In this document: piece after piece, positions 1 to 39,688 of the stretch
Layout: each line of letters begins with the position of its first letter
How positions within the stretch are numbered: the first letter of the stretch is position 1
Assembly (NCBI GenBank): GCA_045595105.1
Contig: JAZNZV010000165.1
Location: 1-39,688, forward strand
Source: Eubacteriales bacterium
GTDB taxonomy: Bacteria > Bacillota > Clostridia > Oscillospirales > SIG627
Length of the DNA stretch: 39,688 nt
Direction of reading: 5' to 3'
The notes under the pieces: model-generated
Database searches by the model: none
What the model was told of the DNA's origin: nothing
The model's input: the letters and a program-made list of their open reading frames with translations, nothing else
Made by a program: the position numbers and the translations under genes

Positions 1-141
1 TATCTACCCAACGAGTAGCAACAGAAAAGTGTACTGTTCCGTCCTGCTTGAACATCTTGTACACCACAGTAACCATGTTGTCGAGTTCTACCTTTGCATC
101 GTCACCGCTTTCCTCAAAGGTATCGTTATCACCGATAATGA
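1..141. repeat. Terminal direct repeat, copy 1 (identical to 39548..39688)
   Basis: Base-by-base comparison: 141/141 identical. Confidence 0.97.
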
Positions 142-727
142 GTGATATCTTGTCCTCACTCAAGCCTTTACTCAAGGCAAACTCAACAGCATTGACAACG
201 GGCATCCTCTTACGGATAAGGATATAAGGCTGATTCTGTATATCGTCATCGTTCTCGTTGCCGTAATAGACATCGTTTTTCTTAACGATCTCATTGACGG
301 GAGTCATTTTCTCTTCGTCAAAGTCAACGTAGATAATGCCCTCGTCATTGATTGCGCTGTCCTTTGTGACTCTGCGCCCTTTGAAATCCATCTTGTCACG
401 TTCCCAAATACGAGCAACGTATCCGTTCAGCAAGTCTGTATATCTCTCTGCTTGCTTGCGGAAGGATGGATTCTCATAGTTCTGTGACGAGTAATTGATA
501 GCGTATAGATTGTCATGTATAACAGAGCATTTATACTTGACAATAGGCTTGATAAAGTTCTTCTGTACGGGCTCTACATCACCGAGCTTTGCACCTTCCC
601 ATTGATTGCCGTTGTAAAAACGATAATTGCGGTCAGTATCGGTATATATTCCCGTCATCCTATGGTAGCTTCTGCCCTTCTCATATAAGCCCCATATAGG
701 TGTTTCTTTTATCTCTTGAATATCCAA
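1..727 (-). CDS. Portal protein, N-terminal part; gene is split by the window edge and continues at 39547 downward
   Basis: Open minus-strand frame from TTG 727 (RBS GGGGGTGA; alternative ATG 658) running off position 1. In frame with ORF 38490..39623 through the overlap: 727+1058 nt = 595 codons. Lies downstream of terL. Confidence 0.8.
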   Translation of the reverse strand, partial: MDIQEIKETPIWGLYEKGRSYHRMTGIYTDTDRNYRFYNGNQWEGAKLGDVEPVQKNFIKPIVKYKCSVIHDNLYAINYSSQNYENPSFRKQAERYTDLLNGYVARIWERDKMDFKGRRVTKDSAINDEGIIYVDFDEEKMTPVNEIVKKNDVYYGNENDDDIQNQPYILIRKRMPVVNAVEFALSKGLSEDKISLIIGDNDTFEESGDDAKVELDNMVTVVYKMFKQDGTVHFSVATRWVD

Positions 728-731
728 TTAA

Positions 732-983
732 TCACCCCCTCGGAACATCTCTCTGTCCGTTGCTTGTTCCGTCAAAGTTCTCTATGTTTCGCATGATGGT
801 ATCAATGCGTTCCTGCTCTTTCTCTGCTTCTCGTTTATCCTCTCTCTCTCGGATAATCTGCATAGGATTGAGCGTAGGTGTCTTTATATCTTCGCCTTTG
901 CTGACGGTCTGTCCTACCTTTGCGCCAACAAAAAAACACACTATGCAAAGTGTGCCGACTGTTAATGCTAATAATATCTCCAT
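732..983 (-). CDS. Small membrane protein (one N-terminal TM helix, charged tail) between terL and portal
   Basis: 83-aa ORF, RBS AAGGGGGA. Hydrophobic N-terminus ILLALTVGTLCIVCFFVGA. Confidence 0.7.
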   Translation of the reverse strand: MEILLALTVGTLCIVCFFVGAKVGQTVSKGEDIKTPTLNPMQIIREREDKREAEKEQERIDTIMRNIENFDGTSNGQRDVPRG

Positions 984-992
984 GTGTCCCCC

Positions 993-2453
993 TTAGACTA
1001 TCGTCATGGTCTCTCCGTAATCGTACTGTGTCTCGCTCTGTCTCTCAACGCTGAAGTGATACTGCGGATGCATCGGTATAGCTTCTTCGTTGAACACTAC
1101 TTGCTCGCGAATGTGATGCGCTATTGCAAGCCCCATCATCATATCATCGTGACCGCCCTCGGGAGCTTCAATTCTGCCTTTCTCGTTGCGTATTATCGTC
1201 AATAGTTCTTCGAGTGTATCTCTGTCATTGATAGTGTCGCAATGCTCTCTCACTATCTCAATAAGCCGTGATATTATTGTCGGTCTTGTAAGGCTCGTTG
1301 TCTTGAATCCGAATCGTTTCTCAGTCTTGCCTGTATAGGTGTCTTGTGCTTCTCTTGTGTATTGCTTTGGATATCCGAGACGTTGTAACTCCATTATCGG
1401 ATAACTGTCAAAGTTAGCTTCTATGCCTATAAGAGCATTGCTATAATAGACTCCAAGACAGTACATCTGCTTGGCGTATTGATCGGAGTCAAATTGATGC
1501 TTGAGTACAGCAACTTGTTTACCCGTCTTAGCATCGAGGACATGACCCGTAAAAAAGTCACTGCCCTCTCCTGCCGTATCACCACCGATACAGTACTGAG
1601 TAAATGCAGGTTGATTCGGTACGCTGTATATCTTGATATAGCCATTCTTGTCATTGACCCATTGTATATTGCTTATCTTGAGTCCGTCATAGTCATACTT
1701 GAAGTATCCCGTCTTTAATGCTCTCGGTATCTCCTCAAGCCTTGCTTGCAATGCTCTTGCATCAAACACAGTTTTACCGAGGATACCCCACTTGCCGAGA
1801 CAGTAAACATCGTAAGTGTACTCGTCTGTGTTCTTGAGGTCTTCAAGGGCTTTTCTATCATCATCCGTCAAGAATTTATTATCCTTGTACGTTGAGAAGC
1901 ATACTGTCGCAAGCCCTGAGTCAATAAAGTGTGCCTTTATCCAATGCTGTATGTTTATCGGGTTGAATGATAATACTATCTGCTTCTTGGATTTACCACC
2001 ACGCAAACGGACTTTAAGCTGATTGACATCTGCCTCTTGACACTCTGTAGCTTCTTCGATCCATATGTCAGTAAGCTCTCCGTTTGAATAGGTGATTGAC
2101 TTTACCTTCTCGATATCGTCCAAGCCTTTAAAAACAACCTCGTTGCCCGTCAGCTTGCACACTATACGCATATCGGACTCATTGACCTTGAAATGCTCCG
2201 ACAGATTCCAATTCGAGATAACTTGCTTTAGGAGAGGGAATGTACTCGTTCTGTTGGTGTCTCCCGTATTACGCACTACAAGCAAATTGCACCTTGTCGG
2301 ATGGATAAGCTTATATATATATCTCTGCGCTATAAAATAAGACTTACCACTACTACCACCACCATAGAACACAAGATATCTATCCGTGTTATCGAGATAC
2401 GGCAAATAGACATCGTTAAAGACCTTCTTGGATAGCTTTATATTGACATTCAT
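993..2453 (-). CDS. terL: Terminase large subunit (PBSX/Terminase_3-like)
   Basis: 486 aa. Walker A FYGGGSSGKS near the N-terminus. ATGA overlap with terS. C-terminal nuclease-like acidic motifs (GGDTAGEG, GGHDD). Confidence 0.9.
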   Translation of the reverse strand: MNVNIKLSKKVFNDVYLPYLDNTDRYLVFYGGGSSGKSYFIAQRYIYKLIHPTRCNLLVVRNTGDTNRTSTFPLLKQVISNWNLSEHFKVNESDMRIVCKLTGNEVVFKGLDDIEKVKSITYSNGELTDIWIEEATECQEADVNQLKVRLRGGKSKKQIVLSFNPINIQHWIKAHFIDSGLATVCFSTYKDNKFLTDDDRKALEDLKNTDEYTYDVYCLGKWGILGKTVFDARALQARLEEIPRALKTGYFKYDYDGLKISNIQWVNDKNGYIKIYSVPNQPAFTQYCIGGDTAGEGSDFFTGHVLDAKTGKQVAVLKHQFDSDQYAKQMYCLGVYYSNALIGIEANFDSYPIMELQRLGYPKQYTREAQDTYTGKTEKRFGFKTTSLTRPTIISRLIEIVREHCDTINDRDTLEELLTIIRNEKGRIEAPEGGHDDMMMGLAIAHHIREQVVFNEEAIPMHPQYHFSVERQSETQYDYGETMTIV

Positions 2454-2884
2454 TCATCGCTCAACTCTATGTTGATGTTGACCTCACTATTGACATCTGC
2501 CTCTATACTCTGTTTTTCTCTCCATCCCTCAAAATTGTTGGATAGGTTAAACTTAGCACCATTTACTCCGTCTCGGTCATAGAGTCTTTCTTCTGCATAT
2601 CTCTCTATTTTTGCTTTAGCTTCTAAAATCGTGTCATTAAAATCTTCACTTCTTGCTTGATAATTTAATAATGCTTGTCTTGATTTAAAACCTAAAGCTA
2701 ATGCTAATCCCGTAATAGTCAAAGGTTTGGAATTATATAAGATAGGCAATCCATACTTGTCATAGATTATATTACCATCAGCATCTTTAAGTATTTCACC
2801 TTTACAATCATTGAAATACTTATCTATCTTCTCTTGTAATTCCTCTACTGTACTATATTTAGGTGGTCTACCTAAATTATCCAT
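2450..2884 (-). CDS. terS: Terminase small subunit (Terminase_2-like)
   Basis: 144 aa. N-terminal GRPPKY followed by HTH-like PLTITGLALALGFKSRQALLNY. Directly upstream of and overlapping terL. Confidence 0.8.
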   Translation of the reverse strand: MDNLGRPPKYSTVEELQEKIDKYFNDCKGEILKDADGNIIYDKYGLPILYNSKPLTITGLALALGFKSRQALLNYQARSEDFNDTILEAKAKIERYAEERLYDRDGVNGAKFNLSNNFEGWREKQSIEADVNSEVNINIELSDE

Positions 2885-2940
2885 GATATATACACTCCTC
2901 TCTATATGAATATAAATATATATATTATTTATATATAATT

Positions 2941-3072
2941 AAGCAAAAAGAAAAAGCATGATGCAATCACCATAGGCGTTTTCGGGGAACGCCCTCAAAG
3001 GAGGAGAGTACTTGCCGAGAGTCACGCCCAAATGAACAAACAACGCTCGTCTCGGTGGTGATGTGCATATGC
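2941..3072 (-). ncRNA. Candidate structured 5' leader of the late operon: three-way junction closed by a ~15-bp helix, followed by a U-tract
   Basis: On the minus strand GCAUAUGCACAUCACC (3072-3057) pairs with GGUGAUUGCAUCAUGC (2971-2956), with two 1-nt bulges. Inner hairpins are CCGAGA/TCTCGG (3015-3020/3050-3055) and GGCGTT/AACGCC (2975-2980/2988-2993). Followed by UUUUUCUUUUUGCUU (2955-2941). No credible ORF. Confidence 0.35.
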
Positions 3073-3088
3073 TTTGATACAAATCGCT

Positions 3089-3094
3089 ATTATA
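3089..3094 (-). promoter_or_regulatory. Candidate -10 box (TATAAT) of the late promoter, lacking a recognisable -35
   Basis: TATAAT on the minus strand about 17 nt upstream of the structured leader. Upstream hexamer is poor (TGATTT), consistent with activator dependence. Confidence 0.2.
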
Positions 3095-3156
3095 TATATA
3101 TCATAGATTTAAAATCATATGTTATACAAGATTGTCACTCATTTTACATCTTTTTG

Positions 3157-3188
3157 CAAAATAAAAAGCACTTGCTCTCGCAAATGCT
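3157..3188 (-). terminator. Intrinsic terminator downstream of the RHH gene
   Basis: Minus strand: AGCATTTGC-gaga-GCAAGTGCT (one G:U pair) followed by TTTTTATTTT. Confidence 0.7.
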
Positions 3189-3196
3189 TTAAATGA

Positions 3197-3385
3197 TTAT
3201 TTTGAATCTCTTTCAATAGTTTCTTTTATTGCCCTTTGGATAAATCCGTTTACTGACTCATTGTGTTTATCGGCGTGAGCCTTGATGATATCTTTTTGCC
3301 CCTTTGGGATTGTTAAATAAATTCGGTCATACGCTTTGTTGTTGTATTTTTGTTTAGCCTGCCAAGATGTTTTACTTTTACTCAT
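3197..3385 (-). CDS. Ribbon-helix-helix (Arc/CopG-like) DNA-binding protein, divergent from the + strand cassette
   Basis: 62 aa. Pattern KYNNKAYDRIYLTIPKG..IIKAHA....SVNGFIQRAIKETIERD fits strand-helix-helix. RBS AAAGGAG. Confidence 0.7.
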   Translation of the reverse strand: MSKSKTSWQAKQKYNNKAYDRIYLTIPKGQKDIIKAHADKHNESVNGFIQRAIKETIERDSK

Positions 3386-3412
3386 TGTTTAACTCCTTTT
3401 ATTATTTTTCTC

Positions 3413-3442
3413 ATTATATCACAAATGCACATACTGTCGCAA
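3413..3442 (-). promoter_or_regulatory. Promoter of the RHH gene (TTGCGA-18-TATAAT with TGA extended -10)
   Basis: Minus strand TTGCGA (3442-3437) and TGATATAAT (3421-3413). Operator O1 overlaps the -35. Confidence 0.5.
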
Positions 3443-3446
3443 GTAT
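3431..3446. promoter_or_regulatory. Operator O1: ATACTG-N4-AAGTAT (one mismatch from a perfect palindrome)
   Basis: Same half-site and spacing as O2. Confidence 0.5.
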
Positions 3447-3451
3447 CAATT

Positions 3452-3481
3452 TGCACAAAAAACGTCCCGAAACTTTGTGCA
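3452..3481. promoter_or_regulatory. Inverted repeat TGCACAAA-N14-TTTGTGCA between the divergent promoters
   Basis: Perfect 8-bp arms. Sits at about -40 to -70 relative to the cassette promoter. Shares TTTTGTGC with a half-site near the cI promoter. Confidence 0.35.
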
Positions 3482-3491
3482 TCATTCCGTC

Positions 3492-3520
3492 TTGACATAC
3501 TGCCGACAGTATGCTACAAT
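3492..3520 (+). promoter_or_regulatory. Near-consensus sigma70-type promoter of the + strand cassette (TTGACA-17-TACAAT)
   Basis: TTGACA 3492-3497, 17-nt spacer, TACAAT 3515-3520. About 35 nt upstream of the first RBS. Confidence 0.7.
3497..3512. promoter_or_regulatory. Operator O2: perfect palindrome ATACTG-N4-CAGTAT (7-bp arms CATACTG/CAGTATG, 3496-3513) filling the promoter spacer
   Basis: Read directly from the sequence. Overlaps the -35/-10 spacer of the cassette promoter. Confidence 0.6.
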
Positions 3521-3555
3521 AGAGGCACACCAAACGGAACGAAAGGAAAACAGAA

Positions 3556-3666
3556 ATGAAACAAGAGTATATCGAAAAAATCAAAGCACAACTCGAACAA
3601 TGCAACGACCTCGCACTACTTGATTTAATATTTAAAATAATGGGGAAGGCGGAAAAAATAAGTGAT
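3556..3666 (+). CDS. Small leader ORF (36 aa, helical)
   Basis: ATG 3556 preceded by GAAAGGAAAA. MKQEYIEKIKAQLEQCNDLALLDLIFKIMGKAEKISD. Overlaps the GTG start of the next gene. Below the ORF-track size cutoff. Confidence 0.4.
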
Positions 3667-4057
3667 TGAAATATGGAAAGATATAAAAGGTTACGAAGGA
3701 CTTTACAAGATTAGCAATACTGGAAAAGTTTTTTCGTGTAGGCTCAACAGAGAAATGGCTATCAACAAGCAATATTATTTATCTATCAATTTAAGCAAGA
3801 ACGGTAAACAAAAACACTTTTACATTCATAGACTTGTAGCTGAAACTTTTATCCCTAACCCCGAAAACAAAACAGATGTAAATCACATCGACCACAACCC
3901 CCACAACGCCCGAGCTGATAATCTCGAATGGACAACGCATTCGGAAAATATTTCTAAGTATCTTGAAACCGATAAATTTAGAAAGCTACTCAAACGAGAA
4001 TACACAATCAATTATTATAAAAATTTTTATAAAAATAAAGGAGATACCCAAAAATGA
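3662..4057 (+). CDS. HNH homing endonuclease (NUMOD4 + HNH_3 type)
   Basis: N-terminus IEIWKDIKGYEGLYKISNTGKV (NUMOD4). NHIDHNPHNARADNLEWTTHSEN (HNH). GTG start. Visibly AT-rich. Confidence 0.8.
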   Translation: MIEIWKDIKGYEGLYKISNTGKVFSCRLNREMAINKQYYLSINLSKNGKQKHFYIHRLVAETFIPNPENKTDVNHIDHNPHNARADNLEWTTHSENISKYLETDKFRKLLKREYTINYYKNFYKNKGDTQK

Positions 4058-4560
4058 CTTACTTCACGAACCCCACCACCCTCGAAGAACTCAAAAAGGA
4101 ATATCGCAAGCTCGCCCTCAAGCATCATCCTGACTGCGGTGGAGACACCGAGACCATGAAGAAGGTAAATGCCGAGTACGACATCCTCTTTGCGAGACTC
4201 AAGAACGTACACAAGAACAAGGACGGCAAGACCTACGAAAAAGCAACCGATGAAACGCCCGATGCATTTAAAGATTTGATAACCGCCCTCATGAAGATGA
4301 ACGGCGTGACCATCGAGGTTATCGGCTCGTTTGTATGGGCATACGGCAACACAAAACAGTATCGTGACGAACTCAAAAAACTCGGCTTTAAGTGGCACAG
4401 CGTTAAAGAGTGTTGGTACAAAGCTCCTGACGGATACAGAAGATACAGCAAGCACGAGTACAGCATGGACGAGATAAGAGATATGTACGGTGTGCAGTAC
4501 GAAGGAACGGGCAAAGCAGAAGAGAAGACCTACAGAGACAACAATCAGTACATAGCATAA
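4054..4560 (+). CDS. J-domain (DnaJ-like) protein with a C-terminal W-rich module
   Basis: LEELKKEYRKLALKHHPDCGGD with the HPD tripeptide at 4126-4134. C-terminus IEVIGSFVWAYGNTKQYRDELKKLGFKWHSVKECWYK. RBS AAAGGAG, ATGA overlap. Confidence 0.8.
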   Translation: MTYFTNPTTLEELKKEYRKLALKHHPDCGGDTETMKKVNAEYDILFARLKNVHKNKDGKTYEKATDETPDAFKDLITALMKMNGVTIEVIGSFVWAYGNTKQYRDELKKLGFKWHSVKECWYKAPDGYRRYSKHEYSMDEIRDMYGVQYEGTGKAEEKTYRDNNQYIA

Positions 4561-4609
4561 ATTAAAACGCTGTCCTATCGGCAAGACGGGGAGAATAAGG
4601 AGAAACAAA

Positions 4610-5185
4610 ATGGGACAAAGAAGCCAAATTTATATCAGATATGAAAATAAACTTGTAGTAGCAAATTATTATGGTTGGAATTACGGCGAAAGAATGATAA
4701 GCCGTGCACGTGGCATTATAGAATGGATAAAGGAATACAGCCAATTTTCTTTTATATGGGAAGATAAAAGCTATATGACAAAATTAAGCCGAATATGTGA
4801 CACAAATTTTGATATGCGTGATGTTGTGATCAGTTGCGACATTATAAAGGAGTGGCGAGAAGAATTCCCGCAAGAGCCTTTTAATGATTATGTGTTTAAA
4901 TATCAAGACAATAACAACGGACAATTATTTATAGATGTCAAAAAAGGCTCAAGCATAAAATACGCTTTATCATATAATCCCAACTATGCAAAAATATTAA
5001 ATTGTGAAGATTATTTAAACGAGGATTTAGGGAAAGATTGGCAACTCCCAACAGAGTCACTAACACAAGAAGATATTGATATCTGCAAAATGAATATCAA
5101 GTATATTTCCGACAACGCCACGCTTATGACCGCCGAAGAATTATATAGCTTTGTTAATTTTGAATATCAACCCAAAGGAGAATAA
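4610..5185 (+). CDS. Hypothetical protein (191 aa)
   Basis: Strong RBS AAGGAG. No family recognised. Confidence 0.7.
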   Translation: MGQRSQIYIRYENKLVVANYYGWNYGERMISRARGIIEWIKEYSQFSFIWEDKSYMTKLSRICDTNFDMRDVVISCDIIKEWREEFPQEPFNDYVFKYQDNNNGQLFIDVKKGSSIKYALSYNPNYAKILNCEDYLNEDLGKDWQLPTESLTQEDIDICKMNIKYISDNATLMTAEELYSFVNFEYQPKGE

Positions 5186-5197
5186 AAGAGAACGAAA

Positions 5198-5386
5198 ATG
5201 GACTTCACAAAATACAGCACCGAAGAACTTAACGCAATGCATTCAACAGCTTTTTCGGAATATTACAGATTAGCAACACAACCCCGACCCTGCAATTATC
5301 AAAAAGGCATGAGGTTTCCCGACCTTGAAAAAGCAACCGAGAAATTAAACGCAATAACAGACGAGCTTGAAAGGAGAATGAAATGA
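5198..5386 (+). CDS. Hypothetical protein (62 aa)
   Basis: ORF in operon context; weak RBS. Confidence 0.55.
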   Translation: MDFTKYSTEELNAMHSTAFSEYYRLATQPRPCNYQKGMRFPDLEKATEKLNAITDELERRMK

Positions 5387-5625
5387 TAGAAAAACTCAGA
5401 GTCGGCACTGTGATACTTGATAAATACAACAGAAAACTTATAGTAGTTGAAAGCGTACAAAAAGCAGGAGCAAACGGAGAAGCGTACACACTCTATAATC
5501 TTTACCCGCCAACCCAAAAACCAAAAAAAGCAACAGAATACGGGCAATCGTTAGGATTATATTATGAGCCGTGTTTATATATAACAGATAGCACGTTAAA
5601 AGAAATAACAAAACAAGCCAACTGA
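5383..5625 (+). CDS. Hypothetical protein (80 aa)
   Basis: ATGA overlap with the upstream gene; RBS AAAGGAG. Confidence 0.65.
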   Translation: MIEKLRVGTVILDKYNRKLIVVESVQKAGANGEAYTLYNLYPPTQKPKKATEYGQSLGLYYEPCLYITDSTLKEITKQAN

Positions 5626-5687
5626 CGAGTCTTTGAGAATTAAGACGAAGCCCGAGCGGTCAATCTCGGGCAGAAAAGGAGAAGAAA

Positions 5688-5876
5688 ATGAATTTGCTCG
5701 TAAATTACAGATTCAGCACCATCGGAGATTTGAGAAGATGGTTAGAAAAGAGAATGTGGGATTTTGAAGGACCCGAAGAATTCTACGAATGGCTCTCAAA
5801 TTACTTTGACGAGGGCAACACAATGACCGTTCGCGGGGAAGAATACGACTATTGGGCTTGTTGGGAATTGGTATAA
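5688..5876 (+). CDS. Hypothetical protein (62 aa, W/E-rich)
   Basis: RBS AAAGGAG. Preceded by hairpin CCCGAG-N8-CTCGGG. Confidence 0.65.
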   Translation: MNLLVNYRFSTIGDLRRWLEKRMWDFEGPEEFYEWLSNYFDEGNTMTVRGEEYDYWACWELV

Positions 5877-5902
5877 GATTGGTATAAGAAAGGAGTAAGA
5901 AC

Positions 5903-6091
5903 ATGAAATTCTACGCAGTAGTAAGCACCTTCTATGATGACGGCAGGACAACGGCTAACACTTTTACAGTTTGTGCCGACAGCAAGCCCGAAAGCACGTT
6001 CAAAAGCACAAAAAGATATGACCAATACGTTGACTTTTTCAGCGACCCTGCGGAAGCAGAAGAATACCGACAAAATACATTGAGAGCATAA
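5903..6091 (+). CDS. Hypothetical protein (62 aa)
   Basis: RBS AAAGGAG. Confidence 0.65.
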   Translation: MKFYAVVSTFYDDGRTTANTFTVCADSKPESTFKSTKRYDQYVDFFSDPAEAEEYRQNTLRA

Positions 6092-6104
6092 AGGAGAATG
6101 CAAA

Positions 6105-6332
6105 ATGAGCAAACAAGACATTATCGAAACCATGAGCAAAAGAGAAACAAGCGAAGCCTTAAAGAGAGCAAAAGCAAAGTACAAAGGCGAGAAGGTCGAA
6201 ACGCTCCGTGTAGACCTCTTCCCGACAGACGAGGACATCAAGCAACGTATCGCAGAACGTGTTGCAGACGGAGAGCCTAAAGCAACGTATATCAAGAGAC
6301 TTGTCCGAGAGGATATCAAGAGAGGAGAATAA
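6105..6332 (+). CDS. Second ribbon-helix-helix-like protein, paralog-like to 3197..3385
   Basis: 75 aa. AKAKYKGEKVETLRVDLFPTDEDIKQRIAERV....ATYIKRLVREDIKRG aligns by eye with the 62-aa RHH protein. RBS AAAGGAG favours 6105 over the 6098 frame. Confidence 0.6.
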   Translation: MSKQDIIETMSKRETSEALKRAKAKYKGEKVETLRVDLFPTDEDIKQRIAERVADGEPKATYIKRLVREDIKRGE

Positions 6333-6335
6333 ACA

Positions 6336-6626
6336 ATGAGAGCAATACTTAAAAAGGTCGGGGAAGCACCCAAAATCATCGAGATCGAAAACACTCTTGA
6401 AGCACTTCAAGATGCGGTCGGTGGATGGATTGAAGCAATCTATCTTGACAACAACGCTGTACTGATTTGTGACGAAGAAGGTAAGCTCAAAGGGCTACCG
6501 AGCAATTTCGTGACATCAAGTGACATCATCGTCGGGGATGTGCTTTTCGTCAGCGTAGCCGATGAAGACTTCACCGACATCACCGCAGAAGCTGAGCAGA
6601 CTGTCATGGATTTGCTTGGAGAATAA
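6336..6626 (+). CDS. DUF3846-like protein
   Basis: 96 aa. EIENTLEALQDAVGGWIEAIY....ICDEEGKLKGLPSNF....IVGDVLFV matches the remembered DUF3846 pattern. RBS AGAGGAG. Confidence 0.6.
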   Translation: MRAILKKVGEAPKIIEIENTLEALQDAVGGWIEAIYLDNNAVLICDEEGKLKGLPSNFVTSSDIIVGDVLFVSVADEDFTDITAEAEQTVMDLLGE

Positions 6627-6643
6627 AAGACAAAAAAGAAACG

Positions 6644-6668
6644 GGGATAGGGCATAAAGCCTTATCCC
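6644..6668. terminator. Bidirectional intrinsic terminator between the convergent cassette and the late-regulator gene
   Basis: GGGATAGGGC-ataaa-GCCTTATCCC (one G:U pair) with T-runs on both sides. The stem overlaps the stop codon of 6662..7120. Confidence 0.75.
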
Positions 6669-7120
6669 TTTTCGCTTCTCTTTTCGAGTATTGCTTGAAC
6701 GTTCTTCAGTGCTCGACCATGTGCCGTTGTAACGCTTGAATAGCTCATATCAAGCTCGTCCGCTACCTCAAACATCGTGAGATACTGCACATAGATTTTG
6801 TGAATGATATCGTACTCATAAGCATCAAGCAACTCAATCGTGCTTATGACCTCGGCACGAATCTCTATGAGTCTATCGATATCCTCGGTTATCTCTCGTT
6901 CAATGTCAACGTAACGAGCAATCGCATCAGCCATTGTCTGCCCGTTACCGCCACCACCCTTGACCCTCTCTCCGTCAAGTTTTGATGTGATATTCAGCGC
7001 AACCGCTTTCCATCTCTCAATCTCGATTAGCTTATTCTCTATAAGTCTATCAAGTTTCTTTAATTGTTCAAGAAAAGCCCTTGCTTCTTTACACTTTTTT
7101 GCCCTTCTCCCCATTATCAA
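6662..7120 (-). CDS. Late transcription regulator, DUF1492 / RinA-ArpU-like (sigma70 region-4-like HTH)
   Basis: 152 aa. N-terminal coiled coil. C-terminus YEYDIIHKIYVQYLTMFEVADELDMSYSSVTTAHGRALKNV. Last gene of the early operon. Confidence 0.65.
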   Translation of the reverse strand: MIMGRRAKKCKEARAFLEQLKKLDRLIENKLIEIERWKAVALNITSKLDGERVKGGGGNGQTMADAIARYVDIEREITEDIDRLIEIRAEVISTIELLDAYEYDIIHKIYVQYLTMFEVADELDMSYSSVTTAHGRALKNVQAILEKRSEKG

Positions 7121-7324
7121 TCAGCCCTTCCGTTGTGTCGGAGCTTCGGGCAACTCTGCCCACCACTCGACCATGTTATAGTATTTGTGCCTCGGAGATA
7201 TATCAAACGGATATTGGAATGTTACGCAATGCGTTCTCACGTTGATATTTCCGTACTTGTCACATATGAGATATTTTCCGTCCGTCTCAGGCATTCGGTT
7301 ATTTACGTTAATCCACTCAATCAC
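7121..7324 (-). CDS. DUF551-like small protein
   Basis: VIEWINVNNRMPETDGKYLICDKYGN. GTG 7324 preceded by GGGGGTGA (alternative ATG 7354). Confidence 0.55.
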   Translation of the reverse strand: MIEWINVNNRMPETDGKYLICDKYGNINVRTHCVTFQYPFDISPRHKYYNMVEWWAELPEAPTQRKG

Positions 7325-7328
7325 TCTA

Positions 7329-7562
7329 TCACCCCCACAACAAATCACACACATCTTTAAATTCTTTTATGAGCATATACGCTTGCTTCTTTGTCAGCAC
7401 CGCTATTGACTTCTTGCCGTTCTTTACCGTCATGATACCTATGCTCTTGTTCTCATCATCTGTGAGGTAGAACAAGCCTTTTTCAAGGCTCTCGGTAGCT
7501 CGGATATCATATGTACGCTCTAAGATATCTACCACCATGTCATGACTCTTTTGGAATGCCAT
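7329..7562 (-). CDS. Hypothetical protein (77 aa)
   Basis: ATG 7562 six nt after GGAGGGTG (the ORF track starts at GTG 7568). Confidence 0.6.
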   Translation of the reverse strand: MAFQKSHDMVVDILERTYDIRATESLEKGLFYLTDDENKSIGIMTVKNGKKSIAVLTKKQAYMLIKEFKDVCDLLWG

Positions 7563-7863
7563 TTTCACCCTCCGTCATTTCTTTTATCCTTTTTTCAACA
7601 ACGAATTTAGGAATAAAAACAACTCCCATTTCTTCATTGTTATCGAGATAAAACTCCAAACACGATTTAACTTTCTTAATCTCCGCTTTCTGTCGGTTGA
7701 TAAGGTCGAGGGCATCTCTTTTTAATTTTGGGGCACATCGTTCACCACGATGATAGGCAGCTTCGTCAATATAATAACAACATTCACAACAAGCGAGACC
7801 ACCTCTAATACAACACTCCAAAGCCTTTATGACTTCCTCGTCCGTGTATTTACGTTCGTTCAT
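7540..7863 (-). CDS. Cys-rich hypothetical protein (107 aa)
   Basis: ALECCIRGGLACCECCYY....ERC. RBS GAGAGGTGA. Confidence 0.65.
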   Translation of the reverse strand: MNERKYTDEEVIKALECCIRGGLACCECCYYIDEAAYHRGERCAPKLKRDALDLINRQKAEIKKVKSCLEFYLDNNEEMGVVFIPKFVVEKRIKEMTEGENGIPKES

Positions 7864-7874
7864 TTAATCACCTC

Positions 7875-8078
7875 TCAATCATATGGATATAGTAATTTGT
7901 TCAGCGTATTTAACTCTCTCCGTAGCCTCACAATATCATTGCTTATCTGTGAGCGATTACGGATGCCCCACCAAGACGAGTCCTCGTCAATGTTATCGTC
8001 AATCGATTTGGCAAGTCTGTTCATGAGTTCCTTGCAGAATTTAATCTGCTCTTTTGCTTCTTTGCGCTTATCTTTCAC
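7875..8078 (-). CDS. Hypothetical protein (67 aa)
   Basis: GTGA overlap with the upstream stop; RBS GGAGGTG 7 nt upstream. Confidence 0.55.
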   Translation of the reverse strand: MKDKRKEAKEQIKFCKELMNRLAKSIDDNIDEDSSWWGIRNRSQISNDIVRLRRELNTLNKLLYPYD

Positions 8079-8500
8079 TTCTCCCCACCTCCATCTTCTT
8101 CACGGAAAAGCACCTCATACGGCAATCCCGTTATTTCGATAAGTTTGTCAATAAAGCTCTTCGGTATTTCCTTGTAGCTGCAAACCCTATTCCTCACCAC
8201 TTGATAGTTAGTCCCTAAGGATTCGCCATAAATCAACCTTGTTAATTGAGTCATACTGACGTTGTTTTCTTTCATCCACTTTCTTAGTCCTATGTATTTG
8301 ACATTCTCAAGTTGCTTGTCTGTAACTCTGCGAAACTTTGCGTTTCCACCTATGATTTGAAAGACTCTTTGCCTTGATATGCAAAATTCTTTGCCGACTT
8401 CATCAAGCGTTTTCCCCGAAAGATAAAGTTCTCTCATTTTTTCTTTGCGATCAAGATTCGGGCTTTCTTTTTTCTTTTTAACGCTCATGCTCTCCCACAT
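8075..8500 (-). CDS. HTH DNA-binding protein (sigma70 region-4-like)
   Basis: ELYLSGKTLDEVGKEFCISRQRVFQI. TAATG coupling with the upstream gene. Confidence 0.65.
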   Translation of the reverse strand: MWESMSVKKKKESPNLDRKEKMRELYLSGKTLDEVGKEFCISRQRVFQIIGGNAKFRRVTDKQLENVKYIGLRKWMKENNVSMTQLTRLIYGESLGTNYQVVRNRVCSYKEIPKSFIDKLIEITGLPYEVLFREEDGGGEK

Positions 8501-8691
8501 TATTTCTCCCCACCTCTTTCTTCTGTGCGTGTGTTGAATCTTGCTCTTGCCACTGCATTGAGATAGTCTCTAACCTCAGTGTTATAAAATTCTTCGGAAA
8601 AAGCTCTAACAACTTTCCCATTGTACTCAAAAACCGCATTGCACCGCTTCAAGAGATACCACACAATAAATCTTTTTATCAACTCAACCAT
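8500..8691 (-). CDS. Hypothetical protein (63 aa)
   Basis: ATG 8691 overlaps the upstream TGA; RBS GGAGGAG. Confidence 0.55.
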   Translation of the reverse strand: MVELIKRFIVWYLLKRCNAVFEYNGKVVRAFSEEFYNTEVRDYLNAVARARFNTRTEERGGEK

Positions 8692-9026
8692 CACTCACTC
8701 CTCCTCTCAAGCTCACGCTCGGCTTCTTCACGGGTGAGAAAAATTGTTTTCCCCACATCACACGACCATATTGTCCTCTGTATATCGCTTAACTTGTTAT
8801 GTGTTACGATTTTCAGCAAGTCTCCATCATATTTAATCTTGCTTACTTCGTAAGCTATAACTCTATCCGATATCGGAAGCCATAGTGTATCTCCCACCTT
8901 GCAAGGCGGTCTTATCCACCCGTCCGCAAGGAGTGAGTCGGCTGTATGTTGCGGAGTTATTAACATTCTTTTGGTATACTGTTCGTCAAAGGTTTGGGTT
9001 AATATCTCAATCAATCTGTCTCTCAT
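8691..9026 (-). CDS. Hypothetical protein (111 aa)
   Basis: ORF with RBS; coupled to its neighbours. Confidence 0.65.
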   Translation of the reverse strand: MRDRLIEILTQTFDEQYTKRMLITPQHTADSLLADGWIRPPCKVGDTLWLPISDRVIAYEVSKIKYDGDLLKIVTHNKLSDIQRTIWSCDVGKTIFLTREEAERELERRSE

Positions 9027-9313
9027 TTTTCTTTCCTCTTTCCATCCATTTTTGCCTCACAAACAGGGCATCGTTTCCACATTGGGCTTCCGAGTGTCGC
9101 ACATTCGGAACAATCATAAACCGTCTTGCCAAGCAACCTCTGCTCCAACCACTCACCGTGCCGAATTTCCTCAACATCTGCGGTGGGTAAATTCTCGGCA
9201 TACTCAATAACACTTTCTATACCCAAGACAAAATGCTCGTTGCCGTTTTCTTTGTCGTAATGGTCAATCCTTATAGGGAATTTTTGCAAATCTTCAAGCT
9301 TAATATAAGCCAT
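9023..9313 (-). CDS. Hypothetical protein with a C-terminal zinc ribbon (CSEC...CPVC)
   Basis: ATG 9313 (the track starts one codon earlier at GTG). RBS AAGGTGCGGAG. Confidence 0.6.
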   Translation of the reverse strand: MAYIKLEDLQKFPIRIDHYDKENGNEHFVLGIESVIEYAENLPTADVEEIRHGEWLEQRLLGKTVYDCSECATLGSPMWKRCPVCEAKMDGKRKEK

Positions 9314-9329
9314 CACTCCGCACCTTCTT

Positions 9330-9482
9330 TCACCATTCGTCTATTTCGTATTCGGGGTGTTCGTTGAAATAACAATCTCGGCAAATCCACCCGTTTGGAG
9401 ATTCGTTTGTTCTTATCATTTCGCGTTGTTCGTGCCGTTCTCCACAAACACCGCATTTTCTGTAATACTTGCGCTTCTTCAT
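9330..9482 (-). CDS. Mini zinc-ribbon protein (50 aa; CGVC...CRDC)
   Basis: Hand-translated: MKKRKYYRKCGVCGERHEQREMIRTNESPNGWICRDCYFNEHPEYEIDEW. ATGA overlap with the upstream gene. Below the track cutoff. Confidence 0.5.
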   Translation of the reverse strand: MKKRKYYRKCGVCGERHEQREMIRTNESPNGWICRDCYFNEHPEYEIDEW

Positions 9483-9676
9483 CACTCCTCACCGCCTTTC
9501 TTCGCTCTTATAACTTCTTTGTCTGTGTCTTTGACAATTCTGCCACTTGCACACTTTACGCATTTTATCTGCCACTTGTTTCCGTCCTTGCCCCATCGTC
9601 TTTCAAAGTGTCCATATCCGACAGAAACATAAGCACCGCAACAATAACAAAACCCTGCGTATTTATTCCGTGCCAT
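9482..9676 (-). CDS. Mini zinc-ribbon protein (64 aa; CYCC...CVKC)
   Basis: TAATG coupling. Confidence 0.6.
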   Translation of the reverse strand: MARNKYAGFCYCCGAYVSVGYGHFERRWGKDGNKWQIKCVKCASGRIVKDTDKEVIRAKKGGEE

Positions 9677-9855
9677 TACTCAGCACCTTCTTCCTCGCCA
9701 TAATCATCAACCACACCGAAATCGCAATTATCAAACGCAATTTCCAATTCGTGCAAGAAATTCTCACTTTCTCGACATACGCAAACTGCAATAAGTTTTC
9801 CGTGGTTATCTCTTACCATTTCTACATACTTACATTCCGCACACATACATCCCAT
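9676..9855 (-). CDS. Cys-rich mini-protein (59 aa)
   Basis: Hand-translated: MGCMCAECKYVEMVRDNHGKLIAVCVCRESENF... TAATG overlaps at both ends. Below the track cutoff. Confidence 0.5.
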   Translation of the reverse strand: MGCMCAECKYVEMVRDNHGKLIAVCVCRESENFLHELEIAFDNCDFGVVDDYGEEEGAE

Positions 9856-10040
9856 TATTCAGCACCGCCTTTCATAAATATTTTTTCGTCAAGTATCATT
9901 TCGATATTGTCAAGCGATATAGTGAGTTCTTTTCCATTGCTTAAACAAGCCACAATAGGAGAATTACTATCAACAACCATTACCGAAAGAACATTATCAA
10001 TTATTTTTTCCTTTTCTCCGTTGTTATAGTGTATTCTCAT
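9855..10040 (-). CDS. Hypothetical protein (61 aa)
   Basis: ATGA and TAATG coupling. Confidence 0.55.
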   Translation of the reverse strand: MRIHYNNGEKEKIIDNVLSVMVVDSNSPIVACLSNGKELTISLDNIEMILDEKIFMKGGAE

Positions 10041-10354
10041 TCCTCGTCACCGCCTTTCTCGGTTAGGTGGGCGGCAAGTGCTTCCCACTCTTCAACTTCT
10101 TTCTTTGCTCTCAACAATCTTTTTTCAAGTGCTTCAACAGTTTTCTTTTTCATTTCCAAAATTGCTTCAATATATCGCTTGGGGTCATTGTCAAGACAAT
10201 ACATTGCATTACCATAATGATTTGATAACTTGTTTATTTCGTCCTTGTTTATTCTTGTATAGCGACCTATATATGTTTTCGGCTTTTCCTCAACTTCAAT
10301 TTCCTCAACAACAAAATTTGTTCTATATGATTTTCTAAATACATAAAGTTTCAT
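10037..10354 (-). CDS. Hypothetical protein (105 aa)
   Basis: ATGA coupling at both ends. Confidence 0.6.
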   Translation of the reverse strand: MKLYVFRKSYRTNFVVEEIEVEEKPKTYIGRYTRINKDEINKLSNHYGNAMYCLDNDPKRYIEAILEMKKKTVEALEKRLLRAKKEVEEWEALAAHLTEKGGDEE

Positions 10355-10674
10355 TTCCCCTCATCCTCCTTCTCGGTCAGCATCTCATACAGCTTGACCT
10401 GCTTACGTAACTGTCTCTTGCTCATGCGTTTGGTACACGATGCATGAAAGACCATGCGCTCGTCCTTGTAAATGTGGATGTGATTGTTACCGCATTGCAC
10501 CACAGTATACTCACCCACCTTGACCGACCTTTCCTTCCGTCTCTTCTCGCCCCACCGATAAGACTTACCGCAGAAGACACACTTGTCTTGCTCATATGCG
10601 AATTCACCGCAGTACGGACACATCGGATAGAGGTCTCCGTCACCAAACTCGTCAATCCATTTGACTTTTTTCAT
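10351..10674 (-). CDS. Zinc-ribbon protein (107 aa; CPYC...CVFC)
   Basis: ATG 10674 preceded by AAAGGAG (the track ORF extends to 10719 without an RBS). Confidence 0.6.
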   Translation of the reverse strand: MKKVKWIDEFGDGDLYPMCPYCGEFAYEQDKCVFCGKSYRWGEKRRKERSVKVGEYTVVQCGNNHIHIYKDERMVFHASCTKRMSKRQLRKQVKLYEMLTEKEDEGK

Positions 10675-10792
10675 TTTGTTCTCCTTTAATCCTTTGAATT
10701 TGCGCACCATTTGCGACACACTCGTTTTTCTCGCTCTTGCCCTAATGAGGATATACCCGAAAGAGAAAACGCATTGTAGCGCAATCTGTGCG

Positions 10793-11119
10793 TTATTTGA
10801 GCATCCTCGCTTTTAGTCTCATAATCTTATAGGATATCGTGTCCTCAAGCTCTTCGTAGTCGATAGCGTTAAACCTCTTGCAAAATATCTCCGTAAGCTG
10901 TGCGAGCATGATGTAAACATCCGCAATCTCTTCCTGCACGTGGGCAATGCTCTCCTTGTGACCCTCGGTCAATCGAGCCTGCCGTTCCTTGAGTAAGGCT
11001 TGTGTCAATTCAGCCATCTCCTCGATAACCTTGTCTATCTGTGCCGATGTGCCGAAGATGTCAATAGCTTTCTCAAGGATATCCGAGCCAACCGATATGA
11101 CCGATGATGGTATTTTCAT
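10793..11119 (-). CDS. MazG-like nucleotide pyrophosphohydrolase
   Basis: EEMAELTQAL .... EEIADVYIML (paired ExxAE / ExxD helices). ATG 11119 after AAGAGGTGA. Confidence 0.65.
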   Translation of the reverse strand: MKIPSSVISVGSDILEKAIDIFGTSAQIDKVIEEMAELTQALLKERQARLTEGHKESIAHVQEEIADVYIMLAQLTEIFCKRFNAIDYEELEDTISYKIMRLKARMLK

Positions 11120-11124
11120 TTCTC

Positions 11125-11343
11125 TCACCTCTTTCCGTTTCTTTTTATCATTCTTATCTTGCCCTTGATAAGAACATCGTCAGCTTCGTTTCCTGCCCTC
11201 TTCAATTGATACTTCAGCCGTCTCTCTTCCTCAAGGGCTTCACGATAGGACAGATATCTCTCGCAATTACTGTGACAGTTTTCGTGTCTTTCGGAACATT
11301 TCCAACAAGGGCTTTTCGTCTTCCACTTATAAGGCGGTTTCAT
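11125..11343 (-). CDS. Cys/His-rich small protein (72 aa)
   Basis: CWKCSERHENCHSNCERY. ATGA overlap with the replisome organizer gene. Confidence 0.6.
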   Translation of the reverse strand: MKPPYKWKTKSPCWKCSERHENCHSNCERYLSYREALEEERRLKYQLKRAGNEADDVLIKGKIRMIKRNGKR

Positions 11344-12068
11344 GACCTCACCGCCCTATCTTCGTTGTACCATTTAAGGATGGTTTCGTAGTGATTCTTG
11401 ACTGTGGCGTTCTTTTCTCGGATAAACGCATTAAGTCTGTCAACGTACTCATCGAACATTTCAAGCCCCAATTTGTTGAGCAAATCCGATATTTGATTTT
11501 CACTCAACATTACCTCTCCCCGAAAAAAATCCAATTTGCCGTCGGTGTCGTTGTAGTCAGGTGCGTCAGCACCGCTTACTACTTCTACTTCTTCTCTTTT
11601 CTTTTCTTCTCTTTTCTTATCTATTCTGTCAGCGTTACATGGCGTTACTGTAGCGTTACATGTAACGTTACCGCTTGCAAGAGCCTTTTGTTTCTCTCTG
11701 CTTTTAGCTACTCTTTTGCGTGTCTTTTCCCTTGCTTTTTCGAGCGCATCAAGGCTTTGGTGCTTCTCCCAATTTGGAATAGTGATTACATCGTTGACAT
11801 ACTCAATCATCCCGAATTGCTCAAAGGTCTGTAGCGCAAGCTGAACAGTAGACTCTTTTCGTCTAAAGATAGTAGCGAGCATCTTGTCGGTGTAGGCAAA
11901 TTTGTTTCTCATCGTAAATACACCGCTATTGTTCTGCTTCCCTGCAAGGCACAAGAGCTTAAACCATATGACGATGATCGAATCAGCTTCGGGAAGGCTC
12001 TCTATCAAGAGCATCTTCTCATCGTCGAATACATCTGTTACTATCTTTATCCATTTAGCTTCTGCCAT
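11340..12068 (-). CDS. Phage replisome organizer (N-terminal Phage_rep_org_N-like domain)
   Basis: WIKIVTDVFDDEKMLLIESLPEADSIIVIWFKLLCLAGKQNNSGVF...YTDKMLATIF...VQLALQTFEQFGMI. Confidence 0.75.
   Translation of the reverse strand: MAEAKWIKIVTDVFDDEKMLLIESLPEADSIIVIWFKLLCLAGKQNNSGVFTMRNKFAYTDKMLATIFRRKESTVQLALQTFEQFGMIEYVNDVITIPNWEKHQSLDALEKAREKTRKRVAKSREKQKALASGNVTCNATVTPCNADRIDKKREEKKREEVEVVSGADAPDYNDTDGKLDFFRGEVMLSENQISDLLNKLGLEMFDEYVDRLNAFIREKNATVKNHYETILKWYNEDRAVRS
11581..11672. other. Candidate replication origin inside the organizer gene: CGTTAC iterons, overlapping palindromes and a 40-nt homopyrimidine tract
   Basis: CGTTAC at 11633, 11643, 11654 and 11666 (10-12 bp spacing). Palindromes CGTTACATGTAACG and GTAACGTTAC. 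C/T-only-like tract at 11581-11622. Confidence 0.45.
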
Positions 12069-12390
12069 TTTCCCTGCTCCTTGCGAAATCTCTGTAAACT
12101 ATCTCGTTGCCGTTGCGATAACTCTGTGTCTTCTCGTTTCCCGATAATTCAGGAAACTCACGCTGTATCTTCTGTCGTGCTCGTCTCACGCTTTCAAAAG
12201 GTGGAAAGCCCCATGCCGACATATTGATAAGAAAGTCCTTGACGAGAATGTGATTGATGTTGATGCGATTCGTTGCCGACAGTACGTTAAGCACCTTGAG
12301 ATATAGATAGCTGTCACAATTCCTCGCTCTTGCATCCTCAATGAGTATTTCCTTAACAAGCCTCTTAACGACTATAAGTCTATTCCTCAC
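12055..12390 (-). CDS. Hypothetical protein (about 111 aa)
   Basis: GTG 12390 after GAGAGGGTG. The longer track ORF (to 12480) would overlap the upstream gene by 100 nt. Start is uncertain. Confidence 0.5.
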   Translation of the reverse strand: MRNRLIVVKRLVKEILIEDARARNCDSYLYLKVLNVLSATNRININHILVKDFLINMSAWGFPPFESVRRARQKIQREFPELSGNEKTQSYRNGNEIVYRDFARSRENGRS

Positions 12391-12955
12391 TCCGTTCACC
12401 CTCTCGAATGAAATCTTCAAACTTTCGCATTGCCTTTTCTTGATTCTTGGTAGGTGGATTCTTCTTCGGGACGAAATCAAGGTGCTTGCTGAACAAGTCC
12501 GCTACAAATCGTCTTGCGTTCTTCTTGCCTTGCTCGATTCCGTCATAATAGCCCTTGCCCGACTTGCGATTCTCAAGAGCAACCTTGCCCGTTGTACCAC
12601 CGCTCTCATGATTCCGTAGCTGATAGCCGTGATTCGCATAGAGCTTGATAAAATACTGCTCTCTCTCGTCAAGCTCCTTTTCGGGAAACTGCAAGCAATT
12701 CACTTTCCATCCCGTCACGTTATCCTCGCTCCACAGACCATGTTTTTTAAGGGAGAGGTCTATGTGCTGATAACCACTCAAATGGTCTGCAAGCCTTGAC
12801 AGAAGGTGCTTTGCTTTGCCTATGTACGCCCACTTAAAGCCGTTCTCCTCTCTTATGAGAAAGTAAATACCGCTTGTTTCGGGACAGTTCGGGCAAGCAT
12901 CAAGGATTCTCTCTTTATTTGCTTTCTTAATTGCGTCTATCTGTTTGTAGTTCAT
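12380..12955 (-). CDS. GIY-YIG nuclease domain protein
   Basis: SGIYFLIREENGFKWAYIGKAKHLLSRLADHL. Start ATG 12955 (alternative 12994). Confidence 0.7.
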   Translation of the reverse strand: MNYKQIDAIKKANKERILDACPNCPETSGIYFLIREENGFKWAYIGKAKHLLSRLADHLSGYQHIDLSLKKHGLWSEDNVTGWKVNCLQFPEKELDEREQYFIKLYANHGYQLRNHESGGTTGKVALENRKSGKGYYDGIEQGKKNARRFVADLFSKHLDFVPKKNPPTKNQEKAMRKFEDFIREGERSEE

Positions 12956-13023
12956 TTGTGCGCTCCCGTCCTGCGCTCGTGAATGGGGATGCATTCACCC
13001 CCAAACACGAAACGCAAAATGTG

Positions 13024-13581
13024 TTAATTGAATGGCAAATCATCATCATCGGCAATCTCCTCGTATTTAGGAGCACTTGAATAAGGCTTTTGATCTTCGG
13101 AGAGTTTCTTGAGAGCGGGCACCTTGAATTCTCCGTTCTTTATCTCCTCGACAGTTTTGACGGAGTGAACGTAGAGCCTTGTGCCGATTGTTCCGTCATT
13201 CTTCTTATACTCTTCCTTACCGAGCACCAAACCGACAAACTTACCGACAAGCCCCTGCTCGTTCCAATCCCACTTGTAGCCGTTGTTTGATTGCTCAACG
13301 CAGTTTGTAAAGTGTTTGAACATTCCGAGAGCCTTTTCCTTATAGGAGCGTACAAACTTACCGCCCCAATAGCCCCACTTGTCAAAGTTCTCCTTGTGAA
13401 ATCCTGCAAACTGACCGACTACAAAATCGTACTCGATGTTGAGATAGTCACCCTTGTTTGTGTTGAGGTCAAAAGGGATGTCGGTTGCTTTCGTGATAAC
13501 GCAGATATATCCGTCTGCATCGGGTCTTGCAAACTCTCCGCTTGTTGCCTGAACATTCTCATAATTGTTAATAGGTCTCAT
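13024..13581 (-). CDS. ssDNA-binding protein-like (DUF669-type) with an acidic SSB tail
   Basis: 185 aa ending ADDDDLPFN. Adjacent to the Sak4-like ATPase. RBS AAGAGGT. Confidence 0.6.
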   Translation of the reverse strand: MRPINNYENVQATSGEFARPDADGYICVITKATDIPFDLNTNKGDYLNIEYDFVVGQFAGFHKENFDKWGYWGGKFVRSYKEKALGMFKHFTNCVEQSNNGYKWDWNEQGLVGKFVGLVLGKEEYKKNDGTIGTRLYVHSVKTVEEIKNGEFKVPALKKLSEDQKPYSSAPKYEEIADDDDLPFN

Positions 13582-13586
13582 GCTTT

Positions 13587-13838
13587 TTACCTCTTGCTTT
13601 CTTCTTTTTCTTTAATTTCTCCGTCAAAGGTCAATGGACAGTTACTGCCGATATACCTCTGCGGATATTCACTTATCTCTTTTGTTAGCTGACACGCTCC
13701 CGTGTTACGGCTGAAAAACTTACATTGATAGCACGACACATCGGGATTATCTTTCCAATCCACGGGAAAATGCACTTTTACTGTACACTCCCCGACTATG
13801 TAGGCTTTTACGCCACTATCAAAATTTGCAATAACCAA
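13587..13838 (-). CDS. Cys-rich hypothetical protein (83 aa)
   Basis: CYQCKFF....GACQL....NCPL. TTG start lies very close to GGGGGTGA, so the start is uncertain. Confidence 0.5.
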   Translation of the reverse strand: MVIANFDSGVKAYIVGECTVKVHFPVDWKDNPDVSCYQCKFFSRNTGACQLTKEISEYPQRYIGSNCPLTFDGEIKEKEESKR

Positions 13839-14346
13839 TCACCCCCGACAAATCGTAACAATCACTTAAATACTCCATAAGACTTCTTTCGGGGTTTTCG
13901 GGGTTTGTTCCATATAGTGTATGAAACTCAAAATGACAATTTTTACACAAACAAACGCACTTCTTTACCTCGTCTTCAACAACTTGTAATGACTTCCGAG
14001 GAGTAACCTTTCCTATGTTCATGAGTTTGTCTTTTGGGTTTACGTGGTGAAATTCAATCACACACGCCCTATCTTCCCCACATTTCACACAAGGGGTTTT
14101 CAGCCCTTGAATTCTTAATCTCCAAAGCTTTGTTTTTTCGATCCGTTCTTCCTTGTGTTTTTCGGCGTATTCCTTGTGATATTTTGCGATTTCTTTTTTC
14201 TTTGTTACAGAACGTTTTGCCATCCTGCCCTTGTGGCATTCTTTGCAAATATTAGCCAATCCGTCATTGGATTTTGGATTTTTGTAGAATCCGTCAGCGT
14301 TTTTTGCGGTGTGGCAAACATAACAAACCTTATGTATTTCCATCAT
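13819..14346 (-). CDS. HNH endonuclease with Zn-finger repeats
   Basis: CYVCH...CKECH ... CVKCGEDRACVIEFHHVNPKDK ... CKNCHFEFH. ATG 14346 after GGTGG. Confidence 0.7.
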   Translation of the reverse strand: MMEIHKVCYVCHTAKNADGFYKNPKSNDGLANICKECHKGRMAKRSVTKKKEIAKYHKEYAEKHKEERIEKTKLWRLRIQGLKTPCVKCGEDRACVIEFHHVNPKDKLMNIGKVTPRKSLQVVEDEVKKCVCLCKNCHFEFHTLYGTNPENPERSLMEYLSDCYDLSGVIGYCKF

Positions 14347-14977
14347 CTTTACCACCAAAGCCGTAAAACTCTACTATCCTATCGTCAACTGCCTTTAGGT
14401 CATTGTCTATTTCAAGCTCAAACATATCTTCGGGAGACTTTGCGATATCACTTGAGCCACCCTGCGTCTTGAAATAGTGTCTCTGTCCGCTTGTCATGCA
14501 ATGCAAGCAAACAGTAAACATTCCCTCAATGCAGACCTTTTCGTCAAGGAGCTTTCCAATTGTTCTAACCTTTACCTCGCCCACATCGTTGCTGATTTCG
14601 TGCATCATGAAGTACACACGGACATCTTCGGGAAGACTTGTCTTTATAAAGTTTATTAAACTCCAAAATTCATCTCCGATGGTGTTGAATAGGTCAAACG
14701 TGCTTGAGCCACCTTTGGGATTGCTATGCCCCGACATGAACGTGTTTGTCATCAAATATCCTGCATCGTCAATCACGGCAACTTTACAAGGCATCTTCTG
14801 CAACTGCGACTTAATCTTGTCGTAATTAGCAGTTTTAGCTTCGTACTTGAATTTCTTGGGGAAGGGCAAACGCTTTGATATTACATTTACAAGAAAAATT
14901 TCGTCTTCCGCAAAGTTCTTCAAAGACCGACTCTTTCCGCTTCCCGATTTTCCATAAATCAAAATAGGCTCTGCCAT
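14330..14977 (-). CDS. Sak4-like / AAA_24 RecA-family ATPase
   Basis: MAEPILIYGKSGSGKS (Walker A), VAVIDDAGYLM (Walker B). ATG 14977 after GGAAAGGAG. Confidence 0.7.
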   Translation of the reverse strand: MAEPILIYGKSGSGKSRSLKNFAEDEIFLVNVISKRLPFPKKFKYEAKTANYDKIKSQLQKMPCKVAVIDDAGYLMTNTFMSGHSNPKGGSSTFDLFNTIGDEFWSLINFIKTSLPEDVRVYFMMHEISNDVGEVKVRTIGKLLDEKVCIEGMFTVCLHCMTSGQRHYFKTQGGSSDIAKSPEDMFELEIDNDLKAVDDRIVEFYGFGGKDDGNT

Positions 14978-14981
14978 GTCT

Positions 14982-15140
14982 TTACTCCTTTCCCTGCGTA
15001 GCGTTGTCTTCAATGCCTAAGATAAGTTTGATATCCTCGGCAAATATACACTTACCACTCGTCAGCATTCTTGCAATGATGGTCAACTGCTCCTCTTTGC
15101 GGATGAGTTCTGTATAGCGTTCAATTGAGATGTTTCCCAT
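14982..15140 (-). CDS. Small hypothetical protein (52 aa)
   Basis: Hand-translated: MGNISIERYTELIRKEEQLTIIARMLTSGKCIFAEDIKLILGIEDNATQGKE. Its 3' end carries the RBS of the next gene. Below the track cutoff. Confidence 0.5.
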   Translation of the reverse strand: MGNISIERYTELIRKEEQLTIIARMLTSGKCIFAEDIKLILGIEDNATQGKE

Positions 15141-15143
15141 TTT

Positions 15144-15410
15144 TTATTCTCCTTTGCTTTCTGTATTATTTTTAGTGAGATAAACATCCGAGCCTCTTGT
15201 CGTGACGGCAAGGGAAAGTCGGCACGTTCTTATTCTCCTACGGAAGAATGTGCCTGCGTTATAACACTTCTGCTCGTTGGGATACGACAGCTTAAGGACG
15301 GGAAACTGCGCTGTTTCGAGGAACGTTTGAATAATTTTCAATTCCTCTGCATAAGCGTTGGAGTCGTTGTGCTTCTTCGGGATGGACTGTGTGAATTCGT
15401 AGCTAATCAT
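15144..15410 (-). CDS. Hypothetical protein (88 aa)
   Basis: RBS AAAGGAGAAC. Confidence 0.6.
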   Translation of the reverse strand: MISYEFTQSIPKKHNDSNAYAEELKIIQTFLETAQFPVLKLSYPNEQKCYNAGTFFRRRIRTCRLSLAVTTRGSDVYLTKNNTESKGE

Positions 15411-15425
15411 TTTTTGTTCTCCTTT

Positions 15426-15614
15426 TTAATCAATAATATATTTTCTTAATTTTGAAAGGCATTCGTCGCAGTACCATTTATCGTCAATGCATACTGCGCA
15501 CTCGTCTTGAATGGGCTCTTCGCAATGCTCACAGACGGGTCGGGTCTCAAGCCATTCTTCGTGGGCTTGGTCATGTCTCAAAAAATCCGCAACGGGGTCA
15601 TCTGTCCAACACAT
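15426..15614 (-). CDS. Zinc-ribbon mini-protein (62 aa; CEHC...CAVC...CDEC)
   Basis: ATG 15614 after AAAGGAGAAAG, 2 nt past the upstream stop. Confidence 0.6.
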   Translation of the reverse strand: MCWTDDPVADFLRHDQAHEEWLETRPVCEHCEEPIQDECAVCIDDKWYCDECLSKLRKYIID

Positions 15615-15615
15615 T

Positions 15616-15828
15616 TCATCTTTCTCCTTTGCATACATCAAGTAGTAGGTAGATTGCCGAGGGCATCAAGAACATCAATCCGATTGTTATGAGCCTACCG
15701 ACTATCTCAGGCTCACTCTGTCCAAGTTCAACAACGTAGAGATCGGACGTGCTTGATGCTATCAGCAGAAGCGTTATGCCCATGAACGCTGTGAGTTTAT
15801 GTACTTTTCTAAAGAATCGGTAAATCAT
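15616..15828 (-). CDS. Small membrane protein (2 TM)
   Basis: 70 aa with two hydrophobic spans. RBS AAGGAG. Confidence 0.6.
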   Translation of the reverse strand: MIYRFFRKVHKLTAFMGITLLLIASSTSDLYVVELGQSEPEIVGRLITIGLMFLMPSAIYLLLDVCKGER

Positions 15829-15949
15829 TTTCGTTCTCCTTCTTTAAGATTTCGTTTAGTACACGATAGAATTGCTCGCTCTTTATCGTCATTCCCTCGA
15901 TTGAGCTTTTTACTGCGCCATCTTGCATTATGTGAATGATGTTATACAT
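15809..15949 (-). CDS. Possible small ORF (46 aa)
   Basis: Hand-translated: MYNIIHIMQDGAVKSSIEGMTIKSEQFYRVLNEILKKENENDLPIL. Fills an otherwise non-coding gap and overlaps both neighbours. Confidence 0.3.
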   Translation of the reverse strand: MYNIIHIMQDGAVKSSIEGMTIKSEQFYRVLNEILKKENENDLPIL

Positions 15950-16472
15950 ATTTTTTAACTCCGATTTGATATTTGCACTTTAAGTGTTCCACGGTGCTTT
16001 TGTTGCTTTTTTCTAATAAGGTTTCAACCAAATCCAACAACGACAAATCATCGCACTTTTGACATTGTTCAAGAATTTTTCCGATGTAAAATTCCTTTGG
16101 TGTTAAATCTACACCTTGAATAAGCGGGGTCGGAATTCCGTCAGCATAAGGCGGTGTATTTTGAAAACAAGTTACACTTTTTTCGGTATCTTTGTAGTTG
16201 TACCCAATACCCCTTGTGGTGCTGTTTAACTTTTTCATCCACAAAAATTCTTTAACTCTCTCGGCTGGTGTTTCCATTTCGTCAAGAACGAAAAACGAAT
16301 AGTTTTCACCGTATTCATCAAAGTCTTTTTGCATATCTTCAACAGAATGTTTTCCGTTTCTTAACCTGATGATATGGTTCATATAGCGTTTATCAACTTC
16401 GCTACTACTACCGACATAAATTCTTTTTGTTTCGTTATGCTGAATTGCATATACTTTTCTCGGGTAGTTCAT
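15942..16472 (-). CDS. GIY-YIG homing-endonuclease-like protein
   Basis: KVYAIQHNETKRIYVGSSSEVDKRYMNHIIRLRNGKH. ATG 16472 after AGGAGAG (the track ORF extends into cro). Confidence 0.7.
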   Translation of the reverse strand: MNYPRKVYAIQHNETKRIYVGSSSEVDKRYMNHIIRLRNGKHSVEDMQKDFDEYGENYSFFVLDEMETPAERVKEFLWMKKLNSTTRGIGYNYKDTEKSVTCFQNTPPYADGIPTPLIQGVDLTPKEFYIGKILEQCQKCDDLSLLDLVETLLEKSNKSTVEHLKCKYQIGVKKYV

Positions 16473-16483
16473 TTTCTCTCCTT

Positions 16484-16502
16484 TCTGTGCTTTAAGCACA
16501 AT
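16484..16502. promoter_or_regulatory. Operator copy O_D: TCTGTGCTTTAAGCACAAT (7-1-7 palindrome TGTGCTT-T-AAGCACA)
   Basis: 19/19 identical to the site at 16736-16754. Lies between the cro stop and the GIY-YIG start. Confidence 0.55.
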
Positions 16503-16506
16503 CGAA

Positions 16507-16710
16507 TTACAAAAAAATAATATCGTCAACCGACATTTCGTAAATGGACGCAAGAGCCTTTGCGGTTACAATATCGGGCTGTGTAGTTTTATTTTCATAA
16601 CTCGCAAGGGTGTTTATGCTTATAGTTATGCCTTTTTCTTTAAGCCTTTCTTTTACCTCGGGTCTGCTTAATCCTGCATTTACTCGTGATGCTTTGAGTG
16701 TCATTCCCAT
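16507..16710 (-). CDS. Cro-like XRE-family HTH protein
   Basis: 67 aa. First gene of the leftward operon, divergent from the cI-like gene. LKASRVNAGLSRPEVKERL...INTLASYE. Confidence 0.75.
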   Translation of the reverse strand: MGMTLKASRVNAGLSRPEVKERLKEKGITISINTLASYENKTTQPDIVTAKALASIYEMSVDDIIFL

Positions 16711-16735
16711 TTTATCACCTCATTTCCGTTTTTTG

Positions 16736-16754
16736 TCTGTGCTTTAAGCACAAT
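16736..16754. promoter_or_regulatory. Operator O_R: TCTGTGCTTTAAGCACAAT
   Basis: Palindrome immediately downstream of the -10 of the leftward promoter. Confidence 0.6.
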
Positions 16755-16757
16755 AGT

Positions 16758-16786
16758 ATAATACACCCAAAAATGCAATTTGTCAA
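16758..16786 (-). promoter_or_regulatory. Early leftward promoter (TTGACA-17-TATTAT)
   Basis: Minus strand: TTGACA 16786-16781, TATTAT 16763-16758. Confidence 0.6.
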
Positions 16787-16803
16787 TAGGAAAATACAAA
16801 TTT

Positions 16804-16833
16804 CTGTGCTTTTCTATTGAAATTTTGTGCTTT
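16804..16833. promoter_or_regulatory. Two direct operator half-sites (CTGTGCTTT, TTGTGCTTT) flanking the -35 of the repressor promoter
   Basis: Half-sites at 16804-16812 and 16825-16833 share TGTGCTTT with the palindromic operators. Confidence 0.4.
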
Positions 16834-16844
16834 TGGTGTATAAT
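16817..16844 (+). promoter_or_regulatory. Repressor (maintenance) promoter TTGAAA-16-TATAAT
   Basis: TTGAAA 16817-16822, TATAAT 16839-16844. About 20 nt upstream of RBS AAGGAGGTGG. Confidence 0.55.
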
Positions 16845-16864
16845 AAGGAAAAGGAGGTGGTTTT

Positions 16865-17236
16865 GTGAGCAACAAAACAATATTTTCTACAAATTTAAAA
16901 AGATATATGGCTTTAAACGAAAAAAGTCGAAAAGACCTATCCGATGCTTTGGGAATTAGTTATTATACTGTAACTGATTGGGTAAACGGAAAAAAATATC
17001 CAAGAATGGATAAGGTTGAGAAATTGGCGAATTATTTCGGAATATTAAAATCCGATCTAATTGAAGAAAAGACGGAAGAACATCGAAATATGCAAAAAAA
17101 TAACGACATCATAACTGATGCCGTTGTAAAAATGCGTAATGACGAGCGTTTTCTCTCTATTGTGGAAAATTTACTTGCGTTAGATGCCGACAAATTGTCG
17201 ATAATCGAGCAAACCGCATTAGCTTTTAAGAAGTAA
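16865..17236 (+). CDS. cI-like XRE-family HTH repressor
   Basis: 123 aa, GTG start after AAGGAGGTGG. LKRYMALNEKSRKDLSDALGISYYTVTDWVNGKKYP. Divergent from the cro-like gene. Confidence 0.8.
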   Translation: MSNKTIFSTNLKRYMALNEKSRKDLSDALGISYYTVTDWVNGKKYPRMDKVEKLANYFGILKSDLIEEKTEEHRNMQKNNDIITDAVVKMRNDERFLSIVENLLALDADKLSIIEQTALAFKK

Positions 17237-17422
17237 TTTGTGGATTAAATCGAGTAGAGCAATATCGTTGCATTGTTCTAATAACTTAACAATTTCTGTT
17301 ATGTACTGTTCTTTCATAGAGGGAAAACATCCTTTCATGCGAGGTAGAACATTCGTTCTTAACAAGGATTATACAGAAAGCCCTTGTCGAAACATAGCGG
17401 AAATTGTTTACTTCACACTTTT

Positions 17423-17450
17423 TTCGAAATTTTATCAAGATTTGTACAAT
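17423..17450 (+). promoter_or_regulatory. Candidate internal promoter TTCGAA-16-TACAAT ahead of the membrane-protein and integrase genes
   Basis: Read directly from the sequence; TG lies adjacent to the -10. Confidence 0.3.
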
Positions 17451-17468
17451 AAGAATGAGGATTTAAAA

Positions 17469-17741
17469 ATGGAAAATGTATTTAACGTTGTAAGCAATAT
17501 GTTGTCTTTTATCTTTGACATAAGATTATTTGATGTTCCGCTTTACCTTTTTTATATCGGGATATCATGTATGATTGGTTACTGCATATCAATGTTTTTG
17601 ATTGGTTTCCCGTGTTCTATTTGGGAAGCAATTACCAAGAAAAAAGTCAACGAAGAAGGTCGAGAGAAAATCGTTTTCATACTTACTGTATGTTTAAGCA
17701 TTGCCTTTATATTAAGGGTTTTATACGAAAAAACAACATGA
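17469..17741 (+). CDS. Small membrane protein (candidate superinfection exclusion)
   Basis: ATG 17469 after GAGGA. 90 aa with 2-3 hydrophobic spans. Located between repressor and integrase. Alternative upstream starts at 17337 and 17238 lack an RBS. Confidence 0.55.
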   Translation: MENVFNVVSNMLSFIFDIRLFDVPLYLFYIGISCMIGYCISMFLIGFPCSIWEAITKKKVNEEGREKIVFILTVCLSIAFILRVLYEKTT

Positions 17742-17767
17742 ATTCAACACCAAAGGAGAAATGAAAA

Positions 17768-19180
17768 ATGAGAGTAGCACTATACCCACGTGTCAGCGGA
17801 CACGAACAAGAAGAGAATTATTCAATACCCGAACAGATTGACAGAATGAAAAAATATTGCGAGGCAAGAGATTGGCACGTTTACAAGGTTTATACCGATG
17901 CAGGATACACGGGGTCAAACATGGACAGACCAGCCTTGCAGACTATGATTAAAGATGTTGAAAAAGGCGTATTCGATATGGTGCTTGTTTATAAGCTCGA
18001 TCGGTTATCTCGTAGCCAAAAAGATGTATTGTATTTAGTTGAGGATGTATTTGACAAACACGGCATTTACTTTTCTTCTATGACAGAAAATTTTGATACA
18101 TCAACACCCTTTGGAAAAGCCATACTCGGTATTCTTGCAGTATTCGCACAGCTTGAGCGTGAACAAATCAAAGAGCGTACAATGATGGGAAAACAAGCGA
18201 GAGCAGAGGAAGGTAAATGGCATGGTTCTAAATGGTTACCCATCGGATATGATTATGACGGGGAAAACCTCGTCCAAAACGAATATGAGGTAATGCAGAT
18301 AAGAGAAATTGCGGACTTATTTTTAAAACGCACTCCCGTGAAAAAGATTGCGAAAATGGTTACCGAAAAAGGCTACCGACACAAGCATGGTGATGGTGAA
18401 TGGGATGCCAAGACCATAAGACGAGTTTTAGCAAACCAAACCAACATCGGCATGATAAAGCACCGAGACAAATACTATCAAGGAACACACAAGCCGATTT
18501 TCGACCAAAAGACATATGATGATATCATGGAGATAATGAACGAGCGAAGAGCGAAGTACGGCATAAGTTATAAACCGCACACCACGTTATTAGGTGGTAT
18601 GATTTACTGTAAAAATTGTGGTGCGAAATACGGAAAGCAACATAGCGGAAGCGGAATCCTTTATTACGCTTGCTATTCCCGAACAAAGAAAATGAAAGGC
18701 ATGATTAAAGACCCAAATTGCAGAAACAAGAATCACCGAATGGATAAGCTCGACAATGCTATTATTGCAGAAATCGGAAAATTGGCAATAGACAAAGACT
18801 ATATCGAACATCTCCGTCACAACAAGCCCGATAACAATGTAGCAGAAAAAGCAAAATCCATCACCCTTGAGATCGAAAAACTTAACGAACAAATCTCAAA
18901 AATGATGGATTTATACTCTATGGGGCATATGCCTCTTGAGATTATCAGCCAAAAGGTAACTGCAATCAACGAGACAAAAACGGCACTTGAAAAAGAATTG
19001 TCAGCGTTAAACGTGCCTGATACAGAGGACGATGTAATGCCGACAAAACAAATCCAAAGCCTTGCTACCTTGATGAACGATGAAGCCCTTACCCTTGAAG
19101 AAAAGAGAGCCATCGTACAATCACTTATTTATTATATCGAAATTGACGAAGAAAATGTATATATTCATTGGAAATTCTAA
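17768..19180 (+). CDS. int: Large serine recombinase (integrase)
   Basis: 470 aa. N-terminal resolvase domain ALYPRVSGHEQ...VYKLDRLSRS. Zinc ribbon CKNCGAKY...YYACYSR...CRN. C-terminal coiled coil. Confidence 0.9.
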   Translation: MRVALYPRVSGHEQEENYSIPEQIDRMKKYCEARDWHVYKVYTDAGYTGSNMDRPALQTMIKDVEKGVFDMVLVYKLDRLSRSQKDVLYLVEDVFDKHGIYFSSMTENFDTSTPFGKAILGILAVFAQLEREQIKERTMMGKQARAEEGKWHGSKWLPIGYDYDGENLVQNEYEVMQIREIADLFLKRTPVKKIAKMVTEKGYRHKHGDGEWDAKTIRRVLANQTNIGMIKHRDKYYQGTHKPIFDQKTYDDIMEIMNERRAKYGISYKPHTTLLGGMIYCKNCGAKYGKQHSGSGILYYACYSRTKKMKGMIKDPNCRNKNHRMDKLDNAIIAEIGKLAIDKDYIEHLRHNKPDNNVAEKAKSITLEIEKLNEQISKMMDLYSMGHMPLEIISQKVTAINETKTALEKELSALNVPDTEDDVMPTKQIQSLATLMNDEALTLEEKRAIVQSLIYYIEIDEENVYIHWKF

Positions 19181-19230
19181 ATATCACTAAATACTATCAA
19201 ATACCATCAAATATCATCAAACACCATAAG
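19181..19230. repeat. Five tandem 10-bp units (consensus ATAYCATCAA) directly after the int stop codon
   Basis: ATATCACTAA ATACTATCAA ATACCATCAA ATATCATCAA ACACCATAAG. Confidence 0.8.
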
Positions 19231-19263
19231 AGAGAAAGCCTTGATACATAAGGTTTTCTCTCT
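19229..19263 (+). terminator. Intrinsic terminator after int
   Basis: AGAGAGAAAGCCTT-gatacat-AAGGTTTTCTCTCT (14-bp stem, one G:U pair) in T-rich context. Confidence 0.65.
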
Positions 19264-19267
19264 TGTT

Positions 19268-19307
19268 CCATATACGGACACCTGACTTATCTAATGTCCC
19301 TATATGG
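19268..19307. other. Candidate attP core for the serine integrase
   Basis: Imperfect inverted repeat CCATATACGGACA-N14-TGTCCCTATATGG (12/13). Lies between the two terminators, 88 bp from int. Confidence 0.45.
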
Positions 19308-19330
19308 TGCATATTTTCTCTTGAATTATA

Positions 19331-19371
19331 GGCAAAAAGAAAAGCGGGGATAGAGTGTTGCCTCTATCCCC
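19331..19371 (-). terminator. Intrinsic terminator at the end of the late/lysis operon
   Basis: Minus strand: GGGGATAGAG-gcaaca-CTCTATCCCC followed by GCTTTTCTTTTTGCC. Confidence 0.8.
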
Positions 19372-19469
19372 TTGAATTTGCTCACAGTTTGCTCCGTGTT
19401 GCGTTTTTATGTGATACCCTTAACAAGTACCCACAAAAACAAACCCCTCTAAATATCGCAAAATATGCG

Positions 19470-20369
19470 TTATTTGAGCATACCATTCACTATATCTTGT
19501 ATCTCGCTGTAATCGTACCCAGCGTCCTCAAGCTTTTCTTTTCTCGCCTTGCCTTTTCCCCACTTGCCCTGAATGACTTCCTTTGCAATGGCAATGTTGC
19601 TTTTCTTCGTGAGCATGGCGTTGACTCGCTTCTGCACCTCTACAGCGTTATATCCTGCCTCGATAAGTAGCTTGATGCGCTCGTTGCCTACGCCCCACTC
19701 ACCTTTGATGACCTCTCTCGCAACCTCGTCAACCGACTTGAGCTTGGTAAAGCCGTTGAGTCCTGCCTTTTTGATGATGGACGGATAATCGACATAGACA
19801 TAGTCTTGGTCACACATGACTCCTGCGACCTTGTTTGTGCGGAGAGCGTTTGTCTCACCGCCAAACTGCCACATACCATAGTCACCCTTGTATGTGCAGT
19901 TCTTTGCCCATTGAGCAATCCACTTGTCATAGGATGCAAGCTTTTTCTCATGAGTATAGGTCTTGAGGAAATATGCCGTTGAGTAAATGCCGACATAATA
20001 TCCTGCGCTCTCCAAAGTCTCACAGAATGCGATGATGATATTTGTCAGCTTGTCCTTGCCGAGAGCCTTGAGCACCTTGTCCTCTACATCGAAGTAAATG
20101 GGATATTCAAAAGTCTTCCCCTTGAGCACGTTATTTATAAGGCAATTTGCTTCATTCTTTGCCTCTGCAACGCTTTCAGCCATAGAGTATAGGTAAACAC
20201 CCACGGGAAGGTTTCTCTCCTTGCAAGCCTTGTAAAACGTGTCAAAGCAAGTGTCCTTGTAAATCGTGTATGCTCCTCGGAGAATGACAAACTCGACTCC
20301 CTCGGCTTTTGCCTTGTCAAAATCGAATCCTCTCTGCCACTTGGAGACATCAATGCCGAATTTTCTCAC
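19470..20369 (-). CDS. Endolysin: GH25 muramidase with two C-terminal CW_7 repeats
   Basis: FGIDVSKWQRGFDFDKAKAEGVEFVILRG (GH25). Two copies of the E/K-V-I-x-G-x-WG-x-G-x-x-R motif. GTG start. Confidence 0.85.
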   Translation of the reverse strand: MRKFGIDVSKWQRGFDFDKAKAEGVEFVILRGAYTIYKDTCFDTFYKACKERNLPVGVYLYSMAESVAEAKNEANCLINNVLKGKTFEYPIYFDVEDKVLKALGKDKLTNIIIAFCETLESAGYYVGIYSTAYFLKTYTHEKKLASYDKWIAQWAKNCTYKGDYGMWQFGGETNALRTNKVAGVMCDQDYVYVDYPSIIKKAGLNGFTKLKSVDEVAREVIKGEWGVGNERIKLLIEAGYNAVEVQKRVNAMLTKKSNIAIAKEVIQGKWGKGKARKEKLEDAGYDYSEIQDIVNGMLK

Positions 20370-20371
20370 GA

Positions 20372-20593
20372 TTACTCGACCTCGCTTTCGTCATGATGAT
20401 TTTCGTTCTTGCTTGCATCGACAAGCCCCTCACCGATAATGTAGGCAATCAGCGTTGCTCCTGCCATGATGATTCCTGCGACCTGAGTGACAACATCCTC
20501 TGCCACACCAAACGCAAGGAGCGTAGGAGTAACAAACCCGATAAGGGCTACCCAAAACTTTCTGCTCGTTAGCTTCTGCTTCAACTCTTTCAT
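20372..20593 (-). CDS. Holin (2 TM, charged C-terminus)
   Basis: 73 aa. SRKFWVALIGFVTPTLLAFGV and VAGIIMAGATLIAYIIG. Immediately upstream of the endolysin. Confidence 0.75.
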   Translation of the reverse strand: MKELKQKLTSRKFWVALIGFVTPTLLAFGVAEDVVTQVAGIIMAGATLIAYIIGEGLVDASKNENHHDESEVE

Positions 20594-20608
20594 GCTATCC
20601 TTCCTTTC

Positions 20609-20890
20609 TTAAAGACCGATTTTTGCAACAAAATACCCCACAATAGCGGAGATAATGAGCGTTATTATCTGCTCCCACCGCTTTGCAGGGATACTTTTTA
20701 GGTTTTTCACATCGGTTTTTATCTCTTTCACATCGGTTTCTACCCGTTTCTCCCTCTCGTCAAGGCGAGAAACAGTATTTACTATCTTGTCAAGGTCGTT
20801 CTGCCGTTTCTCGACCTCGTCAATTCTGTGCGTGTTTGACTTTGACCGCTCCTCGACCTCAGTCAGCCGTCTTTCGTGCTCGAAGTCCAT
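20609..20890 (-). CDS. xhlA: XhlA-like lysis-associated membrane protein
   Basis: 93 aa. Coiled coil RLTEVEERSKSNTHRIDEVEKRQNDL plus a C-terminal TM helix. Confidence 0.6.
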   Translation of the reverse strand: MDFEHERRLTEVEERSKSNTHRIDEVEKRQNDLDKIVNTVSRLDEREKRVETDVKEIKTDVKNLKSIPAKRWEQIITLIISAIVGYFVAKIGL

Positions 20891-20894
20891 TCAA

Positions 20895-21674
20895 TCACCC
20901 CATTTTTCCGTCAATATAGTTTTTAAGGTCTGCCACGTATCTTATTTTTGCGGTACATTCTATAGCATCACTTACAGACACGTGTGTTGTAGGATAGAAG
21001 GTGCGTAAATTCTTGTACGCTTCAATAACGCCTTCGGGGAGATTGTTCTCAAGCGGGTCATCCACATACGGATATATGACTGTTGCGCCCTGAGTCAAGC
21101 TACCCGTTGAGGATATGTAGTAATCTCCGACATAGTTATCGTCCCAACTGTCGATAACGCCGATACGGCTAATGATAACGCCTCTCTCAAAGTCAATCTC
21201 GTCACATATCCATTGCTGTCCGTTGCCATCGGTAAAATTACCGCCACTCGGAACGGGCACACCCATCAGCCCGTAATGGGGAGATTCCATAGACAAAGTT
21301 CGTATATATCCCTCTTCACTCTCGAAGAATACGTGAATATATCCGAGGCTCGTGCCTACGCTGACTATCTCGGTGCCGTTCTGTATAGATTTTCCGTACA
21401 AGGTAAGTCCTTTTAACTTGCTCTCGCTTGAGTCGGTAAGGGTGATAAGCACCCCTACCGATTCGTTAATAAGACTCTGCGCTGACATCTGCTCGGATAA
21501 CTCCGCAAGGATCGCATTGGTATCAGCCATGTACTGCGATAGCATCTGCGCGAGATTTGCTATTTGCGTTTCCAACTTTGCGTCGTTTTGCGAGGCTATA
21601 GACATACCGCCGAGGTCATATCTGCGCTCAAGGTCAGCAGGTGTTCTTGCGCCCTGCCTATCTTGTTTGCTCAT
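20895..21674 (-). CDS. Virion protein, putative fibre or receptor-binding protein
   Basis: 259 aa. N-terminal RTPADLERRYDL motif and coiled coil, beta-rich C-terminus. Last structural gene before lysis. Confidence 0.45.
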   Translation of the reverse strand: MSKQDRQGARTPADLERRYDLGGMSIASQNDAKLETQIANLAQMLSQYMADTNAILAELSEQMSAQSLINESVGVLITLTDSSESKLKGLTLYGKSIQNGTEIVSVGTSLGYIHVFFESEEGYIRTLSMESPHYGLMGVPVPSGGNFTDGNGQQWICDEIDFERGVIISRIGVIDSWDDNYVGDYYISSTGSLTQGATVIYPYVDDPLENNLPEGVIEAYKNLRTFYPTTHVSVSDAIECTAKIRYVADLKNYIDGKMG

Positions 21675-21692
21675 AGTTCACACCGCCTTTCG

Positions 21693-24600
21693 TTAATCCC
21701 ATTGTATTGTTCCGTCCGAAAGGACAGTAAAGCCTAACTCTTTCAAGATAAGCTCCATTTCCTCACGAGAAATATCGTTTCTGTTGTTCAAGTAATCAAT
21801 AATCTCGTAATTGTAGGTATCGTCAGCGTTGTACTCGCTCTTGAAGAGGATGAGCTTTTCGCCATAATCCACATCAAGATTGTTGATATACTCAACGACC
21901 TTTGCTTTACGGCTACCGCTGATTGATTTTCCGCTTGCGTCTTTATCGGATTTGATGTCGTACAACTCGCTTGAGTATGCCTTGTAAGTCTCATAGCCAC
22001 CGACAGATTTTGCAACTGCGTACTTTTGAGGATACTCGTAAGCATAGTCGTACTCTTCCTTATTGCCCCAATAGTCCGAAGCACTAATGCCGAGACCGCT
22101 TGTTACCTTTTCCTGCTTTTCAAGCTGTTTGTCGGTTACCTTCTGCCACTCTCCGTCTTTGTTTAGACGATAGTGAAGGTCGGATATCGTGGCGTAATTT
22201 TCATCAATAGATATCGCATCACTGTCATATATGGTATATCTCGCCATAGCGTTAATCTGTTTTTGAATCTCACGCACTTGTTCGTACTTCTCGCTATCCG
22301 AAAGGTCACTATTTTGAATCTCACGCTTTTGCTTGTACAAGTCGGCAAGGTCGGCATTTACGGCATTGAACAGCTTGCTCTTGAGAATATCCTTGTCCGT
22401 TGCCTTGATTGACTTCGCATTGGTAGTCATTTCGTCTTTCATGTTGTAGAAATCAGAAATGTTTTGATTGTTCATCACGCTGTCCGTTGTAAACTTGTCT
22501 TTAAACGGAGCAATGATATTTCCAAGCGTTGAATTATCTCCTCTCTCTGCCTCGGGAGTAAGCATCGGCAATGCCACATCACCAATACCACCGCTATACT
22601 GATTGAGAAGGTAATTGATTTGATACGGGCTAAGGAAGTTCTGCTTTTCTCCAAGCCATTTGCTGATAGCATCCGTACTCTCGTCATACTGTTCTTCTTT
22701 CGGCAAGTCTTGCAATCTTGACGGAACAAGGTCTTCACCATACCAAGTCTTGTTGCTTGCCACTTGAAGGACGGGCGCAAGGATATTGTTGTCAATCGGA
22801 TTGTTTGGCGCAAGGTTAGATACCGCAAGTTCAAGGAAACTCTTTAAATCGGCTTCATCATCACCCGTTGCGACATTTGCAATCTGCTCAACGGCATTTT
22901 GAATCACCGCAACTGCTCTACCCTTTGGAATTCTAACAAACTGTCCATCTCCGTACTTTGCGACCACATAATAGTTTTCTTTTACATAGTCGGAAAGTTC
23001 ATCGTACTCCTCGTCATCATCCCAAAGGAGATTATTGAGAAGGAGCGCAGGAAGTCCTGCCATAGCAAACCTCGTAGCAAGACCAACCCAACCTTTAAGA
23101 CCATTCATCTTTGCTTCACGGATGTTTCGTGCTTGCTGAACCGTACCTTGAATAGAAGCGTTTAAGAATGTGACTCCGTTTCGGTTGAGAAGTTTTGCGA
23201 GATCGCCACCCGCAGAAAAGTTCGTTGTGACCCTTGAAGCATCGAGCATTGAAACATCAGCACTACGCCCTGCTTCTCTGCTTGCGATATACTCTGCGAG
23301 TCTCGGTGCCATTTCGATAGCGTTGTTAACTGCGCTGATTGCATCGAGAGGCATACCCAAAACTTTTCTAACAAGCGTTTTTTCTTTAAACTCACCCGTC
23401 TCGTTATCGAAATAGGTGTTCTGCTCACCGCCGTTGTCCATATACTCCGTATACCATTTGCCTTTTGTAGCCATTTCTACAAAGGCTCTCGGAAGATTGA
23501 GGTATGTTCTTGCAGGATGTTGGGAGTTAAGCAGAATGTCTTGTACATCCTTGATAGCGTTTGTTACCGCAAATACGGGATTGTACTGTGTCAGCAATCC
23601 TTTGTGGATTTTGCTTACGACACTTGCAACCTTGTTCGTGTACGCCATCTTTTCACTTTTAGGCTTTAAAGCATCGTACATTTCCTCGGTAATTTCAAAC
23701 TCAACTCTCTCGCCATTTTCAAAGACAGTAAACGTAGGATTTCTGCCGTTCTTGCCCTCTTTGAGAAGTCCGTCCTGAGAGTCAATGCTGTCAAGAATCT
23801 CGTCAATGCTTGTTTTGCTATTTGCAACAGTAGAGCCGAGAGCGTTCTTCAACTCTACACCGAAACGATTTCTCGCAACCGCCTTGAAGGTCTGTATCGT
23901 GCGCTCTGCCATTGTGTCAAACAAAGGCAAGATGTCACTACTACCGCCCGTTGCTCTCTTGACGGGAGCATTTACACCCGTTCTTCCCGTATCGAGAGGA
24001 ACGTTGATGTTAAGCCCCGAGTCACCTACTCTGTGTATCGGCACATAATGAGGATACATTTCAGCCCACAAGTCAGCCGTTTCCTGCGAGATAACGCCGT
24101 TGTCGACCATCATGTTCCGCAAGAAATTCATGTAGGCATACACATCATCGGCAAAACTCTTAAACTCAGGATTTTCCGCTTCAAGCTGACTTACCGCTTC
24201 TCGTGACACATCTGCCGTAACAGAAAAACCGAAAACAGCCTTGTTTTCTACGCCGTCATAGCGTTCCTCAAGGCTCATTCTGTCAATATTGTGTTTGTGA
24301 TACAGATATTCAAAGAATGACTTGGTTTTGCCCGTTTTCTCAACTTCCTTGCGGATAGAGTCCAAAGATTTTACTCCGTCTCTGCCTTTTTGCATAAAGC
24401 GTTGCGCCTTTTGTTCGGCATAGCGAATAGTATTCCACCTTGCTTCAAGTTCTCGGTTTTTCGTTTTCTTCGATATCCTTTCAAAGACCATGCCTTTATC
24501 AAGAACATACTCTTTGAAATAAGACCAAAGTCCACGCTTTTTCTGCTTCTTTGCATCGGGCTTTTCGGTCAACACTTCTGCAACGTTTCCACCATCGGGG

Positions 24601-27600
24601 TCGTTTGGTGGTATCATTGTCTGTTGCCCTCTAATATTGCCACCTTTGCTTGTCGTGACCTCGTGGGTCGGCAATGTCGGTGGTGTCGGTGCGGAAGGAG
24701 CTATGTCCGCTTTTGCCGTAGGTTTAACCGCATCTACTTTTGAAGGAGCAATATCCGCAGGAACGGCTCTATCACCCGCAGATTCAAGGTATCTATCAAA
24801 CTCGGTTTTGTAATACTTGTTAATCTCTTGCGATTTCAAAAGATTACGATATTTATAGTTTGGCGGTACTGTTGCTCCGTCAACCGTAGTCCAACCATCC
24901 ATAAGCATACCGTTAAGCAAAATCTCAATGCGCTTTGAACAAGCGTTGTTTTCTGCTCCGTTGTCCTCGATAATTGCGTTTAAGCCTTTTTCGATTTCAG
25001 CGTAGGTGTAATGGAAATTGTCAAGTAATCCTGCAATCTCGCTTGTTGTGAGTCGTTTTGTGCCGTGCCATCCCTCGTTGAGCCATCCGTTTTCGTCTTG
25101 CCATCTCTCACCCTTTATGCTGTTGTGAAGGTCGATAAGCATATACTGAGCGTATTCTTGGAAGAAAGGCTTTACTTCGGGATGTTCGTACATATAAGCC
25201 TTGACTTTTCTGTTTCCAACATCTTCAAGGTTTCTATCGTAAAGCGGGTCATCGGGAACATAACCATCTTCGGCTTCATCGTAGTACGGTGCTTCGGTTT
25301 CGGGTGGTGCATCCTCGTCAGTAATGCTATCGAGAAGTTCTTTCTGTTGTGCCGTTTCTTCACTCTGCATTTGCTCGATTTGCTCATTTAAAGCGTTATA
25401 CCTATTCAACATTTGCGTAAACGCTTCATAGTCACCCGTTTCGTCTGCCGTTTTTGCCATGTCATACGCTTTGCTTTCCAACTCGTCTTTTTCTCTTATC
25501 AAGTCATAGACAGTAGGCTCGGATGGGGCAATATCGGCAATAGGCAACTCTGCCGTTGTGCTTTCCTGAGTCGGTGTATCCACCTTAGAAGGTGCGACAC
25601 CGGTCTCAAGCCGTAAGTCACTTGCTGATACGCCGTGTCTGCCTAAAGGTTTGGTGTCACTCTCTTTCGACAGAGAGTATCGAATATCAGCCTTTTCGGT
25701 AGGATTCGGATTCGCAACGGATTTAATTTGATTTGACTCAAACGCAATGGCAACAGTAGAGGATGCGTATACATCCAAACCGCTTGCGTATGCGCCGTTG
25801 TCAACGATGTTCTTGAAGATAACGCCATCGTAGCCGTTTTCTTTGGCTTTTTGTGCGTAGTCTCGTGTGTTTAAGTATTTAACCGCATTTTTTCTTATGG
25901 ATTCATCGGAGAAATTATCACTTGCAATCTCGAAAAGCCCGTAAAAATCAATATCGTTCTCACCAAGTTTCTTATAAGCACTCGCAAGAGACATTGTGAA
26001 TTTGTCGGGGATATTGCTTTTTGTCGACTCTCTCAACTCGCTCCTAAACACGCCGATATCTTCCCATCCTGCCAAGTCAACGAGAGCGGATTTTTCGTCT
26101 TCGGTCAAGGAATTGTATTTGTCATATTCCTCTTGCGAAAACTCGCTTGATATCCTATCCCAACTGCGACCCTCGACATCGACCACCAACGGATTTTTAA
26201 GGTTAAGATAAACCTTGTAATTTGCACTACCCGTACCCAAGCCCGTCCAATCTCTAAACTCGTCATAGAGTCCTTTTGCGGTCTCACTTGAAGCAACCTC
26301 GTCACCATCTTCAAAGAGAGTAAACTTTCCGTCCGTTTCCGTGACTTCGTACTCGTCCATTCCGATCTCGGCAAAAAACTTGTTGAAATCGTCTGCCGTA
26401 TGGAAAGTATGTGCCGTGTAGGTCTCGCTCGTTCCGCTATAGCTCTTTGCTACTTTCGGATTATCCACGAAGAAGAAACTTGTGCCATCATCGGAAAACA
26501 ACTGTTTAAACTCGTGAAATCCTGCGTCTTGAGAGCCGTGATACATAACAGTCAAATTGCCGTTATCATCTCTCATTTTGGAGTCTTTGAAATACTTCTC
26601 CTGCCCCTCGGTGAGCTTTTTGCCCTCGCTATCGGAAGAAAGGGAATAGCGGATATCGGGATTATCCGTAGGTTTTAAATTGTCAATGTTCTTTATCTGC
26701 TCGGGATAAAAGGCAATATATACTCGATGTCTTTCTCCATCGGGATTCACTCTGCCACCGCCGATATGAGTAATTCCGTCATAGCCCATAGACTCAAGGA
26801 CGCTCATTGCCGTGTCTTTAGCTTCCCAAACGGGATATTCCTCGTAACGGAAATTCGCTACCATTGCTCTAAAAAACTGCTCGTTTGTATCACCTTCAAA
26901 GAATCGGGCATCGGGGAAAGCCTTTTTCCAAGCCTCATAATCTCCTACGGCATCCATATCCATAGGATTTTTGATGTTCAAATATGCCTCGTACACTTGC
27001 GGATTGTTGCCCTTGCCTTTGTCGGTATATGACTCTGCAATGTTTTTACTGTCAGTAAAGTACGTTCCTGCGCCAAACAGACCAAAACGTGACTCACCAA
27101 AAGTATCGAACACAGTATGACCGCCCTTTGATGTGCCGTGATACATTACTTTGAGATTTCCGTCCTCGTCTCTTACCTTGCTATCCTTGAAATACTCGCT
27201 CTGTTCTTTGGTAAGAGAATACTGTTTGCCCTCAACCTTTGCCGTGCCACTATTGCGATAAGCGTCCTCAAACGCTTTTCTCACCCTCTCAAGGTCTCTT
27301 GCTTCCTTTGTTCCTGCCGTTGCTATCTTGCAAAGATACTTGATTTCATCGTAGACCTTTTGGAACACATTTCTGTGATTTGTGGATAAGCTGTTGATAA
27401 AATCGGTGTCGTTAAAGAGATATTCGCCAACAAGGTCTGCGACAACCTCTTTCTTGATTTTCTTGAAGCCATCTACGCCCTGATATCCCTCGACATCCTT
27501 GTACAACTGTCTTGTGTCGAAAAGTCTCTGCTTGTAATCGTTCTTGTTCTTCGCATACTCAAATATCGTCTCTTGAAGCGTATCGTAAAACTCCGTACCC

Positions 27601-29393
27601 TCAAGAACGTGAGTAATCTCATGACCGACTGTAGTCTGCCATGCTTGCTTAGAGTCCATGTTAATAGCAATGCCGTCCTCGGTAACGTATCCGTTGACAG
27701 TCTTGCCACCAACCGCAAAGCCCGACTCTCTCAGCTTGGCGTTGTTCGTGAAATCAAAAGAAACACCCTTGTCTGCTGATATCTTTGCGATAATATCAAC
27801 AAACTCGTGTGTTCTTCTTGTGTTATTCAGTATTCCGCTATCAATAGCCTTTTGGACAGTACCACGATACTTTTCGTCATACTTTGAAACATCTGCGGTA
27901 AAGGTCTCGCCACGCATTGCGCTGTCTCTGTATGTCATTAAGATGCGATTGTCTTTACCCTCTTTTGCAAGGTTTATGACTTCCTCGGACAACTGCTTTT
28001 GAATGTCCCAACGCTTTGAATTGTTAAGGATGTCCTCAACGGCTGTTTTTAACTCCTCGCCCTCATACAACTCCTCAAGCTCTTTTATAGCCTCGGTCTC
28101 GCTATCAATGGTGTCCTTGTAGGTCTTGTAGGTCTCACCGCCGAGAATTTCTTCTATAGTGTCGGTAGTGATATATCCTTTTTCGATATCCTCAAGGACT
28201 TCATCGTAGATTTTTGCTTTTTCTTTCTCTGTGAGCTTCTTTCCGTCTGTTTCTTTCTCAAAGATGCGATCTTTATAGACTTTGTTTACGACAGTTTCCT
28301 CGTTTTTAGCCAAGCCCGATGTGTAGTCAACACCATTAACCTTTGACTTTACGGCATTGAAGCTACCCATACCACCGCCGAGAAGACCGCCACTCCAAAA
28401 TGCTTCAATTTTGGCATCCATAGCCTCTTCCGACCAAAGCATTTCGGTAAGTGTTTTCTCGTCTTGATAGGTGAGCCATTGACCAAAACGGCTTATATCC
28501 TCGGAGAGCCATTCTTCACCGCCCTCACCAACAAAATCCGCACCGATTTTCAAGCCGTTTCTCACAAATTTGTTTGAAATCTTTCTCGCAAGCAACTTTG
28601 TGAGACCATCGTCAAGCGTTTTGCCACCGAATTTGATACCGCCCGATATCTTTTCGGTCAGTATCTCTGCGCCTGCGGAAATAGCACCGCTTATTCCTGC
28701 CTCGCCGTATGTTGCACCCTCGTTAAAGGCTTGCTCGGTTTCACCACCAAAAGCAGTAACTCCCGATGTGACAAACCACGGCACACCGACCGCTTGCAAC
28801 ACTCCTTGACCTAACAACTGACCGCCCGATTGTATAACGGAATCCGTTTTGTCACCCATAACAGAATCTTCTTCGGGGTCTGTTAAAAGGTTAGCAATCG
28901 TTAAAGCGTTCATCTTTTTGGCAAGAGCCTTTTCGTCATACAAGTCTTTTGCGATAAAGCCCTTAACATCTTCTGCGAATTTGTCCGCACCAAACAGACC
29001 ACCCACACCGCCGACAACATATGCTCCTGCATCAACGGCTTTTTCGCCCATACCGAGAAGTCCTGCGTACAAATTATCGGCTATATCTTGAGAAGTACCC
29101 AAAATAGCTTTGCCGATACTTTTTACACTTATGCCGTCCTCAAATGCGCCCTTATCAACCCATGTGCGTTTTGTCTCGCCAAAACTACCGCTTGCACCGC
29201 CATGCTCTGTGCCCGTGCTACTGATGTGCGTGGTTGTCTGCTTTTTTACGGGAGCAATGTCTTCCTCTTCTTCGGTTTCGACCGCCGTAACCTTTCCGTC
29301 ATTGCCGACTACATAATCAGCCTTTGTCTGCTTTTTCTTTTTCTTCTTTTTGGTGGTGATGTTGCCGTTATCGTCCACATAATAGTTAGCCAT
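21693..29393 (-). CDS. Giant polyvalent virion (likely ejected/internal) protein, 2566 aa
   Basis: Single intact ORF, 19% of the genome. Gly-rich hydrophobic N-terminus. HEITH at aa 591-595 (27609-27623). Two paralogous YHG[TS]...G[TS]xxF modules (H752, H952). ADIAPS linkers. About 1000-aa C-terminal region resembling conserved regions I recall from large phage/ICE proteins (from memory, not searched). Confidence 0.7.
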   Translation of the reverse strand: MANYYVDDNGNITTKKKKKKKQTKADYVVGNDGKVTAVETEEEEDIAPVKKQTTTHISSTGTEHGGASGSFGETKRTWVDKGAFEDGISVKSIGKAILGTSQDIADNLYAGLLGMGEKAVDAGAYVVGGVGGLFGADKFAEDVKGFIAKDLYDEKALAKKMNALTIANLLTDPEEDSVMGDKTDSVIQSGGQLLGQGVLQAVGVPWFVTSGVTAFGGETEQAFNEGATYGEAGISGAISAGAEILTEKISGGIKFGGKTLDDGLTKLLARKISNKFVRNGLKIGADFVGEGGEEWLSEDISRFGQWLTYQDEKTLTEMLWSEEAMDAKIEAFWSGGLLGGGMGSFNAVKSKVNGVDYTSGLAKNEETVVNKVYKDRIFEKETDGKKLTEKEKAKIYDEVLEDIEKGYITTDTIEEILGGETYKTYKDTIDSETEAIKELEELYEGEELKTAVEDILNNSKRWDIQKQLSEEVINLAKEGKDNRILMTYRDSAMRGETFTADVSKYDEKYRGTVQKAIDSGILNNTRRTHEFVDIIAKISADKGVSFDFTNNAKLRESGFAVGGKTVNGYVTEDGIAINMDSKQAWQTTVGHEITHVLEGTEFYDTLQETIFEYAKNKNDYKQRLFDTRQLYKDVEGYQGVDGFKKIKKEVVADLVGEYLFNDTDFINSLSTNHRNVFQKVYDEIKYLCKIATAGTKEARDLERVRKAFEDAYRNSGTAKVEGKQYSLTKEQSEYFKDSKVRDEDGNLKVMYHGTSKGGHTVFDTFGESRFGLFGAGTYFTDSKNIAESYTDKGKGNNPQVYEAYLNIKNPMDMDAVGDYEAWKKAFPDARFFEGDTNEQFFRAMVANFRYEEYPVWEAKDTAMSVLESMGYDGITHIGGGRVNPDGERHRVYIAFYPEQIKNIDNLKPTDNPDIRYSLSSDSEGKKLTEGQEKYFKDSKMRDDNGNLTVMYHGSQDAGFHEFKQLFSDDGTSFFFVDNPKVAKSYSGTSETYTAHTFHTADDFNKFFAEIGMDEYEVTETDGKFTLFEDGDEVASSETAKGLYDEFRDWTGLGTGSANYKVYLNLKNPLVVDVEGRSWDRISSEFSQEEYDKYNSLTEDEKSALVDLAGWEDIGVFRSELRESTKSNIPDKFTMSLASAYKKLGENDIDFYGLFEIASDNFSDESIRKNAVKYLNTRDYAQKAKENGYDGVIFKNIVDNGAYASGLDVYASSTVAIAFESNQIKSVANPNPTEKADIRYSLSKESDTKPLGRHGVSASDLRLETGVAPSKVDTPTQESTTAELPIADIAPSEPTVYDLIREKDELESKAYDMAKTADETGDYEAFTQMLNRYNALNEQIEQMQSEETAQQKELLDSITDEDAPPETEAPYYDEAEDGYVPDDPLYDRNLEDVGNRKVKAYMYEHPEVKPFFQEYAQYMLIDLHNSIKGERWQDENGWLNEGWHGTKRLTTSEIAGLLDNFHYTYAEIEKGLNAIIEDNGAENNACSKRIEILLNGMLMDGWTTVDGATVPPNYKYRNLLKSQEINKYYKTEFDRYLESAGDRAVPADIAPSKVDAVKPTAKADIAPSAPTPPTLPTHEVTTSKGGNIRGQQTMIPPNDPDGGNVAEVLTEKPDAKKQKKRGLWSYFKEYVLDKGMVFERISKKTKNRELEARWNTIRYAEQKAQRFMQKGRDGVKSLDSIRKEVEKTGKTKSFFEYLYHKHNIDRMSLEERYDGVENKAVFGFSVTADVSREAVSQLEAENPEFKSFADDVYAYMNFLRNMMVDNGVISQETADLWAEMYPHYVPIHRVGDSGLNINVPLDTGRTGVNAPVKRATGGSSDILPLFDTMAERTIQTFKAVARNRFGVELKNALGSTVANSKTSIDEILDSIDSQDGLLKEGKNGRNPTFTVFENGERVEFEITEEMYDALKPKSEKMAYTNKVASVVSKIHKGLLTQYNPVFAVTNAIKDVQDILLNSQHPARTYLNLPRAFVEMATKGKWYTEYMDNGGEQNTYFDNETGEFKEKTLVRKVLGMPLDAISAVNNAIEMAPRLAEYIASREAGRSADVSMLDASRVTTNFSAGGDLAKLLNRNGVTFLNASIQGTVQQARNIREAKMNGLKGWVGLATRFAMAGLPALLLNNLLWDDDEEYDELSDYVKENYYVVAKYGDGQFVRIPKGRAVAVIQNAVEQIANVATGDDEADLKSFLELAVSNLAPNNPIDNNILAPVLQVASNKTWYGEDLVPSRLQDLPKEEQYDESTDAISKWLGEKQNFLSPYQINYLLNQYSGGIGDVALPMLTPEAERGDNSTLGNIIAPFKDKFTTDSVMNNQNISDFYNMKDEMTTNAKSIKATDKDILKSKLFNAVNADLADLYKQKREIQNSDLSDSEKYEQVREIQKQINAMARYTIYDSDAISIDENYATISDLHYRLNKDGEWQKVTDKQLEKQEKVTSGLGISASDYWGNKEEYDYAYEYPQKYAVAKSVGGYETYKAYSSELYDIKSDKDASGKSISGSRKAKVVEYINNLDVDYGEKLILFKSEYNADDTYNYEIIDYLNNRNDISREEMELILKELGFTVLSDGTIQWD

Positions 29394-29405
29394 GTTTACA
29401 CCGCC

Positions 29406-30716
29406 TTACTTTATCTGTATGTACTTGTTCTGTCTGCCTTCCCAATACCACTTTGTTCCGTCTTTTGCTTTCCATACGTTCTGTATTACGGTCTGCTTCT
29501 GTCCCGACAAAGTTTGCGTTTTAATCTGTATCGTCTCGCCCGACTTAGAAAGAGTTCCGTGACCGCTTATGCCCTTCGGCTGATAGCCGTTGGAGAATGT
29601 GCCGTACTTGGAACAATCCTTGTTTTTGGAGCCTTGATAGTATGCCGTGTTGACCGCATATGTTTTTGTGGTATTGCCAAACAACTTGCTTTTGTAGGAC
29701 GAACCGCTTGACGATGACTTGCTACCGCCACCACCGCCACTGCTGAATGTAACAGTTTTAGCCTTGTTTGCTTCGTCAAACTGCCGTTTTTCTTCTGCCA
29801 ACTGCTGACGCTTCAATTCCTGCTCTGCCTCAAACATTGCGAGATCCTGCTTGCGCTGTTTCTTCTGCTCCTCAAGTTTCGCAATTTCAAGAGCGTTCTC
29901 TTTTGCGTCCTTTGCCTTGAGCCTTTTAATCTCTTCGTCAAACTGTCTAATGCTCTCCTTGTACTGCTTAACTTCAAGGTCATAATTCTTATTAAACTGT
30001 CTAACGCTTTCGTTATATTCTTTAAGCTGAAGCGCATGGTTTTGATTGTACTGTCTAATCTCCTCGGCAAGAGCGTTCTCGGTATTGATTTGGTCGAGTA
30101 CATCTTGATAACGAGCGTAATATCTGTCCTCGGTCTCGGTTTTCTTGTTGGATTTTTCAAGGATAAGCTGATTCTTGTACTGAAATCCTTGCAAGGACAA
30201 TTCAAGCTGTTGCTGAAGCGCATTGTAGGCAATTTCCGCAAGCACGCTATTGTTCTGCAACCTTGCGTCCTTAATAGCGTTTTCGTAACTCAAAACCGCC
30301 TTGCTGAATACCTCTCTTGCCGTTGACACTCGGTTTTGATAGGTGTTGAACATACTGACTTGAGAGCTTTCGCTATATCCCGTACCCGTCAAGCCTTGAG
30401 AAGCCATCTGTTCAGCGTTTGCGCTGTACTGTCCGCTTTGCTTCTGCCAATCAACGTATGCGCCCGATTGCTCTTTCAAGTAATCCTTGTGCGCTTGTTC
30501 CTTTTCCTGCTCTATCTTCTCAATAGTAAAATCGGTCTGCTCCTGCTGTAACTGTGTCTGCTTGTCCGCCCAAGCCTTTGAAGCATCAATTTGAGCCTGA
30601 TAATACTTATCCGACTCGTTAATCATGCCACCATATGTCTGTTCGACTTCGTTTAGGGCTTCTTTTTTGTCCTCTTCGATAGCCTTGAAGCGTTCATCGT
30701 TGTAATTGACCGCCAT
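29406..30716 (-). CDS. Coiled-coil virion protein with a Gly/Ser linker and C-terminal beta-rich domain
   Basis: 436 aa. Long Q/E/K heptad region, SSGGGGGSKSSSSGSS, C-terminus YGTFSNGYQPKGI...WKAKDGTKWYWEG. Confidence 0.5.
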   Translation of the reverse strand: MAVNYNDERFKAIEEDKKEALNEVEQTYGGMINESDKYYQAQIDASKAWADKQTQLQQEQTDFTIEKIEQEKEQAHKDYLKEQSGAYVDWQKQSGQYSANAEQMASQGLTGTGYSESSQVSMFNTYQNRVSTAREVFSKAVLSYENAIKDARLQNNSVLAEIAYNALQQQLELSLQGFQYKNQLILEKSNKKTETEDRYYARYQDVLDQINTENALAEEIRQYNQNHALQLKEYNESVRQFNKNYDLEVKQYKESIRQFDEEIKRLKAKDAKENALEIAKLEEQKKQRKQDLAMFEAEQELKRQQLAEEKRQFDEANKAKTVTFSSGGGGGSKSSSSGSSYKSKLFGNTTKTYAVNTAYYQGSKNKDCSKYGTFSNGYQPKGISGHGTLSKSGETIQIKTQTLSGQKQTVIQNVWKAKDGTKWYWEGRQNKYIQIK

Positions 30717-30730
30717 CTATACCTCACCTC

Positions 30731-32410
30731 TCACCGTTTTATGTATCCACCGACAAAAACCTCTAACGTAGCCGTTTCAAGAGAAAACCTTGTCGGAGAA
30801 TGGAATTTAAGCTGAATATCTTTGAATTTCTTCCGCTTAATTCTGCTGACAAAATAGTCTGTGACATCGTTGTATGTGCCGATGTTCTCAAAGTCTGTGT
30901 CCTCAAGTTTTGCGTATACCGAAATATCACCCTTTGCTTCGACAACGCATCCTCTCTTGTTGGTAGTTTTCAGCTTCTGCGGATGATTGAATTTGTCCTT
31001 TGGTGTTACCCAATAGCTTTCAACATCGCTCTCGGTATCGGTCAGCGTGTAAACGCCGTCCTCTGTACCCAAGTACAAAATGCCGTTGTGTACTTTTGTA
31101 CAAGTGACCTTTTTGCCGAGTTCCCAATAAAACCACTCGTATTCTATGTGATTTTCAATGGTAAAGGCAGAACGAGAGTCAGCGAGATATACCTTGTTGT
31201 CAACAAAGACGAGAAGATATCCTTCCCATTCCTCAAGAATCATGTCCTTGTAATTCGTTTCCGCAATCAGTTTTCTGTCAACGAGAGAGCTTCTGTGCGC
31301 TATTGCTTGCTCGGTAGTGATATCTCCGCTTATACCTTCCATTCCTCGATCGGAAAAGAAAATGATATCATCGTTGAAGTTAATTGCTTTGCCGACACAT
31401 CCCGTAGAAATGCTTGAGTGAGTGTTAGGATAGATTTTTCCGTACTCGCTATCAATGGTAGGCGTATGGTAGAAAACTGTTGTGTTTGATTGTGAAGGCT
31501 CACGGAACACCCATAACACGTTGTTTCCTGCTACCATGCCCTTGACCTCGGCAGAGTCAAGCCCCTCGTTGTAGTAATCTAAGTCACTACAATACGTTGG
31601 GTCGTTAAGGCTACAATGCCAAATCGTATTCGGAAAATCCTTGTTTCCGCTAAAAAACACCCTATTATCAAATACTTGCAATAGAGTGCATTTGTGTATT
31701 CTGTCCTGATATCCGCTTACTGTCTTTTTGAATGTTACCGACACATTATCTTGTCCGTCTGTTAAAGGTGCGGACGGGGCAGAGGAGAAGATAATCTTTC
31801 CGTTTTCATAATCTACCGAGAAATCAGTAACCTCGGAAGAATTGACCTTAACTCTCGGTCTAAAATCTCCGTCAATATTCTGCGAGTCAAGACAAAACTC
31901 CTTGCTCGTTCCGTCTGCGAGAAATGTGTTGATGCGCTTTCCCGTCAGCAAGTTCACATCTTCGTGTATCGTGCCACCGCCCGATGGTTTCCTGCCGATA
32001 GATGTTGTCGGTATATATCCCTCGACGGGCTTCATTGTGCGTCCATCGTACTGCAAATAGGTTGAGCCGTCCTTGAAATACCATGTGTTGTTATAAACAA
32101 ATCCGTCACTCCTTGAGGCATTTAAGCCCTTGTAAAGCAATGACTTTACACCCTTTGCAATCTTGTAAAGTTCAGTACCGCTATGCACAAGGCACATTTC
32201 GGTATTTCCAACGGCATAAAAAAACACACCATATATAGGTGCGTCAAAAGAGTTCGCAAGTTCCATTTCGGGGCGTGTTCGTATACTCTCGGTTTCCTTA
32301 TAGTCTTTCCACACATTCAAACTGTCGGGGCTTCTTACAAGGTTTATTTCCTCGCCACGAAAGTCCACGCCTCGAAAATTACTGTATATTCTTTTAACAA
32401 GGTCAGCCAT
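30731..32410 (-). CDS. Large virion protein, possible tail hub/nozzle (beta-rich)
   Basis: 559 aa. TAATG coupling with the upstream gene. No family recognised with confidence. Confidence 0.45.
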   Translation of the reverse strand: MADLVKRIYSNFRGVDFRGEEINLVRSPDSLNVWKDYKETESIRTRPEMELANSFDAPIYGVFFYAVGNTEMCLVHSGTELYKIAKGVKSLLYKGLNASRSDGFVYNNTWYFKDGSTYLQYDGRTMKPVEGYIPTTSIGRKPSGGGTIHEDVNLLTGKRINTFLADGTSKEFCLDSQNIDGDFRPRVKVNSSEVTDFSVDYENGKIIFSSAPSAPLTDGQDNVSVTFKKTVSGYQDRIHKCTLLQVFDNRVFFSGNKDFPNTIWHCSLNDPTYCSDLDYYNEGLDSAEVKGMVAGNNVLWVFREPSQSNTTVFYHTPTIDSEYGKIYPNTHSSISTGCVGKAINFNDDIIFFSDRGMEGISGDITTEQAIAHRSSLVDRKLIAETNYKDMILEEWEGYLLVFVDNKVYLADSRSAFTIENHIEYEWFYWELGKKVTCTKVHNGILYLGTEDGVYTLTDTESDVESYWVTPKDKFNHPQKLKTTNKRGCVVEAKGDISVYAKLEDTDFENIGTYNDVTDYFVSRIKRKKFKDIQLKFHSPTRFSLETATLEVFVGGYIKR

Positions 32411-32973
32411 TAGACACTCACACCACCCTCAATGTAAATGCTCGTCATTTGATATCTTGGGTCAAGCATTTGCTTCAATGCCTCGTATCTGTCGGAATAG
32501 ATTTTGCCGTAGTCCGTAGAGATGTCACTCTTGAGCAAATCTCCTGCGATTCCGTAAGGCATTATCTCAAGCACATCGGCAGACAGTTCAAACTCATAAG
32601 CGTTGTCTTTGGTCTTTTCGGTAATGCGCTCAGGATAGACAAAGCAATCTATCTCCGCTACACCGCTATCCAAAAACTTGAGTATAGTTCCGTTTGCCTT
32701 TGGAGAGTAATTTACACCGCCGATTGTGCCGAGCTGATATATCTCATATCCGCACGCTTTCTCGATGTCTGCAAAGGCGAGCATATCACCCTCACTCACT
32801 TTGATCTCAACGTACTTAGGGATTTTCTTAATCCTTGCACATTCAAACATGACCTGATTGATAGTCTCGTTGTGCTTCATTGCAATGTCGGGGTCCTCGG
32901 TAAGATACTCACTATCGGGATTTAACTCTTCGATGAGTGCTAATACTTTCTTTTTCATTTCCTTTAATGTCAC
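32410..32973 (-). CDS. Virion protein (possible head-tail adaptor)
   Basis: 187 aa. GTG start 8 nt after AAAGGAAG. Confidence 0.45.
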   Translation of the reverse strand: MTLKEMKKKVLALIEELNPDSEYLTEDPDIAMKHNETINQVMFECARIKKIPKYVEIKVSEGDMLAFADIEKACGYEIYQLGTIGGVNYSPKANGTILKFLDSGVAEIDCFVYPERITEKTKDNAYEFELSADVLEIMPYGIAGDLLKSDISTDYGKIYSDRYEALKQMLDPRYQMTSIYIEGGVSV

Positions 32974-33025
32974 TGTTACGCTTCCTTTCTGCTATAACAA
33001 AAATTAATGGTTTATAAACAAATAA

Positions 33026-33583
33026 TTATATAATAACCGCATTATATTTGTACCAATAGTTTTCGTTTTTTACGCTTACAGTATTTCCGCTTATCGTTAC
33101 ACTAAAAGTAGACATATTGTTTGAAAGCCTTGTAACTTTTTTATTGTTTTCATCATAATTTGATACAATGAATAAATCACTATTACCACTCGTTGACATT
33201 ATGACCAATGCGCTTTTTTTAACGGGTAAAGTAAACTGTTGTGTTGTGCTTGAATAACCACCTAATTTGAACCTATCATTTATACTTTCGATGTCACTTT
33301 GCACATCAGCACACTTGCCCGACACCTCGTCAATATCACTCTGTGCTTTATCAATCTGTTTTTTTAGCTCTAAACCTTGATTTGCGGACAACGGCTTCTT
33401 GGCATCGTTAGTCGTTAAATTATCAACGATATCGTTAAAACTCACCTTGTTTTTCAGCGCATTGCCCGTTGCTTCTGCATCAGCACCTTGTCCTTTTTTT
33501 GAAAGCGTGTTGTCAATCAAAGGGACAGTAACAATACTGCCCCTTATAACTTCTTTGTTTTCTATATTTCCGTTCAAACTCAT
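33026..33583 (-). CDS. Tail fibre-like protein with an AT-rich C-terminal domain
   Basis: N-terminus IDNTLSKKGQGADAEATGNAL and LTTNDAKKPLSANQGLEL (fibre motifs), then a coiled coil. The 3' half is visibly AT-rich. Confidence 0.55.
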   Translation of the reverse strand: MSLNGNIENKEVIRGSIVTVPLIDNTLSKKGQGADAEATGNALKNKVSFNDIVDNLTTNDAKKPLSANQGLELKKQIDKAQSDIDEVSGKCADVQSDIESINDRFKLGGYSSTTQQFTLPVKKSALVIMSTSGNSDLFIVSNYDENNKKVTRLSNNMSTFSVTISGNTVSVKNENYWYKYNAVII

Positions 33584-33601
33584 ATCTTTCCCTTTCGTTC
33601 A

Positions 33602-34765
33602 TCAAACACTTACATACCAATAGCCATCTGTATGGAGTCCGTTACTCGGATATGCGTTGGGGTCGGTAGATGTGAATGTCTCGCCACCGAGACCACCCTG
33701 CGTTGTTGACTTGAATTCCCAATACTCCTGCATATCCATACTGCCTATTTCGGGAGTGTACTCTGTAAAGGAATCGGGATAAGTGTTGCGCTCATAGCTT
33801 GTGACCTCGCTGTGGGGGCTGTACTGCCAAGAACCGCTACCATGTATATCCGCACCCGTGTAGGTGTACCAATAGCCATCAGTATGAATTCCATCGGCAG
33901 GATATGTGTCCGAAGCAAGGCTTGACCATCCCGAGCTAACAAGGTCACCCCTTGAAGGTGTGGATTCTGTCATGCCCGTGTAGACATACCACATATAATC
34001 GTCACCAAGACCATCATCGGGCTTCTCGTTGCGCTCCTTGCCGTCATACGTTCCAACCTTCAAGTCCTTCGTGTAATAGCCCTCGGTATATCCCGTATAC
34101 ACATACCAATAGCTACCGCTTACTCCGTCCTTTGGATAGGTGTCCGCTTGTACGCTCGTTATATAGTCAACGTAACTGCCCTTTGATGCGGTCGGCTCAA
34201 TGAATCCCCCGTATTCATACCAATAGCCATCCGTGTTATATCCTTCTTCGTAATCGCTCACGTTGGTTGTCGTGACATCGTTGAGATAGTCCATCTTTTG
34301 AGGATAGCCCTCAAGAGACTCGATAAACACATACCAATGGTTGTCGGCAGAGTTATACCCGTCCTGCGGATATGCATTCGGGTCTGTGCTCATGACCTCG
34401 TCCACCTGCTCAAGCTTTGCAGGAGAATTTCCGTCAAGCGTGATACTCCACTTCTCCCAATAATAGGTCGTTGGCATCCACACAACATCATATTTGCGCC
34501 ATATATACTGCGTGTCACCATATATAACATTGTATCTCTGCCAATTGTATTTTGTAGGAGTCCATACCACATCGTACACATCCCAATGGTATGTATCTCC
34601 CGACCACACGACATTGTATTGATCCCAAAAGTAAACCGCTACACGATTATCCTCATACCAACACGTTCCTTGTGTCCATGTGTAGAGAGGAAGCCACCTT
34701 GTCCACGAGTAGGTCGTACCACCACCCGAGGAAGGTCTTCTCGGTATTCTTACATAAACGCTCAT
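33602..34765 (-). CDS. Aromatic-repeat protein (W/Y 14-aa repeats plus five YP-x-DG...YWY modules), putative glycan-binding fibre component
   Basis: ATG 34765 after GGGGTGA. Repeats read directly from the translation. Confidence 0.55.
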   Translation of the reverse strand: MSVYVRIPRRPSSGGGTTYSWTRWLPLYTWTQGTCWYEDNRVAVYFWDQYNVVWSGDTYHWDVYDVVWTPTKYNWQRYNVIYGDTQYIWRKYDVVWMPTTYYWEKWSITLDGNSPAKLEQVDEVMSTDPNAYPQDGYNSADNHWYVFIESLEGYPQKMDYLNDVTTTNVSDYEEGYNTDGYWYEYGGFIEPTASKGSYVDYITSVQADTYPKDGVSGSYWYVYTGYTEGYYTKDLKVGTYDGKERNEKPDDGLGDDYMWYVYTGMTESTPSRGDLVSSGWSSLASDTYPADGIHTDGYWYTYTGADIHGSGSWQYSPHSEVTSYERNTYPDSFTEYTPEIGSMDMQEYWEFKSTTQGGLGGETFTSTDPNAYPSNGLHTDGYWYVSV

Positions 34766-34769
34766 GACG

Positions 34770-36353
34770 TCACCCCGTAACGACCGTATACTTGATAGGA
34801 ATATCAACAGTAGGCTTTGTTGCACCCGTCATGCCAAAATTAATGAAGCCATCATAATACCCACTATTAGGACCAAGAAGGTAATGACTTGCATAAATAC
34901 AAGCTTGCTCAGCGGCTCTGCGTTGTTCTAAAGTAGCGGTATCCGTCAAATCAATGATTATCATCTTGACGCTTTCACCCTCGCCACATTGAAAAGCCGT
35001 GCCACTTGTCCAATATTTGAAAGTATGATGACTAGAAGACTCAGACCATTGGTCAGCGGAAAGAGTCATCGTTCCACTTACGAAGGAAATTCCACTACCA
35101 CCGCTACCTATGACAGTATTGATATCGGCATTGTAATGATAAGTGTTCTCGGATGAAGAGACCCATACATAGTACGTATCTTGGTCTATGGAATCGATGT
35201 ACGCCCTATACTCTCCGTTTTCATACACCCAATTGCTCGTTTTGATAATCTCACGAGGCTCATATTCTCCTACCTCATACGGCTCGGCAATATCGGGAGA
35301 CAATGTCACGCCAGTCCATTGTATTTGCGATGTCACACCCTCGGAGCTTTCCTTACTATCGGCAGAATATATGACCAATTTCTTTGCTGTATCGGTGAGA
35401 GTAATATCCAAATAGGCGAGACCGCAATTAATTGTGCCACTCGATATAACGCTATCATCCGTTGCCACAAGCTCCCACAGCTTTTTAACTCCCGTATCAT
35501 AATCGTAACTACCACTCGCATCAACACTAACACCACCTATTCTCAAGGTCATGTTTGCGCTTGGGGGAACAGCAATCTCAACTTTGGTATTGATATCCCA
35601 CGATTTGGGGGCTATGTTCATCGGCACAACGTAACATACTCCACCGCTACCGCCGTTTACTTTCGTAAAGTATGTCTTATGTCTTACGGGCGCACAATCG
35701 GAGACCTTTACAAGTCCCTCGTATATATATCCCATGACAGATACACTCTTTTTATAGCCGTTGGAAATGTCCTGCGCTTCACCGCTTCCTGCGTTCTCTG
35801 CAAGAGCCTTTGCCTCGTCTGCCGTTTTCTGTGCGTTATCCGCTTTATTCGTTACCTCGGTAAGAGCCTCGTCTACCTCGTTAAACTTGCCCGTAATAAC
35901 GAAATTTGCAACGGGTCTCGGTGATGTTAAATCAAAATCGGTGTCAACAACGGGGATGTCCTCGGGGTCGGTGATATCTTCGGGAGTATCAGCACCTTCG
36001 GGATAGAGCGTGAATGTCTTTGCTCCGTCCTCGTCATAGCCGACAATGGTCTGCGGATTGGTGAAAGGATTGAGTTCTATCTCGTACCAATAGACAACGG
36101 GCTTGGATATGACCTCGCCTATCTTGGTGTCCTCTTTCGTCAGTACGATATCAACGCTCTCGGTCTCCTCGGTAACGGCAAAACTTTTCTGCAACACAAC
36201 ATTGTCGCAATTCTTCTTCTCAAACACCTTGATTCGCACAATATCATCGGGCTTGAAATTGTGTATCTCTTCGTTTCTCCGCATCGTTACCGCAAAGAAT
36301 ACGATATCGCCCCTTGTCACATGGATTGACAAATCATCGTTAATCGCAAACAT
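34770..36353 (-). CDS. Large virion protein, fibre/appendage-like
   Basis: 527 aa. N-terminal beta domain (VVYWYEIELNP), coiled coil NKADNAQKTADEAKALAENAG. RBS GGAGGT. Confidence 0.5.
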   Translation of the reverse strand: MFAINDDLSIHVTRGDIVFFAVTMRRNEEIHNFKPDDIVRIKVFEKKNCDNVVLQKSFAVTEETESVDIVLTKEDTKIGEVISKPVVYWYEIELNPFTNPQTIVGYDEDGAKTFTLYPEGADTPEDITDPEDIPVVDTDFDLTSPRPVANFVITGKFNEVDEALTEVTNKADNAQKTADEAKALAENAGSGEAQDISNGYKKSVSVMGYIYEGLVKVSDCAPVRHKTYFTKVNGGSGGVCYVVPMNIAPKSWDINTKVEIAVPPSANMTLRIGGVSVDASGSYDYDTGVKKLWELVATDDSVISSGTINCGLAYLDITLTDTAKKLVIYSADSKESSEGVTSQIQWTGVTLSPDIAEPYEVGEYEPREIIKTSNWVYENGEYRAYIDSIDQDTYYVWVSSSENTYHYNADINTVIGSGGSGISFVSGTMTLSADQWSESSSHHTFKYWTSGTAFQCGEGESVKMIIIDLTDTATLEQRRAAEQACIYASHYLLGPNSGYYDGFINFGMTGATKPTVDIPIKYTVVTG

Positions 36354-36666
36354 CTTCTACCTCCTGCCCTATATCTTTTATGTTAATTAGGTCATCAATT
36401 GCTTCAGCAATCGTCACAAGTTCCTCAACGGGCTTGATATATCCTCTGCCCTTTTCCTCAAACACAAGAAGGTCACCCTCTTTGAGATGAATTACTGTAT
36501 CGTACACGCTTTCAAAAGTCTCGCCCTTTACCTTTGTGACGGAATGAAACTCAAGATTTTCTAAAGTCTGTTCAACGTTATCGTTTTTGTATGTAAGCTT
36601 GGTATCCTTGTCAACACGAATACCCGAAAAAAAGTCTATGCTCGGTTTGCGAATAAATATCTGCAT
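36340..36666 (-). CDS. Hypothetical head-associated protein (108 aa)
   Basis: First gene after the capsid terminator. RBS GGGGGA. Confidence 0.55.
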   Translation of the reverse strand: MQIFIRKPSIDFFSGIRVDKDTKLTYKNDNVEQTLENLEFHSVTKVKGETFESVYDTVIHLKEGDLLVFEEKGRGYIKPVEELVTIAEAIDDLINIKDIGQEVEDVCD

Positions 36667-36686
36667 ATTATCCCCCTATATTTACG

Positions 36687-36714
36687 AAAAAGGGAGAGCG
36701 TTGTTTGCTCTCCC
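36687..36714 (-). terminator. Strong intrinsic terminator immediately after the major capsid gene
   Basis: Minus strand: GGGAGAGC-aaacaac-GCTCTCCC followed by TTTTT. Confidence 0.8.
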
Positions 36715-36791
36715 TCTTTCTTGGCGTTATTAAGCTATACGCTTTGTATTCCCTTGTAAAAGGGCAAGTCTACGCCTATATCAAAATCCCC

Positions 36792-37589
36792 TTATACGGG
36801 AATCTTGATGACCTGAATGCGGTCTTCGTCAATGACCTTTGCGCCGTAGGTGTCAAGACCCTTGACGATGTCAGCAAAACGCTTCTCTGCTCTGCAAGCC
36901 TCGACCTTGTTAATCTGTCCTGCAAAAGCAATAGCCTTCTTGCCACGGATGTCACAGTAGTAGTGAGTGTCCTTTACCATGTTGTTGGACATAACAACAT
37001 CGAATCCGTCGTATACACCGACAATGCCCTTCTTGATGTATTCGGGGTTGTTGGTGGACAGAGTGATAAGGTTGTTCTTGAACTTGTTGTAGACAGCAGG
37101 AGTAATCTCAATTACGCCCTCTTCCTCAAAGTTACGCTCACGGAGTGCCACGATAGCCTCGTCGATAGCGTTCTTGATGCCCTCGGCGGTGTTATCGTCT
37201 GCGATCGTAACATTGGTTGCGCCCTTGATAAGGTTTGCAACATAAGTGTCACGAGCAACGGCAAGCTTGTGAACGGACTTCTCCTGAAACTTCTCGGGAA
37301 GACCAGCAACGGACTGAGCCTCGTCAACATCATCGACATAGAAAGCAAAATACTTTGCCCGATCAATGGTAAGGAGCTGACTTTCATCGGACATTGCCTC
37401 GATGTTGATATCTGCTCCCGTGTAATCTCCGATAGTAGGCTCACCTACACCGAGAATCTTAACGCTCTGTGCGTGCTTGCAATCACCCTCATACTCTCGC
37501 CAACAGTTATCAACGAGCTTACAAGCAATCTCAAGCTTGTCCTGAAGCTTCTTCGACCATATTGTCTGAATAAAATGTGTTACTGCCAT
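36792..37589 (-). CDS. Major capsid protein
   Basis: 265 aa. Position after the scaffold gene. N-terminus MAVTHFIQTIWSKKLQDKLE is typical of small coat proteins. Followed by a terminator. Confidence 0.7.
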   Translation of the reverse strand: MAVTHFIQTIWSKKLQDKLEIACKLVDNCWREYEGDCKHAQSVKILGVGEPTIGDYTGADINIEAMSDESQLLTIDRAKYFAFYVDDVDEAQSVAGLPEKFQEKSVHKLAVARDTYVANLIKGATNVTIADDNTAEGIKNAIDEAIVALRERNFEEEGVIEITPAVYNKFKNNLITLSTNNPEYIKKGIVGVYDGFDVVMSNNMVKDTHYYCDIRGKKAIAFAGQINKVEACRAEKRFADIVKGLDTYGAKVIDEDRIQVIKIPV

Positions 37590-37624
37590 AGGTTTTTAAC
37601 CTTCCTTTCGTGTGAAGGGAAGCA

Positions 37625-38389
37625 TCATTTCCATTTCGGCATTGAGTTTACAACGGCATCAAATAGAGCAGGATTTTTGTCAAAGTCAGCCTTTGTAAAG
37701 CGTTGTGCTTCTTCAAAGGTGTAAAAATCCTTTACTGTATTTGTGTCTGCCGTAATATTTTTCATGCTTCCCATTGGTTTAATGTCTTTTTTAGGTTGTG
37801 TTTTGGAATAGATATCATAGATATCCTTTATCGGTGTTCCCGATGTGAATTTACTTGCAAAGGCTTGAAACTCTGCGCTATTGTAAACATCCTCGGTAAC
37901 GCCAATCTCGGACAATTCCTTGCCCCTCTCGGTCTTGCGCCGATGCTCTGCCAATACTTTAAAGACCGCCTTTTCTTGGTCGGTCATGTTGTCAGCACCC
38001 AAAGCCGTGAGTCTGTCGACTTCTTCAACGACCTCGTCATATCCTGCGTGGATGATATCATCAGCCTCAGCCCTTGCAAGAATCTCAATATCCTTATCCG
38101 AGTATTTAGCCCTTGTAGGAATATTGATTTTCTTTGTGTTGGTATAGAAATCTCGAAGGTCACTCGTTATCTCTCCGACATCCTCTTTACCCATGCCTGC
38201 CTTTAGCACATCCTCAAGCTCGCCGTATTTACGGTCATACTCTTTACGGATTTTAGCCTCTCGTCTTGCAAGCCTCTTGCCCACTATCTCATTTACCTCT
38301 GCATCGGTATATGTACGGGGCGTTTGTTCTGTGGTCTGCTCCACGTTTTCAGCAACATTTTCTGTCGCAAGGTTTTCTTTGTTCTCCAT
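37625..38389 (-). CDS. Capsid scaffolding protein (DUF4355-like)
   Basis: TYTDAEVNEIVGKRLARREAKIRKEY, acidic/helical. ATG 38389 (the track starts at TTG 38395). Confidence 0.65.
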   Translation of the reverse strand: MENKENLATENVAENVEQTTEQTPRTYTDAEVNEIVGKRLARREAKIRKEYDRKYGELEDVLKAGMGKEDVGEITSDLRDFYTNTKKINIPTRAKYSDKDIEILARAEADDIIHAGYDEVVEEVDRLTALGADNMTDQEKAVFKVLAEHRRKTERGKELSEIGVTEDVYNSAEFQAFASKFTSGTPIKDIYDIYSKTQPKKDIKPMGSMKNITADTNTVKDFYTFEEAQRFTKADFDKNPALFDAVVNSMPKWK

Positions 38390-38489
38390 AAACAAAAATC
38401 CTTTCTATTTTTTGGATGGTGTTTGCTTCACCTATTCAGGAGCTTTTTATGACTTCACGCTTGGTCATGTATAAAAAAGTCATTAAGAC

Positions 38490-39688
38490 TTAATTATCAT
38501 CGGGGTTGTCCTCTATGACTTCCTCGTCCTCTTCTCCCTCTTCGGGAATCTCTTCTTCCATAGGCATCTCACCGCCCTGCATCTGCATCGCTTGCGCTTC
38601 TGCATCGGCTATCTGTGAAGCCTGACTATCGGGATCTTCCATAAGGAATTGCTGAGCTCTCTGTTGCATTGCTTGTGCTTGTGCCTCAATCATTGCAATC
38701 TTCTTCTGTTCTTCCCTTATGCCCTCAATAGCCTCTTGTATCTTCATCTTGGGCGCAACGGAATCATCGTCAAGTATCTCGGCATATATTGCAAGTTCGC
38801 TCACTCTCTGCGCCGTAAAGAAGCCTTGAAGCAATAGGTTTTCAATCGTCTGCTCTTGAGCAAATTTGTCATATACGCCCTTTGGAGTGACATCTATCTT
38901 GACAGTAGCTTGCAACTGCTCCAATGCGCTCTGCGGTACATTGACGATTTGATATGTTTCCTCTCCCGTCATGGGGTCGGTGACCTTCTCTTCCATGTTT
39001 ATGCCGTTAGTGGAATAAACGATAAGATACTCAAGCCATATCCTTGCCAAATCCTCGACAAAGTTCTTGTAGCTTTCCTTCTGCTCGGTCATAGGTGCTT
39101 GAGATGCTTGCTGAACGGCAAGAATCGCACGACCCGATGCGCTTTCGGGATTGACCTGACCCGTAGCCGTATCTCCTGCTCCTGCCAAATCTCTTGTGAC
39201 TTGTATCAAGTCTTCCTGCAACTGCTTGACATCGGGAGACATCTGTGCGGGTGGTATCGTGCCGACTATCTTGTGTACATCGTCAACGGGCTGTCCGTTG
39301 GTTCGTATCGTACCGCCGACAGTATTCAAGGCTTGAGGATTAGAGACCTTGCTTGTATCAACGACCTTCTGCGGATATGCTTGGTATTTGACAGTTAATA
39401 CTCGTCTTACCTCGGTGCGGTTGACCTCGATTTGGTTAGGAATGAGATATCTCACCTCACCCTCACCTCGTGCGCTTCCTTCACGCTCTTCCCAATTGAA
39501 ATGTGCTATCGGATAGAGCGAAAGACCCGTGTCGGTGTCCTCGGAGATATCTACCCAACGAGTAGCAACAGAAAAGTGTACTGTTCCGTCCTGCTTGAAC
39601 ATCTTGTACACCACAGTAACCATGTTGTCGAGTTCTACCTTTGCATCGTCACCGCTTTCCTCAAAGGTATCGTTATCACCGATAATGA
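38490..39688 (-). CDS. Portal protein, C-terminal part; the N-terminal continuation is in 1..727 via the circular junction
   Basis: Open frame to the window end. Acidic C-terminal tail EEIPEEGEEDEEVIEDNPDDN. The last 141 nt duplicate positions 1-141. Confidence 0.8.
   Translation of the reverse strand, partial: IIGDNDTFEESGDDAKVELDNMVTVVYKMFKQDGTVHFSVATRWVDISEDTDTGLSLYPIAHFNWEEREGSARGEGEVRYLIPNQIEVNRTEVRRVLTVKYQAYPQKVVDTSKVSNPQALNTVGGTIRTNGQPVDDVHKIVGTIPPAQMSPDVKQLQEDLIQVTRDLAGAGDTATGQVNPESASGRAILAVQQASQAPMTEQKESYKNFVEDLARIWLEYLIVYSTNGINMEEKVTDPMTGEETYQIVNVPQSALEQLQATVKIDVTPKGVYDKFAQEQTIENLLLQGFFTAQRVSELAIYAEILDDDSVAPKMKIQEAIEGIREEQKKIAMIEAQAQAMQQRAQQFLMEDPDSQASQIADAEAQAMQMQGGEMPMEEEIPEEGEEDEEVIEDNPDDN
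39548..39688. repeat. Terminal direct repeat, copy 2
   Basis: Identical to 1..141. Confidence 0.97.

Follow-up and report, generated by a model that had tools for sequence, protein, structure and literature searches.

The block at positions 3197-6668 of the phage DNA analysed here (39,688 nucleotides, hereafter the window) is a plus-strand operon of ten ORFs within a minus-strand genome. Judging from comparisons of related loci, it appears to be a horizontally exchangeable, accessory island of temperate siphophages of gut Clostridia. With moderate confidence, we infer that it is a repressor-gated island of early genes, which would serve either the establishment of the phage or anti-defence. 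The original prediction had described an autonomously regulated accessory system, acting as a second immunity or antirepressor region or as an anti-defence or host-takeover cassette; of these, a role in anti-defence or host takeover agrees best with the results.

Anatomy and control region of the antisense block

ORF, skew and signal analyses confirm an antisense block with its own promoter, a divergent ribbon-helix-helix (RHH) gene and terminators (Table 1). The AT skew changes from about -0.15 to +0.3 precisely over 3.5-6.5 kb. Every cassette ORF is intact and preceded at the right distance by an RBS of the GGAG or AAGGAG type, in agreement with the strong RBSs predicted. All ORFs that had been listed exist where they were placed; the small leader ORF, however, encodes 37 and not 36 amino acids. 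The only other plus-strand genes, coding for a cI-like HTH protein, an ORF without assigned role and a serine integrase, form the lysogeny block at 16865-19180, and the remainder of the genome is minus-strand, as had been noted. One long plus-strand ORF at 36705-37724 overlaps minus-strand ORFs amid a region of minus-strand skew and is therefore taken as a shadow ORF. The GC content of the cassette is mosaic and lies below the genome average, and neither an integrase nor a transposase is found among its genes.

Table 1. Features of the cassette, its control region and its flanks (a dot marks features without a strand).
Feature	Position	Strand	Remarks
Small terminase gene terS (GP3_package)	2450..2884	-	Left flank; Pfam 1.2e-19
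Intrinsic terminator after the RHH1 gene	3165..3190	-	11-pair stem, then T-run
RHH1	3197..3385	-	62-aa Arc/Mnt-like RHH protein, divergent from the operon
Promoter-like site for RHH1	3413..3442	-	TTGCGA-18-TATAAT with upstream TG; 10/12 positions
Predicted operator, type B, imperfect copy	3430..3447	.	CATACTGTCGCAAGTATC; over -35 of RHH1 promoter
Predicted operator, type A, perfect palindrome	3452..3481	.	TGCACAAA-N14-TTTGTGCA; between the two promoters
Operon promoter	3492..3520	+	TTGACA-17 nt-TG-n-TACAAT; near-consensus sigma-70, 11/12 positions
Predicted operator, type B, perfect palindrome	3496..3513	.	CATACTG-N4-CAGTATG; inside operon promoter spacer
37-aa ORF	3556..3669	+	Occupies the conserved RBS/start used by the J gene of L040
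Free-standing HNH homing endonuclease	3662..4057	+	NUMOD4 + HNH_3; Pfam 7e-12 and 8.5e-10
J-domain protein	4054..4560	+	Conserved anchor gene; DnaJ 8e-8
191-aa acidic protein	4610..5185	+	Unnamed family, >500 members; N-terminus MGQRSQIY invariant
62-aa protein	5198..5386	+	Weak matches to PADLOC PDC-S04 (8e-6) and phrog_12747
80-aa protein	5383..5625	+	No match in Pfam, PHROGs, NCBIfam
62-aa acidic protein	5688..5876	+	pI 4.3; no family match
62-aa protein	5903..6091	+	No family match
RHH2	6105..6332	+	75-aa distant paralogue of RHH1
DUF3846 protein	6336..6626	+	Very acidic (pI 4.05, net charge -14); Pfam 9e-26
Two-way intrinsic terminator	6643..6669	.	Common to operon and convergent DUF1492 gene; 11-pair stem, T-runs on both strands
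DUF1492 / sigma-70 region-4-like late regulator	6662..7120	-	Right flank; convergent with operon

The operon promoter is the top site in 5 kb, and shuffled intergenic sequences never scored as high. The palindrome in its spacer has a spacer-shuffle P of 0.0085, and the copy over the -35 region of the RHH1 promoter, which deviates from it at two positions, is the only other type B match with up to two mismatches in the 39.7 kb. The type A palindrome occurs once in the window and is found with identical arms and spacing at the same place in the related phage L040 (7326-7357). The control regions of the two phages are homologous, including the -10 region of the RHH1 promoter-like site, and L040 encodes an RHH1 homologue (57% identity) at the same place; the type A palindrome is kept, whereas the type B position carries a different palindrome in L040, and the beta-strand of RHH1 differs between the two phages as well. 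The type B arms of the window recur in L060. A perfect -35 element with a 17-nt spacer lies upstream of 11 to 12 of 14 related cassettes, and in six of nine distinct cassette promoters the spacer contains a palindrome whose arms measure 6 nt or more. The autonomous regulation that had been proposed is thus corroborated by a homologous layout in L040 and by the recurrence of the same design in other cassettes.

RHH1 matches phrog_13890 (5.7e-21), the PHROG 'Arc-like repressor' (1e-5) and, below Pfam's cut-off, RHH_7 (2.5e-4); its PDB matches are weak, and every one is an RHH protein. It is a candidate repressor of both promoters. RHH2 is classed as an RHH protein solely by its similarity to RHH1 (28% identity, E 3e-4) and might be an in-operon autoregulator; which of the two proteins would bind which predicted operator is a guess. 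Homologues of RHH2 are encoded last in the cassettes of L039 and L006, others occupy another hot spot in further phages, and related cassettes close with an HTH or RHH gene. The terminator following the RHH1 gene is predicted to shield the terS leader from RHH1 transcription.

A recurrent insertion site and a gene pool shared with plasmids

In L002 and L003, the closest packaging relatives (sharing 83% identity with the window in terL and 71% in terS), a DUF1492-type regulator gene lies directly upstream of terS and the site is empty. The block is hence no core module conserved in all relatives, which would have refuted the original interpretation, and its moron-like status is supported. Antisense cassettes occupy this site in no fewer than twelve further phage contigs and are either led by the J gene (L040, L048, L050, L052-L056 and L058-L061) or devoid of it (L006 and L039). 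The phages concerned use three terminase types, namely GP3_package/Terminase_3, Terminase_2, and Terminase_6N with a P22 portal, and an HMM search detected the DUF1492-like regulator on the far side at 13 loci, which represent at least nine distinct phage loci. Among 59 protein families encoded by 13 cassettes, the J protein is the only shared one and is present in 12 of them. The site between the late activator gene and terS is therefore a recurrent hot spot of insertion, with the J gene as its anchor.

The J protein consists of a truncated J domain with the HPD motif, which scores 32.7 bits against a DnaJ cut-off of 27.8 and is also matched in the PDB, and a conserved C-terminal alpha/beta domain. 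HPD is invariant across 31 homologues. The family of the C-terminal domain comprises 1622 representative clusters, and every protein checked combined it with a J domain; a structure search with the AF2 model (pLDDT 80) revealed no neighbour of this domain in the PDB. The AF2 model of the 191-aa protein (pLDDT 91) likewise has no PDB match, and structure comparison of the two best AF2 models gave no informative neighbour. Homologues of the 191-aa protein are encoded in long arrays ending at an integrase, together with DUF932, LPD24, HicA and Bro-N/ANT proteins. Searches of the cassette proteins against Pfam, PHROGs and NCBIfam yielded nothing beyond the J, HNH and DUF3846 families and matched no characterised anti-defence protein, and PADLOC detected no known defence system in the cassette. 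The HNH gene, which is also recognised by PADLOC as 'homing endonuclease' (1.6e-30), is present in only one of the 13 cassettes and has a GC content of 0.33 versus 0.47 for the J gene; it is a selfish, hitch-hiking passenger outside the conserved island. The 37-aa ORF, of which L040 encodes a 48%-identical homologue elsewhere and which is missing from the other cassettes, probably arrived together with it, and both would represent a later homing-endonuclease insertion.

The gene pool of the island extends to plasmids. The J family is found in 2743 plasmids, 2217 of which are conjugative, in same-strand arrays beside relaxase genes. In IncX4 and IncX3 plasmids, the J gene opens a series of same-strand genes that closes with taxA/ddp1 and the relaxase gene, and in IncX4 it adjoins the replication initiator gene rep; oriTs of IncX plasmids are located near taxC and near rep (PMC3402527). 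An Acinetobacter plasmid carries the J gene in a same-strand array adjoining T4CP and MobF genes, and a pCF10-like plasmid combines it with ssb, a nuclease gene, a toxin-antitoxin pair and an AcrIIA9-family gene. The large ORFs next to J genes are either terminases, encoded on the other strand, or T4CP, TopoIII and resolvase, encoded on the strand of the J gene. A DUF3560 gene follows the J gene in sister cassettes, and members of the DUF3846, DUF3560 and 191-aa families are also encoded in arrays of conjugative elements; in a conjugative-type array of Vescimonas, the DUF3846 domain is fused within a 590-aa ArdA-annotated protein. Leading regions of conjugative plasmids are recognised as anti-defence islands whose genes share one orientation; the study describing them does not mention J domains in its main text, and its supplement has only a five-member DnaJ family (PMC11541004).

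Possible roles of the island

The strong operon promoter would need host RNA polymerase only. Since phage DNA entering a new cell is naked and meets no repressor, the operon should fire immediately. Binding of the operators by RHH1, which would come from its divergent, autoregulated promoter, and perhaps by RHH2 would then shut the operon down and keep it low in the lysogen. The HPD-containing J domain is expected to dock on the host Hsp70 DnaK, to which the C-terminal domain should supply a client, while the remaining genes would encode small and often acidic effectors whose repertoire changes rapidly. The job of the island would thus be to establish incoming DNA in a new host by host takeover, counter-defence or both. 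Such a role is considered most likely because the J, DUF3846, DUF3560 and 191-aa families are found in leading or accessory arrays of ICEs and conjugative plasmids, next to ssb, toxin-antitoxin and anti-CRISPR genes.

As for timing, expression of the operon in the lysogen is equally conceivable. The block might then be a moron of lysogenic conversion, from which the host benefits by superinfection exclusion or anti-phage defence and whose expression RHH1 merely tunes. The classic moron anatomy, the empty site in relatives, the orientation shared with the cI and integrase block, the low GC content and the weak match of the 5198-5386 protein to a PADLOC defence-candidate family (8e-6) agree with this idea. 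However, PADLOC recognised no known defence system, an operator within the spacer of a consensus promoter together with a dedicated divergent repressor points to tight steady-state repression, and the anchor gene is common to plasmid leading regions, which are active on entry. Constitutive service to the lysogen hence seems unlikely.

The J protein could also act as a housekeeping helper that recruits DnaK to replication-initiation or assembly proteins, the small genes being ordinary early genes. Chaperone dependence of lambda and plasmid initiators is well established: release of lambda P from DnaB and activation of RepA and pi require DnaK and DnaJ. The HPD motif and the position of the IncX4 J gene beside rep are in line with such an activity, and the plasmid J protein could serve remodelling of the replication initiator instead of defence evasion. 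In the phage, however, the cassette and the replication module are well separated and occupy opposite strands, the cassette is dispensable, given that the closest packaging relative lacks it entirely, and its cargo turns over too quickly for a housekeeping set. Plasmid J genes are moreover mostly accompanied by ssb, toxin-antitoxin and AcrIIA9-type genes rather than rep in the contexts seen, which makes a housekeeping function rather unlikely.

A second immunity region of the P22 immI type, in which RHH1 would correspond to Mnt, RHH2 to Arc and a new antirepressor would inactivate the cI-like repressor, is quite improbable. It would account for the divergent RHH gene facing a strong promoter whose operator lies between -35 and -10, for the second RHH paralogue within the operon and for the Bro-N/ANT proteins in arrays with 191-aa homologues. 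Yet Pfam and PHROG profile searches detected no ANT, Bro or KilAC domain in the cassette, as the original prediction had already remarked, and RHH2 is encoded by the ninth gene rather than the first. The cargo varies in almost every relative and cI-type genes do not track it, the sole conserved gene is frequent in conjugative plasmids as well, where there is no phage repressor, and a search of the 39.7 kb found no cassette operators elsewhere in the genome, including the immunity region. What endures of the original interpretation is therefore the autonomous regulation, the moron-like status and an immI-like logic, but not the second immunity or antirepressor region; the recurrent, J-anchored hot spot and the passenger nature of the HNH gene had not been noticed in it.

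That the block is selfish cargo without phage function, brought in by the HNH homing endonuclease or left as a decaying mobile-element fragment, would suit the HNH gene unique to the window cassette and the mosaic GC content, but is highly improbable given the many phages with an HNH-less cassette at this site, the intact ORFs with their RBSs, the conserved promoter/operator design and the lack of an integrase or transposase.

Comparison with known systems

Several known systems resemble the establishment or anti-defence island favoured here. Rki of phage RB43, which Perrody et al. reportedly described in 2012 as a phage-encoded J-domain protein, is likewise small, carries an HPD J domain and would be expected to hijack host DnaK; the cassette J protein, however, has a different C-terminal domain, belongs to a family common to plasmids and is encoded by a temperate phage infecting Firmicutes. 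Morons, as conceived by Hendrix and Juhala, share with the cassette the bounding promoter and terminators, the atypical composition and the position between genes adjacent in relatives, but they comprise one or two genes instead of ten, and the cassette has its own repressor/operator circuit as well as a site and an anchor gene that recur across three terminase types.

In P22 immI (mnt/Pant-arc-ant), the Arc operator is located at Pant between -35 and -10. The analogy drawn with this region holds for the regulatory logic, as a strong promoter with an operator at the equivalent position is faced by a divergent RHH gene; in addition, both operons contain a second RHH gene and are situated among late genes, away from the main immunity region. 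In contrast to immI, the cassette encodes no Ant-type antirepressor domain, has its second RHH gene near the 3' end and carries a multi-gene, variable cargo whose conserved member is a J-domain protein. Operons of the acr-aca type and clustered anti-defence loci also combine a very strong promoter with an inverted-repeat operator, variable small genes and a small DNA-binding autoregulator, which is an RHH protein in the window cassette and an HTH or RHH protein encoded last in its sisters; they differ from the cassette, which has a J anchor, no recognised Acr or Aca homologue, and an RHH regulator that is partly encoded divergently.

The role proposed here resembles that of the anti-defence islands that conjugative plasmids carry in their leading region (Samuel et al. 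2024, PMC11541004). Unlike these, the cassette resides in a double-stranded phage genome without oriT or relaxase, uses an ordinary sigma-70 promoter with an operator instead of a single-strand (Frpo-type) promoter and contains no known anti-defence gene. Both, however, are one-orientation arrays of small, mostly uncharacterised genes. The J gene itself occurs next to relaxase or T4CP genes in same-strand arrays, in one case together with ssb, toxin-antitoxin and AcrIIA9-family genes, and DUF3846, DUF3560 and the 191-aa family are part of a broader pool of genes found in conjugative elements. Like the leading-region genes, the cassette would be expected to give a burst of expression as its DNA enters a repressor-free cell.

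Anatomy and control region of the antisense cassette

The contig represents a complete temperate siphophage-type genome of ~39.7 kb, in which ten + strand ORFs, referred to here as the cassette, are located between terS and a DUF1492-type late regulator gene (see table). As stated in the original prediction, the rest of the genome is encoded on the - strand except for the block containing the cI-like gene and the integrase, and the + orientation of the cassette is confirmed by its ORFs, their ribosome binding sites, which are of the GGAG type at each of the ten, and the AT skew, which changes sign precisely across this stretch. The predicted near-consensus promoter could also be confirmed: it matches at 11 of 12 positions, is the top-scoring site within 5 kb, and shuffled intergenic regions never equal its score. 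Both terminators were found as hairpins, whose coordinates differ by a few bases from those first assigned, and the leader ORF exists, but encodes 37 rather than 36 amino acids. A megablast search of positions 2400-7200 against INPHARED phages yielded no match, and neither Rfam nor tRNA scans detected anything in the window. Outside of the cassette, the terS leader (2935-3085, - strand) is predicted to fold into a long-range stem (MFE -45 kcal/mol, z -3.2; none of 200 shuffled sequences folds equally well) without an Rfam match and might serve as leader of the late operon or as part of the packaging site, and the tail region contains one unusually long ORF of 2566 aa (21693-29393, - strand).

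Features of the phage genome, the cassette and its control region
Feature	Position	Strand	Description
terL	993-2453	-	Terminase_3
terS	2450-2884	-	GP3_package
Terminator-like hairpin	3190-3165	-	
RHH1	3197-3385	-	divergent 62-aa gene
Type B palindrome, imperfect	3430-3447		two mismatches; over -35 of RHH1 promoter
Type A palindrome	3452-3481		TGCACAAA-N14-TTTGTGCA; between the two promoters
Operon promoter	3492-3520	+	TTGACA-17-TG-n-TACAAT; 11/12 positions match
Type B palindrome, perfect	3496-3513		CATACTG-N4-CAGTATG; within spacer of operon promoter
Ten cassette ORFs	3556-6626	+	each with GGAG-type RBS
37-aa ORF	3556-3669	+	
HNH gene	3662-4057	+	NUMOD4, HNH_3
J gene	4054-4560	+	DnaJ
191-aa gene	4610-5185	+	
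RHH2	6105-6332	+	75 aa
DUF3846 gene	6336-6626	+	PF12957
Terminator-like hairpin	6643-6669		T-runs on either strand
Late regulator	6662-7120	-	DUF1492 / sigma-70 region-4-like
cI-like HTH gene, uncharacterized ORF, large serine integrase	16865-19180	+	sole + strand block besides cassette
Lysin	19470-20369	-	GH25 + CW_7

The divergent region between RHH1 and the operon comprises 170 nt and carries two classes of palindromes, which are putative operators. The genome contains no further type B site with up to two mismatches, and the type A palindrome occurs only once in the window. A homologous control region was found in phage L040, whose RHH1 homolog is 57% identical and whose entire control region can be aligned with that of the window. 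L040 keeps the type A palindrome with identical arms and spacing and carries another palindrome, TCTTGCGCAAG, where the window has type B sites; this palindrome yields six matches in L040 (three sites on both strands) versus 0.38 expected. The predicted DNA-reading β-strand of RHH1 reads DRIYLTIP in the window and KRINLNVP in L040. Since the palindrome and the β-strand both differ between the two phages, we infer that RHH1 binds the type B sites.

The assignment of the divergent gene as RHH-like is supported by a PHROGs match to Arc-like repressors (1e-5), a sub-threshold Pfam match and weak PDB matches, all of which are RHH proteins. The proposed second RHH paralog stands in part: RHH2 is a distant paralog of RHH1 (28% identity, E 3e-4); however, no evidence for an RHH fold independent of this paralogy was found. 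Both proteins are candidate autoregulators of the cassette; RHH2 may be a dedicated cassette autorepressor, although its homologs also occupy a tail-integrase hot spot in other phages. In two loci from ~40-kb phages (L170, 7001-9580; L169, 7001-7186), they are found between the tail operon and a serine integrase gene, and a TROVE/Ro60 plus vWA gene follows in L170. Control of the cassette by cI was rejected, as no cassette operator was found in the immunity region.

The cassette appears to be a self-contained operon with a strong, presumably operator-gated promoter; its site is polymorphic, its cargo changes fast, and its anchor gene, the J gene, is common to the cassette and conjugative elements. 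We consider the chances slightly better than even that it is an establishment or counter-defense island. When the DNA enters a repressor-free cell, the operon promoter would fire, the J protein would dock on DnaK via its HPD motif and its C-terminal domain would deliver or remove a client, and the small cassette proteins would act on host functions or defenses. RHH1, possibly together with RHH2 and a reader of the type A palindrome, would subsequently close the promoter and hold it closed in the lysogen. Alternatively, the cassette could be a conversion moron, which is expressed in the lysogen. Two features of morons are present, namely its own promoter and terminators, which are consensus-level sequence matches, and the insertion between genes that are adjacent in relatives (contigs L002 and L003); however, constitutive expression from the prophage would be at odds with the putative operator in the promoter spacer, and we regard this reading as unlikely.

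Proteins encoded by the cassette

All domain calls of the original prediction (NUMOD4 and HNH_3, DnaJ with HPD, DUF3846) were confirmed. The members of the J protein family have around 162 amino acids and consist of a J domain, which lacks helix I and contains the invariant HPD, and a conserved C-terminal α/β domain with the motif EVIGxFxWVSGNTKxxKDxLKxLGFKWH..CWY. The J gene product scores 32.7 bits against Pfam DnaJ (cut-off 27.8), a profile search identified J domains of solved structure (1.6e-7), and H25-P26-D27, which is invariant across 31 homologs, lies between helices II and III. The fold resembles Tim14 across 40 residues; the AF2 model (pLDDT 80) gave structural matches through the J domain only, and Foldseek returned J-domain matches and, apart from these, only weak matches to phosphatase cap domains. 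The J protein is predicted to be a co-chaperone of the Hsp40 type, which would stimulate the ATPase activity of DnaK/Hsp70. With the C-terminal domain as query, 1622 representative clusters were obtained. Among the ten longest proteins checked, five contain a detectable J domain and none a fusion to any other domain. A role as morphogenesis chaperone was rejected due to the plasmid homologs, the antisense position and the sigma-70 promoter. It could also be speculated that the cassette has a housekeeping role and assists replication or assembly as a chaperone module, which we consider quite unlikely.

The 191-aa protein belongs to an unnamed family of more than 500 members with the invariant N-terminus MGQRSQIY. 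Its model is confident (pLDDT 91); however, Foldseek identified no PDB neighbor (best TM 0.2), just uncharacterized viral proteins, and a PDB profile search of the family gave only chance EF-hand-like matches (E 0.07). An exact look-up of the 191-aa protein retrieved no record besides the source contig, and tblastn against phages gave no match. DUF3846 is covered over its full length by PF12957 (90.5 bits, cut-off 27.5), and the protein is highly acidic (pI 4.05, net charge -14). None of the cassette proteins matches a known defense system or a named NCBIfam family, no CRISPR-Cas inhibitor was matched in general libraries, and recognized anti-defense, ssb, psi or methylase genes are missing from the window cassette. 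In literature searches, nothing was found on the function of DUF3846, IncX dnaJ or J-domain proteins of phages, and a paper on polyvalent proteins names LPD24 alone of the domains in question.

The HNH gene encodes a free-standing protein with matches to NUMOD4 (7e-12) and HNH_3 (8.5e-10) in Pfam and to 'homing endonuclease' in PADLOC (1.6e-30); it is sporadic and missing from the other 12 cassettes. In L040, the J gene begins right at the ribosome binding site and start codon taken by the 37-aa ORF in the window. Because of its low GC content (0.33 versus 0.47 for the J gene) and its homing-endonuclease profile, the HNH unit appears to be a selfish element that was inserted later. A function as cos-packaging HNH protein was rejected, since the NUMOD4/HNH_3 domains assign the protein to the homing type and its gene is on the wrong strand and found in this cassette only. 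The 37-aa ORF has a 48%-identical counterpart in a 58-aa ORF of L040 (20320-20496, - strand) beside a cI-like gene, and may therefore be a genuine small protein or a fragment carried along with the HNH gene. In the early region, a 203-aa ORF (15942-16553, - strand) with a weak GIY-YIG nuclease match (E 1.4e-4) may be a second homing-endonuclease-like gene.

It had further been suggested that the cassette might be an antirepressor or second immunity region like immI of P22. The regulatory analogy stays good, as a divergent RHH gene is combined with a putative operator between -35 and -10 of the operon promoter. However, an Ant-, Bro- or KilAC-type domain is absent from all ten ORFs (Pfam, PHROGs, NCBIfam), and RHH2 is the ninth ORF rather than the first and its RHH assignment is weak, so that two of the three features that mark such a region are missing; we regard an immI-type antirepressor region as improbable. 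That the whole cassette is selfish junk seems very improbable.

Insertion hot spot and promoter design in related phages

The site is empty in the IMG/VR contigs L002 and L003, in which terL (83% identity to the window) and terS (71%) are conserved and a DUF1492-like regulator gene on the same strand precedes terS at a distance of around 180 nt, without an intervening cassette. The block is hence not a conserved core module of all relatives, and the comparison between the DUF1492 gene and terS suggested in the original prediction revealed a polymorphic site, which can be empty, J-led or J-less. J-led cassettes were found in at least a dozen contigs (L040-43, L048/49, L050, L052-L056, L058-L061); in all of them, portal, terL and terS share a strand and are followed by an opposite-strand cassette opening with the J gene and by a DUF1492-like regulator gene. 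J-less antisense cassettes occupy the same site in L006 and L039, and each of these closes with an RHH2 homolog. The packaging modules of these phages are of different types (GP3_package/Terminase_3; Terminase_2; Terminase_6N with a P22-type portal); therefore, the position is not merely inherited synteny of a single lineage, and the site is an insertion hot spot rather than a core module. Clustering of 13 cassettes gave 59 protein families, of which the J protein alone is common (12 of 13); the 191-aa family is present in three and RHH2 in two of them, and the HNH gene and the 37-aa ORF are confined to the window cassette. Six contigs (L042, L043, L049, L055, L056, L084) begin or end within the cassette or at its boundary, L042 between terS and the RHH1 homolog, which could reflect strain heterogeneity at the hot spot or physical genome ends.

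The promoters of these cassettes follow a common design. For 11-12 of 14 J-led cassettes, the best match combines an exact TTGACA with a spacer of 17 nt and is usually located 70-100 nt upstream of the J gene. In six of nine distinct promoters, the spacer harbors a palindrome whose arms are 6 nt or longer (individual shuffle P 0.0075-0.065), L040 being a seventh with 5-nt arms, and the palindrome sequences vary from phage to phage. Divergent regulators are of the RHH type in the window, L040 and L052 and of the HTH type in L056 and L060. RHH genes are also found within the operon in L052 and L060 and as its last gene in L048, and HTH genes as last gene in L053-L059. In L048, three tandem 10-nt repeats (A[T/C]AGTCACAA; 7850-7880) lie immediately upstream of the cassette promoter; as this cassette lacks a divergent repressor gene, they may be a different kind of operator.

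Link to conjugative elements and comparison with known systems

A tblastn search with the J protein against PLSDB identified 2743 plasmids, of which 2217 are conjugative, including IncX3 and IncX4 plasmids of Escherichia and Klebsiella and plasmids of Acinetobacter and Enterococcus. In IncX4 and IncX3, the J gene opens a same-strand run of small uncharacterized genes, which closes at taxA/ddp1 and the relaxase gene and in IncX4 also holds hicAB. In IncX plasmids, an oriT is located near taxC and a second one near the replicon (PMC3402527), and the run is thus bracketed by origins of transfer. The same arrangement is found upstream of the T4CP and relaxase genes of an Acinetobacter MOBF plasmid. 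In a pCF10-like E. faecalis plasmid (L168; NZ_CP119162.1, 8001-13943), the J gene shares one same-strand array with DUF3850, ssb, thermonuclease, relB/yafQ, pcfM, an AcrIIA9-family gene and pcfJ. When 44 J loci were compared, the first large ORF upstream of J was found on the opposite strand in 23, at least 11 of which have a terminase there, and on the same strand in 21, with T4CP, topoisomerase III and serine recombinase recurring and one zeta toxin. Other cassette families show similar links: DUF3846 occurs within an ArdA-annotated protein of 590 aa, which is encoded in a Vescimonas array together with TopoIII and DUF3849, DUF3560 directly follows J in sister cassettes, and 191-aa homologs are found in one-way arrays of 30 genes with DUF932, LPD24, DUF5983, HicA and Bro-N/ANT, which close at an integrase. 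One ICE-like array with a 191-aa homolog carries an inserted IS605 OrfB/TnpB gene (Cas12f1-like_TNB; L045, 4355-5458), which its sister L044 lacks.

Tailed phages eject the last-packaged end first, as established for lambda and SPP1. Packaging presumably begins at terS and heads away from the cassette; the cassette would then be among the first few kb to enter the cell, irrespective of cos or headful packaging. It would enter promoter first and around 10 kb ahead of the cro/cI switch. It is tempting to speculate, with considerably less than even confidence, that this antisense cassette next to terS is a counterpart in phages to the leading region of plasmids and the J protein an establishment factor common to phages and conjugative plasmids, which might hand a host protein, such as a defense or stress sensor, or a factor bound to the incoming DNA to DnaK. 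Such a role would account for the conserved position and orientation in phages with three terminase types, for a cargo that evolves as in an arms-race island and for the finding that this gene also opens arrays beside oriT. A duller alternative for position and orientation is insulation from late read-through.

If the equivalence with leading regions holds true, an antisense J-led block with an operator-gated consensus promoter between the late activator gene and terS would be a signpost for new effectors, leading to counter-defense or host-takeover genes in uncultured gut phages, where nearly all of the 59 families are uncharacterized. One widespread two-domain protein would tie phage establishment to that of plasmids, including the IncX3/IncX4 resistance plasmids, and would be a concrete study target, possibly for blocking plasmid spread. 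Furthermore, selection on gene order relative to the DNA-entry end would become testable in phages as in plasmids.

The logic of the cassette is already covered by morons, immI, acr-aca loci and leading-region islands, and the cassette therefore does not represent a new category. No description was found of its specific combination of a terS-proximal antisense hot spot with a plasmid-shared J anchor and a promoter with an operator in its spacer. Strong host-type promoters that can be closed by a small repressor are known from P22 Pant with Arc and Mnt and from acr-aca operons, and the cassette promoter, which a small cassette-encoded repressor may shut, would follow the same logic. Plasmid leading regions are one-orientation islands enriched in anti-defense genes expressed on entry (PMC11541004); J domains are not discussed in that study, whose tables list only one DnaJ family with five members. 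Unlike a conjugative leading region, the element described here is a phage, which encodes terminase, portal, lysin and integrase and has neither relaxase nor oriT, and it is homologs of the cassette genes, not the cassette itself, that are located in such regions. The anti-defense and ssb-type genes of leading regions are absent from the cassette, yet they co-occur with J in plasmids and with DUF3846.

Follow-up and report, generated by a model that had tools for sequence, protein, structure and literature searches.

A 2566-residue protein of polyvalent architecture, with two ART-PolyVal domains, a conserved HExxH domain and an LPD38 module, encoded at the end of the virion module of a temperate phage genome

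The window, that is the whole stretch of 39,688 nt that we analyzed, is a complete, circularly permuted temperate phage genome of ~39.7 kb; circular permutation is concluded from the portal open reading frame (ORF), which continues across the window ends. A single giant gene (21693..29393, minus strand, in the ORF listing) starts with ATG and encodes 2566 amino acids plus a stop codon, with a Shine-Dalgarno-like site, AAGGCGG, located ~7 nt 5' of the start codon. With 7701 of the 39688 nt, the gene takes up 19.4% of the genome, in agreement with the initial annotation, made from the same DNA, which had described one uninterrupted ORF covering 19% of the genome; the strand is corrected here to minus. 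TerS, TerL, the portal, the scaffold, the major capsid protein and a tail-fibre-repeat protein are encoded upstream on the same strand, and a holin-like gene and an endolysin gene are found downstream. The giant gene follows the tail genes, precedes the lysis cassette and is the last gene of the virion module, as is the homologous gene of a related contig (L003), which also precedes lysis genes. The proposal that the gene occupies the position of ejection proteins is borne out by this synteny, which is shared with phage Palmer, contig L003 and Bcep22-like podophages. No other ejection-protein homolog was recognized in the virion module.

The phage encodes a serine recombinase, and copies are found within large MAG contigs, as expected from a temperate lifestyle. 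The portal and a 559-amino acid virion protein are homologous to their counterparts in Pagevirus podophages. When the window was compared by megablast with the phage collection, zero matches were returned; hundreds of ~40-kb relatives are present among phages of gut Clostridia.

An identical copy of the 2566-amino acid protein is present in the protein database (P0001), together with 994 proteins similar to it at E<=1e-5. The best 119 of these 994 relatives are 2345-3613 amino acids long and have the same overall layout; given the number of matches and the likeness of these best 119, we conclude that the ORF is not a chance one. Judged from its sequence, the protein is a fresh member of an already known class, the polyvalent proteins described by Iyer et al. 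(2017), as had been called initially: two ART-PolyVal domains, an LPD38 domain and a conserved HExxH motif are combined in one polypeptide. What is newly seen here are the junction motifs, a second ART domain that carries a Tyr-to-Phe change and is better conserved than the first, and the hundreds of ~40-kb relatives.

All domains described below are encoded on the minus strand. The N-terminal tail (aa 1-59; 29217..29393) contains the run of lysines (aa 15-21) that the initial annotation pointed out and, further on, the first EDIAPV motif (aa 44-49); residues 1-40 are aligned in only 22 of the 119 relatives, and AF2 pLDDT is below 50 where the tail was modeled. The lysine run is encoded by mixed AAA and AAG codons with no long homopolymer, which rules out a slippery poly-A tract. 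It is followed by a clade-specific, Gly/Ala/Ser-rich helical region (aa 60-360; 28314..29216), found in 115-118 of the 119 relatives, in which these three residues make up 34% of the sequence and AF2 predicts helices at pLDDT ~50-70. This region has no Pfam or PHROG match, and its HMM finds none of the distant LPD38 proteins. The description of the N-terminus as Gly-rich and hydrophobic holds in part: the quoted stretches GAYVVGGVGGLFG (aa 123-135) and GVPWFVTSGVTAFGG (aa 203-217) are present, but hydropathy does not reach transmembrane grade. Kyte-Doolittle means over 19 residues peak at 1.29 in the N-terminal region and at 1.38 in the whole protein; as no segment reaches the threshold, the N-terminus is not predicted to span a membrane.

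The next domain is helical and ends in an HExxH unit (aa 361-735; 27189..28313; AF2 pLDDT 80-94). The HExxH motif reported initially is HEITH at aa 591-595, and residues H591, E592, H595, E598, E649 and D653 are invariant or nearly so among relatives, with E598 and E649 fully invariant. In the AF2 model (fragment numbering), strands 487-490, 509-511 and 516-519 form a predicted three-stranded sheet ahead of the HExxH helix (525-538), after which more helices come, all at pLDDT 80-94; the HExxH residues, E598 and E649 are all placed on helices, with the downstream glutamate on a following helix. At E<=1e-3 the domain is matched by 2678 cluster representatives, and the 150 matches listed from the exhaustive representative search are all close relatives, which therefore provide no bridge to known zincins. 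A Pfam search of the HExxH tile at E<=5 returned nothing except one unrelated match (E 0.09), and a PDB-sequence profile search with aa 460-740 returned a single chance-level match, EspP. The best Foldseek match of the whole 681-amino acid AF2 model in the PDB had an E-value of 0.29; because the models were searched whole, sensitivity is low for the HExxH unit and for the module at aa 1380-1540. Using hhalign, we obtained a weak alignment of the HExxH domain with the ATLF-like region of P0131 (E 0.0075, probability 5%), and P0159 reaches the Peptidase_M48 gathering score only through the sum of its three copies; in both the ATLF and the M48 zincin family, the similarity is limited to the HExxH helix. 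We also aligned the profile with a part of the virion RNA polymerase of phage N4 to which Iyer et al. assign a metallopeptidase (PMC5512222). The motif remained unaligned, and the comparison is uninformative because the N4 region itself has no Pfam peptidase match. The domain is probably a zincin-like metallopeptidase: the motif and the predicted topology favor the zincin call of the initial annotation, while Pfam, PDB profile and Foldseek searches gave no significant match, and we keep the call at probable because no profile or fold search linked the unit significantly to a known zincin.

Two ART-PolyVal domains follow, the first at aa 742-908 (26670..27170) and the second, which contains a large insert, at aa 943-1232 (25698..26567). 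The whole protein matches two copies of ART-PolyVal (PF18760) at E 3.8e-33 and 115.6 bits, relative to a gathering cut-off of 31.2. Searched as tiles, the way the initial annotation had suggested, the protein yields both ART-PolyVal copies (E 1.7e-24 for ART1 and 8.8e-19, in two stretches, for ART2; 87.6 and 69.1 bits) and LPD38. The ADP-ribosyltransferase assignment made initially is thus upheld by two Pfam copies far above the gathering score; where the finding of neither peptidase nor transferase folds had been named as grounds for rejection, the transferase was found by Pfam and the peptidase has no significant match. The two YHG-type modules, VMYHGT (aa 749-754) and VMYHGS (aa 949-954), are indeed paralogous (BLASTP E 6e-13), with TYFTD of ART1 aligned to FFFVD of ART2. 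In this clade of ARTs the active-site residues are a histidine in strand 1, a tyrosine in strand 2 and an aspartate in strand 5 (PMC5512222). The candidates for these positions are H752, Y778 and D872 in ART1 and H952, F974 and D1189 in ART2, with strands assigned from motif position and not from an HMM or structure alignment. The residue at the F974 position is phenylalanine in at least 95% of relatives where tyrosine is expected, and because this residue replaces the tyrosine of the family, ART2 may be inactive or altered. Many ART2 positions are at least 95% conserved in the family, and ART2 is better conserved than ART1; of 117 relatives, no more than 45 cover at least 80% of ART1. Relatives carry PBECR3 or PBECR5 (PBECR RNases), LPD3, LPD23, MuF_C, GNAT or DUF6782 domains in the stretch from the HExxH domain to ART2, and sequence comparison thus places ART1 in a variable cassette slot where relatives swap effectors.

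The ART domains are followed by an acidic, proline-containing linker or coiled region (aa 1245-1379; 25257..25661; 24% Asp and Glu, 7% Pro) that is variably covered among relatives and contains ADIAPS at aa 1286-1291. Next is a small alpha/beta domain, the YMYEH module (aa 1380-1540; 24774..25256), which is present in 98 of the 119 relatives and is modeled at pLDDT ~85-95. It includes the module delimited initially by YMYEHPEVKPFF (aa 1400-1411) and CSKRIEILL (aa 1485-1493), has no Pfam, PHROG or PDB match, and was not found by HMM in distant LPD38 proteins. A disordered, Pro-rich linker (aa 1541-1619; 24537..24773; pLDDT ~30, 11% Pro) carries two more ADIAPS motifs, at aa 1546-1551 and 1562-1567. 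Motifs of the types (E/A)DIAP(V/S/T) and DIRYS are conserved at every module junction and are confined to linkers and module boundaries; the family contains 226 occurrences of DIAP, compared to 3.2 expected from composition. Instead of marking cleavage sites, these motifs could serve as docking peptides or be strands at the ends of domains, and DIRYS may be no more than the last part of the ART repeat unit.

The remainder of the protein is a conserved module of ~950 residues (aa 1620-2566), which the initial annotation had recognized as a C-terminal region of roughly 1000 residues. Its first part (aa 1620-2126; 23016..24536) precedes the LPD38 domain (aa 2127-2284; 22542..23015; PF18857), and a helical C-terminal extension (aa 2285-2566; 21696..22541) is modeled at pLDDT ~80-90; the first part and the extension are present in 119 of 119 relatives. 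LPD38 is matched at E 3.8e-33 by the whole protein (115.6 bits, cut-off 27) and at E 1.4e-34 by the tile (120.3 bits, Pfam). An HMM of aa 1620-2126 matches 22 of 38 distant LPD38 proteins, and tblastn with the same part matches Pagevirus gp20, Thalassomonas BA3, Vibrio podophages and the 'DarB-like' protein of BcepIL02; the first ~100 residues of the extension are detectable in Pagevirus gp20. For the C-terminal fold, Foldseek searches of BFVD returned 62 matches at E<=1e-3, with alignments of ~900 columns; among the proteins matched are some that carry RelA/SpoT, methylase, lytic transglycosylase or helicase domains at their N-termini. The fold predicted for this module is therefore common to dozens of phage LPD38 proteins with quite different effectors. 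These matches include a protein of Escherichia phage PTXU04 (A0A482MT02), which we equate with PTXU04 gp25 by phage name and annotation and not by sequence. At relaxed thresholds, neither PHROG nor Pfam gave an annotated match for the tiles that cover the N-terminus, aa 1380-1540 and the C-terminus, a PDB sequence search with the whole protein returned noise only, and Foldseek returned nothing from the PDB at E<=0.001 for either AF2 model, uncropped. Since the Foldseek search of the whole PDB gave nothing significant, we see no likeness to a solved internal-core or ejection protein in the PDB sequence or structure searches.

It is assumed that a cell meets polyvalent proteins before any other protein of the phage, and to our knowledge almost none of them have been characterized biochemically. 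Published work on relatives supports, by analogy, the view that such proteins are packaged and ejected and may be essential. Purified (CsCl) virions of phage JC1 yielded 51 unique peptides of gp69 (PMC9144972). The 2811-amino acid gp47 of phi24B, which carries LPD5, LPD1, LPD38 and MuF-C domains, is abundant in the virion proteome and invisible in cryo-EM; its authors proposed that it is encapsidated and acts as an ejection protein (bioRxiv 10.64898/2026.04.10.717836). In phage PTXU04, knockdown of the polyvalent gene (gp25, 2198 aa) abolishes plaquing (PMC11879866). Only the C-terminal module, at 17-23% identity, is common to our protein and the experimentally studied relatives. Autoprocessing by a metallopeptidase domain and Alt-like action of ARTs were proposed by Iyer et al. 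(PMC5512222).

The explanation that we favor, at a probability of about 0.65 when taken as a whole, is that a temperate, Pagevirus-like podophage infecting gut Clostridia packages a polyvalent protein that delivers effectors and cleaves itself at its junctions. The protein would be made late and packaged in the capsid, where the C-terminal module would mediate its incorporation and, at infection, its exit via the portal and tail. This module may also add to a trans-envelope conduit, a role that would account for the essentiality of a relative. The N-terminal cargo would enter the host together with the DNA, the HExxH domain would cleave the polyprotein at the conserved DIAP and DIRYS junction motifs, and the freed ARTs would then ADP-ribosylate host targets in the manner of T4 Alt. 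More tentatively, the C-terminal module could be the essential DNA-ejection or translocation device of a very large group of short-tailed phages, a functional counterpart of T7-like internal ejection proteins with interchangeable effector cargo on its N-terminus; in the gut-Clostridia clade, the HExxH peptidase, acting in cis, would then read DIAP and DIRYS as a cleavage code and release each module after entry.

The protein could instead be mainly a structural ejection or penetration protein, its C-terminal module and Gly-rich N-terminal region forming a channel through the envelope of the Gram-positive host. The HExxH domain would then act on cell-wall peptides and not on the protein itself, as proposed for phi24B gp47, and the ARTs would be secondary passengers. 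The lethality of the PTXU04 knockdown for plaque formation (PMC11879866) is better explained by a structural than by an anti-defense role, the authors of the phi24B study proposed such a role for gp47 (bioRxiv 10.64898/2026.04.10.717836), conservation within the protein is highest in the module regions, and the virion module offers no other recognized candidate for ejection. However, the lack of any transmembrane-grade segment and of significant Foldseek matches in the whole PDB speaks against this alternative, and the high conservation of ART2 indicates that enzymatic cargo also matters. We consider a mainly structural role rather unlikely, and it overlaps with packaged effector delivery without excluding it.

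Still less probable is an unpackaged cytoplasmic enzyme complex, expressed late or in the lysogen, that serves host takeover or superinfection exclusion or acts as a toxin. The phage is temperate, with its serine recombinase and the copies in large MAG contigs, and ARTs of the same clade do occur in toxin systems (PMC5512222), but the gene is co-oriented with the virion block and embedded at its end, every C-terminal-module protein examined by experiment is virion-associated (JC1 gp69, phi24B gp47), and 19% of a 40-kb genome, maintained in hundreds of relatives, fits an obligatory virion component. The suggestion of the initial annotation that the protein may substitute for a tape measure can practically be set aside. 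It is true that the gene is the largest of the genome, lies downstream of tail genes and encodes a largely helical protein with a Gly-rich region; however, no tape-measure PHROG or Pfam model is matched, the genes recognized in the phage include none for a tail tube, a sheath or a tail chaperone, the portal, the 559-amino acid virion protein and the polyvalent gene resemble those of Pagevirus podophages, and the relatives JC1, Bcep22-like phages and phi24B are podophages as well (PMC9144972; bioRxiv 10.64898/2026.04.10.717836).

Packaged effector delivery, if true, would concern a very abundant group of uncultured, ~40-kb temperate phages of gut Clostridia that encode hundreds of near-full-length relatives of the protein. 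The polyvalent protein would be a delivery vehicle provided by nature, with a cargo slot that has been re-armed again and again, its junction motifs would be a concrete, testable processing code, and the highly conserved Tyr-to-Phe ART2 would point to a host target important throughout the clade. It would also help to explain how these short-tailed phages pass through the thick Gram-positive wall, which is relevant here because no classical ejection protein was recognized in the genome.

Among the closest known systems is gp20 of the Bacillus megaterium phages Page and Palmer (Pagevirus), a 1678-amino acid hypothetical protein encoded in the same slot, after tail and wall-degrading genes and before lysis genes. 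Its C-terminal module is homologous (tblastn, 23% identity over aa 1740-2385, E 5e-22), whereas by Pfam it has LPD38 only and no ART domain, and it is unmatched by HMMs of the N-terminal regions and the aa 1380-1540 module of our protein. The 'DarB-like' antirestriction protein of Bcep22, BcepIL02 and JC1 (~4500 aa), for which packaging has been demonstrated (PMC9144972), also shares the C-terminal module (aa 1636-2098 in the BcepIL02 comparison, E 1e-6). These phages have Gram-negative hosts, and their protein is a homolog of the antirestriction protein DarB of phage P1 by annotation and name. P1 DarB combines N6-adenine methyltransferase and helicase domains. Pfam searches of the whole 2566-residue protein and of its tiles found no methylase or helicase family, and the sole link to DarB is the C-terminal module shared with the BcepIL02 protein. 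As in our phage, the 'DarB-like' gene of Bcep22-like podophages closes the virion module as its last large gene, ahead of the lysis genes, and it occupies ~22% of the genome (PMC9144972). Both phi24B gp47 and PTXU04 gp25 are LPD38-class polyvalent proteins too, with effector sets unlike those described here. Phage T4 Alt, a capsid-delivered ART that enters with the DNA and modifies host RNA polymerase (PMC5512222), serves as a functional model, although it is a single-domain protein of the R-S-E clade and not a polyprotein, whereas the two ARTs described here belong to the H-Y-D clade. The phage-type LPD38 polyvalent proteins (PMC5512222; PF18857, PF18760) are alike in the combination of ART-PolyVal with LPD38, in giant size, in swappable cassettes and in virion gene context. 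The protein differs from them in its N-terminal 740 residues and aa 1380-1540, which match no Pfam or PHROG model, in an HExxH domain that is recognized by no Pfam zincin model, and in the DIAP junction motifs, which are peculiar to the gut-Clostridia clade.

The giant gene (21693..29393, minus strand) is a single unbroken ORF of 2566 aa that begins with ATG, carries a ribosome-binding-like AAGGCGG directly 5' of this codon and takes up 19.4% of the 39,688-base window. All sequence features quoted in the initial annotation were found in the translated ORF at the residues assigned to them. A public protein collection holds an identical copy (P0001), and a database search returned 994 proteins matching at E<=1e-5, the best 119 of which are 2345-3613 aa long and mostly encoded on 38-42 kb contigs. 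The ORF is clearly a gene because of this identical protein, the 994 matches and the comparable size of the best 119. Relatives were found in gut MAGs of Clostridia (Ructibacterium, Acutalibacteraceae, Eubacteriales, Butyricicoccus and Lachnospiraceae), and the best identity in a phage sequence collection is no higher than 23%. Some relatives lie inside 103-kb and 486-kb MAG contigs, which is consistent with prophages. The 54,212-base contig JAFVSI010000039.1 carries the C-terminal region twice, about 40,057 bases apart and with identical match statistics; it is most simply explained as a circular phage genome of about 40 kb assembled as a concatemer.

When the ends of the window are joined, the portal ORF, split between 1-990 and 38490-39688 on the minus strand, becomes continuous across the junction (618-641 aa), and its product aligns to the portal of the podophage Palmer over 524 residues. 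Because this ORF reads through the joined ends, the window represents a complete, circularly permuted genome; it has no direct repeat of 20-200 bases at its termini. The giant gene shares the minus strand with genes for, in this order, TerS (2450-2884), TerL (993-2453), the portal (across the junction, ending at 38490), a scaffold-like protein (37625-38395), the major capsid protein (36792-37589), several unknown proteins of virion size, a tail-fibre-repeat protein (33026-33583) and a 559-aa virion protein (30731-32410). It is adjoined by genes for a 436-aa protein (29406-30716) and a 259-aa protein (20895-21674), neither with a Pfam or PHROG match, and after these, still on the minus strand, come an XhlA/holin-like protein (20609-20890) and an endolysin (19470-20369) whose GH25 muramidase domain and CW_7 cell-wall-binding repeats fit a Gram-positive host. 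The gene order is identical in L003, a related contig from a metagenome, where unannotated genes of 501 and 355 aa, differing in size from those of the window, occupy the two flanking positions. The phage is temperate, given a large serine recombinase/integrase encoded at 17768-19180 on the plus strand, opposite to the virion genes (PHROG E 4.5e-134). GC skew and AT skew flip sign in two blocks, 3000-7000 and 16000-19000, which correspond to plus-strand gene clusters and would fit transcription units diverging around the lysogeny/early region. Near the replication/recombination genes, in a low-GC stretch at about 16-18 kb, a 203-aa ORF (15942-16553, minus strand) has GIY-YIG/homing-endonuclease-like PHROG matches (E 4e-10).

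The protein begins with a poorly conserved tail carrying a K-run (aa 1-59), followed by a helical, Gly/Ala/Ser-rich (34%) region (aa 60-360) that is conserved within the clade, is modelled by AF2 with low confidence and contains no transmembrane-grade segment. The next domain (aa 361-735) is modelled confidently (pLDDT 80-94), with three short strands near its end, then the HExxH helix and further helices. The HExxH helix carries H591-E592-x-x-H595 and E598, and later helices carry invariant E649 and D653. Together with the order of strands and helices in the model, the motif and the glutamates that follow it agree with the zincin core of Iyer et al. (PMC5512222). Of the two enzymatic folds initially proposed, the transferase was recovered by Pfam as two ART-PolyVal domains, and the peptidase was not: Pfam, a PDB profile search and whole-model Foldseek gave nothing significant against recognised zincins. 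The strands and the HExxH motif match an ATLF-like region in P0131, a further LPD38 protein, weakly (hhalign E 0.0075, probability 5%), and a relative with three tandem HExxH copies (P0159) clears the Peptidase_M48 threshold only with the scores of all three added together. Judged by motif and model, the domain is probably a peptidase. Its family comprises 2678 cluster representatives at E<=1e-3. P0159 (2450 aa) combines its three copies with PBECR3 and LPD3, and Pfam finds neither ART nor LPD38 in it; the HExxH domain therefore serves in other polyvalent architectures too.

The two ART-PolyVal domains are paralogous and lie at aa 742-908 (ART1, tile E 1.7e-24) and, with a large insert, at aa 943-1232 (ART2, tile E 8.8e-19). 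Pfam built its ART-PolyVal and LPD38 families on the survey of polyvalent proteins by Iyer et al. (PMC5512222), who give H-Y-D as the active site of the ART clade. ART1 has H752, Y778 and D872; ART2 has H952 and D1189, with F974 where Tyr is expected, and this Phe is kept in at least 95% of relatives. Among the relatives compared, conservation is much stronger in ART2 than in ART1, and the ART1 slot is filled in some by PBECR3, PBECR5, LPD3, LPD23, MuF_C, GNAT or DUF6782. ART1 is therefore one interchangeable cassette and ART2 belongs to the fixed equipment of the clade. An acidic linker (aa 1245-1379) leads to the YMYEH module (aa 1380-1540), a small alpha/beta domain with a confident model, present in 98 of 119 relatives and without a match in Pfam, PHROG or PDB.

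Beyond a disordered Pro-rich linker (aa 1541-1619), the mainly helical C-terminal region (aa 1620-2566, pLDDT about 80-90) contains LPD38 at aa 2127-2284 and, at about 950 aa, far exceeds the 189 positions of the Pfam model. Foldseek found no similar structure in the PDB; against predicted viral structures, its alignments extend over about 900 columns in dozens of proteins (E 1e-18 to 1e-25), whose N-termini carry RelA/SpoT, type I methylase, lytic transglycosylase or helicase domains. HMMs built from aa 1620-2130 and from aa 2120-2300 matched 22 and 32, respectively, of 38 distant LPD38 proteins, and those built from the N-terminal regions and the YMYEH module matched none. The common fold, the differing N-termini and the HMM pattern thus indicate that the C-terminal region behaves as a common module with cargo fused on.

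Two short motifs mark the joints of this architecture: (E/A)DIAP(V/S) at aa 45, 1287, 1547 and 1563, and DIRYS at aa 913 and 1236, every one of them either at a boundary between modules or in a disordered linker. Across 120 family members, whose kinship means that the counts do not represent independent events, DIAP was observed 226 times, where composition alone predicts 3.2. These copies lie ahead of the N-terminal domain (76), between the YMYEH and C-terminal modules (82), between the HExxH domain and later modules (53) or outside these classes (14); one falls within the C-terminal module and none within the N-terminal or HExxH domains. DIAP was not found in the other genuine ORFs of the window or in distant LPD38 proteins. 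DIRYS may be the plain end of the ART repeat unit. Even with these reservations, sites of cleavage or docking would be expected to show such a distribution.

The analysis itself shows which domains the protein contains, that its cargo slot varies, that its C-terminal fold is common to other proteins and that its gene lies among virion genes. Published work covers proteins that share the C-terminal module or LPD38. JC1 gp69 yielded 51 unique peptides in CsCl-purified virions (PMC9144972); phi24B gp47, though abundant in virions, is not visible in the reconstruction, and its authors propose an ejection protein carried inside the capsid (bioRxiv 10.64898/2026.04.10.717836); when the polyvalent gene of PTXU04 was knocked down, plaquing fell strongly (PMC11879866). 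We infer that the giant protein would likewise be packaged in the virion and exit via the tail, its C-terminal module serving both its incorporation and its ejection. The HExxH domain might then cleave the protein at the junction motifs, and the ARTs, once set free, could modify host proteins by analogy with T4 Alt. As rivals to packaging and ejection of effectors, the protein could be mainly structural, with its peptidase directed at the cell wall, or a non-packaged enzyme. The initially suggested role as a substitute tape measure is effectively excluded; among the genes of the window, none for a tail tube, sheath, chaperone or tape measure was recognised.

The initial reading as a polyvalent protein was essentially right, backed by curated profiles (two ART-PolyVal domains and LPD38), and the giant protein belongs to this already known class. 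We found no description of the clade-specific N-terminal 740 aa, the YMYEH module, the junction motifs, the Tyr-to-Phe ART2 or the full extent of the LPD38-containing module; these parts leave the published polyvalent concept standing. Palmer, a Pagevirus of Bacillus megaterium, has distant homologues of the portal, of the 559-aa virion protein and of the giant protein's C-terminus, and its 1678-aa gp20 occupies the same place as the giant gene, ahead of the holin.
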